A DNA stretch of 63,339 nucleotides from Gemmatimonadota bacterium (GCA_020350785.1 CP070722.1:4020692-4084030); one strand, 5' to 3'; shown: positions 1 through 63,339, counted from the first letter of the stretch. A program made the numbers and translations. Notes: generated by a model not told the origin, from the sequence alone.

Positions 1-8
1 CGGAGCGA

Positions 9-953
9 GTGGAACTCTCGGTCGTAGTGCCCCTCTTCAACGAGGAGGACAGTGTCGAGCCGCTGGTCCAGGCGGTGCGGATGGCCTTGCCCCAGACAGA
101 CGATTGGGAGCTGGTGCTCGTGGATGATGGCAGCAGCGACGCGACGGTCGAGATCGCCATGCGGAGCGCCCGCGCTGATGCGCGCGTGCGCCTCGTACGG
201 CTGGCGCGCAACTACGGTCAGACGCCGGCGATGCAGGCGGGCTTCGATCAGGCGCGTGGTCGCGTTATCGTGACGATGGACGGCGACCTTCAGAACGACC
301 CGGCTGACATACCGAACCTTCTCGCGAAGTTGGAGGAGGGCTACGATCTGGTGACGGGCTACCGCTTGAGAAGGCAGGACAAGCTTATAACGCGCAAGCT
401 GCCCTCCTGGATCGCGAATCGGATAATCGCAGGTATAACCGGGGTAAAGATTAGAGACAACGGCTGCTCACTGAAGGCCTACCGGCGCGAGCTGCTCGAT
501 CGACTTCACCTGTACTCCGACATGCACCGTTTCATACCTGCGGTGGCCGCGGCGACGGCGGGGGCGCGTATCGCCGAGATCCCGGTTCGTCACCATCCCA
601 GGCGTCATGGGGTGAGCAAGTACGGGCTTTCCAGGGTGGCCAAAGTCCTCGCCGACCTGCTGACCATCAAGATGATTCGCTCTTTTCGCGAGCGCCCCTT
701 GGCCCTGTTCGCCGTCTTCGCTCTGGGGGCCGCGGTTCTGGGGGCGTTCTTTGTAGTGGCGTCTCTGGTCGCTGTCGCCACGTTTCAACCGTCCAAGGCG
801 AACGCGATCGTGTTTCCGGGAGTGGCGCTGCTTTGGTTCGGCCTCTCGTTCTATCTGCTCATGCTGGGTCTGATTGGAGAGGTTGCCCTGCGCGAGTACC
901 GGGAGAGCGACATGAAGCAACTACTTCCTGTGGTACGTGAGGAGAAATGGTGA
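9..953 (+). CDS. GT2 polyprenyl-phosphate glycosyltransferase (ArnC/GtrB/DPM-like)
   Basis: LSVVVPLFNEE N-terminus, LVDDGSSD, VTMDGDLQNDP (DxD), HRFIP, two C-terminal TM helices; GGAG upstream of the GTG start. Confidence 0.9.
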   Translation: MELSVVVPLFNEEDSVEPLVQAVRMALPQTDDWELVLVDDGSSDATVEIAMRSARADARVRLVRLARNYGQTPAMQAGFDQARGRVIVTMDGDLQNDPADIPNLLAKLEEGYDLVTGYRLRRQDKLITRKLPSWIANRIIAGITGVKIRDNGCSLKAYRRELLDRLHLYSDMHRFIPAVAAATAGARIAEIPVRHHPRRHGVSKYGLSRVAKVLADLLTIKMIRSFRERPLALFAVFALGAAVLGAFFVVASLVAVATFQPSKANAIVFPGVALLWFGLSFYLLMLGLIGEVALREYRESDMKQLLPVVREEKW

Positions 954-1948
954 AGGAGATCGCAGAACTGGAGAGTGGTGTGGCATCGGTGAAAGGCGAA
1001 AGCGAGGAGAGGCTTGCCGTCTCGGTGATCGTTCCCGTGAGCGAACGCCCGGAGGCACTCGACGAACTGTACCTCGAGTATGCCGACCCCTTCAAGAGGG
1101 CTGGCCAGGCTTTTGAATTTGTCTTCGTCGCGGAGCCATGGTATCGACAACTCACCGGAACGCTCGCCGGTCTCGCGGCGACAGGTGAACCGATTCGGGT
1201 TCTCGAGGTGGGGCAGACGGTTGGCGAAGCCGCGCTGTTGAAATTGGCTGCATCTGAGTCTCGGGCGCCGATCGTCGTGACGCTGCCATCTTATCGTCGC
1301 GTGGTGGCCTCGGCGCTACCGGAACTGATCGCACGCGTAGAAGGTGGCGCCGACGTCGCGGTAGCGCGGCGCTGGCCACGCAGCGATTCGTGGCTGAATC
1401 GTCTGCAGAGTCGTCTGTTCCACGTTCTGTTGCGGCGGCTTACGGGAGGGCGAATTCGCGACATCGCTTCCGGAGTGCGGGCCATGCGGCGCGACGTGCT
1501 GGAGGAGATGCCTCTGTACGGCGATTTCTTCCGCTTCCTCCCGCTACTGGCTATGCGCGACGGCTACAAGGTCGTGGAGGTGGATGCGCCTCAGCATCCC
1601 TCCGATGTGGGCACGCGCGTATATGCCCCCGGCATCTACCTCCGCAGAGTCATCGACGTCTTCGGACTCTTCTTCTTACTGCGTTTCACAGAGAAGCCTC
1701 TGCGTTTCTTCGGCCTCATCGGCGCCGCCCTGTCCATGGGCGGTGGCCTCATTCTGCTGGTTCTCCTGATTCAACGATTGGGAGGGCAAGGCATCGCAGG
1801 ACGCCCCCTGCTATTGCTGGGTGTCTTGCTCGTTGTGCTGGGCGTCCAGGCCATCGCGCTCGGGCTCATCGGCGAGATCATCGTACACTTGCACGCGCCG
1901 CGACGGCGGTCCTATCGTCTCGCCCGTCGGAACGACCCCCCGCGCTAA
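947..1948 (+). CDS. GT2 ArnC/GtrB-like paralog with degenerate catalytic motifs
   Basis: VSVIVPV start, FFRFLP, EVDAPQH..G..Y, KPLRFFG plus two TM helices like the upstream gene; the DxD position reads VTLPSY. Overlaps the upstream gene end. Confidence 0.8.
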   Translation: MVKEIAELESGVASVKGESEERLAVSVIVPVSERPEALDELYLEYADPFKRAGQAFEFVFVAEPWYRQLTGTLAGLAATGEPIRVLEVGQTVGEAALLKLAASESRAPIVVTLPSYRRVVASALPELIARVEGGADVAVARRWPRSDSWLNRLQSRLFHVLLRRLTGGRIRDIASGVRAMRRDVLEEMPLYGDFFRFLPLLAMRDGYKVVEVDAPQHPSDVGTRVYAPGIYLRRVIDVFGLFFLLRFTEKPLRFFGLIGAALSMGGGLILLVLLIQRLGGQGIAGRPLLLLGVLLVVLGVQAIALGLIGEIIVHLHAPRRRSYRLARRNDPPR

Positions 1949-1957
1949 GCGCGGGGG
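1937..1957 (+). terminator. GC-rich hairpin at the end of the GT2 pair
   Basis: cccccgcgc-TAA-gcgcggggg, a perfect 9-bp stem whose loop is the stop codon; no U-tract. Confidence 0.35.
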
Positions 1958-2348
1958 CGTCAACCCTACCAGCCACCCCGTCCAGTCGCGCACCTCCGGC
2001 CAGGGTAATCCTTGACGCGGGCTTGCAGTTTTTGCAGAGTAGTTAGGCCTTCGAGTAGCTCCGCCGTGTCCCAGATCCCGCCAAAGAATTGGGCATTCTC
2101 AGGGGGGCCGCACCGGGCCCGACGTTTGCGTCCATCCGGCCTGCTCAACTGCGATGCCGTCTCCCGCGAGTGGTGCTAATCGAATCGGCATCCTGAGAGA
2201 TCTCCCGCTCTGAAGGAGGGTGCGGACGGCAGCGACAATTTGTGGGCTTTCTTGCCTTATTGTCGTTGCCGAACTTTGGGGCAAGCTGGCGGTCATGCAG
2301 TTAAACTACCGATACCCCCGGGGGCAATCGGCAGAGATGAGGTGGACC

Positions 2349-3365
2349 ATGGCAAAAGCGAGCCGCCGTCGACTGGTCGAACCGGCTATCACGTGGCTCT
2401 TGGTAGTCCTTCTTACGGGGTCGTGCGCGAATGAAGCGGGTGCGCCGAACGAGCCCGAGGACAATCCACCGATCCAAGTTCCGCGCGGCGGCGTCTGGTT
2501 CCAGGAGGACTTTGCCAGCTATAGCTCGACAGAAGAGTGGCTGGAGAGTCCTATCGAGCACGCTAATGGTCGGCCAGCTTGGGATGACTATCAGGACCGT
2601 TGGCGCGGGCACTTCGCGATCCGCCAGGTGCCCTTCGAGATCGATGGGGTTCGGCAAGTCACCGATGCCCCCGGCTTCAATCGCGTTCTCGAGTTCGAGC
2701 AACCGGCCTACGTGTGCAAGAACAGCCCCAGGCCCGACGGTGAAGGCACAGCCAGCGCTGGCTACCACATCTGGCGTGACCTGGTTCTGCCCGAGCCTGC
2801 GCAGGAGGTCTGGGCCGAGTTTTACGTCCGGTTCAGCTCCAACTACAAGACCGATTTCAAGGATGAGTGCAACGGCGGTTCCGCCAATCCCGACCACAAG
2901 TTCATATTCTTCCAGCGGGCAAACCCCAACTGCGGCAGCCGCTGGCAACTGAAAGTAGGGACGTTCGGAAGTGCATACACGCTCTCCAACGCTTCGTGCG
3001 ACCCTCTCGGTCAGACCATGGAGCGGGCCGGTCACGGAGATCTTCCCAACGAGTGCTTCAACGACGTTTGGCAGCGTTGGCGCTTCCACGCAAAGCTGGC
3101 CACCGGCGAGGGACGGAGTGATGGGTTGTTCGAGTGGCGGCGCGTCGAGCTTGATGACCCCGACAAGATCGTCATCGACCGCTGCAGTCGGAATGCCGGC
3201 TCGCCCTATCAGATTCGCGTGGAGCCCATCGCGGAGACCCATCCGGAGGGCTTCGCCGAGTTGCAGTTGGGCCGAACCTTCAACGAAGGCCCGGTGGGCC
3301 AGAGCCAGTACTACTGGTGGGGTCCCATACGAGTCTGGAATTCGGATCCGGGTTGGGGATGGTAG
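2349..3365 (+). CDS. Lipoprotein with polysaccharide-lyase-like (beta-jelly-roll, PL7/PL14-like) domain
   Basis: Basic N-terminus, hydrophobic stretch and lipobox LTGS-C; WFQEDF, VWAEFYVRF, HKFIFF, WQRWRFHAKL..G..DGLFEW pattern typical of ConA-like lyase folds. Start 2349 or 2337 preferred over 2220. Confidence 0.6.
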   Translation: MAKASRRRLVEPAITWLLVVLLTGSCANEAGAPNEPEDNPPIQVPRGGVWFQEDFASYSSTEEWLESPIEHANGRPAWDDYQDRWRGHFAIRQVPFEIDGVRQVTDAPGFNRVLEFEQPAYVCKNSPRPDGEGTASAGYHIWRDLVLPEPAQEVWAEFYVRFSSNYKTDFKDECNGGSANPDHKFIFFQRANPNCGSRWQLKVGTFGSAYTLSNASCDPLGQTMERAGHGDLPNECFNDVWQRWRFHAKLATGEGRSDGLFEWRRVELDDPDKIVIDRCSRNAGSPYQIRVEPIAETHPEGFAELQLGRTFNEGPVGQSQYYWWGPIRVWNSDPGWGW

Positions 3366-3897
3366 GCCAGCGCAGCGAGCCCTGAGGTCTGGACGAGTCC
3401 GTACCGAGACGCTTCCGACAGAATGGACAACTGGAGTGCGGGTCGAGCGAGAGATCGCGCGGCCCGCTTGCCTTTTCCTGAAGGAGCACGGCGCAGTTGC
3501 CTGCCGCCGGATATCTTTGAGCGGCCTTCCTACCTTCCGCCGGTTGCCGCTGGGCAGGTGGAGCCTCAGACTGTGCTTGAGGTTAGGAAGGCGGTGGCCG
3601 GGCCGACATATGTTGCGAATGCGCAACAGTCGGGGGTCCACGGGGGTGCGGAAGTGCAGTCGGGGCATGGCATGTAGCTTGCTCCTCGGGCTGTTTCGGT
3701 TAGTTGAGCGTGTACCGTGCAGTTCTTGAGGGACCGGACGCCGTCGATATCCAGGCAGGCTACGACGATAAGATAGGGCTCGACCGGGTGGCCGAGCGGC
3801 CGACGTGCAGGCCTGGTTCGGTGGCCTGGGTCGAGCACGTTGCTGGGTGTCAAGCGCGGTGGTGGGGAAGGACTGCCGCTGGACTTCGATCTTAGAG

Positions 3898-5646
3898 ATG
3901 CTCGATAGAGAAAGCGTCGGTTTCATAAAATTCTTCGCGAAGGCGTACCCTGTACGCACCGCGATCATGGTCCCCCTCCTGATCCTCTCGGGTGTGGCCG
4001 AGGGTGTCGGGTTGGTAACGATGTTGCCGCTGCTCGAGATCGCGCTGCAGGACGGCGGTGGGGGCGAGGAGTCGCGATTGGCGGTCGCCGTCAGGGGGAT
4101 GCTCAATGCTGTGAACGTCGAGCCCACCCTGGCCGTGCTGCTTCTGGTCGTGGTAATCGGGATCACCCTCAAGAGCAGCTTTCTCTGGCTGGCGATGCGC
4201 GAGGCGGGCTATACCGTCGCTCACGTAGCCACGGATCTGCGGCTGAGGCTGATACGCACGCTGCTGCGGGCGCGCTGGAGCTACTTCACGGGTCAGCCGG
4301 CGGGTCACTTCGCAACGTCCATCGCGAGTGAGGCGAACCGGGCCTCGCAGTCCTACCGGCAGGCGTGCCTTCTGATCGCCGGTCTCATCCAAGTAGCGAT
4401 CTATCTGGGGCTGACGTTCTTGATATCATGGCGGGTCGCGTTGTTGGCGCTCGTTGCGGGCGTCGTGGTGGCTGTTCTTCTGGCACCGTTCGTTCAGATC
4501 AGTCGGCGGTCGGGCCGTAGTCAGACGACGATGATGAAGGAGCTGGTCAAGCGGCTGACGGACGCGCTCCACGGCATGAAGCCGATTAAGGCGATGGGGC
4601 GGGAAGAGCACCTGAGTCCGCTACTGGAGCGAGAGACGCAAGGCATAAACGAGGCGCAGATCCGTCATGTGCTCGCCTCGGAGTCGCTCAGGGCGATTCA
4701 GGAGCCGATCCTGGCTGTGATGCTGGCCATCGGCCTCTACTCCGGCATCGCGATCGCCGGCGAATCGTTCTCAGCGCTCCTGGTAATGGCCTTCTTGTTC
4801 TATCGATTGGTCGGCAGGGTGAATCAATTGCAGGGTCAGTATCAGACCATGGCGGTTGGCGAGAGCGCCCTGTGGTCGATGCTGGGGATCATCGAGGCGG
4901 CGGAGGTCGAGGCGGAACGCCTTCAGAGTCCCGGCAAGCTGAAGCCGCCGCCGTTGACCGAGGGCGTGAGACTGGAGAAGGTCACCTTCTCATATGGTCC
5001 AAAGAGGGTGCTCAGTGGGGTGTCACTGACGGTACCGGCTGGCCAGTTCGTGTCTGTGATCGGGCCTTCGGGAGCGGGGAAGACGACTATCGCGGATCTG
5101 ATCGTGGGCCTGCAGCGTCCCGACGCCGGAGAGGTCCTCATCGATGGCGTTCCCCTGCGGGAGATCGATCTCGTAGCCTGGCGCCACATGATCGGCTATG
5201 TGCCTCAGGAGATGTTCCTGCTGCACGACAGCGTCTACCAGAACGTTGCCCTTGGAGATCCCGAGATCAGTCGCGACGCGGTCGAGCAAGCGCTGGTGTT
5301 GGCGGGTGCCTGGGACTTCGTCGAGCAACTCAGTGACGGTATGGACACACCGATCGGGGAAGCCGGATCCAAACTCTCCGGTGGCCAGCGCCAGAGGGTG
5401 GCGATCGCCCGGGCCCTGGTTCGGCAGCCGGCGCTTCTCGTCCTCGACGAGGTGACGACCGCTCTCGATCCGAAGACGGAGAGGGCAATTTGCCGGACGC
5501 TGGCGAGCTTGCGAGGTAGGACGACACTCTTGGCCATCTCCCATCAGCCAGCTTTGATGGAAGTGGCGGACACGGTGTACCGCCTGTCCGATGGAATGGT
5601 GGCTGAAGTCGAACGCAGACGAGAGCGAGCCTCGCCGGTCCGCTGA
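3898..5646 (+). CDS. Type IV ABC exporter (fused TMD+NBD; PglK/Wzk/HepA-like)
   Basis: Six-TM N-half; Walker A GPSGAGKT, LSGGQ signature, Walker B LVLDE, TTALD D-loop, ISH switch. Start placed at ATG 3898. Confidence 0.9.
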   Translation: MLDRESVGFIKFFAKAYPVRTAIMVPLLILSGVAEGVGLVTMLPLLEIALQDGGGGEESRLAVAVRGMLNAVNVEPTLAVLLLVVVIGITLKSSFLWLAMREAGYTVAHVATDLRLRLIRTLLRARWSYFTGQPAGHFATSIASEANRASQSYRQACLLIAGLIQVAIYLGLTFLISWRVALLALVAGVVVAVLLAPFVQISRRSGRSQTTMMKELVKRLTDALHGMKPIKAMGREEHLSPLLERETQGINEAQIRHVLASESLRAIQEPILAVMLAIGLYSGIAIAGESFSALLVMAFLFYRLVGRVNQLQGQYQTMAVGESALWSMLGIIEAAEVEAERLQSPGKLKPPPLTEGVRLEKVTFSYGPKRVLSGVSLTVPAGQFVSVIGPSGAGKTTIADLIVGLQRPDAGEVLIDGVPLREIDLVAWRHMIGYVPQEMFLLHDSVYQNVALGDPEISRDAVEQALVLAGAWDFVEQLSDGMDTPIGEAGSKLSGGQRQRVAIARALVRQPALLVLDEVTTALDPKTERAICRTLASLRGRTTLLAISHQPALMEVADTVYRLSDGMVAEVERRRERASPVR

Positions 5647-5733
5647 CTGATTCCCCGAAGGCACGACCTGGCTGAGGGGTGTCCCTGCACAAGCACCGAC
5701 CTCGCCGGATGGCGGCGATATCGAGGTATTTGA

Positions 5734-6534
5734 GTGAAACGTATACACGTTGTCGGCTCCGGCCCGCGGAGCGGGACGACCCTGATGGTCGAACTTCTGG
5801 TGAACGGGTTCGAGATAGATGGCTACCCCGAGCATGAGATGGGGATCTTCAAGCGGCCAAGGGGAGATTACGGAATATTCTTGTCCAAGCGTCCTCGCGA
5901 TGTGGAGACGGTCAGACCGCTGCTCGCCGTAGATCCCGACCTCTGGGTCATCTACATGCTGCGTGATCCCAGAGATGTCGTCGTGAGCAGGCACAAGGGC
6001 GCAGACGGTATGTACTACGCGACCCTGCACATGTGGAAGATCTCGCATGCCTATGCTCGCAAGGCAGCGAACCATCCACGCTTCCTCACCGTGCGCTTCG
6101 AGGACCTGGTCAGGGAGCCGGAGCGAATCCAACGGCGTTTGATGACCGAGATGCCCTTCTTGAAGAAACGAGCCGAGTTCGCTGACTTCGATCAGGTCGC
6201 TCGGCCTTCGGAGAAGTCACGGCGTGCCTTGGGTGGTGTGCGGGCGCTCAGCTCGAGCAGGGTGGGTGCCTGGCGCGACCACAAGCCGAGGCTCGCGGCG
6301 CAGCTCGAGTTGCACGGGCCTGTAACCGACGAGCTGGTTGAGTTGGGTTATGAGAAGGACGGGAGCTGGCTGCTCGAGCTGGAAGGAGTAGTCCCGGCTC
6401 ACTATGAGAGCTACTGGCCGGATCGTTTCAGTCTGAGGAAGCGTCTGAGACGTAAGTACGGTGTTCTCAGGTCGACGGCACTCTACACCGCGCGGGTCAC
6501 GGCGCGCCGAATGATGGCAGGTGGCGGGGCATGA
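5734..6534 (+). CDS. Sulfotransferase family protein
   Basis: 5'-PSB loop GSGPRSGTT, 3'-PB motif MLRDPRDVVVSR, VRFEDLV. Confidence 0.85.
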   Translation: MKRIHVVGSGPRSGTTLMVELLVNGFEIDGYPEHEMGIFKRPRGDYGIFLSKRPRDVETVRPLLAVDPDLWVIYMLRDPRDVVVSRHKGADGMYYATLHMWKISHAYARKAANHPRFLTVRFEDLVREPERIQRRLMTEMPFLKKRAEFADFDQVARPSEKSRRALGGVRALSSSRVGAWRDHKPRLAAQLELHGPVTDELVELGYEKDGSWLLELEGVVPAHYESYWPDRFSLRKRLRRKYGVLRSTALYTARVTARRMMAGGGA

Positions 6535-6571
6535 ATGTCTTTGTGGTGGTAGCGAAGGAGTGCCCGCTCGA

Positions 6572-8014
6572 ATGGTAAACGCCAGCGGCGAGTCGAAAAG
6601 GGGTGGCGTTGCCGGCTCCGTGCAAGAGTGGCTAGGCCCTGGTCTCCTGGCGGCGATCCTGGTTGTGGCGGTGGCATTGCGCCTCTACAAACTGGGGAGC
6701 TGGCCCTTCGAACAGGACGAGCTCTACACGCTGCACGATGCGGAGGTTTTCGGGGAGTATGTCAACTTTCTGAGACCGCTGTATTACTTCTTGCAGCACC
6801 TGCTGCTTCAGGTTCTACCGGCAACGCCGCTGTTTCTGAGGCTGCCCCCCTTCGTGTTCGGGGTGCTGGGTGTGTGGCTGACCTGGAGGCTTGCGCGCCG
6901 CAATTTCGGCGTTCCGGCTGGACTGGTTGCGGCATTCCTGGCAAGCATCTCGGCCTGGCACCTCTACGCCAGCCAGTTTGCCCGCTACTGGACACTCGTG
7001 TATGCGCTCGCCGCACTCCTCTACATAGCGTTGCCTTGGGCTGTCGACAGGGACCGTCGGACCGCCTATGGGCTGGCGCTCCTGGTCATCATCCTGGGCA
7101 CTCTGACTCACCCGACCTTCGTGTTTCCGGCGGTCGGATTTATCCTCGGTGTCTTCCTGGTATCGCGAGAAGGGCGCCTCGGCTGGCAGCCGCCCTCGCG
7201 TCGTGCTTGGCTGTTTCTGTGGGGGCCGCTGGCTGCGGTTGGCGTTACCGGTTTCCTCTTCCTGTTCCTGCGCGGCTCGCTGTCGGGGCTGCAAGGCACG
7301 CGCGGATTGGCCGCTGCACTGCGTTTGGTGCCAGCAATGGTGCAGTGGGCGACTCCGGTTGTAGTAACAGTGGCGCTGATCGGTCTCCTGTATCTGTTGG
7401 GCCGGCCGGGTCCGGATCGGCGCTGGGGCCTGCTGTCCACCCTGGGGCTCGCTTCTGGACTCGGTTTGCTATTGGCCGCTGCTACCAGCAGATCTGTCTA
7501 TGCGGACTACGCCATAGCGATGCTGCCCCTCGTCTACGTCACAGTCGGAGGCGTGGTGCAACGCGTTGGGGAAACGCTTGGCACGAGATCCTACGGCTTC
7601 GTGCTGGCCGCCGCGGTGGTTCTCGCAGCGGACGTACTTCCAGGCACGGCATCACATCTATCGGATGGAACGCGATTCGACTATCGACCGGCCTACGCCT
7701 ATCTGGAGCGAACGGCTGGCGACAACCTTGTATTGGGCTGGCCCGACGTGATCCAGCGCTACTACGCGCCGGACTTGAACTTCAAGCTGCTCAGGCGCGA
7801 CATTGGCGAGCTGGACGAGACGCTAAAGCAGACGGGTGGTTTCTGGGTGGTGGGATCTTATCGGCGCTACGGCATGGTCCTCGACAACGGGCGCGTGTCG
7901 CGCTGGCTTGATGGCAACTGCCGGAGGGTCCTGAGGACGGAACGGCCGCGACTGGACTACCGTACCTATCGCGTCGAACTTCATTGGTGCGGTGCGAATC
8001 CGCCTCAAGGCTGA
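6572..8014 (+). CDS. GT-C fold membrane glycosyltransferase (GT39/GT83, PMT/ArnT-like)
   Basis: First-loop acidic motif QDELYT, multiple TM helices, SQFARYW, small periplasmic C-terminal domain. Start uncertain (6521 or 6572). Confidence 0.8.
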   Translation: MVNASGESKRGGVAGSVQEWLGPGLLAAILVVAVALRLYKLGSWPFEQDELYTLHDAEVFGEYVNFLRPLYYFLQHLLLQVLPATPLFLRLPPFVFGVLGVWLTWRLARRNFGVPAGLVAAFLASISAWHLYASQFARYWTLVYALAALLYIALPWAVDRDRRTAYGLALLVIILGTLTHPTFVFPAVGFILGVFLVSREGRLGWQPPSRRAWLFLWGPLAAVGVTGFLFLFLRGSLSGLQGTRGLAAALRLVPAMVQWATPVVVTVALIGLLYLLGRPGPDRRWGLLSTLGLASGLGLLLAAATSRSVYADYAIAMLPLVYVTVGGVVQRVGETLGTRSYGFVLAAAVVLAADVLPGTASHLSDGTRFDYRPAYAYLERTAGDNLVLGWPDVIQRYYAPDLNFKLLRRDIGELDETLKQTGGFWVVGSYRRYGMVLDNGRVSRWLDGNCRRVLRTERPRLDYRTYRVELHWCGANPPQG

Positions 8015-8039
8015 GGTTGGGTAGTAAGGGACCTAGCGG

Positions 8040-9500
8040 ATGCCCCATTATCTGGCCAGGCGCAATAGCCTCAGAGCCCTGACACCCGCGGCGCCGATGC
8101 CCGGCTCGCTCCGGCGTGGTCAGGCCCGGCGGGCCTCTCTGTCGCCGAAGGCTCAGCAGACGAGCTGGGATGTGCTGCTGATCTCTCTCGGCGCTATGCT
8201 GCTGACCTATATATGGCGCTTCCAGTCGATATTCAGCCCGCTCGCAATCCTGCAGGTGACGGCTCTCGCCTCGCTGGGAGCTTATGGGATGTACCTTCTG
8301 GATCGGGATCCGCGACGCAGACTCTCACGGCTCAAGAGCCCGATAATCTACCTGGTGTGCGCCATCCTCGCGTTGATGGTCTTCTCCATTCCAGGCAGTC
8401 TCTGGCCCGGCGGTAGCGCTGGATTCATCTATCGTCACTTCATCAAGACTTTCATCCTTACAATTCTGCTGGCCGCCAGCATACGCAGCTTTGCTGACGT
8501 CGAGCGACTCGCCGCGGTGACGGCGGTCGGTGCGACGGTGTACGCAACCAAGGTCATTATGCAGTCGTTCGTCGATCCCTCGTTCCGCACGCGCGGCCTG
8601 GGCGGCTACGATCCGAATGACTACTCGATGTTGCTCATCTGTTCGATCCCGTTGATCGTTTACTTCGTTGCCGTAGCGAAGTCCAGGCTGTTGCGCTTGG
8701 CAGCGGCAGTGGCTGTCGTAGTGGTGACGGGCGCGATCGCCAGGGGCGGATCTCGCGCCGCATTCGTCGGCTTCGTGATTGTGGGCGTCTATCTGCTCAT
8801 CGTGTTTCGCGCCTTGCCCAAGCGGGTACGTATAGGGGCGGTCGTGGTCAGTATCGCGGGGCTGAGCTTCCTGGCCAGTGATGAGTACTGGGAACGGATG
8901 AGGACCCTTCTGAATCCTCAGGAGGACTACAACTGGTCGGGCAGGTCGTACGGCGGCCGCATGGAGATCTGGAAGCGCGGTGTCAGTTACATGTTGCGGC
9001 GGCCGCTCTTGGGTGTGGGCGTCGGCCGTTTCGGCACCGCGGAGGGCAGATTGTCCGAAAGGGCACAGGGCCCCGACTTCGGGACAGGAATCAGATGGGT
9101 TAGCCCGCACAACTCGTTCGTGGAAATAGGCGCCGAGCTGGGGGTCACCGGCCTGCTGACTTTTCTGGCGCTCATCGGCATCTCGGTTCGCGCGATGTGG
9201 CGTATCATCCGAGCGCCACCCGGGGGTGGAGGCCGGTCTTCGCCGCAGGCGGCGATGGCACAGGCCCTGATCGGCACTCTGCTGGGATACGTCGTTGTAG
9301 GCTTTTTCCTGTCACAGGCCTACTCGACCTACCTATATGCCACCTTTGGCATTGTCGCGGGGTACGCGAAGTTGAGCCCGCCAAAGCGCCGGCGCCGACC
9401 GGACCGCAGGCCGACCGCCGCTCCTGCCGAGCGTCAGCCCATGGCGATGCCGCCCGCGGGTGTCGCATACCCGTATTCCAGCGATCCGGGCACCGAGTGA
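8040..9500 (+). CDS. O-antigen ligase / Wzy polymerase family protein
   Basis: About 11-12 TM helices, DPND, GGSRAAF, RMEIWK, GVGVGRF, SPHNSFVEIGAELGVTG. Confidence 0.85.
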   Translation: MPHYLARRNSLRALTPAAPMPGSLRRGQARRASLSPKAQQTSWDVLLISLGAMLLTYIWRFQSIFSPLAILQVTALASLGAYGMYLLDRDPRRRLSRLKSPIIYLVCAILALMVFSIPGSLWPGGSAGFIYRHFIKTFILTILLAASIRSFADVERLAAVTAVGATVYATKVIMQSFVDPSFRTRGLGGYDPNDYSMLLICSIPLIVYFVAVAKSRLLRLAAAVAVVVVTGAIARGGSRAAFVGFVIVGVYLLIVFRALPKRVRIGAVVVSIAGLSFLASDEYWERMRTLLNPQEDYNWSGRSYGGRMEIWKRGVSYMLRRPLLGVGVGRFGTAEGRLSERAQGPDFGTGIRWVSPHNSFVEIGAELGVTGLLTFLALIGISVRAMWRIIRAPPGGGGRSSPQAAMAQALIGTLLGYVVVGFFLSQAYSTYLYATFGIVAGYAKLSPPKRRRRPDRRPTAAPAERQPMAMPPAGVAYPYSSDPGTE

Positions 9501-9506
9501 CTGGAC

Positions 9507-10418
9507 ATGCGTGCCTCTCTGAAGCGGGCCGTCGAAAGTGTACTGGTGCGCGGCGGTGCGGCCTGGGCGGTACGGCGTCGACTGAGTGGCCGCCCGGCGA
9601 TCTTGGCCTACCACTACGTGGTACCCGACGACGTCCCGCCACAGGGAGACCGCTCTCTGCATGTGCCGTTCAAACGCTTTGCCCGGCAGCTAGATCTTCT
9701 TTGCGAGACTCACGAAGTCAGACCTCTGGACAGTTTGCGGTCCGGGGATACGGGAGCGAGTGAGCGACCTACGGCAGCGATCACCTTCGACGATGCCTAC
9801 CGCGGGGCCGTGACCCTTGCCGTCGAGGAGCTGGCCCGGCGCGGTCTTCCAGCCACGATCTTCGTCGCTCCGGGGCTGTTGGGCGACCGGTCCTTCTGGT
9901 GGGACGATCTCGCGGCCCAGGATGGGAGCGGACTCTCAGATCGTCTGCGTCGTACGGCGCTTGACGAGTTGAGCGGTCGGGAGTCGCTGATCAGGGAAAG
10001 GGCTCGGCAAGAGCGCTCTGCGGGCCGACCTTTGCCGGCTGTCATGCGGTCTGCGAGCGAAGGCGAGCTGGGCGACGCGGCCCGTCAGCCGGGAATAACT
10101 CTGGGTGCACACAGCTGGAGCCACCCAAACCTGGCGCGCTTGCGCTCCCCAGAGCTGGACTCCGAGCTTGGGGGCCCTCTGGATTGGCTGCGGTCGAATT
10201 ATTCGACGGTGATCGACTGGCTGGCCTATCCTTACGGTCGAACGTCTCCTGAGGTAGAGAGGGCGGCGAGGGCGGCGGGCTATGCCGGGTCGGTACTCAA
10301 TGACGGCGGACTTGCTCCGGGGCACGCGGTGGACCTGCTCGGGTTGCCGAGGGTGAACGTGCCGGCGGGCTTGTCCGATGATGGTTTCGTTCTCAGGTGT
10401 GCGGGACTGAGGCTCTGA
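9507..10418 (+). CDS. Polysaccharide deacetylase (CE4/NodB)
   Basis: TFDDAY, GAHSWSHPNL, LAYPYG, LPRVNV motifs. Confidence 0.9.
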   Translation: MRASLKRAVESVLVRGGAAWAVRRRLSGRPAILAYHYVVPDDVPPQGDRSLHVPFKRFARQLDLLCETHEVRPLDSLRSGDTGASERPTAAITFDDAYRGAVTLAVEELARRGLPATIFVAPGLLGDRSFWWDDLAAQDGSGLSDRLRRTALDELSGRESLIRERARQERSAGRPLPAVMRSASEGELGDAARQPGITLGAHSWSHPNLARLRSPELDSELGGPLDWLRSNYSTVIDWLAYPYGRTSPEVERAARAAGYAGSVLNDGGLAPGHAVDLLGLPRVNVPAGLSDDGFVLRCAGLRL

Positions 10419-10435
10419 TGGCAGGTGGGACGGCC

Positions 10436-11788
10436 TCAGTCGTCCAGAAGTTCTTCGATCGCCTCCACGAATTCCTCACTGATCCGGGCCTTGGTCAGCG
10501 CTGCCGTGTCATCGACCGTCCGCTCTTGTTCTAGCGCTCCCGCCTTCCAGCTCTGCACCAGGTCCGCCAGGATCGCAGCGTTGTAGCGGCCGTCGCTGTA
10601 GTCGACGCGGCGGCAGCGTGGGAACCGGCTCGCGACCCTCCAGGTCGCGCTGTCTTCACTCGCCATCACGACGACAGGATTACCGGTGCAAAGATAGTCA
10701 TACAGCTTTGTGGGGATCTGCACACTTAGATTCGGCGGTTGAGCGACGAGCAAGACCGACGGCTCCATCATCTGACTGACCGCCTCATGGAAAGGGAGCG
10801 TGGAGGTCGCCCTTATCAATATCCCGTCCGGCGGTGAAGCACAGAGGCTCTCCACTTCCTCAGCCCGACGGCCTATCAGCTCGATTGCCACCTCTCTCGG
10901 CTTTACAACCCCTTTCTCAACGAGTGACTCTATGCCGTTTATCAGTGGCATTACCGAGCGTCCTCGATATAGGTTGCCGAAGTGACTGAAACGGATCTCC
11001 GCGTGAGGTGGAATTCCGGACGCGTGTTCGCGGCGCGGCGCGTCGGATCCGTTCAGGATGGCACGAACGGGTCGCCTGCCGACTTCGCCGTAGCTCTTCA
11101 CGGCCCGCTCCATTATCGCCGGACTGTTGAAGAGGGCCAGGCTGGCCCGCCGAAGGACGCTCTTTTCCCAGCGCTTGGCTATCCAGTGACACCATTCGAA
11201 GTCGTAAGGGGTTTGGCGTCCGGTGTTTCCGGTCCAGGGATCGCGGAAATCCACGACGAGTGGACAACCCAAGCCGCGGGAAAGTCTGGCTGCGACCAGA
11301 ATGCCAGTCCAAGGTGGACCCGAGGCGAACACCGCATCGATCTTGCGAGTACGGGCCAGTTGCCGACCGACCCTTACCGCTGAGCGGTACCAGCCTCTCT
11401 GGTGATCGGGCAAGGCATCCCACGCCGCGACGGTTCTGCGCAGCAGCGTGAGCGGCGAGTGTTTGGGCTCCACGTCATGCACACGCTCCTCCTGCGGCGA
11501 GGGCGTTCCCTGAGGGCGCGAAGTGCCGGCGCCCGCAGCACCACGTCGCCGGGTGGCCAGGTAGATCTCACCTAGGGTGCGCCGGAAGTCGGAGCGGTGG
11601 ATTCGGTCGGGATAGGGGAAGATATCGTTGAGACTCGGGTCGGTTGTACGGAGCGCCTGAAGTGGCGCCGTTACCACGTGGACGTCATGGCCGTGCTCAT
11701 GTAGTGCGCGCGCGAAATGCAGCGACCTGTGTGTGCCACTGGCATTGTCCGGAGCGAAGTGGTATGCGACCATCAGGATACGATGCAT
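10436..11788 (-). CDS. Glycosyltransferase family 4-like (GT-B)
   Basis: RILMVAYHFAP..SG..R start, FASGPPW, DFRDPW, NG.D, HFGNLY.GR, PTKLYDYL. Start placed at ATG 11788. Confidence 0.85.
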   Translation of the reverse strand: MHRILMVAYHFAPDNASGTHRSLHFARALHEHGHDVHVVTAPLQALRTTDPSLNDIFPYPDRIHRSDFRRTLGEIYLATRRRGAAGAGTSRPQGTPSPQEERVHDVEPKHSPLTLLRRTVAAWDALPDHQRGWYRSAVRVGRQLARTRKIDAVFASGPPWTGILVAARLSRGLGCPLVVDFRDPWTGNTGRQTPYDFEWCHWIAKRWEKSVLRRASLALFNSPAIMERAVKSYGEVGRRPVRAILNGSDAPRREHASGIPPHAEIRFSHFGNLYRGRSVMPLINGIESLVEKGVVKPREVAIELIGRRAEEVESLCASPPDGILIRATSTLPFHEAVSQMMEPSVLLVAQPPNLSVQIPTKLYDYLCTGNPVVVMASEDSATWRVASRFPRCRRVDYSDGRYNAAILADLVQSWKAGALEQERTVDDTAALTKARISEEFVEAIEELLDD

Positions 11789-12282
11789 CGGTCGTCGCCT
11801 CGCGCCTGGCGTCGCGGCCTCCCGTTCGTGCTTTCCCAGGGTCTCGTCCAACTCGCTCAACCTCCATTGATCTGCTGTGGCCCACGAGGCTTGCTCGCTG
11901 GCGCCGCAGGAGCAGGATCGGGGCCAGAGGTCCGGGGCCATGAGGGTGGCAGCACCGCGCTTTTCCGGCAAGCCCCGGGCGCTCGGGTGACGGGGTGCTC
12001 AGGCGAAGAGAGGCCGAACGATCCGATTGTTGCTTCGACGCAACGATTCGGCCCTTCCCGCCCCGAATCGAGCCCGATCCGGGCGGGAGTGCCACCGGTC
12101 TCGGGCCGGGGCGGCCGGCCCAAAAGCCAGTAGCCACGGCCTCTTTCTTGCTCCGCAGGCGCTGAGCCGGGCCGTTGCGTACTTGCGCTAGGCGGGCGGC
12201 GCAAGTAGAGAGGAGCGGCCTCGGCTCTTGTCCGAGAGTCCGCTGTTACCGCGCCAGACTGGGAACCGGGAGACTAGGGTCG

Positions 12283-13335
12283 GTGGTCGATCAGGAGCAG
12301 GAGGCAGTATCCGAGGGGGTCGCGGCGAGAGTGCGGCCTGACCGGAGCGAGGCGCCCGTTTTCGTAGTGGGGTGCGCGCGGTCCGGCACGACCCTTCTGT
12401 ATCACATGCTGCTGTCCGCCGGTGGGTTTGCCTACTACCGAGCGGAGACTCACGTGTACAACATGCTCGTCCCACGCTTTGGTCGGCTGCGAAGCGCCGC
12501 GGCCAGGAAGAAGCTGATGGACCTGTGGCTGAAGAGCATATTCTACCGGCGGTCGGGATTGGACGCGGACGAGATCAGGGCTCGAGTGGTGAACGAGTGT
12601 CGCAGCGGGGGTGACTTTCTGCGCGCGGTGATGGGTGGTATCGCGGATCGGCAGGGTGTCGGCCGCTGGTCGGATTGCACGCCGGCGCATCTGCTACACA
12701 TGCGAGAGATTAAGGAAGAGATACCCAATGCGCTGTTCTTGCACATCATCCGTGACGGTCGGGATGTCGCGCTGTCCCTCGAGCGAGCGGGTTGGTTATC
12801 GAATTTCCCTTGGGACAAACGCCGCAGAGTCCACGTTGCGGGTCTGCACTGGGAGTGGGCGGTGACGAGGGGCCGAAGAGAGGCGCGAGCGCTTGCCTCG
12901 GACTACATGGAGGTTTCGTTCGAAGAGCTTGTGAGCGACCCTCGCGGCACGCTGAGCGGTATCGGTTCTTTTGTCGATCACGATTTGAACTATGACCACA
13001 TCTTGGAGAACGCCGTGGGCTCGTTGAAGCGACCGAACACGTCGTTTGGAACGGAAGCCAGAGATGGCGCCTTCAATCCAATCGGGCGCTGGAAGAAGGG
13101 TCTTACCGAAGACGATTTGGCGACTTTCGAGGCGCTAGTCGGGCGGACGCTGAAGGGTCTCGGCTACGAGCTTAGCAGCGGCGCGGCTGGAACGAGTAAG
13201 ACCTTGAATCCGAGGCTGGTTCGTGCGGCCTATCGATCGTATTTCTCGGCCAAGCGCTGGGCGAAGGTAAAGACACCTCTCGGTCGGTTTCTGACGGATG
13301 TCGAGATGCTGAGGGAGCAGGGAAGCTCACCCTAG
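12283..13335 (+). CDS. Sulfotransferase family protein
   Basis: FVVGCARSGTTLL, IIRDGRDVALS, FEELVSDP, IGRWKK. Start approximate (GTG 12283). Confidence 0.9.
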   Translation: MVDQEQEAVSEGVAARVRPDRSEAPVFVVGCARSGTTLLYHMLLSAGGFAYYRAETHVYNMLVPRFGRLRSAAARKKLMDLWLKSIFYRRSGLDADEIRARVVNECRSGGDFLRAVMGGIADRQGVGRWSDCTPAHLLHMREIKEEIPNALFLHIIRDGRDVALSLERAGWLSNFPWDKRRRVHVAGLHWEWAVTRGRREARALASDYMEVSFEELVSDPRGTLSGIGSFVDHDLNYDHILENAVGSLKRPNTSFGTEARDGAFNPIGRWKKGLTEDDLATFEALVGRTLKGLGYELSSGAAGTSKTLNPRLVRAAYRSYFSAKRWAKVKTPLGRFLTDVEMLREQGSSP

Positions 13336-14568
13336 ATGAAATCACTCACAAGCGTCGTGCGTGAGAGGGGCCTCGAGGGTTGGTTGAGGCGGACACGCGG
13401 CCGTCGGCCACCGGCGATCGTGCTGGGCGGGTCGGTCAATGGCCTCAGCTTCGCGCGAAGCCTGTCTCGACGTGGCGTGCCGACGCTGATGCTGGATAGC
13501 GAGCCGCTGATCGGAACCTATACGCAGCACGCCGAGACCGTGCTCTTGCCTGCGGCGGACGAGCAGCCGGAAGTCTGGGTCGAGACTCTGGAGCGCGTCG
13601 GCTCGCGGCTTGATTGTTCGGCGGCTGTCTTTGCCACGTCCGATGTCCACGGGGTTCTGCTGGCAGAGAACGAGGACGCCCTGCGGAGCTACTATCGCTT
13701 CCTCATTCCGGGTTCGCTGGCGATGGAACGTATCGTCAACAAGCGGGCGCAGTACGGGGTGGCGGAATCGGTGGGCATCCCGATCCCGCGGTCGGAATTC
13801 CCGGAGTCTGTGGAGGAGGCCGCACGGATCTCGAAGCGGTTCCCCTATCCATGTATCCTCAAGCCGTACAAGGCGCACGTCGCGCGCAAAAAAGTCCCGA
13901 AGAAGGTGGCGGTGGTGGACTCTCCTGGCCAGCTGGTTGCGGAATTCGGACGCCTGGCTTCCCCTGATGTGCCGTATATGGTGCAGGAGATCATACCGGG
14001 CGCCGATAGCGCTCTCTTCGGCTATCTCGCCTTCTGGGATGCCGAGGGCTGCGAGCGTGCCTGGCTGACCAAGCGCAAGCTGCGCCAGAACCCTCCGCAC
14101 TACGGAGACGGGTCTCTGCAGGTCAGCGCGGAAGCGCCCGAAGTCGCGGAACTGAGCCGTCGGCTTCTCGAGGCGTTCGACTATCGAGGCTTCGTTGGTG
14201 TCGAGTTCAAGTACGACGCGCGGGACGGAAGCTACAAGCTGATGGAGATCAACCCGCGCACGGTATCTGGAAATCAGCTCGCCATCAGCTCGGGCGTCGA
14301 CTTCCCCTGGCTGGGCTACCTCTACCTGACCGGCGGCGCAGCGGAGATGCCGGCTGTGAGCTTCCAGCCAGGAGTCAAGTACGTGAACGAGGAGTGGGAT
14401 CTCAAAGCGTTTCTGGCGCTGCACAAGACCGGGGATTTGACCTTACGAGACTGGGTGAGGTCCCTTGCCGGTGCGCGGGCGCGGGCGATCTGGGCGCTGG
14501 ACGACCCGCTGCCATTGCTGGTGGTAGGGTGGAGAATGCTGAAGGCGGCGGCCCGTGCTCGGCGCTAG
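13336..14568 (+). CDS. ATP-grasp carboxylate-amine ligase (D-aspartate ligase/YxbA-like)
   Basis: IVNKRAQY, PCILKP, MVQEIIPG, KRKLRQNPP..G.G, VEFKYDARDG.YKLMEINPR; starts directly after the sulfotransferase stop. Confidence 0.8.
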   Translation: MKSLTSVVRERGLEGWLRRTRGRRPPAIVLGGSVNGLSFARSLSRRGVPTLMLDSEPLIGTYTQHAETVLLPAADEQPEVWVETLERVGSRLDCSAAVFATSDVHGVLLAENEDALRSYYRFLIPGSLAMERIVNKRAQYGVAESVGIPIPRSEFPESVEEAARISKRFPYPCILKPYKAHVARKKVPKKVAVVDSPGQLVAEFGRLASPDVPYMVQEIIPGADSALFGYLAFWDAEGCERAWLTKRKLRQNPPHYGDGSLQVSAEAPEVAELSRRLLEAFDYRGFVGVEFKYDARDGSYKLMEINPRTVSGNQLAISSGVDFPWLGYLYLTGGAAEMPAVSFQPGVKYVNEEWDLKAFLALHKTGDLTLRDWVRSLAGARARAIWALDDPLPLLVVGWRMLKAAARARR

Positions 14569-14616
14569 TCCGCAGGAGGGAACTCTCGTGGGCTTGGCCC
14601 CAATTTGTCGGCGATC

Positions 14617-16551
14617 ATGTGTGGCATAGTCGGATATCTCAGGCTGAGTGGCGAAGCTGGTTTCGATCTTCGATCCGCGGTCGAGGCCGCACGCGATCGG
14701 CTAACGCACCGAGGTCCCGATGACGCCGGACTCTACGTCAGCCCGGACGGCCGCTGCGTACTTGGGCACCGCCGCCTGTCGATCCTGGATCTCTCTCCGG
14801 CCGGCCATCAACCGATGTCGAACGAAGATGGCAGTCTGTGGATCACGTTCAATGGTGAGATCTACAACTTCGCGCGCCTTCGTGAGGAGTTGATCGCCAA
14901 GGGCCACCGGTTCCGCTCGTCCACGGATACGGAGGTCATCCTACATCTCTATGAGGAAGAAGGCCCGGCGCTGGTGCACCGTCTGGACGGCATGTTCGCC
15001 TTCGTCATCTACGACGGTCCTCGACGACGGCTCTTCGGCGCGCGCGACCGATTGGGCGTCAAACCACTCTATCTGGCGGTGTCCGATCGGCGATTCGCCT
15101 TTGCGTCGGAGCCCAAAGCGCTGTTGGCGTTGCCCGACGTGAGCCCGGCCCCGCGGGCGGACGAGCTGCCAAGCTATCTCGCCTTCAACTGCCTGCCCGG
15201 CCCTGCCACCCTCTATGAGGAGATAGAGAAGCTGGGTCCCGGCATGCTGTTCGAAATCGATGTTAGCGGCAGCATCCGTCGTGAGCAGTACTGGCTGCCC
15301 GGAGTCACCGGTGAGCCGTCGGGCGATGGTTACGGGGAGCTGACGCAGAGTCTGGGCAGGCGGCTGGCCGAGGCCACCGAGAAACGGATGATCTCCGACG
15401 TACCGTTCGGCGCAATGCTGAGCGGCGGCATCGATTCCAGCTTGACCGTCGCCCTCATGAGCGAGGCGCTCGAGGAGCCAGTACGAACGTTCACGGTAGG
15501 GTATCCGGGGGATGCAGAGGATCGGGAGAGCGATCTTTCGTACGCGCGCCTGGTCGCCGGGAGGTTCGGGAGCCGACACCACGAGGTGATCCTCTCCGAC
15601 GACGAGATCTTGGCTGTTCTCGAGAGTCTTCCCGAGTTGGCCGACGACCCGATCGGCGCGCCGTCCGTTACGGCCAACCTGCAGCTTGCCCGCTTCACCC
15701 GGCGCAGCGGCGTGACCGTAGCGCAGGTGGGTGAAGGGGCGGATGAGGTGTTTTGCGGGTACGGTCCGGTACACCGGCTCTGGAAGCTGCAGCAGCGCCT
15801 CTCGATGTTTGATTCGCTCTTGCACCCCAAGCTCGCCGGCGCGTTGGCTCGGGGATTCGGACCCCTGCTCGAGCGTCTGGGTAACCCATCGCTCATCGGA
15901 TCGCTGGACGGCACGATTCAGGAGCACCTGCGCCGGCGCGCACGGGGTGAGCATGTCTTTTGGGGCTTTGGGGTTCTGTTCAACAGTCGCGAGCAGGAGA
16001 GGCTCTTTGCCCGGCGGCCGACCTCTGATCCTTACGATCACTTGCGATCGCGCCTGTGTCAGCTGAATGGCTTCGATGACCGACCCTACCTCGATCAGTT
16101 GGCGCTCATTGACATCGTCCTGGGCCTGGCCGAGCGCCTGCTAATGAGGGTCGACAAGGCTTCGATGCTATACAGCCTGGAGGCGCGGGTACCTTTTCTA
16201 GACCCGAGTGTGCTGGAGGTCGTCTTTCGGACGCCACCCGAACTGCGCGGAGCGGAAAGGAAGGCGTTTCTAAAAGCTTTTGCGCGGGACAAGTTGCCGG
16301 CGGAGGTCATCACGCGTCGTAAGGTCGGCTTCCCCACGGCTCAGAGGGTGTTCTTGGCGCCCAAGGTGGTCGGGCGGATTCGGGATAGTGTGATGGACCG
16401 ACGCTTCCTGGAATTCACGGGTTTCGACCGCGCCCGCCTGGCCGACTTCTTCAATGCGGCTCAAGGGGAGCGCTCCCCGTTCTTCTACCACATTTGGTCG
16501 CTCCACATCCTGTCCATGTGGTTTCATTGCTGGGTGGAAGGAAAGCGTTGA
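14617..16551 (+). CDS. asnB: Asparagine synthase (glutamine-hydrolysing) family amidotransferase
   Basis: MCGIVG Ntn cysteine, HRGPDD, HRRLSILD, FNGEIYN, LSGGIDSS, GEGADEVFCGY, SLEARVPFLD. Confidence 0.95.
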   Translation: MCGIVGYLRLSGEAGFDLRSAVEAARDRLTHRGPDDAGLYVSPDGRCVLGHRRLSILDLSPAGHQPMSNEDGSLWITFNGEIYNFARLREELIAKGHRFRSSTDTEVILHLYEEEGPALVHRLDGMFAFVIYDGPRRRLFGARDRLGVKPLYLAVSDRRFAFASEPKALLALPDVSPAPRADELPSYLAFNCLPGPATLYEEIEKLGPGMLFEIDVSGSIRREQYWLPGVTGEPSGDGYGELTQSLGRRLAEATEKRMISDVPFGAMLSGGIDSSLTVALMSEALEEPVRTFTVGYPGDAEDRESDLSYARLVAGRFGSRHHEVILSDDEILAVLESLPELADDPIGAPSVTANLQLARFTRRSGVTVAQVGEGADEVFCGYGPVHRLWKLQQRLSMFDSLLHPKLAGALARGFGPLLERLGNPSLIGSLDGTIQEHLRRRARGEHVFWGFGVLFNSREQERLFARRPTSDPYDHLRSRLCQLNGFDDRPYLDQLALIDIVLGLAERLLMRVDKASMLYSLEARVPFLDPSVLEVVFRTPPELRGAERKAFLKAFARDKLPAEVITRRKVGFPTAQRVFLAPKVVGRIRDSVMDRRFLEFTGFDRARLADFFNAAQGERSPFFYHIWSLHILSMWFHCWVEGKR

Positions 16552-16591
16552 TCGGTCTCGAGAGACATCGGAAAGTGGGTCATAGCTCCGG

Positions 16592-17716
16592 ATGTTGATA
16601 CAACACGTCGTGGCGCCGGCCGAAGTTGGCGGTCTCGAGCGGGTTGTGCAGGCGCTGGCCATCGGACACCGGGAGAGGGGGCACGATGTGCGCATAGTCG
16701 TCGTCCTGGACGAGGACGGGCTGGGCCATCCTTTCCTGGCGCCTTTTCGGCGCACCGGCGTTCAGGTGTTCCCGCTGCCGCTGGCACCGCGACGCTATCT
16801 CAAGGAGCGCGAGTTCGTGGCGCGGCTCTGTCAGCGCGGGAGACCCGATGTCGTGCACACGCACGGCTATCGCTGCGATGTGGTGGATTCCGGTGCGGCC
16901 CGGCGCCTCGGGATACCCACGGTCACCACGGTCCACGGCTTCACGGGCGGCGGTCCAAAGAACCGGCTGTATGAGTGGCTGCAGCGGCGCGCTTACCGGC
17001 GTTTCGACGCGGTGGTCGCCGTGTCCCGAGTGCAATTGGAGCAGCTCGCCGACTCGGGTGTGCCCCGCGAACGGCTCCAATTGCTGCCGAACGCCTGGAG
17101 CAAGACGGGTCCCCTAGCGAGCCGGGAGGAAGCCAGGCGGCGCCTGCGCATTAGGGATGGAGGCTTTCAGATAGGTTGGGTAGGACGTCTCAGCCGCGAA
17201 AAGGGTTTGGATGTCCTGCTGCAGGGGCTCACCAAGCTGGAAGACCTTGCATGGGAGTTGTCGGTGCTTGGTGTGGGTCGCGAAGAGGAAGGGCTGCGCA
17301 GCATCGTCCGGAGCTTGGGTCTGGAGGACAGGGTCGGGTGGCTGGGCAACGTGCGCGATGCGGGACGCCTGTTCGGGGCATTCGATCTTTTCGTGCTGAG
17401 CTCGCGGACTGAAGGGGTTCCCATGGTTCTATTCGAGGCGATGGCGGCTGAGACGCCGATCGTTGCGACGCGGGTCGGCGGCGTACCGGACGTTGTCTCG
17501 GACCAGGAGGCGCTTCTCGTTGCAGCGGAGGATCCGGCGGCCCTAGCGACCGCGATCCGCGCGGCTCACGACGACAGGGTCGCGGCATCGACACGGGCGG
17601 CGGCCGCGCGTCGGCGGCTGGACGAAGAATTCGCAGTCGAGCCCTGGCTCGAGCGATACGAGACTCTCTATCGCCGTCTCAACGATCCGGTGGAGACTGC
17701 TGTCGGCCGCTCATGA
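16592..17716 (+). CDS. Glycosyltransferase family 4
   Basis: GGLER, HTHG, TVHG, GRLSREKG, SSRTEGVPMVLFEAMA. Confidence 0.92.
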   Translation: MLIQHVVAPAEVGGLERVVQALAIGHRERGHDVRIVVVLDEDGLGHPFLAPFRRTGVQVFPLPLAPRRYLKEREFVARLCQRGRPDVVHTHGYRCDVVDSGAARRLGIPTVTTVHGFTGGGPKNRLYEWLQRRAYRRFDAVVAVSRVQLEQLADSGVPRERLQLLPNAWSKTGPLASREEARRRLRIRDGGFQIGWVGRLSREKGLDVLLQGLTKLEDLAWELSVLGVGREEEGLRSIVRSLGLEDRVGWLGNVRDAGRLFGAFDLFVLSSRTEGVPMVLFEAMAAETPIVATRVGGVPDVVSDQEALLVAAEDPAALATAIRAAHDDRVAASTRAAAARRRLDEEFAVEPWLERYETLYRRLNDPVETAVGRS

Positions 17717-18900
17717 AAGACCTGGCGTTGATTCTGATCGGGATAGCCGTGGCCTTCGTCGGCTATACGTACCTGGGCTATCCCCTCCTCCTCAAGGCGC
17801 TGGCGTGGATTCGGGGAACACGTCCGGCACGCGAGCCCGCGCCGCAGACCCCCAGGATCACCATCACGCTGGCGGCGTACAACGAGGCCGCCGCGATTCG
17901 CGGAACCTTGGAGAATCTGCTCGCCTTGGATTATCCGGCGGAACGTCGACAGGTCCTGGTGATCTCCGATGCATCCACCGACAATACCGACGAGATCGTA
18001 GCCGAGTTTGCGGACAGAGGGGTCCAGCTGTTGCGCTTGCCGCAGCGGTCCGGAAAGACGGCAGCGGAGAACGCGGCTCTGGAACACGTAAGCGGTGACA
18101 TCATCGTCAATACCGATGCTTCGGTCCGTGTCGAGCGCAATGCTCTGAGGCATCTGATTGCGGCCTTCGATGATCCCTCGGTAGGCCTGGCGTCGGGCCG
18201 CGACGTGAGCGTGGCGAACCTCGAAGGCGAGACTAACCTTGGTGAGTCCGACTACGTCGGATACGAGATGTGGCTGCGCGAGCAGGAAACACGGGTCTGG
18301 GGGATTATCGGTGCATCCGGCTGCTTCTACGCGATCCGGGCTGACCTGCACAGGTCCGAGATTCCTGCCGGGCTGAGCCGGGACTTCGCGGCGGCTCTCT
18401 ATACCAGAGAGCAGGGTTTTCGTTCGGTGTCTGTGAACGAGGCTCGCTGCTTCGTGCCGCGCGCGGCGTCTCTCCGGACCGAGTATCCGCGCAAGGTACG
18501 AACGCTGGCGCGGGGCCTCAGGACTCTCTTCTACAAGCGGGCGCTACTGAACCCATTTCGGTATGGTCTATTTGCCTGGATGCTGATCAGCCACAAGTTG
18601 TGCCGCTGGCTGGTCCCCTGGGCTCTGGCACTTGGCCTGCTGGGTGTCGTGCTGTTGGGCGCGCTGGAACCGTGGGGGGTCTGGTTGCTGGGCGCGGTGG
18701 CGCTGGGCCTGGGCGCGGCGGTGGTGGGCTGGGTCTGGCCCGGCGAGGGAGAGATAGGACGGATACTGGCTCTGCCGGCTTACCTGGCGGCTGGCAATCT
18801 CGCGGCCTTGCATGCCTGGATTCGCGTGCTGCGCAGGCGTGCGGACGCGGTGTGGGAGCCGACACGCCGTGGCAGCCGGGGCGCGTTCGATGCGAGCTGA
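17713..18900 (+). CDS. Glycosyltransferase family 2 (membrane-anchored)
   Basis: N-terminal TM, AAYNEA, SDASTD, GKTAAEN, NTDA (DxD-like), GASGCFYAIR, C-terminal TMs; ATGA overlap with the upstream gene. Confidence 0.92.
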   Translation: MKDLALILIGIAVAFVGYTYLGYPLLLKALAWIRGTRPAREPAPQTPRITITLAAYNEAAAIRGTLENLLALDYPAERRQVLVISDASTDNTDEIVAEFADRGVQLLRLPQRSGKTAAENAALEHVSGDIIVNTDASVRVERNALRHLIAAFDDPSVGLASGRDVSVANLEGETNLGESDYVGYEMWLREQETRVWGIIGASGCFYAIRADLHRSEIPAGLSRDFAAALYTREQGFRSVSVNEARCFVPRAASLRTEYPRKVRTLARGLRTLFYKRALLNPFRYGLFAWMLISHKLCRWLVPWALALGLLGVVLLGALEPWGVWLLGAVALGLGAAVVGWVWPGEGEIGRILALPAYLAAGNLAALHAWIRVLRRRADAVWEPTRRGSRGAFDAS

Positions 18901-18963
18901 ATCGGTCCGCGACCCGAGCTGGGGCTCGGCGGAAAGAACGCGAGCACGGGGGAGGTAGACGCT

Positions 18964-20187
18964 GTGGTGGTGGATCTCACCGCGGGTGGGCACGAGCTGG
19001 CGGACGGCGCGGTCAAGGCAAAGCTGGCGGTAGTAGGCGACCTGATGCTGGGCGCCGGCGTGGCCCAGGCGATGTCGGAACACGGTGCGGGCCACACCTT
19101 CCGGCAGGTGAAAGGTTTGCTGGGGGAGGCAGACATTCGATTCGCCAACCTCGAGTGGCCGCTGACCGCCACCGGCCGCCGGCACCCGGTGATCCGGCAC
19201 AGAGCCCGGTGCGTGCCTATGAGGGCTATCGAGGCGGTCACGGACGCCGGGTTCACGGTGGTAAGCGTTGCCAATAATCACATCTTCGACTGTATAGACG
19301 AAGGGCTGGCCGACACGATTCGGTTGCTGCGTGAGCATGGGATCGCGTGGACGGGGGGCGGCGCCTCGCTAGCCGCGGCTCGAACTCCCGCCATCCAGGA
19401 GTCGCACGGAATTCGGTTCGGTTTCCAGGCCTACACGTTCCAGCTACACCAGATCGCCGGTGTCGACTTCCCAGGCTGCGCTCCCAGTGATCCAAAGCTC
19501 ATGCTCGAGGATGTGCGGCGACTCAAAGACCAGGTCGACCATGTCATTGTCTCGCTTCACACCGGGCCGGACGCCGGTGAAGAATTCTTCTTCTACCCAA
19601 CGGTCCGGCGCCAGCGAACCTGTCGAATGCTCATCGATGAGGGGGCAACAGCAGTATTCTGTCATCACTGTCATGTGCCTCAAGGCATCGAGATTTACGG
19701 CGGCGGACTGATCGCGCACGGACTGGGCAGTTTCATCACGGACATTCACGACTGGTACTTTCAGTCTGCGCAGCCGCCGTTCATTGACTACATCGACCGA
19801 ACGATGTTACTGCGGCTCGACCTCGATTCTACGAGGTTGTTGAGCTTCTCTGTTCATCCGACACGCGTCGGAGAGGATCTTGCGGTTCGACCTCTCGAAG
19901 GTGATGAACGCGTAGCGTTCCTGAGATTTCTGCAAGACATATCCGCGCTTCTCTACGATCCTGCCGCGCTGGCGCGGCAGACGCCGAGCCGTGCCCTGTC
20001 GGCGAAGTTGGCCAGGCTGTTGCGAAAGGCGAGAAAGAACGGCATAAGAAGCCTGGCGGGTGAACTCTTGAGGGATACGCTGGGCCGCCTGGATGGCTTG
20101 TTCCTCGAGCCGGGCCGCGTTCGGGCCCTGGAGCAGCAACTCCGGTCGCGAGCGAGCGATTTCGATGAGCGAGCAGGTCTACGGTAA
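18964..20187 (+). CDS. CapA/PGA_cap family metallophosphoesterase-like protein
   Basis: VGDLMLG, FANLE, VANNHIFD, VSLH.G, HH.HVPQ motifs; GGAGG upstream. Confidence 0.85.
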   Translation: MVVDLTAGGHELADGAVKAKLAVVGDLMLGAGVAQAMSEHGAGHTFRQVKGLLGEADIRFANLEWPLTATGRRHPVIRHRARCVPMRAIEAVTDAGFTVVSVANNHIFDCIDEGLADTIRLLREHGIAWTGGGASLAAARTPAIQESHGIRFGFQAYTFQLHQIAGVDFPGCAPSDPKLMLEDVRRLKDQVDHVIVSLHTGPDAGEEFFFYPTVRRQRTCRMLIDEGATAVFCHHCHVPQGIEIYGGGLIAHGLGSFITDIHDWYFQSAQPPFIDYIDRTMLLRLDLDSTRLLSFSVHPTRVGEDLAVRPLEGDERVAFLRFLQDISALLYDPAALARQTPSRALSAKLARLLRKARKNGIRSLAGELLRDTLGRLDGLFLEPGRVRALEQQLRSRASDFDERAGLR

Positions 20188-21319
20188 CCTGCCGCGCCGG
20201 GTTCTCTTTCTGGCCGACGATGTGGGTGGTGGGACCGGGAACCACCTGTTCGCTCTGCTCGAGCATTGGGACAGGTCGCGTTGGCGGGCGCGGGTTGTCA
20301 GCCAGGCGCGCCGTTACGACGGTCGTCTAAGCCCCGACAGCACGGTTGAATATGCCCCGGCCCCGCAATGGTACGACCGTTATCCCTTGGCGCAGGTGAG
20401 GCGCCTGCTCCAACTCCGGCGCTCGATAGTCGCCGACCCTCCGGATCTCGTTCACACCTATTTCTTCTGGTCGATCATCTACGGCCGGCTGCTCAAGCGT
20501 CTCGGTGTGATTCGCGCCCTGGTGGAGAATCGCGAGGACATGGGGTTCAGTTGGGGGCCGCGGGAGTACCGGCTGCTTCGGCTCACGGCGGGCATACCTG
20601 ACAGGGTGATCTGCGTCGCCGAGGCTGTGAGGCAGGTCGTGCTGGAGAGGGAGCGTGTGGAGCCGGCGCGGGTGGTGGTGCTACGTAACGGAGTCGAGCC
20701 AGTGGCGGCAGCCTCCGAGGAGCGAGCCGCGGTGCGCAGCGAATTCGGCCTCGGCGACGAGCATCTCGTCATTGGGATGGTTGCCAATCTCAACCGCGCT
20801 GTCAAAGGTGGTACCTACTTCCTCGAGGCGATACCGACCATCGTGCGAGAGGTACCCAACGCGCGCTTCCTCATCATCGGACGGGTGGAGGGGGAAGAGG
20901 AATTGCGGGCCAAGGCGCGAGCGCTTGGAATCGAGGGCTACCTCACCTTGGCTGGTTATCGCGGCGACATCGCGAGCTGCTACGAGATCATGGATCTGTC
21001 GGTTCTGACCTCGCTGTCGGAGGGTCTCTCGATAACCTTGCTGGAGTCGATGAACCACGGTGTCCCTGTCGTGGCCACTCGTGTAGGAGGCAACCCGGAG
21101 GTCGTGATCGAGGGGGAAACGGGGTTCCTGGTGCCACCGCGCGACGTCCCGGCGTTCGCCGGGCGGGTGGTTCAAGTGCTAAGGGACCCGGCCCTGCGCG
21201 GCCGGATGAGCGATGCCGCCCGCGCGCGGATCAGGCAGGAGTTTCAGATCCGTTCCGTCGCGGCACGCTATCTAGATATCTATGAGGACGTGTTTCGGAA
21301 CGCGAACCCGACAGGCTGA
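20165..21319 (+). CDS. Glycosyltransferase family 4
   Basis: GGGTGNH, VHTY, NGVE, VANLNRAVKG, SLSEGLSITLLESM, VATRVGGNPE. Start ATG 20165. Confidence 0.92.
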   Translation: MSEQVYGNLPRRVLFLADDVGGGTGNHLFALLEHWDRSRWRARVVSQARRYDGRLSPDSTVEYAPAPQWYDRYPLAQVRRLLQLRRSIVADPPDLVHTYFFWSIIYGRLLKRLGVIRALVENREDMGFSWGPREYRLLRLTAGIPDRVICVAEAVRQVVLERERVEPARVVVLRNGVEPVAAASEERAAVRSEFGLGDEHLVIGMVANLNRAVKGGTYFLEAIPTIVREVPNARFLIIGRVEGEEELRAKARALGIEGYLTLAGYRGDIASCYEIMDLSVLTSLSEGLSITLLESMNHGVPVVATRVGGNPEVVIEGETGFLVPPRDVPAFAGRVVQVLRDPALRGRMSDAARARIRQEFQIRSVAARYLDIYEDVFRNANPTG

Positions 21320-22373
21320 GCTCCCCCGTCCTCACCAACTGGCTTTTCTCCCCACGAACCACATCCTTCACGCGCTGGAATCCGCTAACGAATTGAGCGA
21401 CGTGCGGCAAGCTGTCTGCGTTGCCGAAGCGCCGAAGCATGTAGCGGGCGTCGGGATTGGCTCGAAACCAGGACGAATCGTTGTAGCCCGTCTCGGTGGC
21501 GACGGCCCCCATGAAACCCAGGGACTTGAGAACATCGATCTCACGCCTTCCAAAGTCTTGGAGCCGGCCATTGGGGTAGGCCATTATCGGAATCGGGCGG
21601 TAGGCTTCGTCACACAGGCGCCTCCACGAATCCTCGATCTCGCGCCGCGCCTGCTCTGCGGAGGCCTGTGACAGCACCGGATGGTTGACTGTGTGCGGGG
21701 CGAAGGTCATCACGCCCTCCTCGCAGGCGCGCAACTGATCCCATGACATCGGGGAGTACTTGGGAGGGGCGCGGTCTGGGAGCTCGACTTCGGCGCTGGC
21801 AGCGAGAGACTGGATAGCCGCGTCCTTGTCGGCGTCGCGCACCGCCTTGCAGCGTTCCTTGAAGTCTTCGCGTGCCCGATTGCGGTGCTGGATGTCTTCC
21901 CAGTAGTAGCGCAACTCGGAATCCCCGATGATGAGGCGCAGATCCCTGCGAGGTGTATGGTCGAAGACGTAGGTGATCTTATCCCACCAAAACCACATCT
22001 TCTGGTCCAGGAAACCTGTCGTGACAAAAGTGGTAACGGGGCAGTCGAACTCGGCGAAGAGCGGTGCTCCGACCGTCGCCTGGTCGAAGTAGCCATCGTC
22101 AATCGTCACGGCGACGGCGCGGCGCAGCGGCCGCCCATCGCCCGCCAAGCGGTGAATCATCTCCACGAGAGTGAGGAGCTCGTAGCGCTCGCGTCGGAGG
22201 AACTCGAGGACTCGGCGCAATGCCTGGGGGTCACGGCCGTCGATTCCCAGCTCGGCATCACGAAATCTGTGGAGTCGAAGGATGACTCCGCGGTCATGGA
22301 CTAGTGGCGTAAACAGCGCGCCAACGGACGGGAGTGATATTACGCTGCCAACGGCTTTCCCGATCACACTCAC
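21231..22373 (-). CDS. Polysaccharide deacetylase (CE4/NodB)
   Basis: VTIDDGYFD, FAPHTVNHPVL, MAYPNG, LRRF. Start placed at GTG 22373, which overlaps the upstream stop as GTGA. Confidence 0.88.
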   Translation of the reverse strand: MSVIGKAVGSVISLPSVGALFTPLVHDRGVILRLHRFRDAELGIDGRDPQALRRVLEFLRRERYELLTLVEMIHRLAGDGRPLRRAVAVTIDDGYFDQATVGAPLFAEFDCPVTTFVTTGFLDQKMWFWWDKITYVFDHTPRRDLRLIIGDSELRYYWEDIQHRNRAREDFKERCKAVRDADKDAAIQSLAASAEVELPDRAPPKYSPMSWDQLRACEEGVMTFAPHTVNHPVLSQASAEQARREIEDSWRRLCDEAYRPIPIMAYPNGRLQDFGRREIDVLKSLGFMGAVATETGYNDSSWFRANPDARYMLRRFGNADSLPHVAQFVSGFQRVKDVVRGEKSQLVRTGELSLSGSRSETRPHRYLDSVPRRNGSETPA

Positions 22374-23344
22374 GACTTTCGCACCCTTTTCTTTCGGCGC
22401 CTTCTCTGTCTCAACTTCTGCCAGAAGAGATCGCGAGCCCAGCGCCATTGCATGGATCTCCACTCGCGTGGCGGTAGCGAGTCGGTAACGTGTTGCTCGC
22501 GGAGCCAATCGAGCAGCTCGCTGACGGTGGGAAACCAGCCGTCGCGACGAGCCAGGTCCTCGAGCTGTCGGCGGGTAGTTGGATTCACCTCCCCATCTTG
22601 AACGAAGCCTTTTCCGAAATGGGTAGCCACGATGCAGAAACCGCGCTCTGCCTCCAGCCGGGCCACGTTGTCCTGTCGAAGCAGGCTGTTGAACTCGAAA
22701 CGGTCCTCCGCATCGGCGGCGGAAAACCACCAGCGAACCAGGGGGCGGGACGGGTCATGGTACGGCATCGACGGGTTGACCTTCGCCAGGTTGATTTCCC
22801 GGAAGGTCAGATTGCGAACGTAAGCTACGTGTTGGCCACAGAAATCGCCCCACCAGTACGGCGAGCCCTCCACGTGCCCCAGGTAGTAATCGGCCGGACG
22901 GCCATTGAAGCGACGGTACAAGGCGTTCACCACCAGCTGATCCACCCGATCTGCACCCCAGTACAGGTTCTCGCGATTGAAAGCGTGGTTCGCGTGGACT
23001 CGCGGGTAGGCGCCGAAGAGATCTGCCAGGCGCCGGAAACCGGCCAGCGTTCGCTCGCGCTTGCTCGACTCCATGGTCGCGCCGTGTGAGGCGACCTCGA
23101 ATCCTCGACGCTGCAGGTCCAGCGCGAATTCGCGGTACGCGGGATCTTCCAACGTCTCCGAGCTGGAGAAGTTCCGGCTGCCCTCCGGACAGTCCAGCGG
23201 CCAGACGGTCTTTGTCGTCCGCATGTCCAGTCGCTCGAGAAGGCGGTAGACCGGCTCCACGTTCTCCACCGTGGCGACGTCGGTATCGTCGATGACGGTG
23301 AAGGCGAAGCTCTTGCCGCCCGGATAGACTAGGGGGCCTGCCAT
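22370..23344 (-). CDS. Divergent polysaccharide-deacetylase-like protein
   Basis: FTVIDDTD (motif-1-like), FEVASHGA, HANH, IVATHFG; NodB-like barrel pattern but atypical motifs. Confidence 0.6.
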   Translation of the reverse strand: MAGPLVYPGGKSFAFTVIDDTDVATVENVEPVYRLLERLDMRTTKTVWPLDCPEGSRNFSSSETLEDPAYREFALDLQRRGFEVASHGATMESSKRERTLAGFRRLADLFGAYPRVHANHAFNRENLYWGADRVDQLVVNALYRRFNGRPADYYLGHVEGSPYWWGDFCGQHVAYVRNLTFREINLAKVNPSMPYHDPSRPLVRWWFSAADAEDRFEFNSLLRQDNVARLEAERGFCIVATHFGKGFVQDGEVNPTTRRQLEDLARRDGWFPTVSELLDWLREQHVTDSLPPREWRSMQWRWARDLFWQKLRQRRRRKKRVRKS

Positions 23345-23368
23345 CGGGTTCCGGATTGACTCGTAATC

Positions 23369-23378
23369 TTGTTAACAA
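23369..23378. promoter_or_regulatory. Perfect palindrome TTGTTAACAA, possible operator
   Basis: AT-rich 10-bp palindrome 25 nt upstream of the 23344 start in otherwise GC-rich DNA. Confidence 0.3.
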
Positions 23379-23710
23379 TTGCCTGCATGCGGGCCAACCA
23401 CGGCGGGGCAGGCGGTCCGCCGGGGTAGACTGGCCCCGCCGTCCGCCGTGCTGCGGCAGCCTCTGGGGGAGAGGCAACCTCAAAAATTGCAAATATTGTA
23501 CGTGTCCGCCAGACCCGCGGGCCGGAACGGAACCCGTTGCAGTAGGGGGTCTGGAGCGCTGCCCGGGGGACGCGTCTCGTCGCGTGTGTGTTGGCTTGTT
23601 GCGCGCTCGCCGCAGCGGCTGCGACGCTTCGCTTGAATTGAGCGAGCTGGCGGACTGCGGTGCCGCCGGCGTGAACGCGAGGGGTTGCGGCGTCGGGACA
23701 CTTGGCCGGC

Positions 23711-25066
23711 TCAGGCATCGCGGTGCCGACGAGCCGGTCGGGGGCCGGCGTCTGCGCGAGCCCTGACGAGCGACTCTCCGTAGGGGCGGAAGCCTGCCTG
23801 CCTGACGACCGTCCAACCGATCGCCGCACCGGCCGCGGCAACCAGGACGTCGGTTATGTCGAAGAACCGCTCGGCCACGAGAATCTGTCCGAGCTCCAAT
23901 ACCATTGCGAGTTCGAGGGCTGGTAGGAAGCCACGCAGAGCGCCCTGGCGCCGCAGCGGCCAGACGGCGAGCAGAGCTCCGGCCGGTAGGTAGAGGAGGA
24001 AGGAGGCGATCACGTCGCTGACGCTGAAGAGGTCGACGCGAGGGGCGTGGGAGGCGAGCGGTATCCAGCGGGTGATGGAGAACTGCTCGGCGATCGTGGC
24101 GAGATTCAGCTCGGGTAAGAAGGGTCGCCAGGCCCAGACGATCAGGAGCGCTGCATAGGCGAAGGCCAGCGCCAGCGGGCGATTCGGCCCACGCAGAATG
24201 CGCGTCAGTTTCGGGATGTAGGCGCGGGCGGCCCAGGCGCCGGCGGCAATTGCCGCTGCATGTATGACGATCGCGCCCAGCTCGATGGTCTGACCGAAGA
24301 AGCCATGCCCGATCTCGGCACCCACCGCGAGGGCGAGACCGCCCACGGCCGTGCTGCGTGCCGCCGCGGCGTAGCTCCAACCGAGCTCGACCAGGGCGGC
24401 CACAGCGAGGGCGCCGACGGGTATGAAGATCAAGATGTCCAGTACGGGGATGGCGAAAAGAGATTCAGCGCTGAAGGAATCGAGCACGGCACCGAACCGG
24501 CTCAACGGCCCGCCGTAAACGCCAGGGAGCGGCTCGCTTCTGAACAACGGCAATAGCGCTTCCAAGAAGGCGGCGCAGCCGTAAGCGCCGGCGAACAAGA
24601 AGGCGGGCATCCCGACAAAGGAGCGCCGTCCCCGCGCGCCGCGCACCGCCTCGGTGAGAAGCGCGATGGTCACCGATCCCAAGAGCGCGCCACCGCTATT
24701 GGTGAGCAGATCGAGAGCGCTGGCATTGCGCGCAGCCGAGAAGAGTTGCAGGGTCTCGATGCCGAGGCTCAATAAGACGCCCGTCAGCGTCGCCTGGGCG
24801 ATCGCGCTGCGAGCCCTCGCCACAGCGCTCGTCGCCATCCAGAGTGCTCCCCAGCCGGCGAACAAGGCGACGTTGCGAACCGCGTCCACGGCGTCTCGGG
24901 CACTGACTACGGGTTGGAAAGCCCGGATGAGGCGCTCGGCTACGGCGGCGAAATCGGGGTCGGCCCGGAACGGCACGAGAGTCGCCAGAGCGAGCACGCC
25001 TATGTATGCGAGGCGCGCTGCCCTCACTCTCGTGGTGCCCGACGCGTTTCCTGCGGTAGAAGGCAT
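23711..25066 (-). CDS. Multi-repeat VanZ-like integral membrane protein
   Basis: VanZ-type pattern N..LF..G / E..Q....R....D...N..G..LG repeated along the protein. Start ATG 25066 or TTG 25087. Confidence 0.75.
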   Translation of the reverse strand: MPSTAGNASGTTRVRAARLAYIGVLALATLVPFRADPDFAAVAERLIRAFQPVVSARDAVDAVRNVALFAGWGALWMATSAVARARSAIAQATLTGVLLSLGIETLQLFSAARNASALDLLTNSGGALLGSVTIALLTEAVRGARGRRSFVGMPAFLFAGAYGCAAFLEALLPLFRSEPLPGVYGGPLSRFGAVLDSFSAESLFAIPVLDILIFIPVGALAVAALVELGWSYAAAARSTAVGGLALAVGAEIGHGFFGQTIELGAIVIHAAAIAAGAWAARAYIPKLTRILRGPNRPLALAFAYAALLIVWAWRPFLPELNLATIAEQFSITRWIPLASHAPRVDLFSVSDVIASFLLYLPAGALLAVWPLRRQGALRGFLPALELAMVLELGQILVAERFFDITDVLVAAAGAAIGWTVVRQAGFRPYGESLVRARADAGPRPARRHRDA

Positions 25067-25114
25067 CGATCCTACGGAGTCAACCAACTTGCCATTCGCG
25101 GGAAGCTCGCGGGC

Positions 25115-26296
25115 TCAGAAGACCTCATCTGCGCTGCTGTCACCACGTGTCAACCACCATCTGTCGAGCTGGGGCGCCAGCTCGACGTTCGGCCAGCGCA
25201 CCAGGGCATGAACGTTACCCGGCAAGCGAAGAAAGGCGCGACGGCGCAGGAGCGGACCGATAGCGAAATGGCTGGCGCTGCACAACAGGGCGTCGGCGCC
25301 GAGCTGACGGGCGAGCCGCTCGGCCGTGGCGAGCAGGGCGAGGCCGACGTCGGAGCGGTCCGGCGGGAAAAGCAGATCAGAGAGGGTCGCCACTCGGAGC
25401 CCGGCAAGCCTGGGGTCGCCGTTGCGGCGCGGCCGGCGAACGAAGACGATCCCCTGGAGGCCGGAGTCGTCATGAACGGTCCCGGCCAGGTAGCGGTCCG
25501 TCTCGCTCTTGTGGTATCGCCAGCGATAGTAAGAGCCGTCGCGCGCGGGTGCCGCCTCGATCTGACCGCGGCTGCGGATCCAGAGCTGATCGCAGGCGTT
25601 CTCATCGATCTCCGCGGGTGCGTGCGTGACCAGGCCACTTGTGCGGCCGGTGCGGGCCACCAGCCAAAGCCCCGTTGCCGCCGCCACCAGCGCGCCGCCG
25701 AGCGAGGCCAAGCCCGAGCGCTGGGCCAACCGCAGGGCCGTGTGCACCCAGCGCGGAACACTGGCCAGGCCGACACCGTCGAGGTCGAGGCGCCTGGCGA
25801 ATTGCGCTGGGTTGAGGATTCTGATGTGATTGGGCAGCGCACCGAGATCGGTGAAACCGAGCGCTTGAAACAGCTTCCGAGGAGCGGGCTGCACGACCAT
25901 GGCCAACGCCGTGTCGAGCCGATTTACTGCTTCCTTCAGCACCATGAAGCCGACGGGTCCGTTGCGATGCTCCGGCAGGACCATCAGGCCCTTGATCCAG
26001 TGAGCCGGTGTGAGTTCGCCGGCATGCCAGAGACGGATTGGGATGGTCGTCACGTGCCCGAGGGCGCGCCCGGCGGAAAGAAGTAGAAATGTGGGCGGCT
26101 CTTGGCCTCCGGCGGCCGGGTTCTCGGTCGCCGCGAAGCTGCGCGCTTTGCGCAAACCCGCGGCGCTGGCGTTGGGATCCCAGGTCTGTGCGATGAATTC
26201 GGCAAGCGCAGGCAGATGGTGATCAGCCACGCGGACGACTTCGGTTCTTGCGCCCTGTCCGTTCATCGGAGCTGTCGGGCTCTCCGAGATTACCAA
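25115..26296 (-). CDS. Tandem-GNAT-fold acyltransferase
   Basis: GHVTTIP..L......W...LMVLPEHRNGPVG (GNAT motif A-like), second-domain ARDGSYYRWRY; follows an ACP gene directly. Confidence 0.7.
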   Translation of the reverse strand: MVISESPTAPMNGQGARTEVVRVADHHLPALAEFIAQTWDPNASAAGLRKARSFAATENPAAGGQEPPTFLLLSAGRALGHVTTIPIRLWHAGELTPAHWIKGLMVLPEHRNGPVGFMVLKEAVNRLDTALAMVVQPAPRKLFQALGFTDLGALPNHIRILNPAQFARRLDLDGVGLASVPRWVHTALRLAQRSGLASLGGALVAAATGLWLVARTGRTSGLVTHAPAEIDENACDQLWIRSRGQIEAAPARDGSYYRWRYHKSETDRYLAGTVHDDSGLQGIVFVRRPRRNGDPRLAGLRVATLSDLLFPPDRSDVGLALLATAERLARQLGADALLCSASHFAIGPLLRRRAFLRLPGNVHALVRWPNVELAPQLDRWWLTRGDSSADEVF

Positions 26297-26517
26297 GAGG
26301 CGCCCCGGCTTTGAAGTATCCGCTTGATGGTCGCGACGTTGGTCATCTGGAGGGCGTCATCAGGCGAGAGCGAGACTCCGTAGGTGGACTCGAGCTCCAT
26401 TATGAGGTTCACGTGCCCCATCGAGTCCCACTCCTCGAGTGTGGTGTTGGACGTAGTGTCGTCGATCTTGCCGGGATTCACGCCGAAGATCCGGCCGATG
26501 ATCTGCTCCGGTGCCAT
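26290..26517 (-). CDS. Acyl carrier protein (ACP-B)
   Basis: 75 aa, acidic, WDSMGHVNLI phosphopantetheine serine motif; start overlaps the FkbH stop as TGATG. Confidence 0.9.
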   Translation of the reverse strand: MAPEQIIGRIFGVNPGKIDDTTSNTTLEEWDSMGHVNLIMELESTYGVSLSPDDALQMTNVATIKRILQSRGASW

Positions 26518-28775
26518 CAAGAGACCTCCAGACGAATCCACTTTGGCGGAACCGTCAGCTCATCCGCCAGTGATCTCTGCCAGCGGGTCGCCTGGCCCTG
26601 GGCGCCGAGCTCGGTGAAGCCGTGGCGCGGGTAGAAGTCACGGGCCGGGGCGTTTTTCGCGGTCTCAATGTACTCGCCGATCAACTCCTTGGCACCGGCG
26701 GCCCGGGCGTCCTCGCTGAGGGTGGCCAGAAGTGCCGTCTCGACGCCGTATCCGATTACGCGGCAGCTCATTAGGAAGCTGTCGACGATCCATGTGCCAT
26801 TCTCGGTCCGGACAAGGGCGGTGGCTACGAGACCGTGGTCGCCGAACCGGTCGCGGGCCTTCAACGCGTAGAGTCGGCAGGTCGGATCCCTGGCTACGGC
26901 ACCGAGCTCTCCAGCCGTGTATCGACGAGTAGTGAGATTGAATTGGTTGGTCCGCTGAAAGAGCTGGTGAACGCGAGCCAGGCTGGCTTCGTCCACCTGT
27001 CCGATGCTGACGGCGATCTCCAGCGATTCCAGGTACTCGTCCAGCGATCCGGCGCCCAAACGCGTCTGGTCGCGCTGGCGTTTGGCGCGGTAGAGCTGGG
27101 TCCGGGTTCGGTCCTCCTCGGTGACGGTCAACTTCTGCAGCTGGGGTAGCGCTTCCACGGTGGACCGATAGAGCGACGGATCATTGGGCATCTCGGGCAC
27201 TAACACTTGCGGTAGAGCCTGCCGCATGATCGCACGCTCGTTCGGGTTGTCATCGATGAATATCAACGAGTCGATACCGATGTTCAGCTCTTCGGCAAGG
27301 CTCTTCATGTTCTCTGGCTTGGGGAGCCAGTTGATACGCATCGCGCTGAACACGTCTTCGCGAAGGACCATCGCTTCGTGGGAGCGGACGACTTCTAGAG
27401 CGTCCTCCGGGTTGTTCTTCGAGTTGATTGCGAGAAGAAAGCCGCGCTCGGTCAGTGAGAGCAAGAAGCGCTGGAATTCCTGATACTCGGAGCCCGGTGA
27501 GGTTCCACCCAGCCTGATGCCGTGGGGCCCGTCCTCCCCGACGATCCCGCCCCACAGCGTGTTGTCGAGGTCCAGAACGACGCACTTCCGCGTCAGCCCT
27601 TTGGCCGGAGCGATGTAACGCGTGTAGGCGCGTGCCACCTCACCCACCACCGGTCCGCAGAGCCGCATGGACGCCATGTGACGCATCTTGGGGTTGTCGT
27701 AGCTGCCACCGGGCCGCCGCGCGAAGATCTCGGCCATGTTCAACAGGAACGCGCGAGGAAATCGGCTCAGCCCCTCGGCCAGTTCGGCGTCCAGATCAGC
27801 CAGCCAGGCTGATCTGGACTTGCCGGCACGCCCCCCCAGGATTCCATACGGGTCGGCGAAGGCCGAATGGAAGCCGTGGACGACCAGGACCCCGTCGGAC
27901 CAATCTGAGAATTGGGACGCCGCTGCCAAGATACGCCCGACGGCGGTCGCGCCGGCCTCGTCGAGTTGAGCTTGCGCCGGGGATCCGCTCGTCTCGGTGA
28001 TCAGATCATCGATCGCGACCGAGAGAAAAGCCACCTCGGGATCGAAGCGTCGAAGCCCTGAGTCTTCGCCGATGATCTCCTGCGCCCAGGAGTTGAACGG
28101 TGTGACGTAGATCTCGGGCTCCAGACCCAGGCCGCGGCATTCCAGGTCGAGATAGTGCGCCAAAGGGTCGACGGTAAACGAGCTCATGAAGGCGACCCGA
28201 ACGGGCGGTCCCCCGGACGGCTGGAGGGAGCCGCGCCTGCGCCAGATATAGTGGAGCGTGGCCTGGCTGTCGTCGGCACGGCCCAACTCCGTCAGCAGTC
28301 GATGGGCTTCCGCCGAATCGTGCCCCCGCAAGGCTCGATCGACTGCTGCGCGCAAGAGCCCGGCGTGCCCGGGCTGACGCTCCAGCACACGAGCCAGGGT
28401 CTCCTTGACGCCAGCACCTGGCTTCTCGTAAGGAAGCTCGACGGCCAGTGCGGCGACGGTGTCGGCACCCACGATGTCCGCGTAGCGGCTGGCCAGCTGC
28501 GCCAAGTTGCTGACCCGGGCACCGTTCGAATCTCCCAGACTGGCTCGCACCACCGTATCGACCAGCTTCCCCAACTCGCCGGCCGGGCAAAGCGCCCGCG
28601 CCAATTGCTCGTTGACGAGGAGCCAGGCCACCGCTTCGGAGGGATCCAGCTCCGCGAGCGCCGCGATCGCCTGAGGCGCCGTGGACGCTTTGGTGGCGGC
28701 TTTGACCAGCTGCTCGAGCAGGTCACTCGGCAGCCCGCCCAGGCGACTATCTGTAAGATCTCGTACACTGCTCAC
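26517..28775 (-). CDS. FkbH-like HAD-IIIC glyceryl-ACP forming phosphatase/transferase with N-terminal extension
   Basis: DLDNTLWGG, SKNN, INWLPK, FIDDNP.ER, RTNQFNLTT, DRFGDHG, MSCRV (acyl-carrying Cys). Confidence 0.92.
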   Translation of the reverse strand: MSSVRDLTDSRLGGLPSDLLEQLVKAATKASTAPQAIAALAELDPSEAVAWLLVNEQLARALCPAGELGKLVDTVVRASLGDSNGARVSNLAQLASRYADIVGADTVAALAVELPYEKPGAGVKETLARVLERQPGHAGLLRAAVDRALRGHDSAEAHRLLTELGRADDSQATLHYIWRRRGSLQPSGGPPVRVAFMSSFTVDPLAHYLDLECRGLGLEPEIYVTPFNSWAQEIIGEDSGLRRFDPEVAFLSVAIDDLITETSGSPAQAQLDEAGATAVGRILAAASQFSDWSDGVLVVHGFHSAFADPYGILGGRAGKSRSAWLADLDAELAEGLSRFPRAFLLNMAEIFARRPGGSYDNPKMRHMASMRLCGPVVGEVARAYTRYIAPAKGLTRKCVVLDLDNTLWGGIVGEDGPHGIRLGGTSPGSEYQEFQRFLLSLTERGFLLAINSKNNPEDALEVVRSHEAMVLREDVFSAMRINWLPKPENMKSLAEELNIGIDSLIFIDDNPNERAIMRQALPQVLVPEMPNDPSLYRSTVEALPQLQKLTVTEEDRTRTQLYRAKRQRDQTRLGAGSLDEYLESLEIAVSIGQVDEASLARVHQLFQRTNQFNLTTRRYTAGELGAVARDPTCRLYALKARDRFGDHGLVATALVRTENGTWIVDSFLMSCRVIGYGVETALLATLSEDARAAGAKELIGEYIETAKNAPARDFYPRHGFTELGAQGQATRWQRSLADELTVPPKWIRLEVS

Positions 28776-28987
28776 GTGTCTAACACCCGCCTCGGTATTG
28801 TCATGCCCATCACGAGACCTGCCCTAATCCAGCGCAAGCTCGGCATGCAAGGTTTATACAAGCGGCGGAGCCAGTAAGAGCCCGGTACATCGATGGGAAT
28901 CGTTGATCTGACGCCAAGATCGAGGGTCCAAGAATCGTCGGTTCCCGGTCATGTTGCAAGGCTGCAACAGCCGGAACCGTGGTGTCG

Positions 28988-30469
28988 TCAGTCGCCGGCC
29001 CGGTCCGCGCCGAGCAGGGCGAGCAATTCGCGGCGTTTGGCCTTTCCGGATGCCGTGCGAGGCAGCTGGTCGACCTCGAAGACCTCTCTGGGCCACTTGT
29101 ATTCAGGGAGCTTGCCCCTGAGGTGTTTGCGCACTTGAGGCAGGGGGGGTGCCGTGCCCTTGAGGAAGCAAGCTACGATGACCTCGCCCCAGGTTTCATG
29201 GGGCGCCCCGACGACGACGCACTCGTGGATGCCGTCCATCTCGACGATGGCTTCTTCGACCTCCTTGGGGTGAACCCTGTAGGCTCCGGTCTTGATGAGG
29301 TCGCTGCGGCGGCCGGTGATGAATATGAACCCGTCTTCGTCCACCATCGCCAGATCGCCGGTCCAGAGCTTGCCGTCCACGATGACGGCGGCGGTGGCTT
29401 CGGGATCATTCCAGTAACCTGTCATGAGGTTCTCACCCGAAGCTACGATCTCTCCCTCCTCCCCCGGGCTGATGGGCCGTCCGTCCTCCGCCAGCACCTC
29501 CAAAGTCACGCCCGGCATGCCCGTACCGATACTGTTGGGCCGTCCGCGCAACTGTTGAGGTGGCAGGTAGCTGAGCCGTGCACTCGCCTCCGTCTGTCCA
29601 TACATCAGGAAGACTTTGACGTCAGGGAAGAGTCGCTGCAGGCGGTGCAGGTTGGCCGTTGGGAGCGCGCCGCCGGCGCACGTCAGATAGCGCAGCGACG
29701 GTAGCGAGTGGTTCTCCAGGTGGCCCCGCTGAAGTAACAGCGCGAACGTCGAGGGAACACCGCTGAGGCCGGTGCAGGCTCTCTGCTCCAGGCGTTCGGC
29801 GACGTTGACGGGGAAGGCCATGCTACCCAACAGAGCCAGGCTGCCGCCCACTCGGCAATGTGTCTGAAGCAGCGAATTGCCGTAGCTGTAGACGAAGTCG
29901 AGTACCACGCCCACGCGGTCGCTGGCGGTCAGCTCGAGGTACTCGACAATTCCGTCCGTATTGGCTCGTAGAGCCGCGTGGCTCAGTGTTACGCCCTTCG
30001 CTTTGCCGGTGGTGCCGCTGGTGTAGATGATCTGGGCGATATCGGTGCCACCGCCGGCGGGAGACTCTTCGAGTGGGGCTGCCCGACTGAGCTCTTCCAC
30101 CGGGTGGCGCGCCAGATCGGAGAGCTCGGGAGTTGCGCCGCGGCCTGGATCGACGACCAGCAGCTTGGGCTGGCAGTTTGCGGTCACGTGCTCGAGCGCC
30201 CTTGTGGTCGTCCCGGGCTGCAGCCCGACGGCGATCGCACCGACCAGGAGAGTGCCGTAGTAGGCCGCCAGGTAGTCTATCCCGTTTGGAAGCAGCAGCA
30301 AGACACGGTCGCCGGGCTGGATGCCGCTTTCAATCAAGCCGCCCGCGAATCGGCGTGCCCGTCCGAGCACTTCGCCGTAGGTGTATGTCTGGCCGGACTC
30401 CTCGGTGATGAACGGCGACTCCGGGCCCTCTCGCGCCCAGCGGATCAGGTCTTCGGCGATGTGTCTCAT
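28988..30469 (-). CDS. Adenylate-forming acyl ligase (AMP-binding, ANL superfamily)
   Basis: YTSGTTGKAKG, MYGQTEA, TGDLA, GRRSDLIK, PRTASGK; ATGA overlap with the larA-like gene. Confidence 0.92.
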   Translation of the reverse strand: MRHIAEDLIRWAREGPESPFITEESGQTYTYGEVLGRARRFAGGLIESGIQPGDRVLLLLPNGIDYLAAYYGTLLVGAIAVGLQPGTTTRALEHVTANCQPKLLVVDPGRGATPELSDLARHPVEELSRAAPLEESPAGGGTDIAQIIYTSGTTGKAKGVTLSHAALRANTDGIVEYLELTASDRVGVVLDFVYSYGNSLLQTHCRVGGSLALLGSMAFPVNVAERLEQRACTGLSGVPSTFALLLQRGHLENHSLPSLRYLTCAGGALPTANLHRLQRLFPDVKVFLMYGQTEASARLSYLPPQQLRGRPNSIGTGMPGVTLEVLAEDGRPISPGEEGEIVASGENLMTGYWNDPEATAAVIVDGKLWTGDLAMVDEDGFIFITGRRSDLIKTGAYRVHPKEVEEAIVEMDGIHECVVVGAPHETWGEVIVACFLKGTAPPLPQVRKHLRGKLPEYKWPREVFEVDQLPRTASGKAKRRELLALLGADRAGD

Positions 30470-31740
30470 GCGCTTTCCTGTGGTCCAAGCTGGCAGGAGC
30501 CCGCCGGAAAGATGCCGACTCGTGCGCCGTCCCCATGCCTGTTCAGCAGGGCGTGGATGAGCTCATCCCAGTCTCGGTAATGGGGGTAGCCACTCCAGTG
30601 TGTCACGTGGCAATCATTCTCGCTGATACCCGGGGCGAATACGTGGAGGGCCCTGTTGCCCAGGTAGCGTTTGGGCCCGCGAGGCACCCGGTGGAGCGGC
30701 ATGCCCTCGTCGAAGAGGCCGTGATGCCCGCGGCCCTGATGGCAAGCGGCCATGAGCACGGCGCTACCTTCACCCGCCAGGAACTGGGCGCCGCCGGTGC
30801 GCAAAGGGCTGTAGCCGTTCTCGGCCTGAAGAAATTCGCCATCCTTCGGGTACGCATTGCAGATGAGAACATCGAAGCGGCCGGACATGGGAGTTGCGTA
30901 GGCCGAGCGTGCTCTTTGGCAACCCCGCTGGTGCGACTCAAGGGGATCTCCGTAGTAGATCTCACGGATGCGTCGGCTCGTGTCTACGAGACAGTTCACC
31001 GAGAGGTGAAGCGGCAGTTCTCGGGCGACGCGATCGACCTCCATGCGGATCCGATTCCCGTGCAGTTTAGCCACTCCACCGAAGCCCATCATGCCGAGCT
31101 TGTGAAGCCACTCCAGTGCCTCGCGCGCCGCGAGACCTGGAAGTACGATCTTGCCGCCGCCGGAGAATCCGGCGAATGGATTGGGTATGATCGTGCCCAC
31201 GCCAATGCGGATGTCCGCTGCGAGGAAGGGGGGGTCGATGCGCAGCGGGATCTCGCCGAGCATGAGGCTGCTGGTCGCCAGCTCGCCCTGCATATCGTGG
31301 AGGCGGACTCGATAGCGATCGGCTATGGCACCGCCGACCTTGGCCCGGACTTCATCCGGCCGTGGCGCACGGTGCGCGCCCAGCGCCATGACCAGGTCGA
31401 TTGCCGCGGGGTCGATCCCACCCTCGAGGAGCCCGGTCTCAACGGCCGCCAGCACCGCTTCTAGCGCAGCGGGCCGCGTCGGGTCGTCTACGGCGATGGA
31501 GACGCTCGCGCCGGGCGCGACCAATCGGCGCACCGCTTCCCTGAGGCCATCGAGGTCAGGTTCGGCTTCCGCTCCCCAGCCGCTCATCTCGAGGCGCTCG
31601 ACGTCCCACCCGGGCGGAAAGCCGAACCTCTCTGTCTCGGGCGCGCCCTGCCAGGCCCGCCAGGGCAATTCGAGTGACTGATGGTCGGCCGGCCAGCGAT
31701 TCACCCCTCTGCCGCTCCCTGGGGAATCCTCAGATGTCAC
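30466..31740 (-). CDS. LarA-superfamily (nickel-pincer lactate racemase-like) protein
   Basis: VDDPTRP, ALGAHR, P.PFAGFSGGGK..LPG, WLH, YPKD...Q motifs. Confidence 0.85.
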   Translation of the reverse strand: MTSEDSPGSGRGVNRWPADHQSLELPWRAWQGAPETERFGFPPGWDVERLEMSGWGAEAEPDLDGLREAVRRLVAPGASVSIAVDDPTRPAALEAVLAAVETGLLEGGIDPAAIDLVMALGAHRAPRPDEVRAKVGGAIADRYRVRLHDMQGELATSSLMLGEIPLRIDPPFLAADIRIGVGTIIPNPFAGFSGGGKIVLPGLAAREALEWLHKLGMMGFGGVAKLHGNRIRMEVDRVARELPLHLSVNCLVDTSRRIREIYYGDPLESHQRGCQRARSAYATPMSGRFDVLICNAYPKDGEFLQAENGYSPLRTGGAQFLAGEGSAVLMAACHQGRGHHGLFDEGMPLHRVPRGPKRYLGNRALHVFAPGISENDCHVTHWSGYPHYRDWDELIHALLNRHGDGARVGIFPAGSCQLGPQESA

Positions 31741-31987
31741 CGCTGGACCCGCCGAGCTTCCGCTCGATCAGGGCGGCGATAGCCTCGACCGTCTCGAAGT
31801 TGTCGGGCAGCAAGTCATCGTCCTGGACCTCGATTCCGAAGGCGGCTTCCAGGAACGTCACCAGCTCCTCCATCCCCAGGCTGTCGATGAGGCCGGTCTG
31901 AAGCAGAGGTGTCTGGGTGTCTACTTGGAAGTCGTCCGGTAGACCTTTGGACTCTGCCAGGTATGCAATGACCTTCTCCGCAATCAC
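31730..31987 (-). CDS. Acyl carrier protein (ACP-A, DltC-like)
   Basis: GLIDSLGMEEL serine motif, FGIEV..DDLLPDNFET; AGGAG RBS. Confidence 0.92.
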   Translation of the reverse strand: MIAEKVIAYLAESKGLPDDFQVDTQTPLLQTGLIDSLGMEELVTFLEAAFGIEVQDDDLLPDNFETVEAIAALIERKLGGSSGDI

Positions 31988-32016
31988 GGAATACTCTCCT
32001 TGAAGTTGTATCGATC

Positions 32017-33012
32017 TCAGATATCGCGATCGCCGATCGTCATGTACCAGTTCGCTACGTCCTCGACTCGCGCCTTGCCGAAGAAACCTGCGCCGCCGTA
32101 GCTGACCGTGGCTTGCTCCTCGTCACGCTCCCAGAAGCCCAGGCTTTGGAGGGCGGGGGTCCCCGGGAATGCCTTCTGGACTACGACATTCAAGCTTTGT
32201 GCCCCGGTCGCCGCGGCCCGGCGGGCGGCCGCCAGCAATAGCGCCCTCTCGACGCCGAGGCCGGGGATGCAGGCCATGTCCCGGACCTTCGCGGTGGGCA
32301 CGCCCGGCTCGCTGACGAGATAGCCGACGAGGACCCCATCAACGGATCGCCGGGCCTCGAGCACTGTCGCCGCCACAGCCGGCTGTCGAAGAAAGCGCCA
32401 GCGCAGGAAGCTCGCGGTGCGCCGACCGATCACCGGGTACTGCTGACCCAGCTCCAGATCCAGATCATCGTAATCGGCGCTGAAGTCATCGACTTCCTGG
32501 ATATCGAAGCGCCGACCCCTTGTACCCTGCAAGATCCTGCGGGCTCGCAGGCCGGAGTCCGCTACGGGTGCGAGTAGTCGCGCGAGCCCGCGACCCAGCC
32601 GGCGTTCCAGGATCGCGCCCGCCCGCAAGGGGTAGACCCAACGCTCCATCGTCGAGAGCTGAGCGTGACCCACACGCCGGTGAACGGCCAGCATCGCAGG
32701 CAGGGGGTGGGCGTAGAGAAAAGCATACACGCCCGCATCGACCAGACTCTTGGCGGGGCGCCTCAGCATCAGGGCCGGCCCGAGGCTGCGATGGCCCGCT
32801 GCCACGCTGAAGTCCCCACAATTGAGGGCAGTGACCACTTCGCCATCTACCCAGAAGGCGCGGGGGTAACCAGAAGTGAATCCGACCGGCTCGCCGGAAG
32901 GTTCCTTCAAGATCCAGATTCGGGCCGCGCCGGCTGGGTTGTCATGGTAGAGCCAGCTGAAGCGCGCGCCGGACTCCTGCACGCCTCGGATATCACGAAA
33001 TAGCCGAACCAC
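32017..33012 (-). CDS. Tandem-GNAT-fold acyltransferase
   Basis: VGFTSGYP, DFSVAAGHRSLGPALML, second-domain GRRTASFLRWRF; same family as 25115-26296. True start may be a little upstream. Confidence 0.75.
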   Translation of the reverse strand: MVRLFRDIRGVQESGARFSWLYHDNPAGAARIWILKEPSGEPVGFTSGYPRAFWVDGEVVTALNCGDFSVAAGHRSLGPALMLRRPAKSLVDAGVYAFLYAHPLPAMLAVHRRVGHAQLSTMERWVYPLRAGAILERRLGRGLARLLAPVADSGLRARRILQGTRGRRFDIQEVDDFSADYDDLDLELGQQYPVIGRRTASFLRWRFLRQPAVAATVLEARRSVDGVLVGYLVSEPGVPTAKVRDMACIPGLGVERALLLAAARRAAATGAQSLNVVVQKAFPGTPALQSLGFWERDEEQATVSYGGAGFFGKARVEDVANWYMTIGDRDI

Positions 33013-33364
33013 GAGATCCAGATCGCGAGTCTCGCCTACACTGTAGGTTGCCAGGCTAGCCCCTCACTAGGTTCGTGGCGCCCATTCGTGGATCGCGCCG
33101 GGTTGCGAGTCGTCGTGCCCGGAGCTCGACATTGGCCCTCACGCCGCCCGCGGAGCTTTGGGCGGATGATAATTGACAGCGAAGCCATCGGACTCGCAAA
33201 CACTGCCGCCAGGGTTCGCTGTCAGGAACAGGGCCTCCGGGCTCGCTGTGCATGGGCAGGCCACTGGAGGCTGCCCGGCAGCGAACTCAATTGATGCAGG
33301 GAATAGTGGGCGTGACCTTGCAGCTCAGACCATCAGCCAGCGCACTGGTGAGGTTTGCCGCCGC

Positions 33365-34129
33365 CTACCAGGCTCCGCGCCGGAACAGCATGACCGGCAG
33401 CGTCCGGACCATGATCTTGATGTCCTCAATGGCGGAGCGCCGCTGAATGTACTGCAGGTCGAGGGCGAGCTTCGCCACGACGTCGTCCATCGAGCTGTCG
33501 TAGCGCAGGTTGATTTGAGCCCAGCCCGTGATGCCGGGTCGCACACGCTGACGCTCTCCGTAGCGGTCGACGTGCTCGCGCAGGCGAGCGAATATCTTCG
33601 GCTGTTCGGGGCGCGGTCCCACCAGATTCATGTCGCCGCGCAAGACGTTCAACAATTGCGGCAACTCGTCCAGACGGTACTTACGGAGAATTCGGCCTAC
33701 GGGCGTCACGCGCGGATCGTCCGGCTTTGCCCACACCTGATCGCCCGGCCGATCGTTCACGTACATCGTCCGGAACTTGTACATGCGGAACGGCCTGCCG
33801 CCGCGGTCGTATCGCCGCTTGCAACCCGCCGTCGCTCTGGGGCCGTTGCGTCGATCGAGGCCGACCCGCTGCTGCACGAACAGCATCGGACCCCGCGACG
33901 TCAGCTTGACTATGACACCGATCACCAGCATCAGCGGAAGCGCGGGGATCAAAAGCAGGGCGGCTGCAGCCAAATTGACCATGCGTCGCGCAACCTCTGA
34001 ACCTCGTGTGCCCTGTCTCACACCGGGACGCGCATCCCGTGCCCTGCCATTGCGGTAGCCTGTCCGGGCGTGCGCGGCCCGCACGAGTTCAACCGGGTGA
34101 CGTGTGGTCTGGATGGTCGATGCTTCCAT
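33365..34129 (-). CDS. Priming phosphoglycosyl transferase (bacterial sugar transferase, small monotopic type)
   Basis: Single re-entrant helix, [50 protein letters not shown]. Start 34129 or 34174. Confidence 0.93.
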
Positions 34130-34226
34130 TAGCTCTCTATTTCTTGCCGCACGCTTGGCGACTTTCATTCTCACAGTGTAAGCCAGCTGTCGCTGTTGTT
34201 ACTTTGAGGGCGCACCGCGCTCCGGC

Positions 34227-34301
34227 CTGGCACATAGCAAAGGATGTGCAGCTTGTGCCAGATCGACGCCCTTTTTGTAAGCTGTTGTGATACAATAAGT
34301 T
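34227..34301. promoter_or_regulatory. Inverted repeats upstream of the sugar transferase
   Basis: CTGGCACA-N19-TGTGCCAG (34227-34261) and AAGCTG-TTGT-GAT-ACAA-TAAGTT (34279-34301) in an AT-richer intergenic patch. Confidence 0.35.
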
Positions 34302-34650
34302 AGAGGTGAGGCCGCCGGGGCGGGGCGCGGTCGCCTGTCGCAGCGCGCCCGCTATTGTTGGGGGATTGCTACAGCAAACTCAGGACCTTTGCGCCGGGAA
34401 GTCAGGCTTTGGCCGGCACTTCGGCGGACAATCCGGCCGCGTACCCCAGCCGGTGCAGGTCAAGAGTTCCCCTTGAGAAGGGAGCATGCGGCAGATGGCC
34501 ACAGTCCCAAACTCGTGCCGGAATAGTAGCATCCCTTACGATGGGGCTCGCGTTGCAGGACCTGCTAGAGGTTTGACAGAGGGTCGGGCTTGATACCCGG
34601 GCCCGGGTCACAAAATCGCGGACGGATTCGGAGAGGCAGGGGCTGGGCGC

Positions 34651-36189
34651 TCATTCGTTGTTGGTGACGAGTGCGCCACGCTGGAGCCCGTGCTTCTCCA
34701 TCAGGCGATAGATGGTGGTGCGGTCTATCCCGGCGATGCGAGCGGCCTTCGACATGTTGCCTTCGGCACGGCTCACCACCCAGGTCAAGTAGCGTCGCTC
34801 GAATTCCGCAGTGATTCGGTCGCGGGCTTCGTGGTACGGCTCTTCCACCATGTCGAAAGCGAAAGGCATGGTACCCTCGATCGGCTTCTCGCCGTCTATC
34901 GACGGGATGTCCTCGGGTCCGATGTCCATCCCCGGATCGAGGAATACGACGGCGTGCTCGATCGCGTTCTGCAGCTCGCGGACGTTGCCGCGCCAGGGCC
35001 TGGATTGCATCGCCTGGACGGCGGTGGGCGCGAACTTCGGCAGGGGGGTTCCGCGATCCCGATGCTTCTTCCAATAGTGGGCGAGGAAATGCTTCGCCAG
35101 GATCGGGATATCCTCGGGACGCTCCCGGAGCGGCGTCACGCGAATCGGTACGACCCGGAGCCTGTAGTAGAGGTCCTGTCGCAGGTTTCCGTTCTCGACC
35201 GCCTCTTCCGGATCTTGATTGGTCGCGGCGATGAACCGGACATTCACCACAGCATCGGTCTTGGTGCTGCCGATCCGGCGAACCACGCCGTCCTGGATGA
35301 CCCGTAGCAGCTTGGCCTGGATCGCCTGCGACATCTCGGTGATCTCGTCCAGGAACATGGTGCCGCCGTTGGCGATCTCCAACAGGCCGGGCTTATCTCG
35401 GATGGCTCCCGTAAACGAGCCTTTGACGTGCCCGAACATCTCGGATTCCAGAAGCGTCTCCGGCAGGGCCGCGCAGTTCAGCGGTACGAGCGGCTTGCGG
35501 TTCCTGCGGCTATGGTGGTGTATGAACTGAGCGATGAGCTCTTTTCCGCTCCCACTCTCGCCGGTGATGAAGACCGACGCGTCGGTGGGTGCCACCCGTC
35601 GCGAGACTTCCATTACCCGCTGGAAGGCTGGGGAGATTCCCAGCACGGTCACCTTTTCGCTGTGTCCGTGCTCCTTCTTGAGCTCAGTTTGAATCTCACG
35701 CGTCTGGCGGGCTGCCAGCACGACGTGCGATGCCCGCCCCAGCAACACCTGCAACTGAGTGGCGGAGAACGGCTTGGGCAGATAGTCCCAGGCTCCGGCG
35801 TTCAACGCTTCCATGCTGGAAGCCACGCTGGGCTTACCTGTGATCACTATCGCCACCAGATCCGAATTGGCCTCGAGACCGGCACGCAACAACTCGAGCC
35901 CGGTGACCTCCGTCATGAAGAGGTCGATCAGAGCGATATCGAATTTCCGCCGCCGGAGCATGTCGAGCGCCTCACCGCCTCGACTGCAGACGGCGACATC
36001 GTAACCCTCCAGGTTGAGAATGCTGGTGCAGCTCTCCCGCAGGGTATGATCGTCGTCGATGATCAGAATGCGTAAGCTGGACTTCACTTCCGGGGCGAGT
36101 CCCGCGGTAGCCGACGGGAAATCCTCAGCGACCCCATTTGGCGGAGTTCCGGAACCGCCAGAGTTGCCGGACAGGGCACGACTACGCAC
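34651..36189 (-). CDS. Sigma-54-dependent response regulator (REC-AAA+-Fis HTH; NtrC/PrsR-like)
   Basis: ILIIDDD..LIDLFM..KPF receiver; GESGSGKE, ESEMFGHVKGSFTGA, FLDEI, GNVRELQN; AARIAGIDRTTIYR HTH; GGAGG RBS. Confidence 0.95.
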   Translation of the reverse strand: MRSRALSGNSGGSGTPPNGVAEDFPSATAGLAPEVKSSLRILIIDDDHTLRESCTSILNLEGYDVAVCSRGGEALDMLRRRKFDIALIDLFMTEVTGLELLRAGLEANSDLVAIVITGKPSVASSMEALNAGAWDYLPKPFSATQLQVLLGRASHVVLAARQTREIQTELKKEHGHSEKVTVLGISPAFQRVMEVSRRVAPTDASVFITGESGSGKELIAQFIHHHSRRNRKPLVPLNCAALPETLLESEMFGHVKGSFTGAIRDKPGLLEIANGGTMFLDEITEMSQAIQAKLLRVIQDGVVRRIGSTKTDAVVNVRFIAATNQDPEEAVENGNLRQDLYYRLRVVPIRVTPLRERPEDIPILAKHFLAHYWKKHRDRGTPLPKFAPTAVQAMQSRPWRGNVRELQNAIEHAVVFLDPGMDIGPEDIPSIDGEKPIEGTMPFAFDMVEEPYHEARDRITAEFERRYLTWVVSRAEGNMSKAARIAGIDRTTIYRLMEKHGLQRGALVTNNE

Positions 36190-36446
36190 TGGAAATCCTC
36201 CGTTTTTCTCGATTCGATGCCGCGAGATCGCAGCGCGTCATACGGCGGGAGGTCTCGATCGACCGGCTGTGCGGGGCTGTTGCACGTATCGGGCCTGAAA
36301 AAGTGGCCCGCCCACAACAGGTAGGCAGCTCCAGGATATCACAGTAGCGGCGCGGTGTCAACGCTGCTGAGGGCGCTGTCAACCGTGCTGGGCCGCTCAG
36401 GCGTTGTGCTGTTGCCACGATGCGGCTCACAGTCTGGGCTTTCATG

Positions 36447-36462
36447 GTTGCACAGATGCAAC
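36447..36462. promoter_or_regulatory. Palindrome GTTGCA-N4-TGCAAC between the divergent regulator and wzc
   Basis: Perfect 6+4+6 inverted repeat in the divergent promoter region. Confidence 0.35.
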
Positions 36463-36680
36463 ATTCAACGGCGGCCGGGGTCTTGCAAGGGCAACACCCG
36501 CTTGCCGATCCTGAGGGCGTCGCTTGGGTCGGATCGCGAGCGCCGATGCGGCGGCGGGGAACACCGTCGAGTTCGAACGGTATCGGGTTTGCTGAGAGGT
36601 CTTTAAATTGGAAGTTTGCGTTCGTGTCACCGTGCCCCGAACGAGCGAGGGCGCCTCATTCAAGGAGTCTGCTAGCAAAG

Positions 36681-39602
36681 ATGTCAAGCAACCTCCCGGC
36701 CGTTGACCCGCCGAGCAGCAGGGGATCTGTTCCCTCACCGGAGCCTTTCGACGCACAGAGGGGCTACGCTGCGGGGCTGATGTCAGCGGAGGCGCCGTTT
36801 GGAGATGGTGGCTTCGATTGGCGGAGGTACGTGGCGGCCCTGCTGCGGTACAAGTGGTTGGTCGTACTTGTCACCGTGGTGGGCACTGCGGTGGGTATAG
36901 GGGCGACCCGGCTGATCGATCCCGAGTATGAAGCTCAGGCGAAGGTACTGATCGAGTCGCGCGATCGAAACGATTTGCGCACGGGCGCGATTCGACCCAG
37001 CGAGCTGTTTCAGTCGCAAGCGGGCTACATAGAGCTTCTGTACACGACGGACCTGGTTCTGAGTCCTGTAGCGGAGCAACTCCAGCTTTATTTGCGCTAC
37101 ACGATCCCGGGCGATTCGCTGGTATTGGGACCGCTGCGGGTGAAGCAGGGTCTGGTGCCCGGCCGATACCGCTTGGTGGTCGATGATGGGGGGCGAAGCT
37201 ACGAGCTTTGGGACGAGGCCGGGGAGATGGTGGTCGAGCGGGGGGCTGTCGGCGATTCGATTGGGCGGTCCTTAGGGTTCGAGTGGGCCCCGCAGGCCGA
37301 GCTTTTGGGCCCGGGCCGGGAGATCCAGTTCGGCTTGTCAACGATCAGGGATGTAGCCGAGGGGTTGGGTCGGAGAATCAGCACCAGCTCGGAGGGCAGT
37401 GGGAACTTCTTGACGCTGACAATGCGGGGCGGCAACCCGGAGCGCGTCGCGGCCATCTTGAACGCCGTCTGCGAGCGCTTTGTGCGGGTGGCCTCGGAGC
37501 TCAAGAACGCCGAGTTGAATGAGGAGATCAGGTACTTAGAGGAGCAGCTCGGGATAGCGAAGCGCGATCTGGAACAGAAGGAGGGTTCGCTTCAAAGGCT
37601 ACGGGTCGAGACGATAACTCTCCCGCGGGAAGGCACGCCGGTGGCGCCTGGGGTGCAGGGCACGACGGGCCCGGCGGAGGACCACTACTTCGGACTCCGG
37701 TATCAGAGAGATCGACTGCAGCACGAGCGTGCCGAGATCCAGAGGGTGCTGGCCGCGGCCGGCGATTCAGGCATCGCGGTAGGTGCGTTGTCGTTTGTTC
37801 CGTCCGTCCAGAACTCGCCGGACATGATGGCGGCGCTTCAGGAGCTTACGCAGAGGCGGCAGGAGCTACGGGTCTACAAGTACGATTACACGGACGAGCA
37901 TCCAGCGGTCCAGTCGATCATGCAGCGCATCGCGACGCTGGAGCGAGTGGAGATTCCCAGGCTGGCCAGCGCTCTGTTGAGCGAGCTGGAGTCACAGCAG
38001 GGAGTGTTGGGCGGCCAGATCGAGTCGGCCTCTCGTGAGCTGCGCCGGATTCCCAGCGTATCGATCGAGGAGTCGCGGCTGGAGCGGGACGTCGACATCG
38101 CGGAAGGCCTCTACACGAACCTGCAGGGCCGCTACGTGGAGCGGCAGCTGGCGATGAAGAGCACGAGTGCCGATGTGCGCGTTCTCGACGATGCTGCGGT
38201 ACCGCGGACGCCGATAAACGGGCAACAGCGCCCGCGTATAATGATCGTCGCATTCATGCTCAGCTTCGGTCTCGGCGTTCTTGGCGCCGTGCTTCTGGAC
38301 CGGATCGACCCGAAGGTGCGCTATCCCGAGCAGGTCAGCCACGAGCTCGGCATACCGATTCTGGGGACGGTGCCACACGCTCCGAGCAGGGACGGCCGGG
38401 TGAGCGAGATCGACATGCGGCCGTTGGTCGAGGCCTTCCGGGGCATCCGGCTGAGCCTGATTCACACCTACGGCACGGCAGGCCCCGTGCTCATTACCGT
38501 CAGTAGTCCGGGGGCCGACGACGGCAAGACCTTTGTGGGCGCTAATCTGGCGTTGGCCTTCGCGGATCTGGGACAGCGCACCTTGGTCATCGACGGCGAC
38601 GTGCGCCGTGGCTGCCTGCACACCAGGCTGGGTGGGTTCCGCAAGCCGGGGCTCATCGACTACCTGGCGGGTCGTACTTCGCGTGAGCAGATCATCCAGT
38701 CCACCGGATACGCGTCGGTAGACCTGATCGCGTCGGGCACCCGAATGCAGAACGCTCCCGAGCTGCTGCAGTCGGCAAACATGTCGTCCCTGATCGCGCG
38801 GCTACGCTCCGATTACGACGTGATCCTGATCGACAGTCCGCCGTTGGCGGCTGGTGTCGATCCACTGGTCTTGGCTACGCTGACCGGCAACCTGCTGCTC
38901 GTGCTTCGCACGGGATCGACCGACCGCGAGTTGCTGGAAGCGAAGCTCGACATGCTCGCCCCACTGCCGATTCGGCTGCTGGGCGCCGTGCTCAACGGCG
39001 TACAGCCCAAGGGCTCGTATCGCTACTACTCGTACTACTACTCGTACCTACCGGGATACGAGTCGCAGGACGAGCAGGAGGCCTTCATCATCAGCAAGCA
39101 GCTCGAGGGGGGCGGCAAACACGCCGCCAGCGAGAATGCTGATGACTGGGAGAGCAGTGACGATCCGTCTCGCTGGGATGGTGGTCGCGCGACTGAGGGC
39201 GGATTCTCCGAGGGCGGGGCGGCTCATCGGGGGGACGCGCGGCCAGAAGCCGACCGCGAGTACAATCGCGACCGGGACCCGAGCGCGGATCCGAAGTGGA
39301 CGTCCAAGGCGAAGAGATCGACCGGGTCTCTATCCGAGAGGGCTGCCGCCGGTCGGCGGCAAGCAGGGCCGGCGGAAGGCTCCGCCATCCGCGATGAGGA
39401 TCTCGGAGAAGATCCCACGGAGTCGATGAAGGGCGAGACTTACCGGGTGGATAGGCGGCCGTCAGAGCGGACACGGTCCGAGGGAATCGCAGACCCGGAT
39501 GCCATAGCCGCCTTGGCCGACGACGACGAGGTCGAGGCCCCCGGCGGCAGAGTGGGCGATGAGAGAGCGAGCCGTGGCGGCCGACGCCGCCATCGGAGCT
39601 GA
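36681..39602 (+). CDS. wzc: Polysaccharide co-polymerase / BY-kinase (Wzc) with long C-terminal tail
   Basis: Two TM helices flanking a coiled-coil periplasmic domain; EAFRGIR, Walker A SPGADDGKT, A' VIDGDVRR, B LIDSPP, Tyr cluster YRYYSYYYSY; AAGGAG before ATG 36681. Confidence 0.92.
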   Translation: MSSNLPAVDPPSSRGSVPSPEPFDAQRGYAAGLMSAEAPFGDGGFDWRRYVAALLRYKWLVVLVTVVGTAVGIGATRLIDPEYEAQAKVLIESRDRNDLRTGAIRPSELFQSQAGYIELLYTTDLVLSPVAEQLQLYLRYTIPGDSLVLGPLRVKQGLVPGRYRLVVDDGGRSYELWDEAGEMVVERGAVGDSIGRSLGFEWAPQAELLGPGREIQFGLSTIRDVAEGLGRRISTSSEGSGNFLTLTMRGGNPERVAAILNAVCERFVRVASELKNAELNEEIRYLEEQLGIAKRDLEQKEGSLQRLRVETITLPREGTPVAPGVQGTTGPAEDHYFGLRYQRDRLQHERAEIQRVLAAAGDSGIAVGALSFVPSVQNSPDMMAALQELTQRRQELRVYKYDYTDEHPAVQSIMQRIATLERVEIPRLASALLSELESQQGVLGGQIESASRELRRIPSVSIEESRLERDVDIAEGLYTNLQGRYVERQLAMKSTSADVRVLDDAAVPRTPINGQQRPRIMIVAFMLSFGLGVLGAVLLDRIDPKVRYPEQVSHELGIPILGTVPHAPSRDGRVSEIDMRPLVEAFRGIRLSLIHTYGTAGPVLITVSSPGADDGKTFVGANLALAFADLGQRTLVIDGDVRRGCLHTRLGGFRKPGLIDYLAGRTSREQIIQSTGYASVDLIASGTRMQNAPELLQSANMSSLIARLRSDYDVILIDSPPLAAGVDPLVLATLTGNLLLVLRTGSTDRELLEAKLDMLAPLPIRLLGAVLNGVQPKGSYRYYSYYYSYLPGYESQDEQEAFIISKQLEGGGKHAASENADDWESSDDPSRWDGGRATEGGFSEGGAAHRGDARPEADREYNRDRDPSADPKWTSKAKRSTGSLSERAAAGRRQAGPAEGSAIRDEDLGEDPTESMKGETYRVDRRPSERTRSEGIADPDAIAALADDDEVEAPGGRVGDERASRGGRRRHRS

Positions 39603-40079
39603 CCGCCAGTCTTGCGGGTCAGTCGAGAGGTAGGGAATCCTAGCGCTGGCCCCGGAAGCGCCTGATGGGTGATATATCGGGCGCTGCCTGAGATTGCCGC
39701 AACGCCCGCCAGCAAGGCGGTGGGCTGGACGCCGGCCGCCCGAAAGTCACTTACCGCATCGTAACCGAGAGCAAGAGTTTGATCGCCGGGTCGCTCGCCT
39801 CGTCACCTTGAGCGGCGGGGGCTGCGTCTGGCGCCCCGACCCCTTCGGGTGAAGCGGAGCCCGAATCCGGGCGTTCTGTGTCGCGGCGGCACCACGCCCG
39901 GTCAATTCGACCGTGTGGCGGTCCATTTGGCCTTATTCGTAAGTGTCAGCGGAGCAGCGTGTTGCGGTTGCCGGTCGGGATCGATTCGGCTCCGGCCTCA
40001 AACTTGAAGCCTGTCCTACGTTCGTCGGCCGGTTTTGCGTCCGGCGCGGCGCAAGTTAACATTAGCGCGGAGAAACTCG

Positions 40080-40220
40080 ATGGGTCGCGCAGGTACCCTA
40101 TTCATCATTCTGGCCGCGCTCTTCGGCGCTGCCTTCGCCGCCTGGTTGACCCGGCGGGCGCCTGTGGATTCTGAGGAAGCCCGACTCGACTACCGTGCGG
40201 CCGAACTGGCTGAGATATGA
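40080..40220 (+). CDS. Small single-TM membrane protein (46 aa)
   Basis: MGRAGTLFIILAALFGAAFAAWLTRR..; GGAG upstream; stop overlaps the next start as ATGA. Confidence 0.5.
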   Translation: MGRAGTLFIILAALFGAAFAAWLTRRAPVDSEEARLDYRAAELAEI

Positions 40221-41020
40221 GACGAATCTGCATAGCCGTCGTAGCTCTTTGCGCACTGGCGGTCCTTCCGGACCTTCATGCCCAGCAGAGCGAATGGAAT
40301 CCGGCGCTGGTGGGAGCGACGCGCCAATATCTCGAGGAGTTGCGCTCAAACCTCGAGAACGCCTCGCGCTCACAAGCTTACAGCGAAGATCTGCGCGCCC
40401 GTGCCCGGGCGGAGGCCGAGCGAGTGAGGACGAGGTTGGAGGAGGGCGACTTCCGCGTCGGCGACAGAGTCATTCTCCGGTCGGACAGGCCCAGGCCTGC
40501 GACGGACGTGACGGGTACGGGTCCGGTGATCGACACGCTGGCGGTGGAGCCCGGCCTGTTGCTGGACCTTCCAGAGGTCGGTCGTGTGCCTCTGAGGGGA
40601 GTGTTGCGGTCTGAGCTCGAGTCGTATCTAACCGATCAGATGTCACGATTTGTGAACGAGCCGAACGTGCGTGCTCAGAGTTACATCCGGGTCTCGATAC
40701 TCGGTGAGGTGGCGCAGCCGGGGTTTCACCTGATTCCACCGGAAACGCCGCTTGCGGACGCCCTGATGACCGTTGGTGGGCCGACCCAGATGGCCGACTG
40801 GACACGGGTGCGGGTGGAACGAGACCAGCGTGTCGTCTTGGATGGGGGGCAGCTGCAGACGGCGCTCCATACGGGGATGACGTTGGGCGAGATCGAGATG
40901 CGCGCGGGTGATGTGATTGTCGTACCGAGACGGGCGCGATTCTCATTGAATGAGATTCTGGGCTTCGTCGCGGTGATCGCCGGAACCGTCTTTGCCCTCC
41001 AGCGAATTGGGATAATCTGA
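40217..41020 (+). CDS. SLBB-domain polysaccharide export protein (Wza/OPX-like)
   Basis: Signal peptide, F.VGDRVIL, LPEVG.V.LRG, VSILGEV..PGF, L.DAL...GG, GDVIVVP, C-terminal hydrophobic helix. Confidence 0.85.
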   Translation: MRRICIAVVALCALAVLPDLHAQQSEWNPALVGATRQYLEELRSNLENASRSQAYSEDLRARARAEAERVRTRLEEGDFRVGDRVILRSDRPRPATDVTGTGPVIDTLAVEPGLLLDLPEVGRVPLRGVLRSELESYLTDQMSRFVNEPNVRAQSYIRVSILGEVAQPGFHLIPPETPLADALMTVGGPTQMADWTRVRVERDQRVVLDGGQLQTALHTGMTLGEIEMRAGDVIVVPRRARFSLNEILGFVAVIAGTVFALQRIGII

Positions 41021-41042
41021 GGCGCGCCCGCTTCCAGGCTGT

Positions 41043-42137
41043 ATGATGAAGCGAGTATTACACGTGGCGGGCGCGCGCCCGAACTTCATGAAGATCGCGC
41101 CGGTGATGTCGGCGCTGCGCGCCTACCCACAGGTCTCACAGACACTGATCCATACCGGACAGCACTACGACGAGGCGCTGTCGAAGGTCTTCTTCGACGA
41201 ACTCGAGCTGCCCCGGCCGGATGAGGACTTGGGCGTCGGTTCGGGTTCTCATGCCGAGCAGACCGCCAAGGTGATGCTCGCATTCGAAGGTGTCTGTCTC
41301 AGGCGTGAGCCCGACGCGGTCGTGGTGGTTGGGGATGTAAACTCGACCGTGGCCTGCTCCCTGGTCGCCGCCAAGCTCGGCATCACGCTGGCGCATGTGG
41401 AGGCTGGTCTCCGTTCCTTCGACTGGAGCATGCCTGAAGAGATCAATCGGGTGGTCACCGACCGCTTGTCCGATCTGCTATTCACGACTGAGCGCAGCGC
41501 CAACGAGAATCTGCTGGCGGAAGGCACCCCGGCGCAGCGGATCCATTTCGTCGGCAACGTAATGATCGACACCCTGTTGGCCCATCGCCGTCGCGCCGCG
41601 GCGGGCGCGGCTCTGGAGCGGTTCGGACTTGCGGCACGGCGCTACGCGCTCGTCACCCTGCACCGTCCATCCAACGTTGACAGCCCCCAGTCGCTCGCCC
41701 CGATCCTCGAGGGTCTGGCCCGGGTCGCGGCAGAGATGCCGGTACTTTTTCCGGCCCATCCGCGGACCCGCCAGCGGCTCGAGACTTTCGGCCTACAGGA
41801 CCGTCTGGGCGGGATCAGGGTCATCGACCCCCTCGGCTACCTGGACTTCTTGGCTCTGATGGCCGAGGCTGCCATCGTGCTCACCGACTCCGGTGGCATT
41901 CAGGAGGAGACCACTGTCTTGGGTGTCCCCTGTCTGACTTTGCGCCCGAACACGGAGCGACCGGTGACTCTGACGGAGGGCACCAACCAGTTGGTCGCGC
42001 TCGAGGCGGACGCGATCGTCGATGCGGCTTCGCAGGCGGCTCGCGAGCGGAATGGCGTGCGACCGCCCGAGAGGGTTCCCGAGCTGTGGGATGGGAGCGC
42101 CGCGACCCGGATCGCTCAGATCATCGCCGAGGCGTAG
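41043..42137 (+). CDS. wecB: UDP-N-acetylglucosamine 2-epimerase (non-hydrolysing)
   Basis: GARPNFMK, HTGQHYD, VVGDVNST, HVEAGLRS..MPEEINR, VTLHRPSNVD, TDSGGIQEE. Confidence 0.95.
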   Translation: MMKRVLHVAGARPNFMKIAPVMSALRAYPQVSQTLIHTGQHYDEALSKVFFDELELPRPDEDLGVGSGSHAEQTAKVMLAFEGVCLRREPDAVVVVGDVNSTVACSLVAAKLGITLAHVEAGLRSFDWSMPEEINRVVTDRLSDLLFTTERSANENLLAEGTPAQRIHFVGNVMIDTLLAHRRRAAAGAALERFGLAARRYALVTLHRPSNVDSPQSLAPILEGLARVAAEMPVLFPAHPRTRQRLETFGLQDRLGGIRVIDPLGYLDFLALMAEAAIVLTDSGGIQEETTVLGVPCLTLRPNTERPVTLTEGTNQLVALEADAIVDAASQAARERNGVRPPERVPELWDGSAATRIAQIIAEA

Positions 42138-42165
42138 GAGACCGGGGCGGTGGAGCGCGGCCGGG

Positions 42166-43254
42166 CTATCCTGCGGCCATTGACTTGCGCGGCGGCTCTT
42201 CCTGGGCCGACGGCTGTCGATCCGGCCCTGTCAGGGGAGTGGCCGACCGGCCGGGAGGCCGGCGCCGTTTGAAAAAGCGCTCCAGCAGCATCTCCCGGTT
42301 ATCGGCCAGGAAATCGGCGAGGGTCTTCTCTGTATTTGCGCGCGTCGAGATGTAGCAGCTTTCACACGTGTTGTTCGCTGTGAACTCACGCAGCATGTCC
42401 CGCTGTGAGCGGTACTTGGCCCATACCATGGCACAGGGCGTGAGCGCCCCGTCGGGATTGATGACGAGGAAGCGTCTGCCCGCCTGGCAGCCGGGGATGC
42501 CGCGCTCCGTGAAGAAGCGATAGTACTTCCACATGACGCGCTCGGAGCTGTAGACCGGGAAGCCCGCTTTCTTCATGTCGATCACTCTCTGGAAACAGTC
42601 GCGCACCTCCTGAAGCTGGTCGGGGCGCGGCAGGCCGTTCTCGTCGTTGACGCGGAGCGGGCTGTAGACCGAGAAATTGATGCTGGTGTTCCAGCGGCGA
42701 GCCAGTTCCACCATGGCTGGAAGATCGCGGTAGTTCCAGGCGGTGATACAGGAATTCAAAGACAAATCACCGTTCCCCAGAGCGGTGATCTCGGGAATCA
42801 CGCGGTCCATCTTCTCGAATAGACCGGGGATGCGCCGAAACTCGCTATGCCGTTCGTCCGGGAAGTCGAGGGAGATCGAGAACTGATTAATGCCCGCCTC
42901 GCGCAGCTTCCAGTACTTGTCTACGGTCAAGGCGGCGGCGTTGCTGACTAGCACCATCCATGGCAGATCTCCCGGGTTGGCCATGGCGCGCGCGATCTCG
43001 TAGACGTCGCCCCGGGCAAGCGGCTCACCTCCGGAAATGTGGGATACCGCGGGTCGCAGCTCCCTACATATTGCCGCGTAGTCCTCCGCCTGCAGCCGGC
43101 TCTCCCCTTTCACTGGGCCGCCCCAGTTGCAGTGCCAGCAGTTGGCCGTGCAGTAGTGAGTGACCTCGAACGACACTGAGAGCGGAAGCTGTGCGAATTT
43201 ATTGCGTATGCCGCGGGCCAACATCTTAAGTGCCAAGCGAGCGGTGATATTCAT
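42166..43254 (-). CDS. Radical SAM protein with Twitch/SPASM-like auxiliary domain
   Basis: CTANCWHC, SGGEPL, ISLD, C-terminal CQAG..F..INPDG.LTPC and CESC. Confidence 0.9.
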   Translation of the reverse strand: MNITARLALKMLARGIRNKFAQLPLSVSFEVTHYCTANCWHCNWGGPVKGESRLQAEDYAAICRELRPAVSHISGGEPLARGDVYEIARAMANPGDLPWMVLVSNAAALTVDKYWKLREAGINQFSISLDFPDERHSEFRRIPGLFEKMDRVIPEITALGNGDLSLNSCITAWNYRDLPAMVELARRWNTSINFSVYSPLRVNDENGLPRPDQLQEVRDCFQRVIDMKKAGFPVYSSERVMWKYYRFFTERGIPGCQAGRRFLVINPDGALTPCAMVWAKYRSQRDMLREFTANNTCESCYISTRANTEKTLADFLADNREMLLERFFKRRRPPGRSATPLTGPDRQPSAQEEPPRKSMAAG

Positions 43255-43970
43255 TCAGCAGCCCCTTTGCCCTGATCCAAAGATTCACGCGCACTGGACC
43301 ACGTGCCTCTCCGTTGCTTGAAGTGAGTCCAGGCCATCGGCACGGCCCGGACTGCGTACGTAGCGAAGATCACGATGACCGCAGAGATCAACATCCAGGT
43401 CGGTATTCCGAGAGCCGCGCCGGCCCAAGCCAGCAGCCAGTAGCGAGGAAAACGCGATACGGACAGTGCCAGCAGGTATCGCCAGAGCGGGTAGTGAATC
43501 GAGAAACAGAGAAACTTGAACGGCCAGAAGGGAATGGGCGTGAACCCGGTCGCGACCAGCGTGGCGAACGGGTATCGCATGAATAGGTCGGTCGACTTTC
43601 TATAGAAGCGATTCTCTTTGTAAGAAGTGATCTTCTGATAGTTGAGTACCGGCACAAAGACCTGGTGGTCTAGCCAGCCGGCGATCAGGGTGCCGCCGGT
43701 GGCCGCCGCGGCAGACAGCCACCAATTGGCGAACTTGCCGTAGTAGATCAGGACAGGCTCGTGGGGGAAGAGAGAGATCGCCGAGTTGGACGGTATGGAG
43801 TAGAAGAACAGGTAGGCGTAACCGTCCCTTTGCGCCATCGTGGTCATCAGTACAAAAGTGACCACGCCGATTAAGACCATCAGAGCGCCAAGCCACCAAA
43901 CGCGTGGTGGCAGTTTCTCGTATTCCGTTGGCGTCAGAGGGGTCCTAGCCAGTGTAGTAGAGTCGGTCAC
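43251..43970 (-). CDS. DedA/VTT (SNARE-associated) family membrane protein
   Basis: Hydrophobic, FPHEP re-entrant segment, TGFTPIPFWPFK, RFPRY; ATGA coupling to the radical SAM gene. Confidence 0.75.
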   Translation of the reverse strand: MTDSTTLARTPLTPTEYEKLPPRVWWLGALMVLIGVVTFVLMTTMAQRDGYAYLFFYSIPSNSAISLFPHEPVLIYYGKFANWWLSAAAATGGTLIAGWLDHQVFVPVLNYQKITSYKENRFYRKSTDLFMRYPFATLVATGFTPIPFWPFKFLCFSIHYPLWRYLLALSVSRFPRYWLLAWAGAALGIPTWMLISAVIVIFATYAVRAVPMAWTHFKQRRGTWSSARESLDQGKGAAE

Positions 43971-44149
43971 GTTCTCCGCGCATCCGGCTGCCTGAACCTG
44001 TATATTGTATAGTTACCTTGGGCTTGGCCGTCGCCCGGGCGCCGGCTGGGTCGCAAGCTATGCGCGAGCTTGGCGGCGGGGCAAGGGCGGCCCGTCCGGA
44101 TCCCATAAGTAGTTGTGCCAGGAAATGACCCGCTCTAGGAGATCCACCG

Positions 44150-44389
44150 ATGGATTGCGCTATTTGTGGCGCCGACCTGCACATAGATGCACTCAAATGC
44201 CTGACCTGTGGGGCGCCGGCCGATGACCGAGCGACTTCAGGCGAGCGGTCGCAATGCTCGCTCTGTCGGGAGGTGCTCTGGTCGCTCGCCGAGACCTGCG
44301 TGCACTGCAAGGCCAGAGGCTACCCCGCACTGCGACCAAGGTTGGGCGACAAGAGTCGCGGCGCTCCGGAGGACGAGATCGGCGCGTAG
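44150..44389 (+). CDS. Double zinc-ribbon small protein (79 aa)
   Basis: Two C-x2-C-x10-C-x2-C units (CAIC/CLTC and CSLC/CVHC); AGGAG RBS. Confidence 0.75.
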   Translation: MDCAICGADLHIDALKCLTCGAPADDRATSGERSQCSLCREVLWSLAETCVHCKARGYPALRPRLGDKSRGAPEDEIGA

Positions 44390-44529
44390 CCCCATCCTGC
44401 AGAGTGTCACAATCATCCAAGTATAGACGTCGTTCCAGTGGGGATGGCGATTGCGCTACGAGGGTTGGGCGCCTCGTGTTTGGAGGCCGCCGCGCTCTCT
44501 TTGGAAGTGGAAGCTGCAGTGGAGGAACC

Positions 44530-45777
44530 ATGAGAACAATAATCGCTTTGGGCACGACCTTATGGGTGGCAGCGCTGACGACGAGCTGCGGCAGTGACCC
44601 CGTTGGGCCCCAGGAGATCACCCAGCTGCCGCGCGACCTGGAAGTAGCGGAGGTCGAGCTCATCGCAGCGGACAACGCTTTCGGCTTGAAGCTCTTCCGC
44701 CAGATCCAGGCGGAGACCGCTGACGGCAACATCTTCGTCTCGCCGCTCAGCGTGGCCATGGCGTTGGGCATGACCTACAACGGCGCGGCGGGCTCGACGC
44801 TGTCGGCGATGCAAGAGACGCTGGAATTGCAGGGACTCACGCTGGAGCAGGTAAACCGGTCTTACCGTAGCCTTATCGATCTACTTGCCGGCTTGGACCC
44901 GTCCGTCGAGTTCATCCTGGCCAACTCGATCTGGTACCGCCAGGGCTTTCCGGTGGAGCAGAGCTTCCTCGACGTTAATCGGGAGTACTTCGATGCGGAG
45001 GTCGCGGCTCTCGACTTCGCCAGCCCGGGAGCGGCGACGACGATCAATGACTGGGTGGCAGAGAAGACCAACGGGCGGATCGACGAAATCGTGGACAGCC
45101 CCATCGATCCGATCCTCGTCATGTTTCTGATCAACGCCATCTACTTCAAGGGCGATTGGACCTATCAGTTCGACCGAGATCTTACCAGGGACGCGCCGTT
45201 TTTCCTGGAGAGTGGTAGCGAGAAGCTGGTTCCCACGATGGCTTACGGTGAACCAGTCGAGGTGGGCTACTACAAGGACTCGGAGATCGAGGCTGTGGAT
45301 CTGCCCTACGGTGGCAAGGCCTATAGTATGACGATCATGCTGCCGGTGGGTGAAGGTAATGTCGGTGCTCTGGTGGAGTCTCTCGATGGAGCCCGCTGGG
45401 CGCAAGTAGTGGGAGGCATGGCCGTACTGGAGGCCGAGGTGCGGATGCCGAAGTTCACCCTGGAGTACGAGCTGGAGCTTAACGATGCACTCAAGGCCCT
45501 GGGCATGGAGGTAGCCTTCGATCAAGGGGCGGCGGACTTCTCCAAGATCTATCCGGGCCCCGAGCGCCTGTTCATCAGCAAGGTCAAGCACAAGACTTTC
45601 GTCGACGTGAACGAGGAGGGTACCGAGGCTGCGGCGGTCACGTCGGTCGAGGTCGGGCTGACCTCCGCGCCCCCCGTCATCAGTGTCGACAGGCCGTTCG
45701 TCTTCGTGATACGCGAGAGGCTCTCCAGCACCATTCTGTTCATGGGCCTGATCACGGATCCGGCCGGCGCGGCTTGA
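44530..45777 (+). CDS. Serpin family lipoprotein
   Basis: GGAGG RBS; lipobox LTTS-C; NIFVSPLSV..AL, ANSIW, LINAIYFKG.W, LPY, MPKF, VDVNEEGTEAAAVT hinge, DRPFVFVI. Confidence 0.95.
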   Translation: MRTIIALGTTLWVAALTTSCGSDPVGPQEITQLPRDLEVAEVELIAADNAFGLKLFRQIQAETADGNIFVSPLSVAMALGMTYNGAAGSTLSAMQETLELQGLTLEQVNRSYRSLIDLLAGLDPSVEFILANSIWYRQGFPVEQSFLDVNREYFDAEVAALDFASPGAATTINDWVAEKTNGRIDEIVDSPIDPILVMFLINAIYFKGDWTYQFDRDLTRDAPFFLESGSEKLVPTMAYGEPVEVGYYKDSEIEAVDLPYGGKAYSMTIMLPVGEGNVGALVESLDGARWAQVVGGMAVLEAEVRMPKFTLEYELELNDALKALGMEVAFDQGAADFSKIYPGPERLFISKVKHKTFVDVNEEGTEAAAVTSVEVGLTSAPPVISVDRPFVFVIRERLSSTILFMGLITDPAGAA

Positions 45778-46335
45778 GAGGCCTTGCCAGTAACATTGGC
45801 CACCTTCCGCCTCTGTATGTCGGCGGCCGAGGGCCGGGTGCCGAGACCGGTCAGGCATCCGGCCTCGCTAGTGGCACCCTCGCGACGGTCAAGAGAGCGG
45901 CCGCCAGCGAAGCTCCATAACTCCAGCCATCCCCCAATCCAAGCCGTGAGCCGTTAGCGGCAATACCATCTCGCAAGCCCGAACCAGTCGAGCAGTGAAC
46001 TGGGCTGCAGTTCGCGGGATCGATCCGGGCGCCGTCCCAGGTGGTGCGGTGGCGGCGGCAGAGGAGGCGTGCAGGCACGAGCGTGGCGGCGATGCTGCAA
46101 CGCCCCCGGACGAGGCGTCGATAGTTGCGCAGCTGCAACATACCGGGTCGGGAATGGGCGGCGAAAGCTGTTGCTGGGCGGGACGGAGAGCCGAATCCAA
46201 TGTGGCGCTTGAGGATAGCCCGTGCGAGCCGGCAGGCGCACCCCTGACCCCGAACGTGTACGAACCTTGCGTCCCCGCGAGGCGCTGGAGCAGTGGAGGT
46301 GGATACTTGAACGGAATTGGCTGGGAGGAAGGCAA

Positions 46336-49300
46336 ATGCTAAGTGTTGCAAGGTCTCAGTGGCGTCGGATCCTCGCGGTCCTGGTCGTGGCCGCAGTCTT
46401 CAGCTGCGGCGATGATAGCGGTCCGACCGACCCGACGACCTCCGCCTCGAAGCTGGCGTTCGGGGTGCAGCCGCCGAATGGAACGGCGGGGGAGGAACTC
46501 GCGCCGGCGGTGACCGTGCTGATCCAGGACGACGACGGGAACACGATCAGCGACGCCACGAACGCCGTCACCGTCGCGCTCGACGCGAACCCGGGTTCGG
46601 GAACGTTGTCGGGAGCCAGGACGGTCAATGCGGTGAACGGCGTCGCGACATTCGGCGACCTCTCAATCGGTGAGGCGGCGAATGGCTACAGCCTTCGCGC
46701 CACTGCCAGCGGATTAGCCGCAGCGACGAGCAGCACCTTCAACATCCAGCCGGCGGCGGCAGCGAGGCTGGTGTTCACCGTTCAGCCGTCGGCGGCGACG
46801 ATTGGCGCTGCCATCGCGCCTGCCGTCGAAGTGTCGATCCAGGACGCTCTGGGGAACTTGGTGACGAGTGCCACCAACCAAGTGACGATCGCGCTGGGCG
46901 CGAATCCGGGCGGCGCCACTCTGTCTGGGGCCAGGACGGTCAACGCGGTCAGTGGCGTCGCGACGTTTGACGAGCTGAAGCTCGATCAGGTGGCAAACGG
47001 ATACACGCTGACGGCGACGGCCTCCGGCCTGACGGGGGCGACGAGCATCGCTTTCAATATCTTGAGCGGCCAGCTGGCGTTCTCGGTGCAGCCGAGCGAC
47101 GCTGCCGCGGGAGCCGCTATCTCGCCGGCAATCCAGGTCGAGGTGCGTGATCAGTCGGGCAACCTGATCTCGGGCGCGAGTAATTCGGTCACGGTCGCGA
47201 TCGGCGACAACCCGGGAGGCGGAACGTTGTCAGGTGCCGCGACCGTCAACGCGGTCAACGGCGTAGCCACGTTCAGCGACCTGTCGATCGAGAAGGCGGG
47301 TGTTGGTTACACGCTGACGGCCACCAGCGCGGATCTGGTGAGCGCGACGAGCGAGGCGTTTGACATCGGCGGGGGCGCGCCGTTCCGCCTCGCCTATCGG
47401 ATCGAGCCGAGCGACGCCGCGGCCGGCGCGGCTATCTCGCCGGCGATCGAGGTGGAGATCCGAGACGAGTTCGATAACCTGGTGGGTACGGCGACGGACG
47501 CGGTGACGCTTGCCATCGACTCGAATCCAAGTGGTGGCACGCTCACGGGTACGGAGACACAGAACGCGGTCAACGGCATAGCGACGTTCAGCGACCTGTC
47601 GATCGATAAGGCGGGCCCTGGCTATACACTCCTCGCAAGTGCCAGTGGGCTGAGCGACGCGACCAGCGCCGGGTTCGAGATCACCGCTGCGGAGCCGACT
47701 CAGCTTGGCTTTTCGATCCAGCCGAGCGATGCTGGCGCCGGTATCGTGATAGCGCCTGCGGTCGAGGTGGAGGTTCTGGATGGCTTCGGTAACCGGGTGA
47801 CGACGGCTACCGATGCGGTGACCGTCGCCATCGGCACCAACCCGGGCTCGGGCGCGTTGTCGGGCACGAAGACGGCCAACCCGGTCTTGGGCGTGGCCAC
47901 CTTCGATGACCTCTCTATCGACAAGGCGGGCGTCGGCTACACGCTGACGGCGAGTGCCAGTGGTCTGACGGGCGACACGAGCGATGCGTTCGAGATTACG
48001 GGCGGTGATGCAACCAGGCTCGTATTCATCGTGGACCCCAGCGATGCGACCGCCGGTGAGCTGATAGCGCCGGCTGTCCAAGTGCAGGTGCAGGATGGCT
48101 TTGGCAACCCGGTCGGCACGGCGACGAACTCGATCACGCTGGCCATCGGGACGAACCCGGGCGGCGGCAACCTGTCGGGCACGATCACGAAGAGCGCGTC
48201 GGGTGGCGTGGCGACGTTCAGTGACCTGTCGATCGAGAAGTCGGGCACTGGCTACACGCTGGTGGCGAGCGCGACCGATCTGACCGACGGGGAGAGCGCT
48301 GGCTTCGATATCAGCGCGGCGGACGCGACCAAGCTCGCCTTCACCGCGCAGCCAGGCGAGTCGGAGGTCAACCTACCGATCCAGCCGGATGTCGTGGTAC
48401 AGGTTCAGGATCAGTTCGGTAACGTTGTTCCGGGCTCGACCCACTTGATCACGATCAGCATTGGGACCAATCCAGGAGGGGGCACCCTTTCGGGCACGGA
48501 CATGGAGAACGCCGTGGGCGGTGTTGCCGCCTTCGACTCGCTCGTGATCGACAAGCGGGGCAACGGCTACACTTTGAGAGCGACGGCGGCCGGTATCTCC
48601 AGCGCCACGTCGGCGAGCTTCGACCTCGTCTTCTTCTGGAATATGGTGGAGGGGGGTAACGAGCATGCCTGCGGCCTGACCGAGGGCGGCGCTCTCTACT
48701 GCTGGGGTGACAACACCTTCGGCCAGCTGGGCGACGGCACGAATCTCGACAGCAACGTTCCGGTCCGTGTGGCGGGCGGCCTGCTGTTCACCCAGGTCGA
48801 TGCGGCCGAGACGCACACCTGTGCATTGACCGCTGACGGCGATTCCTACTGTTGGGGCGACAACACGCTGGGCCAGCTGGGTGACGGCACGAACACGGCC
48901 AGCAACGTACCGGTGCAGGTCGCGGGTGGCCGGACGTTCGCCTGGATCAACGCAGCGAACCACGGATTCCACACTTGTGGAGTGACCGTGAACAATGCTG
49001 CCTATTGCTGGGGCGATAACGACTTCGGCCAGCTGGGCGACAATTCCACGACGCCCGCGAATACGCCGCAGGCCGTCTCTGGTGGGATCTCGTTCGACAT
49101 GGTGAGCGGTGGCCTCGACCATACCTGCGGCGTGTCCAGCAACGGTACGGGGTACTGCTGGGGCCGCAACTCGGCGCGCCAGTTGGGCAACGGCACCAAC
49201 ACCGACAGCTCGGTGCCGGTGGAGATCTCCGGCGGCCTGGTGTTCGCCGAGATCTGGGCGGGCAGGTTCCATACGTGCAGCATGACGACCGGCAGCGAGG

Positions 49301-49692
49301 CCTACTGCTGGGGCACTAACGGCGACGGCCAGTTGGGCGATGGCACGAACCTGCAGAGCGGCGTGCCGGTATTGGTCGCCGACAGCCACGTCTGGGAGTC
49401 CACGGTGGTGGGGGCCAACCACAGCTGCGGATTGGAGACCGGTGGCGTGGGCTATTGCTGGGGAGACAACGGCGACGGGCGCTTGGGTAACGGTACGACC
49501 ACGAGCGCGAACATCCCGACGCTGATCTCTGGTGGACTACTGTTCTCGCAGATCATGGGCGGCCGGGCGCATACCTGTGGCGTGACGACCGTCGGTGATG
49601 CGTACTGCTGGGGTAGTAACGTGGACGGCCAGCTGGGTAACGGCACCAACTCCCGCAGCTTGACACCCAGCAAGGTGAACGACCCGTTCTAG
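46336..49692 (+). CDS. Surface lipoprotein with seven Ig-like repeats and a C-terminal RCC1/BLIP-II seven-bladed propeller
   Basis: Lipobox VFS-C; seven ~104-aa repeats (L.F..QP....G..I.P.V.V..QD..GN ... GVATF.DL.I...G.GYTL.A...); seven H.C......YCWG.N..GQLG.G repeats. Start ATG 46336. Confidence 0.9.
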   Translation: MLSVARSQWRRILAVLVVAAVFSCGDDSGPTDPTTSASKLAFGVQPPNGTAGEELAPAVTVLIQDDDGNTISDATNAVTVALDANPGSGTLSGARTVNAVNGVATFGDLSIGEAANGYSLRATASGLAAATSSTFNIQPAAAARLVFTVQPSAATIGAAIAPAVEVSIQDALGNLVTSATNQVTIALGANPGGATLSGARTVNAVSGVATFDELKLDQVANGYTLTATASGLTGATSIAFNILSGQLAFSVQPSDAAAGAAISPAIQVEVRDQSGNLISGASNSVTVAIGDNPGGGTLSGAATVNAVNGVATFSDLSIEKAGVGYTLTATSADLVSATSEAFDIGGGAPFRLAYRIEPSDAAAGAAISPAIEVEIRDEFDNLVGTATDAVTLAIDSNPSGGTLTGTETQNAVNGIATFSDLSIDKAGPGYTLLASASGLSDATSAGFEITAAEPTQLGFSIQPSDAGAGIVIAPAVEVEVLDGFGNRVTTATDAVTVAIGTNPGSGALSGTKTANPVLGVATFDDLSIDKAGVGYTLTASASGLTGDTSDAFEITGGDATRLVFIVDPSDATAGELIAPAVQVQVQDGFGNPVGTATNSITLAIGTNPGGGNLSGTITKSASGGVATFSDLSIEKSGTGYTLVASATDLTDGESAGFDISAADATKLAFTAQPGESEVNLPIQPDVVVQVQDQFGNVVPGSTHLITISIGTNPGGGTLSGTDMENAVGGVAAFDSLVIDKRGNGYTLRATAAGISSATSASFDLVFFWNMVEGGNEHACGLTEGGALYCWGDNTFGQLGDGTNLDSNVPVRVAGGLLFTQVDAAETHTCALTADGDSYCWGDNTLGQLGDGTNTASNVPVQVAGGRTFAWINAANHGFHTCGVTVNNAAYCWGDNDFGQLGDNSTTPANTPQAVSGGISFDMVSGGLDHTCGVSSNGTGYCWGRNSARQLGNGTNTDSSVPVEISGGLVFAEIWAGRFHTCSMTTGSEAYCWGTNGDGQLGDGTNLQSGVPVLVADSHVWESTVVGANHSCGLETGGVGYCWGDNGDGRLGNGTTTSANIPTLISGGLLFSQIMGGRAHTCGVTTVGDAYCWGSNVDGQLGNGTNSRSLTPSKVNDPF
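46450..48627 (+). repeat. Seven tandem ~310-nt Ig-like domain coding repeats
   Basis: Recurrent DNA such as gtcaacgcggtcaacggcgt..cgacgttcagcgacctgtcgatcga.aaggcggg. Confidence 0.85.
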
Positions 49693-49760
49693 CGGGCCAG
49701 GGCGCGAATCGCGGTCGCGGAGCATAGCGGACCTGTCGGTTGCGCGGCAGTGACAGGTAG

Positions 49761-49799
49761 GACACGAGGGGCGGTGGCTTGGCCACCGCCCCTCGTGTC
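49761..49799. terminator. Bidirectional hairpin terminator between convergent genes
   Basis: gacacgaggggcggtggc-ttg-gccaccgcccctcgtgtc, a perfect 18-bp stem. Confidence 0.75.
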
Positions 49800-49836
49800 G
49801 ATGGGATTGCGTCCAGGGCCGACGTGAGCTTCCGGG

Positions 49837-52800
49837 TCAGGGTGTCCGAGCGACCCTCGCATTCAGCGCAGCGATGAACTTGGGGAGCGTCTTGAAGAGA
49901 TCGCCGACCACCGGGTAGACTTTGGGACGCTCGCGCCGCTGGTTCAACGTCATTAGCGGCGCCTGGGGGTCCATGTTGAAGGCGAAGATCACGGCGCGGT
50001 CGCCAACCCAGTCCAGGTGTTGAGGCGCGCCGGAGACGCCGAGCGCGATCATGACGCGCGGGTTCACTCGCACACCGGTCTGACCGATTTGATGCTCGTC
50101 GGGCAGCCAGCTCAGGTCCATCGTCACCTTGCGGGTGGCGCCGATCAAGACGTGCGGGGCGCCCAGCCGGATGAGCGTTTGGCGGAGGGGCTCGACCAAC
50201 GTCTCCAAGTTGTCGACCGAACCCAGACCCGCTCCCACATCGATGACGAACTCGGCATTCTGGAGGCTGACGACGCCAAGGGCCTCCTTGGCCTCAGCCA
50301 GCGCCCGGGCGATCCTGTCGCGCTCGGGGTCGTAGTCGAGTCTGAGCTGGATGGTGAGAACCTCGGCCTGCGCGGCCGCTAGCCTGCCGCTTTCGGCAGC
50401 ACTGACCTCCGGCTCACACCACAGAATACGCATACCGTTTCCGCGCGCTGGCCGGTGCCGCGTTGCCCGCAAGCGGCGCTCGTGTACCGGCCTGACAAAC
50501 GCGATGCCGTCCCCATCGCCGTAGTCCACACGGTTTACTCCGGGCACCTCCTCGGCGGACAAGCCCGCAGCGCGCAGCGCGTCCCCCAGAGCTGGCAAGG
50601 CATCGGCCAACCAAGCAGAGGTCAGCAGATAGTCGGGCCGCGTATGCGTGTCGGGCCCCAGGAGTTGGATCAGCGCCTCGGCGTATGCCGGCTGTGCGCT
50701 GCTTCCCAGGGCGGCATGCTCGGCGAAGACCAGTCGCGTCAGGGGCGCCAGAGCCAGGAGCTGCCCGGCGGCAGCTCGCCGCTGCGCATCGGATAGGGGC
50801 TGGCTGAGAACGAGAACGCTGAGCGGCGCATCGTTGTGGGCGGCGATAGACTCGGCCGCGGCCAGGGGCGCGCGGGCACTGCGAGCCAACTCCTCGTCCT
50901 CCAGCTCGGCGATGAATAGGACACCGCTCCAGTCCAGCGACTCGGCGGCGGCCTCTCGAATGCCGTCCCGATAGGGCGTCCCCGCAGTCGCCCTCGTGCC
51001 ATCGCCCAGATCGCCGACCTCGATGAGCACCGCGGCCGCCCGGTCACGGTCGACGCTGCCCGAGTCCTCGGCGCGCTCGATCCCGGCCGTGGCCGCCGCG
51101 CCTGCCAGCAACTCGTCCGACCGCTCGGCCTGCGCGGGGAAGGAGGCGACGTGGACAGGCTGTTCCAGGGCACGGTTGAACCCGAGTGTGTCGAAGTCCC
51201 AGTTCGAGTGTGCTCCAGTGCCGGACACGGCTCCCACACAAGGGAGGTCCAGGCGAATGATGTCGGGGAAGCGGTCGCTGGCGCAGGTGAGTGCGCCGCC
51301 CCCCACCCAAAGATCGGTGACCCCCGGTGCCCGCTGAAGGGCGAGCAGGTCGGCGAGCCGCAGGCCGAGGCGGCCTTCGCTGGGGCCATCTTCAGAAGCG
51401 CTGGCGAGCAGCAGATGCAACTCGATGCCGCGAGCGCGAAGCAGATCCACGATCGCTGCGGCCGCCGCCTGCTCCGAGTAGGATTCGCCGCCGGTGTCGA
51501 GCAGGATGGCTTCGTCCGCGCCTGCGGCCAGTGCAAAACGCAGCGAGTCCTCGGCGACCAATGGCGCTGCACAGACCAGGGTCACACGCACGCGTTCCGG
51601 CGCCGCTCGCTTCAGCTCGAGCGCCAATTTCAGGGCACGCCGATCGCCGGCGCTGAACTTAAAGACGTGTTCGACCAGGCGCCCGGCTTCGAGGCGCGGC
51701 CGCGGGGCCAGCGCGGGCGTCAATTCTGGAACGAGTACGATCTTGAGGTCCTGATCAATGGCGTCGCGAGGGACAGCGTCAGTCGTGGTCGGGGCGCTGG
51801 GAGCCGCGTCGGACTCGTCGAAGACGGTCTCGGCCAGGCGCAGCTCTGCCGTTCGACCGCAGGTTGTCAACGTCTCGACGTCGCGGTCGAAGGATCGCAC
51901 CAGACGCGAGAACTCACGACGCGCATGTGAAACGAATCCGCGTGCCGCGCCGTCACACCACGCCCGCCGTACGGCGTCTCCCTCAGCGGTCAAGTTTCCA
52001 GAGATCCAATCAGCGCGGCGGATAACGGTGTCCACGGCCTTGATCACGGCCACCATCCGCGACAGTCGGAAGAAGATCGGCTGTAGCAGCGCGCGCTGCC
52101 AGGCGGCACTCTTGTAGCGGCCGCGTGTGAGCTTCACGCGTTCGTGCAGAGCACTCAACATCTCATTGAATATTTCGATCTCACTCTTGTAAGGAGAATC
52201 GCTGACCACCGGGGCAAGGCCTTCGAGCTTCTCTATCGCCGGCCCGATCATATCGACCAGGTCCTTGAGAAGCAGGAACTGCTGGATCTCGTTCGTGCCC
52301 TCGTAGATGGTCATCACGCGCGCGTCGCGGCGGTCCTTCTCGATGCGGTACCTCTGCAGCTGGCCCTGAATACCGTAGAGCGGCTCCAGGTAGTGCAGAT
52401 TACGGTGCAGGCCATCGGTGCCGAACAGCTTGCCGACCGACGATTCGATGCGAGGCATGTCGCTCGTCTTGTCGTCGTAGAGGCCGATCAAGTCGTACGC
52501 CAATGACTCGATGACGAACATCTCCTCGAGGGCGAGGCCGAGGCGGTAGCGAGCCCAGCCCTGTGATTTACGCGGAAGATCCGCCAGGTATGCGGTGACG
52601 TCACCGATGGCCTGCTGAATGCTTGCAGCGGATGAGATACAGAGGCCGGTTCTCCCGACATTGAGAGTTTCGAGAGCGTTCTCTTGGCCGCGTCCCTCGA
52701 TCCCGATCACGCACTCTCGCGGGATGCGGACGTTCGTCAGAGTGATCTCGTTGGTGCAGGAGCCGCGCTGCCCTGTCTTCTCCTCGTCCTTGCCGACGAG

Positions 52801-55800
52801 GAATCCTTCGGTGAGGGCGTCGACCATGAATCCGGTCACGCCTACGGGAGTACGCGCGTAGATCGCCTCCACGGCGGCGATGTGGGCATTGGTGATCCAC
52901 ATCTTGGCACCGTTGAGCACGTAGAACTCGTAGTACTCGGCGCCGTCGCGTTCGCGGATCAGGGCCATGTCGTGGATATCGATGCGCCGGTCGCCGATCG
53001 TGAAATAGCGGTACTTTTCCTCGCCTTCGTCGTAGCTGAACTCCAGCGATTGGACCTCGGCGGGCTCGGCAGCATCGCTGTATCGGTAGAGTATCTTCGA
53101 GCGGTCGAACTCGAAGCGCTGCAACTCGGCGATGTTGCGGCGGCCTTCCTCCGCTTCTTCGTCGAGATAGAAGTACTTCACACCGTCGGCATCGGTGTGC
53201 ACGCGCCGCGAGTCGAGATGGGCATCCGTGCGTATGCGTGCCGTGTCGGATCCGGCGCTGGGCTCGGTGAGGGCGAAGGCCGAAATCGCGCGCGCCGAGA
53301 TGAGGCGAAGGTAGAACTCGTGAGCCAGCCGGCGGCGCGGCATCTCGGCGAGCTCGGCGGAGGCACGCTCCTGCCAGCCCTCGAGGGCGGCCAGCGCCTT
53401 CTCCAGGCCCTTTGCGAAGCCGTGGAGGTCGCCCTTCAAACCGGCCATCCCACCCTTCTGCCACGACGACAAGAACTTGCTGAAGACGACCTTCTTGAGG
53501 ATGCGGCTTCTGCTTAGCTTGCCGCGGACCTCTTTGTCCAGGGCGATGTAGGCCTGCTTCAGCTGCTCGAAGTCGGGCCGTTTCATCATCGCCAGGATCC
53601 TCCGGATACCGTCGGCGATTTCCTGAACGGCCGCCGGTTGGTCGACCGCCGCCTGCAAGTCGCGCTCGGCCACCTTGACCTCGTCGAGGCCGAGCAGCAT
53701 CGGGGTAGTACCGATGCTGTATGATGCCTGGATGGTCAGGGTGTTGCTAATGTCTGCTAGGCGCTTGGCTACCATGCAGAGGTTATAGTAATCGGCCTTC
53801 CAGCGGCCCTGGCCCCCGTATTCCTGCGGAATAGGCACGCGGAAGTGGCCCTGCTCCAGGCTCCAGTCGATCTCCTCGCGCGGGATGTAATGGAGCCGCT
53901 CGACGTAGCGCTCGAAGGATGGCTGCCATGCAGCTTCGACGTAGCGGCGACGAAAGAGCTGTAGGTACTCCTCGTATTGAGAGCGCAGCGATGTGTCGGC
54001 CCAGAGCAGCTCGGGCAGGTAGCGCCTCTCCTCCAGATTTAGCGGCTCGAGCAAGAACGCACCGGAACGATATCCGCGCTGGCCCCCCACGATGTCGCGC
54101 TGGTAGTCGAAATCCAAATCGTCGGTCGCGACGGGCGTGTCGGGGTAACCGTCGAGTTGGAAAGCCAGGCCGCCCAGCTCCACGCGGCCGGCCACCGCAG
54201 CCAGCTCATCATCGAGATCGACCAGGCGCTCTTCGACGAGATCGGCCCAGAGTTGCGCCGCTTCGACATGGCGCTGGGCCGGGAGCGCGCCCTCCAGGCG
54301 GCGATGGGCACGGACCAGAAGGCGAGCCCAGATGTACAGGCTCGTGGCCACTTCGCCGACGATGTCGTGCACGGCCTGGCGAGCGCTAGGGACGTCGGCT
54401 TGCTCCAAGGCCTGGCGCAGCGCGCGGCTGAGCTCCGTCTCGGCTGCTCGAATTCGCCGCGCCTCGAAGTCGAGTATCGGTTTGCGCTCCATAACGTCGA
54501 GGGCGGCGGGGATGTCGCTCGCGATGGTCCCCAGCAGCGGGCCTGCACCGGCCGAGAGGCATTCGCCGATCTCGATCTGTAAGAGGGGGTTCTCTCGGAT
54601 ATAGTGCGGGAGTACCGAGCTGTCGCGATAGATCTTTGAGAAGACGTCGTCTTCCGAGAACGCGGTGCCTCCGATGACCTGACCGGCACGGTAGGTGATG
54701 CTCGGCATATCGGGGCCGAAGATGGTCGTGACGGCCACCTTGCCCAGCAGCATTTCTAGAACTGGGTCGAGATCGGCCCAGGGCGTATCCAACAGGAGAG
54801 TCTCCAAAGCCAGGCGGCCGGCCTCGATGTGGGCGATGTGAGCGCGCACCGCACCGAACTTGCCGATCGCGTCACGGCCATCGACGTCCTGGAACATGTC
54901 GGGGAACTGGATCCTGCCACGGGCATGATCCACCGTGCGCTCGGAAAGCAATGAACCGGCGCCGTATGCGATTGATGCCACGTCGCGCGCGCGTAGACCG
55001 AACAGGGCCGCTTCGTCGGACGGCGACCAGTCCGCTTCCCACACCGGACGAGCACTTGCGAGGGTGACGCATCCGATTGCCGCACCCGTCAGGCCGATTG
55101 CGGGTGTCTGTTCGGTCGTTACGGCGGTGTCACCAAACTCGAATAGGGCGACGCGACCGCCGCCCCGCGCCACGATGCTCTCGGCGACTGCCAGCGGCAC
55201 AAAGGGAAGCTCGCCCTGCCAACCGTCAACCCCGGGCTCCGCTTCAACTTCGAACGCGACGGCCGTGAGCCGATCGCCGCTGCGGAGGGTTCTTAGGAGA
55301 TGATCGGGTGCGCCGCCGCGTTCAAGGGCTTCCACGCCGGCCAGGTGAGCGGCGACGATCGTAGCCATCGAGGAGTCAACCCGCGCCAGCTCGGCCAGCA
55401 CATCCTGGCGCGCCACGAACTGCCAACGAGCCGCCGCTTCGTGCTCGATGGCGCCGAGACCCAAGCGGGCGATGAAGCGCAGCAGTTCGATCTCTGCCTG
55501 CTCGAGAGTTCCACCGTGCTCGAGTCGACGTACGGCCAGGCGATCGAATCCGGCGGCCAGCCGCTCGCGCAGGGCTTGGCGTCCCGCTTCGCGCTCGGCT
55601 GAGGGGACCTCTAAAGAACGCAGCTCGGTTACGGGGTCCGGGTATTCTTCCGGGATCAGGCAGGCTCCGGCGATGCGTTCGATGCATGTTTTCATGCCCC
55701 GGAGATGGTGATCGCGTATTTGACGCGCGTCGGCGACTGCCGCGAAGAACCGATTCGCGCTGGCGTGCTGGCGCACGTTCGCCGTTGCCGCCTCGAGATC

Positions 55801-58305
55801 TCGCTTCAGCTGGAGCAGCTCCACGTGGGCCGCGTTCATTTCGCGGTCGACGAGCCAAACTTCTATGGGTTCGGCGAGGGCGGCGGCGGCGGCCTCCTCG
55901 GCAAGATCTGCGAAGTATTCGATCGCGCCGCGATACCAGTTAACCTGGCCGGCTTCCAGTACGCGCGCCCCATTCCAGACATTGTCGTGCAGCTCCCAGC
56001 ACTTCGCCTCCACCGTCCGAATAGCCCTTCGTGCGTCGCTGATGGCGTCGACCATCATCGCGGCGGCCGGCTCGACCCGCTCGCCTGTGCAGATATCTGC
56101 CATGGCGACATGCCAGTAGCTCTCCGCGATGCCGGGGACCGCTTTAAGTTTTCTTTCGGAGAGGACCCGGCGTAGCGCTCCGTCCGCCTCGGTATACACC
56201 TCGTAGGTCAAACGATGTTTGCCGAATCGCGTCCAATCCACATGCTGCGGCTCGATGCGCCAGCACGTCTCGCACTTCACGCAGTTCTCGAAGTTCACCG
56301 TCACGGAGGCGTGCAGTGTGCGATCGACGTTGATCTGATAGACCGCCGCCGGGCACACGGTCCAGAGTGCCGAGCGGCTTGGATCCTCAAGCTTCCCGGG
56401 CTCCTCAGGAGGGAAGAACACTTTGATGTGCGAGCCGTGCTCGCCTTCGTAGCTTATCTCGCCGAGCTTAGCGTCGTGCGTCTTGGCGATGGGGAGGCGA
56501 CCGGGCGTCATATCGGTGTGGGCGCGCCAGGCGGTCATCCAGCCGCCGTAGAACGTGGCCTCCTTCGCCGCAGGGACGAGCTTGCTTCGGCGGTGTCGTA
56601 TGACTTGGCTGAGGTTCTGGGCGGCGCGGGTCAGCGGAAGCCCGATCGCGCCCACGGCCGCGCCGAGTAGCTCCCAAAGCGAGAGGCGCCGCATGACGAT
56701 TCCCACGCAGCGATCCAGCTTCTGGGCGATCGGGACGCCGTCGTTGGAGTATAGTACGCCGGCAGCCCTGGAGAGCGCCGGCGTGAGGCGGGCGCCCAGC
56801 CAGCGCTTGTACCACGGCAGTTGCCCGGTCTTTTCGTCCTTGACCCAGAGGCTGAAGGTCAGATGGCCGTCAGCGCGGCCCCAGGCGAACGGTAGGAGTG
56901 CGAGCAACGTGTTGGGGATCGAGAGCAGCATTGCCAGCGGGGCGTGCTTCAGGACGAAGCGGCCCAGGTGCAGGGCTTTGGCGCCGCGGTTGAGGTCGCG
57001 ATAAGTGGCGAGCCAGTTACCCCTAAGCGTCTCGTAGAGCATGCGGGTGAGTTCCCACCACTTACGTGGGAGATTGAGCTGTGGACGGGTCAGGGTGTAA
57101 AGGGATCCGTTCAAGACGTCGATCTGTCGTCCGAAGAGGGCCTCGCTGTGCTCGATGAAGGCGGGCCAGTCTTGCAGGTGCTCGACGTCCTTGAAGTAGT
57201 TGCTGGACTTGACGCGATCGACGTACAACTGTTCTAGGCGCTCTCTGGATGGAGGCTGGTCGGCGGCGTGCAACTCGATGACGGCCTCGGCAAAGAGCTT
57301 GCCCATGGCGCAGGCCGGCCCTGTAAAATTGGGGTAGGGGAAGTCCACGCCGATGCCGGTGGCCGCGCCGCCGACGGCCACGCCGTCGTCCACCAACTCG
57401 GGCAACTCCTTGATGCCGCCGCCGCGAATGATTTTTGCTCCGTACGATGTGGACTCCCCGCCCTCGATGAGACGCTTAATCGGCGGCAGCCCCTTGTACC
57501 ACTCCATCAAGCTGTTGTAGTCGCCACCGAAGTGAGCGAGGTTGTCGAGGGGTAGGACGAGGCCCAATGAGATGCTGGAGCGGTTGGTGTAGATGAAGCC
57601 GGCCATATTGAGGCGAACCGTCTTGCCATCCAGAGCGCCGTTCCGCAGAAGAACTTCGTAACAGGCGCCCTCATCATTGCGGAGGTCGAAGCGTTCCTCG
57701 ATGATGCGCGGGTCGAGCTGGATGACCTCCTTTACCCCTTGAAGAAAGGCAGGCTGCCCGCTCTGCTTGGAGCGAACGTAATCGCGCTCGAACCCCTCCT
57801 TGCTGACGAGATGCGCGGCATCGCCCTCGGCGAGGAACACGACATCGCTGTAGAGGGGTCCGCGGTCCGTGTTCACCCCGATCACGCGGCCGGCGCGGCG
57901 GATCAGCCCGTCGACGGTGGTTTCGGTGAGCAAGGTGACACCGAGTTGGCGGGCGCGTTCGGCCAGGTAGCGGTCGTAGACGGGGCGCAGTACGGTGTAG
58001 CAGTGGCGGAAAGCCTCGGGATTGCGGTATACGGCGCCGGCGAGCGTGAGTCCGTTGGTGGCGAAGAAGCCGCGCTTGACGACGCGTCGCTCGTACGGCG
58101 CCGCCAGCAACTCGGCTTCGCCGAATACGTTGGGATCAGCCAGCCCCTCGGCGAAATACACGGCGCCCGACCAGTTCTCGGCACCCGGGTAGACGGCGGC
58201 CTCTACGACCAGGACGTCCAGCTTCTGACGTGCGGCCCGCAGCGCAGCGGTGACGCCGGCGGGTCCGCCCCCGACGACGATGATATCCCACAGCTTCTTG
58301 CCCAT
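49837..58305 (-). CDS. 2822-aa fusion: FixC/ETF-QO-like flavoprotein + [4Fe-4S] ferredoxin + degenerate acyl-CoA dehydrogenase + acyl-CoA dehydrogenase + EtfB + EtfA
   Basis: IIVVGGGPAG and FLAEG (FixC); CPAAVY..CVKCETC (C651, C675/678/681); R.QF and Q..GG (ACAD1); AFALTEPSAGSD, LNGAKMWITN, IYEGTNEIQ (ACAD2); DRRALKLAL, ALAAGAD (EtfB); GATR..W....QIGQTG..V.P....LGVSGAPQH (EtfA). Confidence 0.9.
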   Translation of the reverse strand: MGKKLWDIIVVGGGPAGVTAALRAARQKLDVLVVEAAVYPGAENWSGAVYFAEGLADPNVFGEAELLAAPYERRVVKRGFFATNGLTLAGAVYRNPEAFRHCYTVLRPVYDRYLAERARQLGVTLLTETTVDGLIRRAGRVIGVNTDRGPLYSDVVFLAEGDAAHLVSKEGFERDYVRSKQSGQPAFLQGVKEVIQLDPRIIEERFDLRNDEGACYEVLLRNGALDGKTVRLNMAGFIYTNRSSISLGLVLPLDNLAHFGGDYNSLMEWYKGLPPIKRLIEGGESTSYGAKIIRGGGIKELPELVDDGVAVGGAATGIGVDFPYPNFTGPACAMGKLFAEAVIELHAADQPPSRERLEQLYVDRVKSSNYFKDVEHLQDWPAFIEHSEALFGRQIDVLNGSLYTLTRPQLNLPRKWWELTRMLYETLRGNWLATYRDLNRGAKALHLGRFVLKHAPLAMLLSIPNTLLALLPFAWGRADGHLTFSLWVKDEKTGQLPWYKRWLGARLTPALSRAAGVLYSNDGVPIAQKLDRCVGIVMRRLSLWELLGAAVGAIGLPLTRAAQNLSQVIRHRRSKLVPAAKEATFYGGWMTAWRAHTDMTPGRLPIAKTHDAKLGEISYEGEHGSHIKVFFPPEEPGKLEDPSRSALWTVCPAAVYQINVDRTLHASVTVNFENCVKCETCWRIEPQHVDWTRFGKHRLTYEVYTEADGALRRVLSERKLKAVPGIAESYWHVAMADICTGERVEPAAAMMVDAISDARRAIRTVEAKCWELHDNVWNGARVLEAGQVNWYRGAIEYFADLAEEAAAAALAEPIEVWLVDREMNAAHVELLQLKRDLEAATANVRQHASANRFFAAVADARQIRDHHLRGMKTCIERIAGACLIPEEYPDPVTELRSLEVPSAEREAGRQALRERLAAGFDRLAVRRLEHGGTLEQAEIELLRFIARLGLGAIEHEAAARWQFVARQDVLAELARVDSSMATIVAAHLAGVEALERGGAPDHLLRTLRSGDRLTAVAFEVEAEPGVDGWQGELPFVPLAVAESIVARGGGRVALFEFGDTAVTTEQTPAIGLTGAAIGCVTLASARPVWEADWSPSDEAALFGLRARDVASIAYGAGSLLSERTVDHARGRIQFPDMFQDVDGRDAIGKFGAVRAHIAHIEAGRLALETLLLDTPWADLDPVLEMLLGKVAVTTIFGPDMPSITYRAGQVIGGTAFSEDDVFSKIYRDSSVLPHYIRENPLLQIEIGECLSAGAGPLLGTIASDIPAALDVMERKPILDFEARRIRAAETELSRALRQALEQADVPSARQAVHDIVGEVATSLYIWARLLVRAHRRLEGALPAQRHVEAAQLWADLVEERLVDLDDELAAVAGRVELGGLAFQLDGYPDTPVATDDLDFDYQRDIVGGQRGYRSGAFLLEPLNLEERRYLPELLWADTSLRSQYEEYLQLFRRRYVEAAWQPSFERYVERLHYIPREEIDWSLEQGHFRVPIPQEYGGQGRWKADYYNLCMVAKRLADISNTLTIQASYSIGTTPMLLGLDEVKVAERDLQAAVDQPAAVQEIADGIRRILAMMKRPDFEQLKQAYIALDKEVRGKLSRSRILKKVVFSKFLSSWQKGGMAGLKGDLHGFAKGLEKALAALEGWQERASAELAEMPRRRLAHEFYLRLISARAISAFALTEPSAGSDTARIRTDAHLDSRRVHTDADGVKYFYLDEEAEEGRRNIAELQRFEFDRSKILYRYSDAAEPAEVQSLEFSYDEGEEKYRYFTIGDRRIDIHDMALIRERDGAEYYEFYVLNGAKMWITNAHIAAVEAIYARTPVGVTGFMVDALTEGFLVGKDEEKTGQRGSCTNEITLTNVRIPRECVIGIEGRGQENALETLNVGRTGLCISSAASIQQAIGDVTAYLADLPRKSQGWARYRLGLALEEMFVIESLAYDLIGLYDDKTSDMPRIESSVGKLFGTDGLHRNLHYLEPLYGIQGQLQRYRIEKDRRDARVMTIYEGTNEIQQFLLLKDLVDMIGPAIEKLEGLAPVVSDSPYKSEIEIFNEMLSALHERVKLTRGRYKSAAWQRALLQPIFFRLSRMVAVIKAVDTVIRRADWISGNLTAEGDAVRRAWCDGAARGFVSHARREFSRLVRSFDRDVETLTTCGRTAELRLAETVFDESDAAPSAPTTTDAVPRDAIDQDLKIVLVPELTPALAPRPRLEAGRLVEHVFKFSAGDRRALKLALELKRAAPERVRVTLVCAAPLVAEDSLRFALAAGADEAILLDTGGESYSEQAAAAAIVDLLRARGIELHLLLASASEDGPSEGRLGLRLADLLALQRAPGVTDLWVGGGALTCASDRFPDIIRLDLPCVGAVSGTGAHSNWDFDTLGFNRALEQPVHVASFPAQAERSDELLAGAAATAGIERAEDSGSVDRDRAAAVLIEVGDLGDGTRATAGTPYRDGIREAAAESLDWSGVLFIAELEDEELARSARAPLAAAESIAAHNDAPLSVLVLSQPLSDAQRRAAAGQLLALAPLTRLVFAEHAALGSSAQPAYAEALIQLLGPDTHTRPDYLLTSAWLADALPALGDALRAAGLSAEEVPGVNRVDYGDGDGIAFVRPVHERRLRATRHRPARGNGMRILWCEPEVSAAESGRLAAAQAEVLTIQLRLDYDPERDRIARALAEAKEALGVVSLQNAEFVIDVGAGLGSVDNLETLVEPLRQTLIRLGAPHVLIGATRKVTMDLSWLPDEHQIGQTGVRVNPRVMIALGVSGAPQHLDWVGDRAVIFAFNMDPQAPLMTLNQRRERPKVYPVVGDLFKTLPKFIAALNARVARTP

Positions 58306-58495
58306 TGGCGCTCGATCTGTTGAGGGTGCGACGCAGGCTTCCCGCTTGGCCGGGGGAAGCGCGGGGGCCGGACGAGGTCAGTATCAAGTCGGTCGGGGCG
58401 GGATCGCGCCGCCCTGCGCGGCGCGCCGCGATGCTACCAAACTAGGGAATCTGTGGCTGGCGGCCAATATCGACTTCGCCAGGCCGGGTCGCGCT

Positions 58496-59005
58496 TTATC
58501 GTGGCCGAGTCGCGGCCGAGCCTGCCGGTACCGGCTCGCGGATCAGTGAGTCGCTAACTTTGCCGAGCTCCCGAGCGATGTCGAGGGCGGAATCAGCGAC
58601 TTGATTGTGGAGGGCGACGATATCACGACAGGCTTGCCAGTGAGACCTCAAGGTGTCGCCTGCCGCAGCCCGGGCCGGAATTCCACGGTTGTAAGCCCGA
58701 AAGGCTTGCAGGTAGGAGTCGTAGCTCTCGGCCGGCACTCCGGCTGGATCGAGACCTTCGTAGTGCTCGATGAGGTTACGGAGCGAGTCGAACCGGGCAT
58801 CGCTGGCGCGCAGCTGTTCCTCCTCCAGTTCCAGGGCCGCGAGACAGGAGTCGGCGGCGGTGCGCAGGTTTGAGAGTTCCTCGCGCAGGAGGCGGAGGCG
58901 TTGAGCAGGTGGAACAGGCGTCAGCAGGTCGATCGTGACGATAGCGACGAACACGACCACGGAGATCGTGAGCATCACGACAAACGGTCTTGAGGGTGCT
59001 GGCAT
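58496..59005 (-). CDS. Hypothetical protein with N-terminal TM anchor and coiled coil
   Basis: FVVMLTISVVVFVAIVTIDLL TM followed by heptad-rich LRLLREELSNLR..LELEEEQL; start ATG 59005. Confidence 0.6.
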   Translation of the reverse strand: MPAPSRPFVVMLTISVVVFVAIVTIDLLTPVPPAQRLRLLREELSNLRTAADSCLAALELEEEQLRASDARFDSLRNLIEHYEGLDPAGVPAESYDSYLQAFRAYNRGIPARAAAGDTLRSHWQACRDIVALHNQVADSALDIARELGKVSDSLIREPVPAGSAATRPR

Positions 59006-59119
59006 ATTGGTCTTTGATAGTTTCCAACTGGACTTCCGGTTGCACAAATAGCGCCGGGCTTCGGCTCATGCGCAACCCCGGGCGGAGAACTGCGAGCGGG
59101 CGGCCAGAGGAGGCGGGAT

Positions 59120-59821
59120 TTGAGTAAGGTGGTGACGAGGGAACTCGAGGAACTGCAGTCACGAATCGTGCGCTGCCGGCGCTGCGCGCGCCTGGTGTCC
59201 TGGCGTGAGGAGGTGGCGCGGCAGAAGCGTGCCGCGTTCGCAGATTGGGAGTACTGGGGCCGACCGGTGCCGGGGTTCGGTGATCCGGTGGCTTGGCTGC
59301 TGATCGTGGGGCTGGCTCCCGCCGCGCACGGCGCCAATCGCACCGGCCGCATGTTCACGGGCGACCGTTCCGGTGATTTCCTCTACGCCGCGTTGCATCG
59401 GGCCGGCCTGGCGAGCCAGGCCGAGTCGAAGAGCCGCGACGATGGTCTCGAGTTGAGTGGCGTCTATATCACCGCGACCTTGCGCTGCGCTCCGCCCGCC
59501 AATCGGCCTGCGGCGCAAGAGCGCGACAACTGTCGAGACTTCTTGGAGCGCGAGCTCGACCTTCTGGGCGGAACGAGGGTAATACTCGCTCTGGGCGGTT
59601 ACGCGTTTGATCAAGTCCTGCGCGTGCTCCGAGGGCGCGGCAGCGAGTTGCCGTCGCCGCTGCCCGGGTTCGCCCACGGCCGCACGGTCGAAGTGGGCCC
59701 GGTCGGCCCGTTGATCATCGCCAGCTACCATCCAAGCCAACAGAACACGTTCACGGGCAAGCTAACGCCACGAATGCTCGACGAGGTCTTGGTAAGAGCG
59801 AAAGCAGCGGCGGAAGGATGA
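59120..59821 (+). CDS. udgB: Uracil-DNA glycosylase family 5 (UdgB-like, Fe-S)
   Basis: CRRCARL, GLAPAAHGANRTGRMFTGD.SG, CAPPAN, NC, SYHPSQQNT; GGAGG before the TTG start. Confidence 0.92.
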   Translation: MSKVVTRELEELQSRIVRCRRCARLVSWREEVARQKRAAFADWEYWGRPVPGFGDPVAWLLIVGLAPAAHGANRTGRMFTGDRSGDFLYAALHRAGLASQAESKSRDDGLELSGVYITATLRCAPPANRPAAQERDNCRDFLERELDLLGGTRVILALGGYAFDQVLRVLRGRGSELPSPLPGFAHGRTVEVGPVGPLIIASYHPSQQNTFTGKLTPRMLDEVLVRAKAAAEG

Positions 59822-60043
59822 GCGACGGGGCTCGTGGGTCGGATCGAGCCACAAAATCGGCGCTGAACGTGAGAGGCCCCGGCGGCGTATCAAGAAGAGA
59901 TGTCGTTGCGGCCCGGTTTGCCCGAGCGTGCGCGGAAACGTAGTGGGCAGCGATATTCAGGCAGGGCTCCGCGAGGTCGCGCGACCCGGAGCTGGCTGTC
60001 AGACCTAGGCGTTCGGGCTCTTAATCGAGATGGCAATGGAGAA

Positions 60044-62563
60044 ATGAGCAGCGAAGAGAGGGTTCAGGAAGACAAGTCCGGTCGCAAGGTACCGCGCTGG
60101 ATTCTGTTCGTGGCCGGTGTTTTTGCGGTACTCGTACTCGCTGGATTCGCGGCGGCGAAGTTGCTTTTTCCGCCTGAGAGGCTGCGAGCGATGGTCGTGC
60201 CGCGCATCGAGGCGCGCATAGGGCGGCAGGTCGAGCTATCGGCGATCCGGCTACGCTTGTTGCCTCGCGTCGCCGTCCGCCTGGAAGATCTGGCGATCGC
60301 CAGCCCACCCGAGTTCGGGCCGGAGCCGGCGCTGCGTATGGAGGCGCTGGACCTGCAGTTGAGAGTGCTTCCCTACCTGCTCCGCCGCGAGGTAGTGCTT
60401 GACCGGCTGCGAGTGCGGCGCCCGGAGATCCGCTACGTAGTGCTCTCCGACGGTCTCAGCAATTTCACGGGCCTGGGCCCGGCGGCGGCGGAGTCGGCGG
60501 AGGCGGAGGGCGGAGCGTCTGGCGCGGGTCTGGTGGTCAGTGACCTCAGGCTGGAAGAGGGAACGATCGAGTATCTCGATCAGCGGACGGGCCGCTCGGC
60601 GCGCCTGAATGTCGATGCACGAGTCTCGGCGGATCGTGATCCGGCCGAGCCGCGGGGGTTGCGGAGCCGTGGCGCGATCGAACTGAGCTCACTGCGCGCT
60701 TTGGCCCCCAATTTCGGATCGGACACGCTCCATCTGCCTGATTTGGAGATCACGTATGGCCTGCTGGCAGATCTTGCCGGGGATAGTGCCGCGCTTCAGG
60801 AGCTCGAAGTGCTTGCCGGTGGGCTGCCGCTGAGAGGTGGCGGTGCACTGAGAGGTCTGCGTGGCGACAGGGAGATCGATTTCAGGATGGAATCGGGAGA
60901 GGTCGATATCGCGAGAATCTTGGGGAGCCTTCCGCCGACGCTCAGACGCGAGGATCTGCAAGCTTCGGGTCTGGCGCGGGTGTCGGTCCGTGTCTTCGGT
61001 CGGCTGGCCGGGGGTGCGAAGCCGGAGGTCGACGGGACGATCGATCTGCAGGAAGTCGCGGCCGGCCTGGCGGATCGCGGGACTATTCTGACGAACGGTT
61101 CAGGAACCATAGGATTTGACGCGGGCGCACTGTCTTTGCCGAGTTTCAAGGGTGATCTACTGGGCCGCCCTTTCACGCTACGCATGGACGTGTCCAATTT
61201 TTCGGCCCCCAAGGTCGAGGGACACGTAACCGGAGGGGTGGCGCTGGCGCAGCTGGCGGAGCTACGCGGGCAGGCCATGCCGGCTGAAGGTGACATCACC
61301 TTCGACGTCGACTTCGCCGGACCGGTTCGCGAGCCGAGCGCTCTGCGCGTGACGGGTCCCATAGGGCTGCGCGAGGTGCAGTACCGGACCGAGGCGCTGG
61401 CCGTACCCGCTCGCATCCCGGCGGCGACCGTGCGCCTGACGGGGACGGGTATCGCTGCCGAGGGCATGGCGATCCAGCTCGGCCGCAGCGATCTCACGCT
61501 GACGTTCAACGGCCCAGGCCTGCTGGCCTATGCGTTGAGCGATGAGCAGGTCGGCAGCGTACCGGCCATCGAGTTCTCGATGCGATCGCGGCTCCTTGAT
61601 GCCGGCGAGCTGCTTTCCGACACGGCTGTGGGTTACGGAGCCCTGTTCGCGGCGCGCCTCGCGGGCAAGCGGATCGACGGAAGAGATCCCCGTGAAATAG
61701 CCCGCGAGCGCTACAAGGTGCCGGACCTCACCAGACTGCGTGCCAGCGGTCACATCGAGATCGCCGAGCTGCTGAACCCGCCTACGCGCGGTGAGAACCT
61801 CAGCCTTGACCTCGAGCTAGCCGGCGGCGTGCTGGAGGCGAAGAACCTGGCCGGGCGCCTCTATGACGGCGAGTTGGGCGGCGGTCTGAGCATCGACCTG
61901 AGCGACGCGGCGGGACCGTACCCGGCGCGCTACGACATCCGGCTGAGCGGCGCGCGGGCCGGCGCCTTCCTGGAGCGCTGGACGCGGTTGGGACAGGCCG
62001 TGACCGGGCAGCTGGATCTCTTGATCAGGGGCAGCGCGCCCCTGGAGGAAGGACTGCTTCCGACGGCTGAGGCGATCGAGGCAGCTGGGAGGGCGACGGT
62101 GAGCGAGGGGCGTCTCGGGGAGCTGCCTCTGGCTCGGATGTTGATCGACAAACTCAAGTTCGATGCGCAGACTTTGTCTGACTTTACGCAGCTGGGTGGC
62201 GGTTTCACGATCGAGAATGGTGCGTTCGTGCTGGATGATTGGGGATACGCGGCTGAGGACCTCAGCGCGACGATCACGGGATCCGCGGGGTTGGACGGTC
62301 GGCTGAGCCTGGGTCTGAACATGGAGGTACCTCCATCGTTGCTCCAGAGAGCGGGTCTAGTGGAGAGCGGCGGGCCCCTCGGCGATGCTTTGCGAGCGCT
62401 GGTGGGTGAGGACCAGGCGTTTCAACTTGCCGTTGGTGTCGGCGGCACCATGGCGAACCCGGCGGTTCAGGTCGACACCGAGGCGCTCCAATCCGAGCTG
62501 GAGAGACGGCTGCAGGGGGAAGGCAAAGATCTGCTGCGGCGTTTAATCAAGCCTCCCAAGTAG
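60044..62563 (+). CDS. AsmA-like family protein
   Basis: N-terminal TM then IE..IGRQV....I.LRLLP.V.V.LEDLAI; repeated beta-taco segments; C-terminal LSATITGSAGLDG.L.L. Start ATG 60044. Confidence 0.85.
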   Translation: MSSEERVQEDKSGRKVPRWILFVAGVFAVLVLAGFAAAKLLFPPERLRAMVVPRIEARIGRQVELSAIRLRLLPRVAVRLEDLAIASPPEFGPEPALRMEALDLQLRVLPYLLRREVVLDRLRVRRPEIRYVVLSDGLSNFTGLGPAAAESAEAEGGASGAGLVVSDLRLEEGTIEYLDQRTGRSARLNVDARVSADRDPAEPRGLRSRGAIELSSLRALAPNFGSDTLHLPDLEITYGLLADLAGDSAALQELEVLAGGLPLRGGGALRGLRGDREIDFRMESGEVDIARILGSLPPTLRREDLQASGLARVSVRVFGRLAGGAKPEVDGTIDLQEVAAGLADRGTILTNGSGTIGFDAGALSLPSFKGDLLGRPFTLRMDVSNFSAPKVEGHVTGGVALAQLAELRGQAMPAEGDITFDVDFAGPVREPSALRVTGPIGLREVQYRTEALAVPARIPAATVRLTGTGIAAEGMAIQLGRSDLTLTFNGPGLLAYALSDEQVGSVPAIEFSMRSRLLDAGELLSDTAVGYGALFAARLAGKRIDGRDPREIARERYKVPDLTRLRASGHIEIAELLNPPTRGENLSLDLELAGGVLEAKNLAGRLYDGELGGGLSIDLSDAAGPYPARYDIRLSGARAGAFLERWTRLGQAVTGQLDLLIRGSAPLEEGLLPTAEAIEAAGRATVSEGRLGELPLARMLIDKLKFDAQTLSDFTQLGGGFTIENGAFVLDDWGYAAEDLSATITGSAGLDGRLSLGLNMEVPPSLLQRAGLVESGGPLGDALRALVGEDQAFQLAVGVGGTMANPAVQVDTEALQSELERRLQGEGKDLLRRLIKPPK

Positions 62564-62678
62564 AGGCCGCGAAGGTTGCGAGAGGGGAGGGGCCAGCCCA
62601 TCTTGCGCAGTTTATCGGCCGGCCCTGCGGGCCCGGCGCCGTGCGGTGTTGATCAGGAGATCAAGGAGATTAACAACG

Positions 62679-63035
62679 ATGAACGACACCTGGCTACGTG
62701 AACTGCTGGCCGCGATCGATGCCAAGGATCCCGACGGTTTCGTCTCGTTCCTCACCGATGAGGCGATTTTCCGCTACGGAAGTCAGGAACCCGTTCGCGG
62801 AAAGCCGGCGGTCCGGGAGTATGTTGCCGGTTTCTTCGGCATGGTGGAGGCGCTACAGCACAGCGTGTTGCGCACGTGGAATGGAAAGGACTCTCTCGTC
62901 TGCCAGGGCGAAGTTACCTACACCAAGCACGGTGGGGAGAAGGTTACCGTGCCGTTCACCAACATCTTCGATCTTGAAGGCGATAAGGTCAGGGACTACC
63001 TGATCTATGTCGATCCGTCCCCGCTGATGGGCTGA
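62679..63035 (+). CDS. SnoaL-like / NTF2-fold protein
   Basis: AIDAKD.DGF..FLTDEA.F.YG...PV.G, FTNIFDLEGDKV..Y.IY.D; AAGGAG RBS. Confidence 0.85.
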   Translation: MNDTWLRELLAAIDAKDPDGFVSFLTDEAIFRYGSQEPVRGKPAVREYVAGFFGMVEALQHSVLRTWNGKDSLVCQGEVTYTKHGGEKVTVPFTNIFDLEGDKVRDYLIYVDPSPLMG

Positions 63036-63064
63036 GTCCGGTTTTCTGGGAGAGTGAGACTTGG

Positions 63065-63097
63065 CGGCGGCCCGGGCGCGTGAGGCCCGGGCCGCCG
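63065..63097. terminator. Hairpin between convergent genes
   Basis: cggcggcccgggc-gcgtgag-gcccgggccgccg, a perfect 13-bp stem. Confidence 0.65.
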
Positions 63098-63133
63098 TGT
63101 CTCTTGAGAGCCTCGAGCTGGGCTCGTCGAGCC

Positions 63134-63337
63134 CTAGAAGTTCTTGTCGCCGCTGGCGCCTGCCGCGCCGGCGTTGCCACCGGCAGCCGCCGTACCGCCC
63201 GCTCCGCCGTTGCCAGCCGTGAGCGCGCTGGAGGCATCGATCTGAATGGTCGAGCTGCCTGAGCGGTAGACGGCGTAGGAGACACCACCGCCGCCGCCGC
63301 CACCGGGGCCGCCCGCGCCGCCGGAGCCGCCTGCGAT
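63134..63337 (-). CDS. 3' end of a glycine-rich (PGRS-like) protein, truncated by the window edge
   Basis: Manual translation: IAGGSGGAGGPGGGGGGGVSYAVYRSGSSTIQIDASSALTAGNGGAGGTAAAGGNAGAAGASGDKNF-stop; not in the ORF track. Confidence 0.75.
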   Translation of the reverse strand: MAGGSGGAGGPGGGGGGGVSYAVYRSGSSTIQIDASSALTAGNGGAGGTAAAGGNAGAAGASGDKNF

Positions 63338-63339
63338 TC

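Follow-up and report, generated by a model that had tools for sequence, protein, structure and literature searches.

The window analysed here is a stretch of 63,339 nucleotides from a Gemmatimonadota bacterium (CP070722.1:4020692-4084030). On its minus strand, positions 49837-58305 form an uninterrupted open reading frame (ORF) that encodes a single giant fusion protein with the order FixC-FixX-ACAD1-ACAD2-EtfB-EtfA, and the neighbours of this ORF are genes for an RCC1-repeat protein, a serpin, a UDG and an AsmA-like protein. The region at issue, 51900-55610, corresponds to amino acids (aa) 899-2136 of the 2822-aa product and holds two ACAD units in tandem, each followed by a helical extension. 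The two extensions are weakly similar to one another (hhalign E 1e-3 over 103 columns), and the ACAD1 unit is joined to ACAD2 by a linker of about 57 residues that is mostly coil in the structure model. The main elements are the following:

49837-58305, minus strand: whole ORF (2822 aa), with FixC-like flavoprotein, FixX-like ferredoxin, ACAD1, ACAD2, EtfB-like and EtfA parts
54586-55605, minus strand: ACAD1 core (aa 901-1240), an ACAD fold predicted to be catalytically dead (family profile, PF00441, AF2 and Foldseek)
54157-54585, minus strand: helical extension after ACAD1 (aa 1241-1383), like the VLCAD-type C-terminal domain
53986-54156, minus strand: linker between the ACAD units (aa 1384-1440), mostly non-helical coil, where the model pLDDT dips to 66-73
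52216-53985, minus strand: ACAD2 (aa 1441-2030), the predicted catalytic ACAD (Pfam N, M and C domains and PDB matches)
53341-53685, minus strand: insert 1 (aa ~1541-1655), a family-conserved helical insertion in the N-domain of ACAD2
52942-53208, minus strand: insert 2 (aa ~1700-1788), a beta-rich insertion in ACAD2, ahead of the beta-domain
51766-52215, minus strand: helical extension after ACAD2 (aa 2031-2180), modelled as helices and weakly like the ACAD1 extension

ACAD2 passes the cut-offs of PF02771, PF02770 and PF00441, its PDB sequence matches include CarC (4.9e-33) and Bcd (2.6e-31) as well as ACAD9 and VLCAD, and Foldseek supports the three-domain ACAD fold. No Pfam match was found for ACAD1 of the present protein; PF00441 is matched by ACAD1 in 14/18 homologues, and a profile of the ACAD1 family finds PDB ACADs across all three domains (2dvl, E 3.4e-10; 2z1q, E 2.7e-9), its alignment running to 2z1q residues 172-501, through the VLCAD-type C-terminal helical domain. 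The AF2 model of ACAD1 (pLDDT 91.3, pTM 0.92) has ACADs as all of its best 50 Foldseek matches, and when the extension is included the highest query coverage is reached on VLCAD-type chains (TMq 0.69-0.75; 0.71-0.75 for 3owa, VLCAD and ACAD9). Its three subdomains are an N alpha-domain (901-1010), a beta-domain (1011-1095) and a C alpha-domain (1096-1240). Both halves of the tandem have the ACAD fold and, by sequence and model comparison, both look VLCAD-like; when the profiles of ACAD1 and ACAD2 are compared directly, they are only weakly similar (E 0.01), a point that counts against the pairing proposed below.

The original prediction for this region was that the two ACADs have degenerated in complementary ways, and every motif string that it quoted was found where it had been placed in the minus-strand ORF. 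The motif register was checked against the canonical ACADs of the same genome and against PDB ACADs, and these alignments, together with 111 homologues, bear out the description of ACAD1 as lacking TEP..GSD, K.WITN and the YEGT Glu and keeping ARGRIQF and AGQVIGG. The corresponding segments of ACAD1 are:

55228-55260, minus strand: VAFEVEAEPGV (aa 1016-1026), degenerate equivalent of the TEP..GSD flavin loop, shortened by deletion (alignments)
55189-55206, minus strand: PFVPLA (aa 1034-1039), degenerate K.WITN equivalent (alignments)
54904-54924, minus strand: ARGRIQF (aa 1128-1134), R.QF donor motif kept, with R1131, Q1133 and F1134 invariant in 111 homologues
54847-54906, minus strand: FPDMFQDVDGRDAIGKFGAV (aa 1134-1153), loop that is conserved in and specific to the family, adding about 9 residues after R.QF
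54667-54687, minus strand: AGQVIGG (aa 1207-1213), Q..GG donor motif kept, with G1208, Q1209, G1212 and G1213 invariant and followed by an invariant S1217-E-D-D..K.YRD
54586-54606, minus strand: HYIRENP (aa 1234-1240), counterpart of the YEGTNE catalytic loop, with I1236 at the catalytic Glu position

The converse account of ACAD2, which was said to keep ALTEPSAGSD, NGAKMWITN and YEGTNEIQ and to be without R.QF and Q..GG, likewise agrees with the alignments and the 111 homologues:

53245-53274, minus strand: ALTEPSAGSD (aa 1678-1687), intact flavin-binding loop, with T1680, E1681, P1682, A1684, G1685, S1686 and D1687 invariant or nearly so
52888-52914, minus strand: NGAKMWITN (aa 1798-1806), intact flavin-contact strand, with K1801, W1803, T1805 and N1806 invariant or nearly so
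52282-52305, minus strand: YEGTNEIQ (aa 2001-2008), catalytic loop, with E2002, the predicted catalytic base, kept in 111/111 homologues
52558-52578, minus strand: LPRKSQG (aa 1910-1916), degenerate and shortened R.QFG equivalent (DLPRK--SQG), in a segment that is hypervariable and gapped across the family
52372-52389, minus strand: LEPLYG (aa 1973-1978), degenerate Q..GG equivalent (E..YG) in which the first Gly is lost

Within this last site, E1974 (as Glu) and G1978 are conserved, which counts against the reading given below.

Conservation was assessed over 111 full-length homologues, which span at least four phyla and have only 31-45% identity in ACAD1, and the complementary motif split is present in every one of them (111/111). 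Of the 440 ACAD1 columns, just 30 reach a conservation of 98% or more, and these include all six donor positions (R1131, Q1133, F1134, Q1209, G1212 and G1213; hypergeometric P = 6e-8), whereas one of the six equivalent positions is conserved in ACAD2 (P = 0.65). At least 98% of the same homologues share the TEP.AGSD, K.WITN and YEGTNE residues of ACAD2. As judged from these alignments, the complementary pattern is beyond chance. The ACAD1-type domain is found almost solely within this fusion family, at the same position, and in the shorter family members hardly more than its C-terminal helical domain is left, with the donor motifs. In a class of ~2480 aa the ACAD1 N-domain is cut to about 69 aa and the beta-domain to about 38 aa, and a 132-aa C-domain that includes the donor motifs is kept; the beta-domain is almost absent in about half of the family. 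In a class of ~2300 aa, R.QF and GQ.FGG occur in the pseudo-ACAD only, and TEP, WITN and YEGT in ACAD2 only.

The retention of a three-domain ACAD1 fold in the long class could be taken to mean that ACAD1 has a cryptic active site, with FAD bound non-canonically and the catalytic base at another place, as it is in IVD or LCAD. We regard this as extremely improbable, given that the TEP loop of ACAD1 is deleted and its WITN replaced, that its beta-domain is nearly gone in about half of the family, and that ACAD2 has no donor motifs to offer as a partner. A Glu is never found in the family at the MCAD-type base position of ACAD1, which is occupied by L, I, G or V, and a conserved Glu is also absent from the IVD/LCAD-type position, where the present protein has R1105 and two other aligned homologues have A or S. 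Sequence and model comparisons instead identify ACAD1 as a predicted pseudo-enzyme member of the ACAD fold.

In ordinary ACADs (MCAD-type structures), each subunit lends its R.QF and Q..GG motifs to its partner, where they hold the ADP-ribose portion of the FAD. The motif split, the models and the analogous systems described below suggest that each ACAD1:ACAD2 pair probably has a single FAD and a single active site, the two halves forming an intra-chain pseudo-heterodimer. Such a pair would copy the ordinary ACAD dimer, with just one half at work. ACAD2 would hold the isoalloxazine end of the single FAD through TEP.AGSD, K.WITN and YEGTNE.Q and would bind the acyl-CoA, with E2002 as the catalytic base; the C-terminal helical domain of ACAD1 would pack on ACAD2 and donate R1131, Q1133, F1134, Q1209, G1212 and G1213. 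The reciprocal FAD site would be dead on both sides, as it would need the ACAD1 loops and the ACAD2 donor motifs. Each chain would then have one ACAD site, in a 1:1 ratio with one fused ETF and one fused FixCX module, which may relay electrons to quinone. The canonical geometry of the interface, the intra-chain pairing, the FAD stoichiometry and the electron path are what we infer from this arrangement.

The conserved loop at aa 1134-1153, in which F1138, D1140, K1149, F1150 and G1151 are invariant, is modelled at low confidence and has no counterpart in known ACADs in the alignment, and for this reason ACAD1 may do more than clamp FAD. The same loop, being unlike any known ACAD element, lends something to the view that the main task of ACAD1 is to scaffold or dock the fused ETF or FixC modules, its R.QF and GQ..GG serving fold stability or another ligand and the FAD contacts of ACAD2 coming from another source, for example a second ACAD2. 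Docking of ETF on ACAD surfaces, which is known from MCAD:ETF complexes, fits this view as well. It is nonetheless very unlikely: ACAD2 is without donor motifs, so that an ACAD2:ACAD2 dimer could complete no FAD site, all six donor positions are among the invariant residues of ACAD1, and it is the N- and beta-domains that the short classes lose, the C-domain being spared.

A model of the tandem was obtained with AlphaFold for aa 900-2090 (pLDDT 89.3, pTM 0.89), and its best structural matches in Foldseek are VLCAD and ACAD9. With a pTM of 0.89, the mutual position of ACAD1 and ACAD2 is confidently fixed in the model, and the tandem is confidently predicted to be one rigid body. The complementary motifs are silent on the chain from which the partner comes, and ACAD1 of one polypeptide might instead complete ACAD2 of a second; the resulting head-to-tail homodimer would have two active sites. 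To our knowledge ACADs are always oligomers; VLCAD-type enzymes are dimers, and the VLCAD-like helical extensions on both halves would suit pairing between chains. We consider this arrangement unlikely, as AlphaFold confidently sets both halves of one chain together, the halves are connected by the mostly coil linker, and a 1:1:1 architecture, in which the chain has a single ETF and a single FixCX, requires no dimer. Pairing within the chain is thus the reading that we prefer.

The closest precedents are found amongst steroid and bile-acid ACADs, and the original prediction had pointed to ChsE-type alpha2beta2 enzymes with one FAD per pair, a precedent that the literature confirms (PMC11153573, PMC8399759). 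In ChsE enzymes the alpha subunit supplies the isoalloxazine contacts, the Glu and the substrate site, and the beta subunit the ADP-ribose contacts (PMC11153573); one FAD/active site per alpha-beta pair has been described for ChsE4-ChsE5, ChsE1-ChsE2, IpdE1-IpdE2 and Tcur3481-Tcur3483 (PMC11153573, PMC8399759). In its motifs the present tandem follows the same division, with Glu and isoalloxazine motifs in one half and ADP-ribose contacts only in the other, but the steroid enzymes are heterotetramers encoded by separate genes of steroid pathways, whereas here the pair lies in a single chain. CasC of Rhodococcus jostii RHA1 comes nearer in form, as it has two fused ACAD domains, with the catalytic Glu solely in the C-terminal one and the N-terminal one required for FAD binding (PMC8399759). 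Domain order and logic are the same, a dead N-terminal and a catalytic C-terminal ACAD in one polypeptide. CasC, however, is a separate enzyme encoded in a bile-acid catabolic cluster, whereas the present tandem lies inside a 2822-aa chain, with FixCX before it and EtfBA after it, and has no catabolic genes as neighbours; its halves have extra helical extensions and its ACAD2 carries two large inserts. ChsE alpha2beta2 enzymes and fused CasC already show the one-site principle, which probably recurs here in an undescribed protein family.

It had also been proposed that the shared site has an enlarged pocket, possibly for bulky acyl-CoAs (steroid, isoprenoid or branched). This part of the interpretation is without support: no steroid, bile-acid or beta-oxidation genes were found near the ORF or at three homologous loci, and neither domain showed a specific relationship in sequence to steroid ACADs. 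The best 60 PDB sequence matches listed for each half include no ChsE or Tcur chain, Tcur3481-3483 chains score no higher than generic ACADs in the Foldseek search with ACAD1, and the PDB sequence and Foldseek comparisons gave no sign that the ACAD1/ACAD2 pair descends from steroid ACADs. The other part, a dead ACAD1 completing the single site of ACAD2, is supported by the split, the trimming, the fold, the model and the precedent.

In having a core followed by a C-terminal helical domain, both halves resemble VLCAD/ACAD9-type dimeric ACADs (PDB 3b96, 2uxw, 8phe, 3owa and 2z1q). Such enzymes form homodimers in which the two FAD sites are equivalent, whereas the present pair consists of two diverged halves within one chain with, as predicted from the motifs, one complete site. 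A VLCAD-like dimeric ACAD could have been duplicated internally within the fusion family to give the pair, independently of steroid ACADs, and some lineages could later have whittled the dead half to a C-domain-only 'FAD clamp'; we offer this tentatively, as a scenario whose chances fall a little short of even. In this scenario, because the FAD site of an ACAD is built from two subunits, a dead second half would be the price of fitting one ACAD site into a single-chain acyl-CoA:quinone oxidoreductase that is self-sufficient and 1:1:1 in composition, and the trimmed lineages would amount to a natural deletion series that reveals the minimal partner for an ACAD.

The E. coli operons CaiA+FixABCX and YdiO+YdiQRST encode an ACAD, EtfB/A-like proteins, FixC and FixX as separate proteins, which is the same set of parts as in the present fusion. 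The best sequence matches of ACAD2 are CarC of CarCDE (6fah) and Bcd of Bcd-EtfAB (5ol2), and those of EtfA are the Etf partners of these two enzymes. The ACADs of Bcd-EtfAB, CarCDE and the E. coli systems differ from that of the fusion in being ordinary homo-oligomers with a full FAD site in each subunit, and the parts of these systems are separate polypeptides.

The flagged region (51900-55610) lies within a single uninterrupted minus-strand open reading frame (49837-58305) encoding a megaprotein of 2822 amino acids (aa). It corresponds to aa 899-2136 of this protein and comprises a recognized catalytic ACAD (ACAD2), preceded by a stretch unrecognized by any library (ACAD1). Pfam/NCBIfam searches define the following parts of the chain, all encoded on the minus strand:

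aa 1-390, FixC-like flavoprotein
aa ~649-691, FixX/ETF-QO-type ferredoxin
aa 1453-1536, ACAD2 N-domain
aa 1785-1859, ACAD2 middle domain
aa 1871-2009, ACAD2 C-domain
aa 2681-2764, ETF alpha FAD domain

PDB searches of the megaprotein added an EtfB-like part and related its EtfA to the Etf partners in the complexes of Bcd and CarC. The 8.5-kb gene is isolated, its neighbours (44254-49692 and 58496-62563) being unrelated (serpin, RCC1-repeat protein, uracil-DNA glycosylase family, AsmA-like). A literature search found no publication describing an ACAD-ETF-FixCX fusion.

ACADs are homo-oligomers in which the FAD site spans two subunits, and in MCAD-type structures the R.QF and Q..GG motifs act at the ADP-ribose end of FAD. 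The original prediction held that ACAD1 and ACAD2 have degenerated in a complementary manner, the former keeping these donor motifs and the latter the elements of its own site. Every quoted motif string was found at its position, including E2002 in YEGTNEIQ, and the split was confirmed with the register checked three ways. When ACAD2 is aligned with CarC and Bcd, DLPRKSQ lies opposite ERKQFGK and E.LYG opposite Q.HGG. The single-sequence alignment of ACAD1 is weak but colinear, and to ACADs only; it places R.QF and Q..GG in register and I1236 opposite the catalytic Glu. In a joint alignment of both halves with four canonical ACADs from the same genome, the TEP..GSD loop of ACAD1 is cut to VAFEVEAEPGV and PFVPLA replaces K.WITN, whilst R.QF (followed by ~9 extra residues) and GQVIGG are retained; ACAD2 retains TEP.AGSD, KMWITN and YEGTNE, is shortened by a deletion at R.QFG and shows E..YG in place of Q..GG. 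The loop that directly follows R.QF in ACAD1 (aa 1134-1153; 54847-54906), FPDMFQDVDGRDAIGKFGAV, is family-specific and exceeds that of canonical ACADs by ~9 residues. Within it F1138, D1140, K1149, F1150 and G1151 are invariant; both structural models are at their least confident here (pLDDT about 48-61), and the loop may become ordered only when it meets a ligand or partner domain. ACAD2 carries two large family-conserved inserts, a helical one of ~115 aa in the N-domain (aa ~1541-1655; 53341-53685) and a beta-rich one of ~90 aa before the beta-domain (aa ~1700-1788; 52942-53208). Neither has a counterpart among the aligned canonical ACADs, and the fused ETF/FixC parts might dock on them, or they might form a substrate-site lid.

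That ACAD1 is really an ACAD fold was established through its family. This copy gave nothing significant in Pfam/NCBIfam, and its single-sequence PDB matches reached only E 0.06-0.2; direct searches being uninformative, a family profile was needed. A profile of 18 family members matched 2dvl (E 3.4e-10), 2z1q (2.7e-9) and VLCAD (1e-7) across the N-, beta- and C-domains and, with 2z1q, also the VLCAD-type C-terminal helical domain. PF00441 was matched directly by the ACAD1 of 14 of the 18 homologues, though not by this copy. The AlphaFold model of ACAD1 (pLDDT 91.3, pTM 0.92) shows the order helices, strands, helices, and all 50 of its 50 best Foldseek matches were ACADs, with the greatest coverage from VLCAD-type chains (TMq 0.69-0.75). 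It is not claimed that ACAD1 and ACAD2 are each other's closest relatives, given the weak hhalign match between them (E 0.01, probability 4%).

The split is maintained across the family. There are at least 507 relatives of the fusion, and both ACAD segments were present in the same order in all 119 of those retrieved. Among 111 full-length homologues, in which ACAD1 identities fall as low as ~31%, the invariant residues of ACAD1 were R1131, Q1133, F1134, G1208, Q1209, G1212 and G1213, then S-E-D-D..K.YRD; 30 of its 440 columns were at least 98% conserved, and these included all six donor positions (P = 6e-8). The catalytic-Glu position of ACAD1 was L, I, G or V, never E; the alternative IVD/LCAD-type position is R here and A/S in the two other homologues of the joint alignment. 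In the same 111 proteins the own-site elements of ACAD2, including E2002, were invariant, its R.QF-equivalent stretch was hypervariable and gapped, and one of its six donor-equivalent positions was conserved. At its degenerate Q..GG site (aa 1973-1978; 52372-52389), E1974 is kept in 110/111 and G1978 in 105/111, despite the misfit to the donor consensus.

ACAD1 has also undergone a natural series of deletions. It is complete in the long class (median 2850 aa), with N-, beta- and C-domains of ~100, 103 and 139 aa. In a ~2480-aa class, whose NCBI-named members are Verrucomicrobiae, these measure ~69, 38 and 132 aa and the helical extension is gone. In a ~2300-aa class the match to the ACAD1 of the query is limited to a stretch of ~120-150 aa; R.QF and GQ.FGG occur only in that stretch, and TEP, WITN and YEGT only in ACAD2. 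The trimming therefore rules out a separate ACAD1 active site in much of the family, and what is under selection is the C-terminal helical domain with the donor motifs. Three proteins from the shorter variants (1400-1700 aa) that lack ACAD2, P0227, P0232 and P0211 (1670-1713 aa), combine FixC and FixX with a brief match to the C-domain of ACAD1 and show no recognizable catalytic ACAD; in one of them an ETF domain lies close to the end. Considered as split-gene forms, they were set aside as either truncated gene calls or a different architecture, an ACAD-less relative of the fusion.

In an AlphaFold model of the tandem (aa 900-2090, 1191 residues, 54-row alignment; pLDDT 89.3, pTM 0.89), the pTM indicates that the mutual position of ACAD1 and ACAD2 is confidently fixed; the linker between them (aa 1384-1440) is mostly coil. 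Foldseek with this model returned ACADs only, with VLCAD, ACAD9, 3owa and 2z1q at the top. By the logic of the motifs, the interface is probably the canonical dimer face, with the donor residues reaching the FAD pocket of ACAD2. In this arrangement ACAD2 would hold the substrate together with the isoalloxazine end of a single FAD, with E2002 as base, the ACAD1 C-domain would clamp the ADP-ribose end, and neither side of the reciprocal site would work. A single ACAD site would then be matched to one fused ETF and one fused FixCX module, electrons passing, by homology, from the ETF FAD to the FixX cluster, the FixC FAD and quinone. The proposal of one FAD and one active site per pair has gained comparative evidence (conservation, deletion classes) and the tandem model, the interface and FAD contacts being predicted; that a dead ACAD1 completes the single FAD/active site of ACAD2 is well supported by the comparisons. 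Nothing favoured the further suggestion of an enlarged pocket for steroid, isoprenoid or branched acyl-CoAs: neither the window nor three homologous loci had steroid or beta-oxidation genes around the megaprotein gene, or any other substrate clue from gene context.

To our knowledge, the only known one-site ACADs are the steroid-specific ChsE, IpdE and CasC enzymes. In CasC of R. jostii, a fusion of two ACAD domains, the catalytic Glu is confined to the C-terminal domain, and FAD binding requires the N-terminal domain (PMC8399759). ChsE and IpdE have the same split spread over two genes; in ChsE enzymes the alpha subunit binds the isoalloxazine and substrate and has the Glu, and the beta subunit binds the ADP-ribose (PMC11153573). 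The concept is therefore already known, and what is new here is the setting and the apparent lineage. In contrast to these enzymes, the pair is embedded in a FixCX-...-EtfBA megafusion, without a steroid or beta-oxidation neighbourhood. In PDB searches ACAD2 was closest to CarC, Bcd, VLCAD and ACAD9, and ACAD1 to 2dvl, 2z1q and VLCAD; no ChsE chain was among the best 60 sequence matches for either half, and in Foldseek Tcur3481-3483 scored level with other ACADs against ACAD1. The lineage thus apparently differs from that of the steroid ACADs. Both halves carry VLCAD-like helical extensions that are weakly alike (E 1e-3), which would fit an origin from a duplicated VLCAD-like unit. The presence of the same split in a non-steroid setting, the all-in-one ACAD-ETF-FixCX chain of uncultured Gemmatimonadota, Acidobacteriota, Planctomycetota and Verrucomicrobiota, points to one-site asymmetry as an answer that recurs because the FAD site, spanning two subunits, imposes a structural constraint. 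It sets the cofactor count to expect from the megaprotein, and the graded trimming of ACAD1 indicates which part of a partner subunit is indispensable, information of use in designing monomeric or single-chain ACADs.

The ACAD1-type domain occurs almost nowhere outside the megafusion: 88 clusters contained it (E ≤ 1e-30) among 1.84 billion representatives, at residues ~850-1350 in nearly all full-length members. It is encoded by 95 stretches in 185,579 species genomes; all 80 kept loci are from MAGs, with no cultured strain, and most are labelled Gemmatimonadota, Acidobacteriota, Planctomycetota (Gemmatales) or Verrucomicrobiota. It occurs in 2 of 121 sampled genomes of the window's own phylum, a patchy distribution that is compatible with horizontal transfer. 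Besides the megaprotein, the host genome encodes five ordinary ACADs as well as a separate EtfA. Outside the window (C1:3517318-3517767), an otherwise canonical host ACAD gene (~419 aa) has one in-frame TGA (...AAHLL*IAEG...), explicable by pseudogene formation, a sequencing error or recoding. The next-best matches to the ACAD1 profile were stand-alone ACAD-like proteins of 340-375 aa (P0237, P0242, P0243, P0245-P0247, P0250 and P0255, with locus L001 6001-7056) that lack the catalytic Glu and TEP..GSD and have R.QFG and Q..GG. Regarding them as split beta subunits led nowhere, P0242 being very close to Bcd (3e-77) and the one locus examined, in Myxococcales, having no adjoining ACAD gene; they are perhaps orphan pseudo-ACADs of a 'beta-type'. 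Two ACAD units are also present in P0248 (1727 aa), a multi-domain protein of different make-up that may represent a further type of tandem ACAD; it matches the C-terminal domain of ACAD9/ACADV as well as ACOX C-alpha1, and a search of it for YEGT found no such motif.
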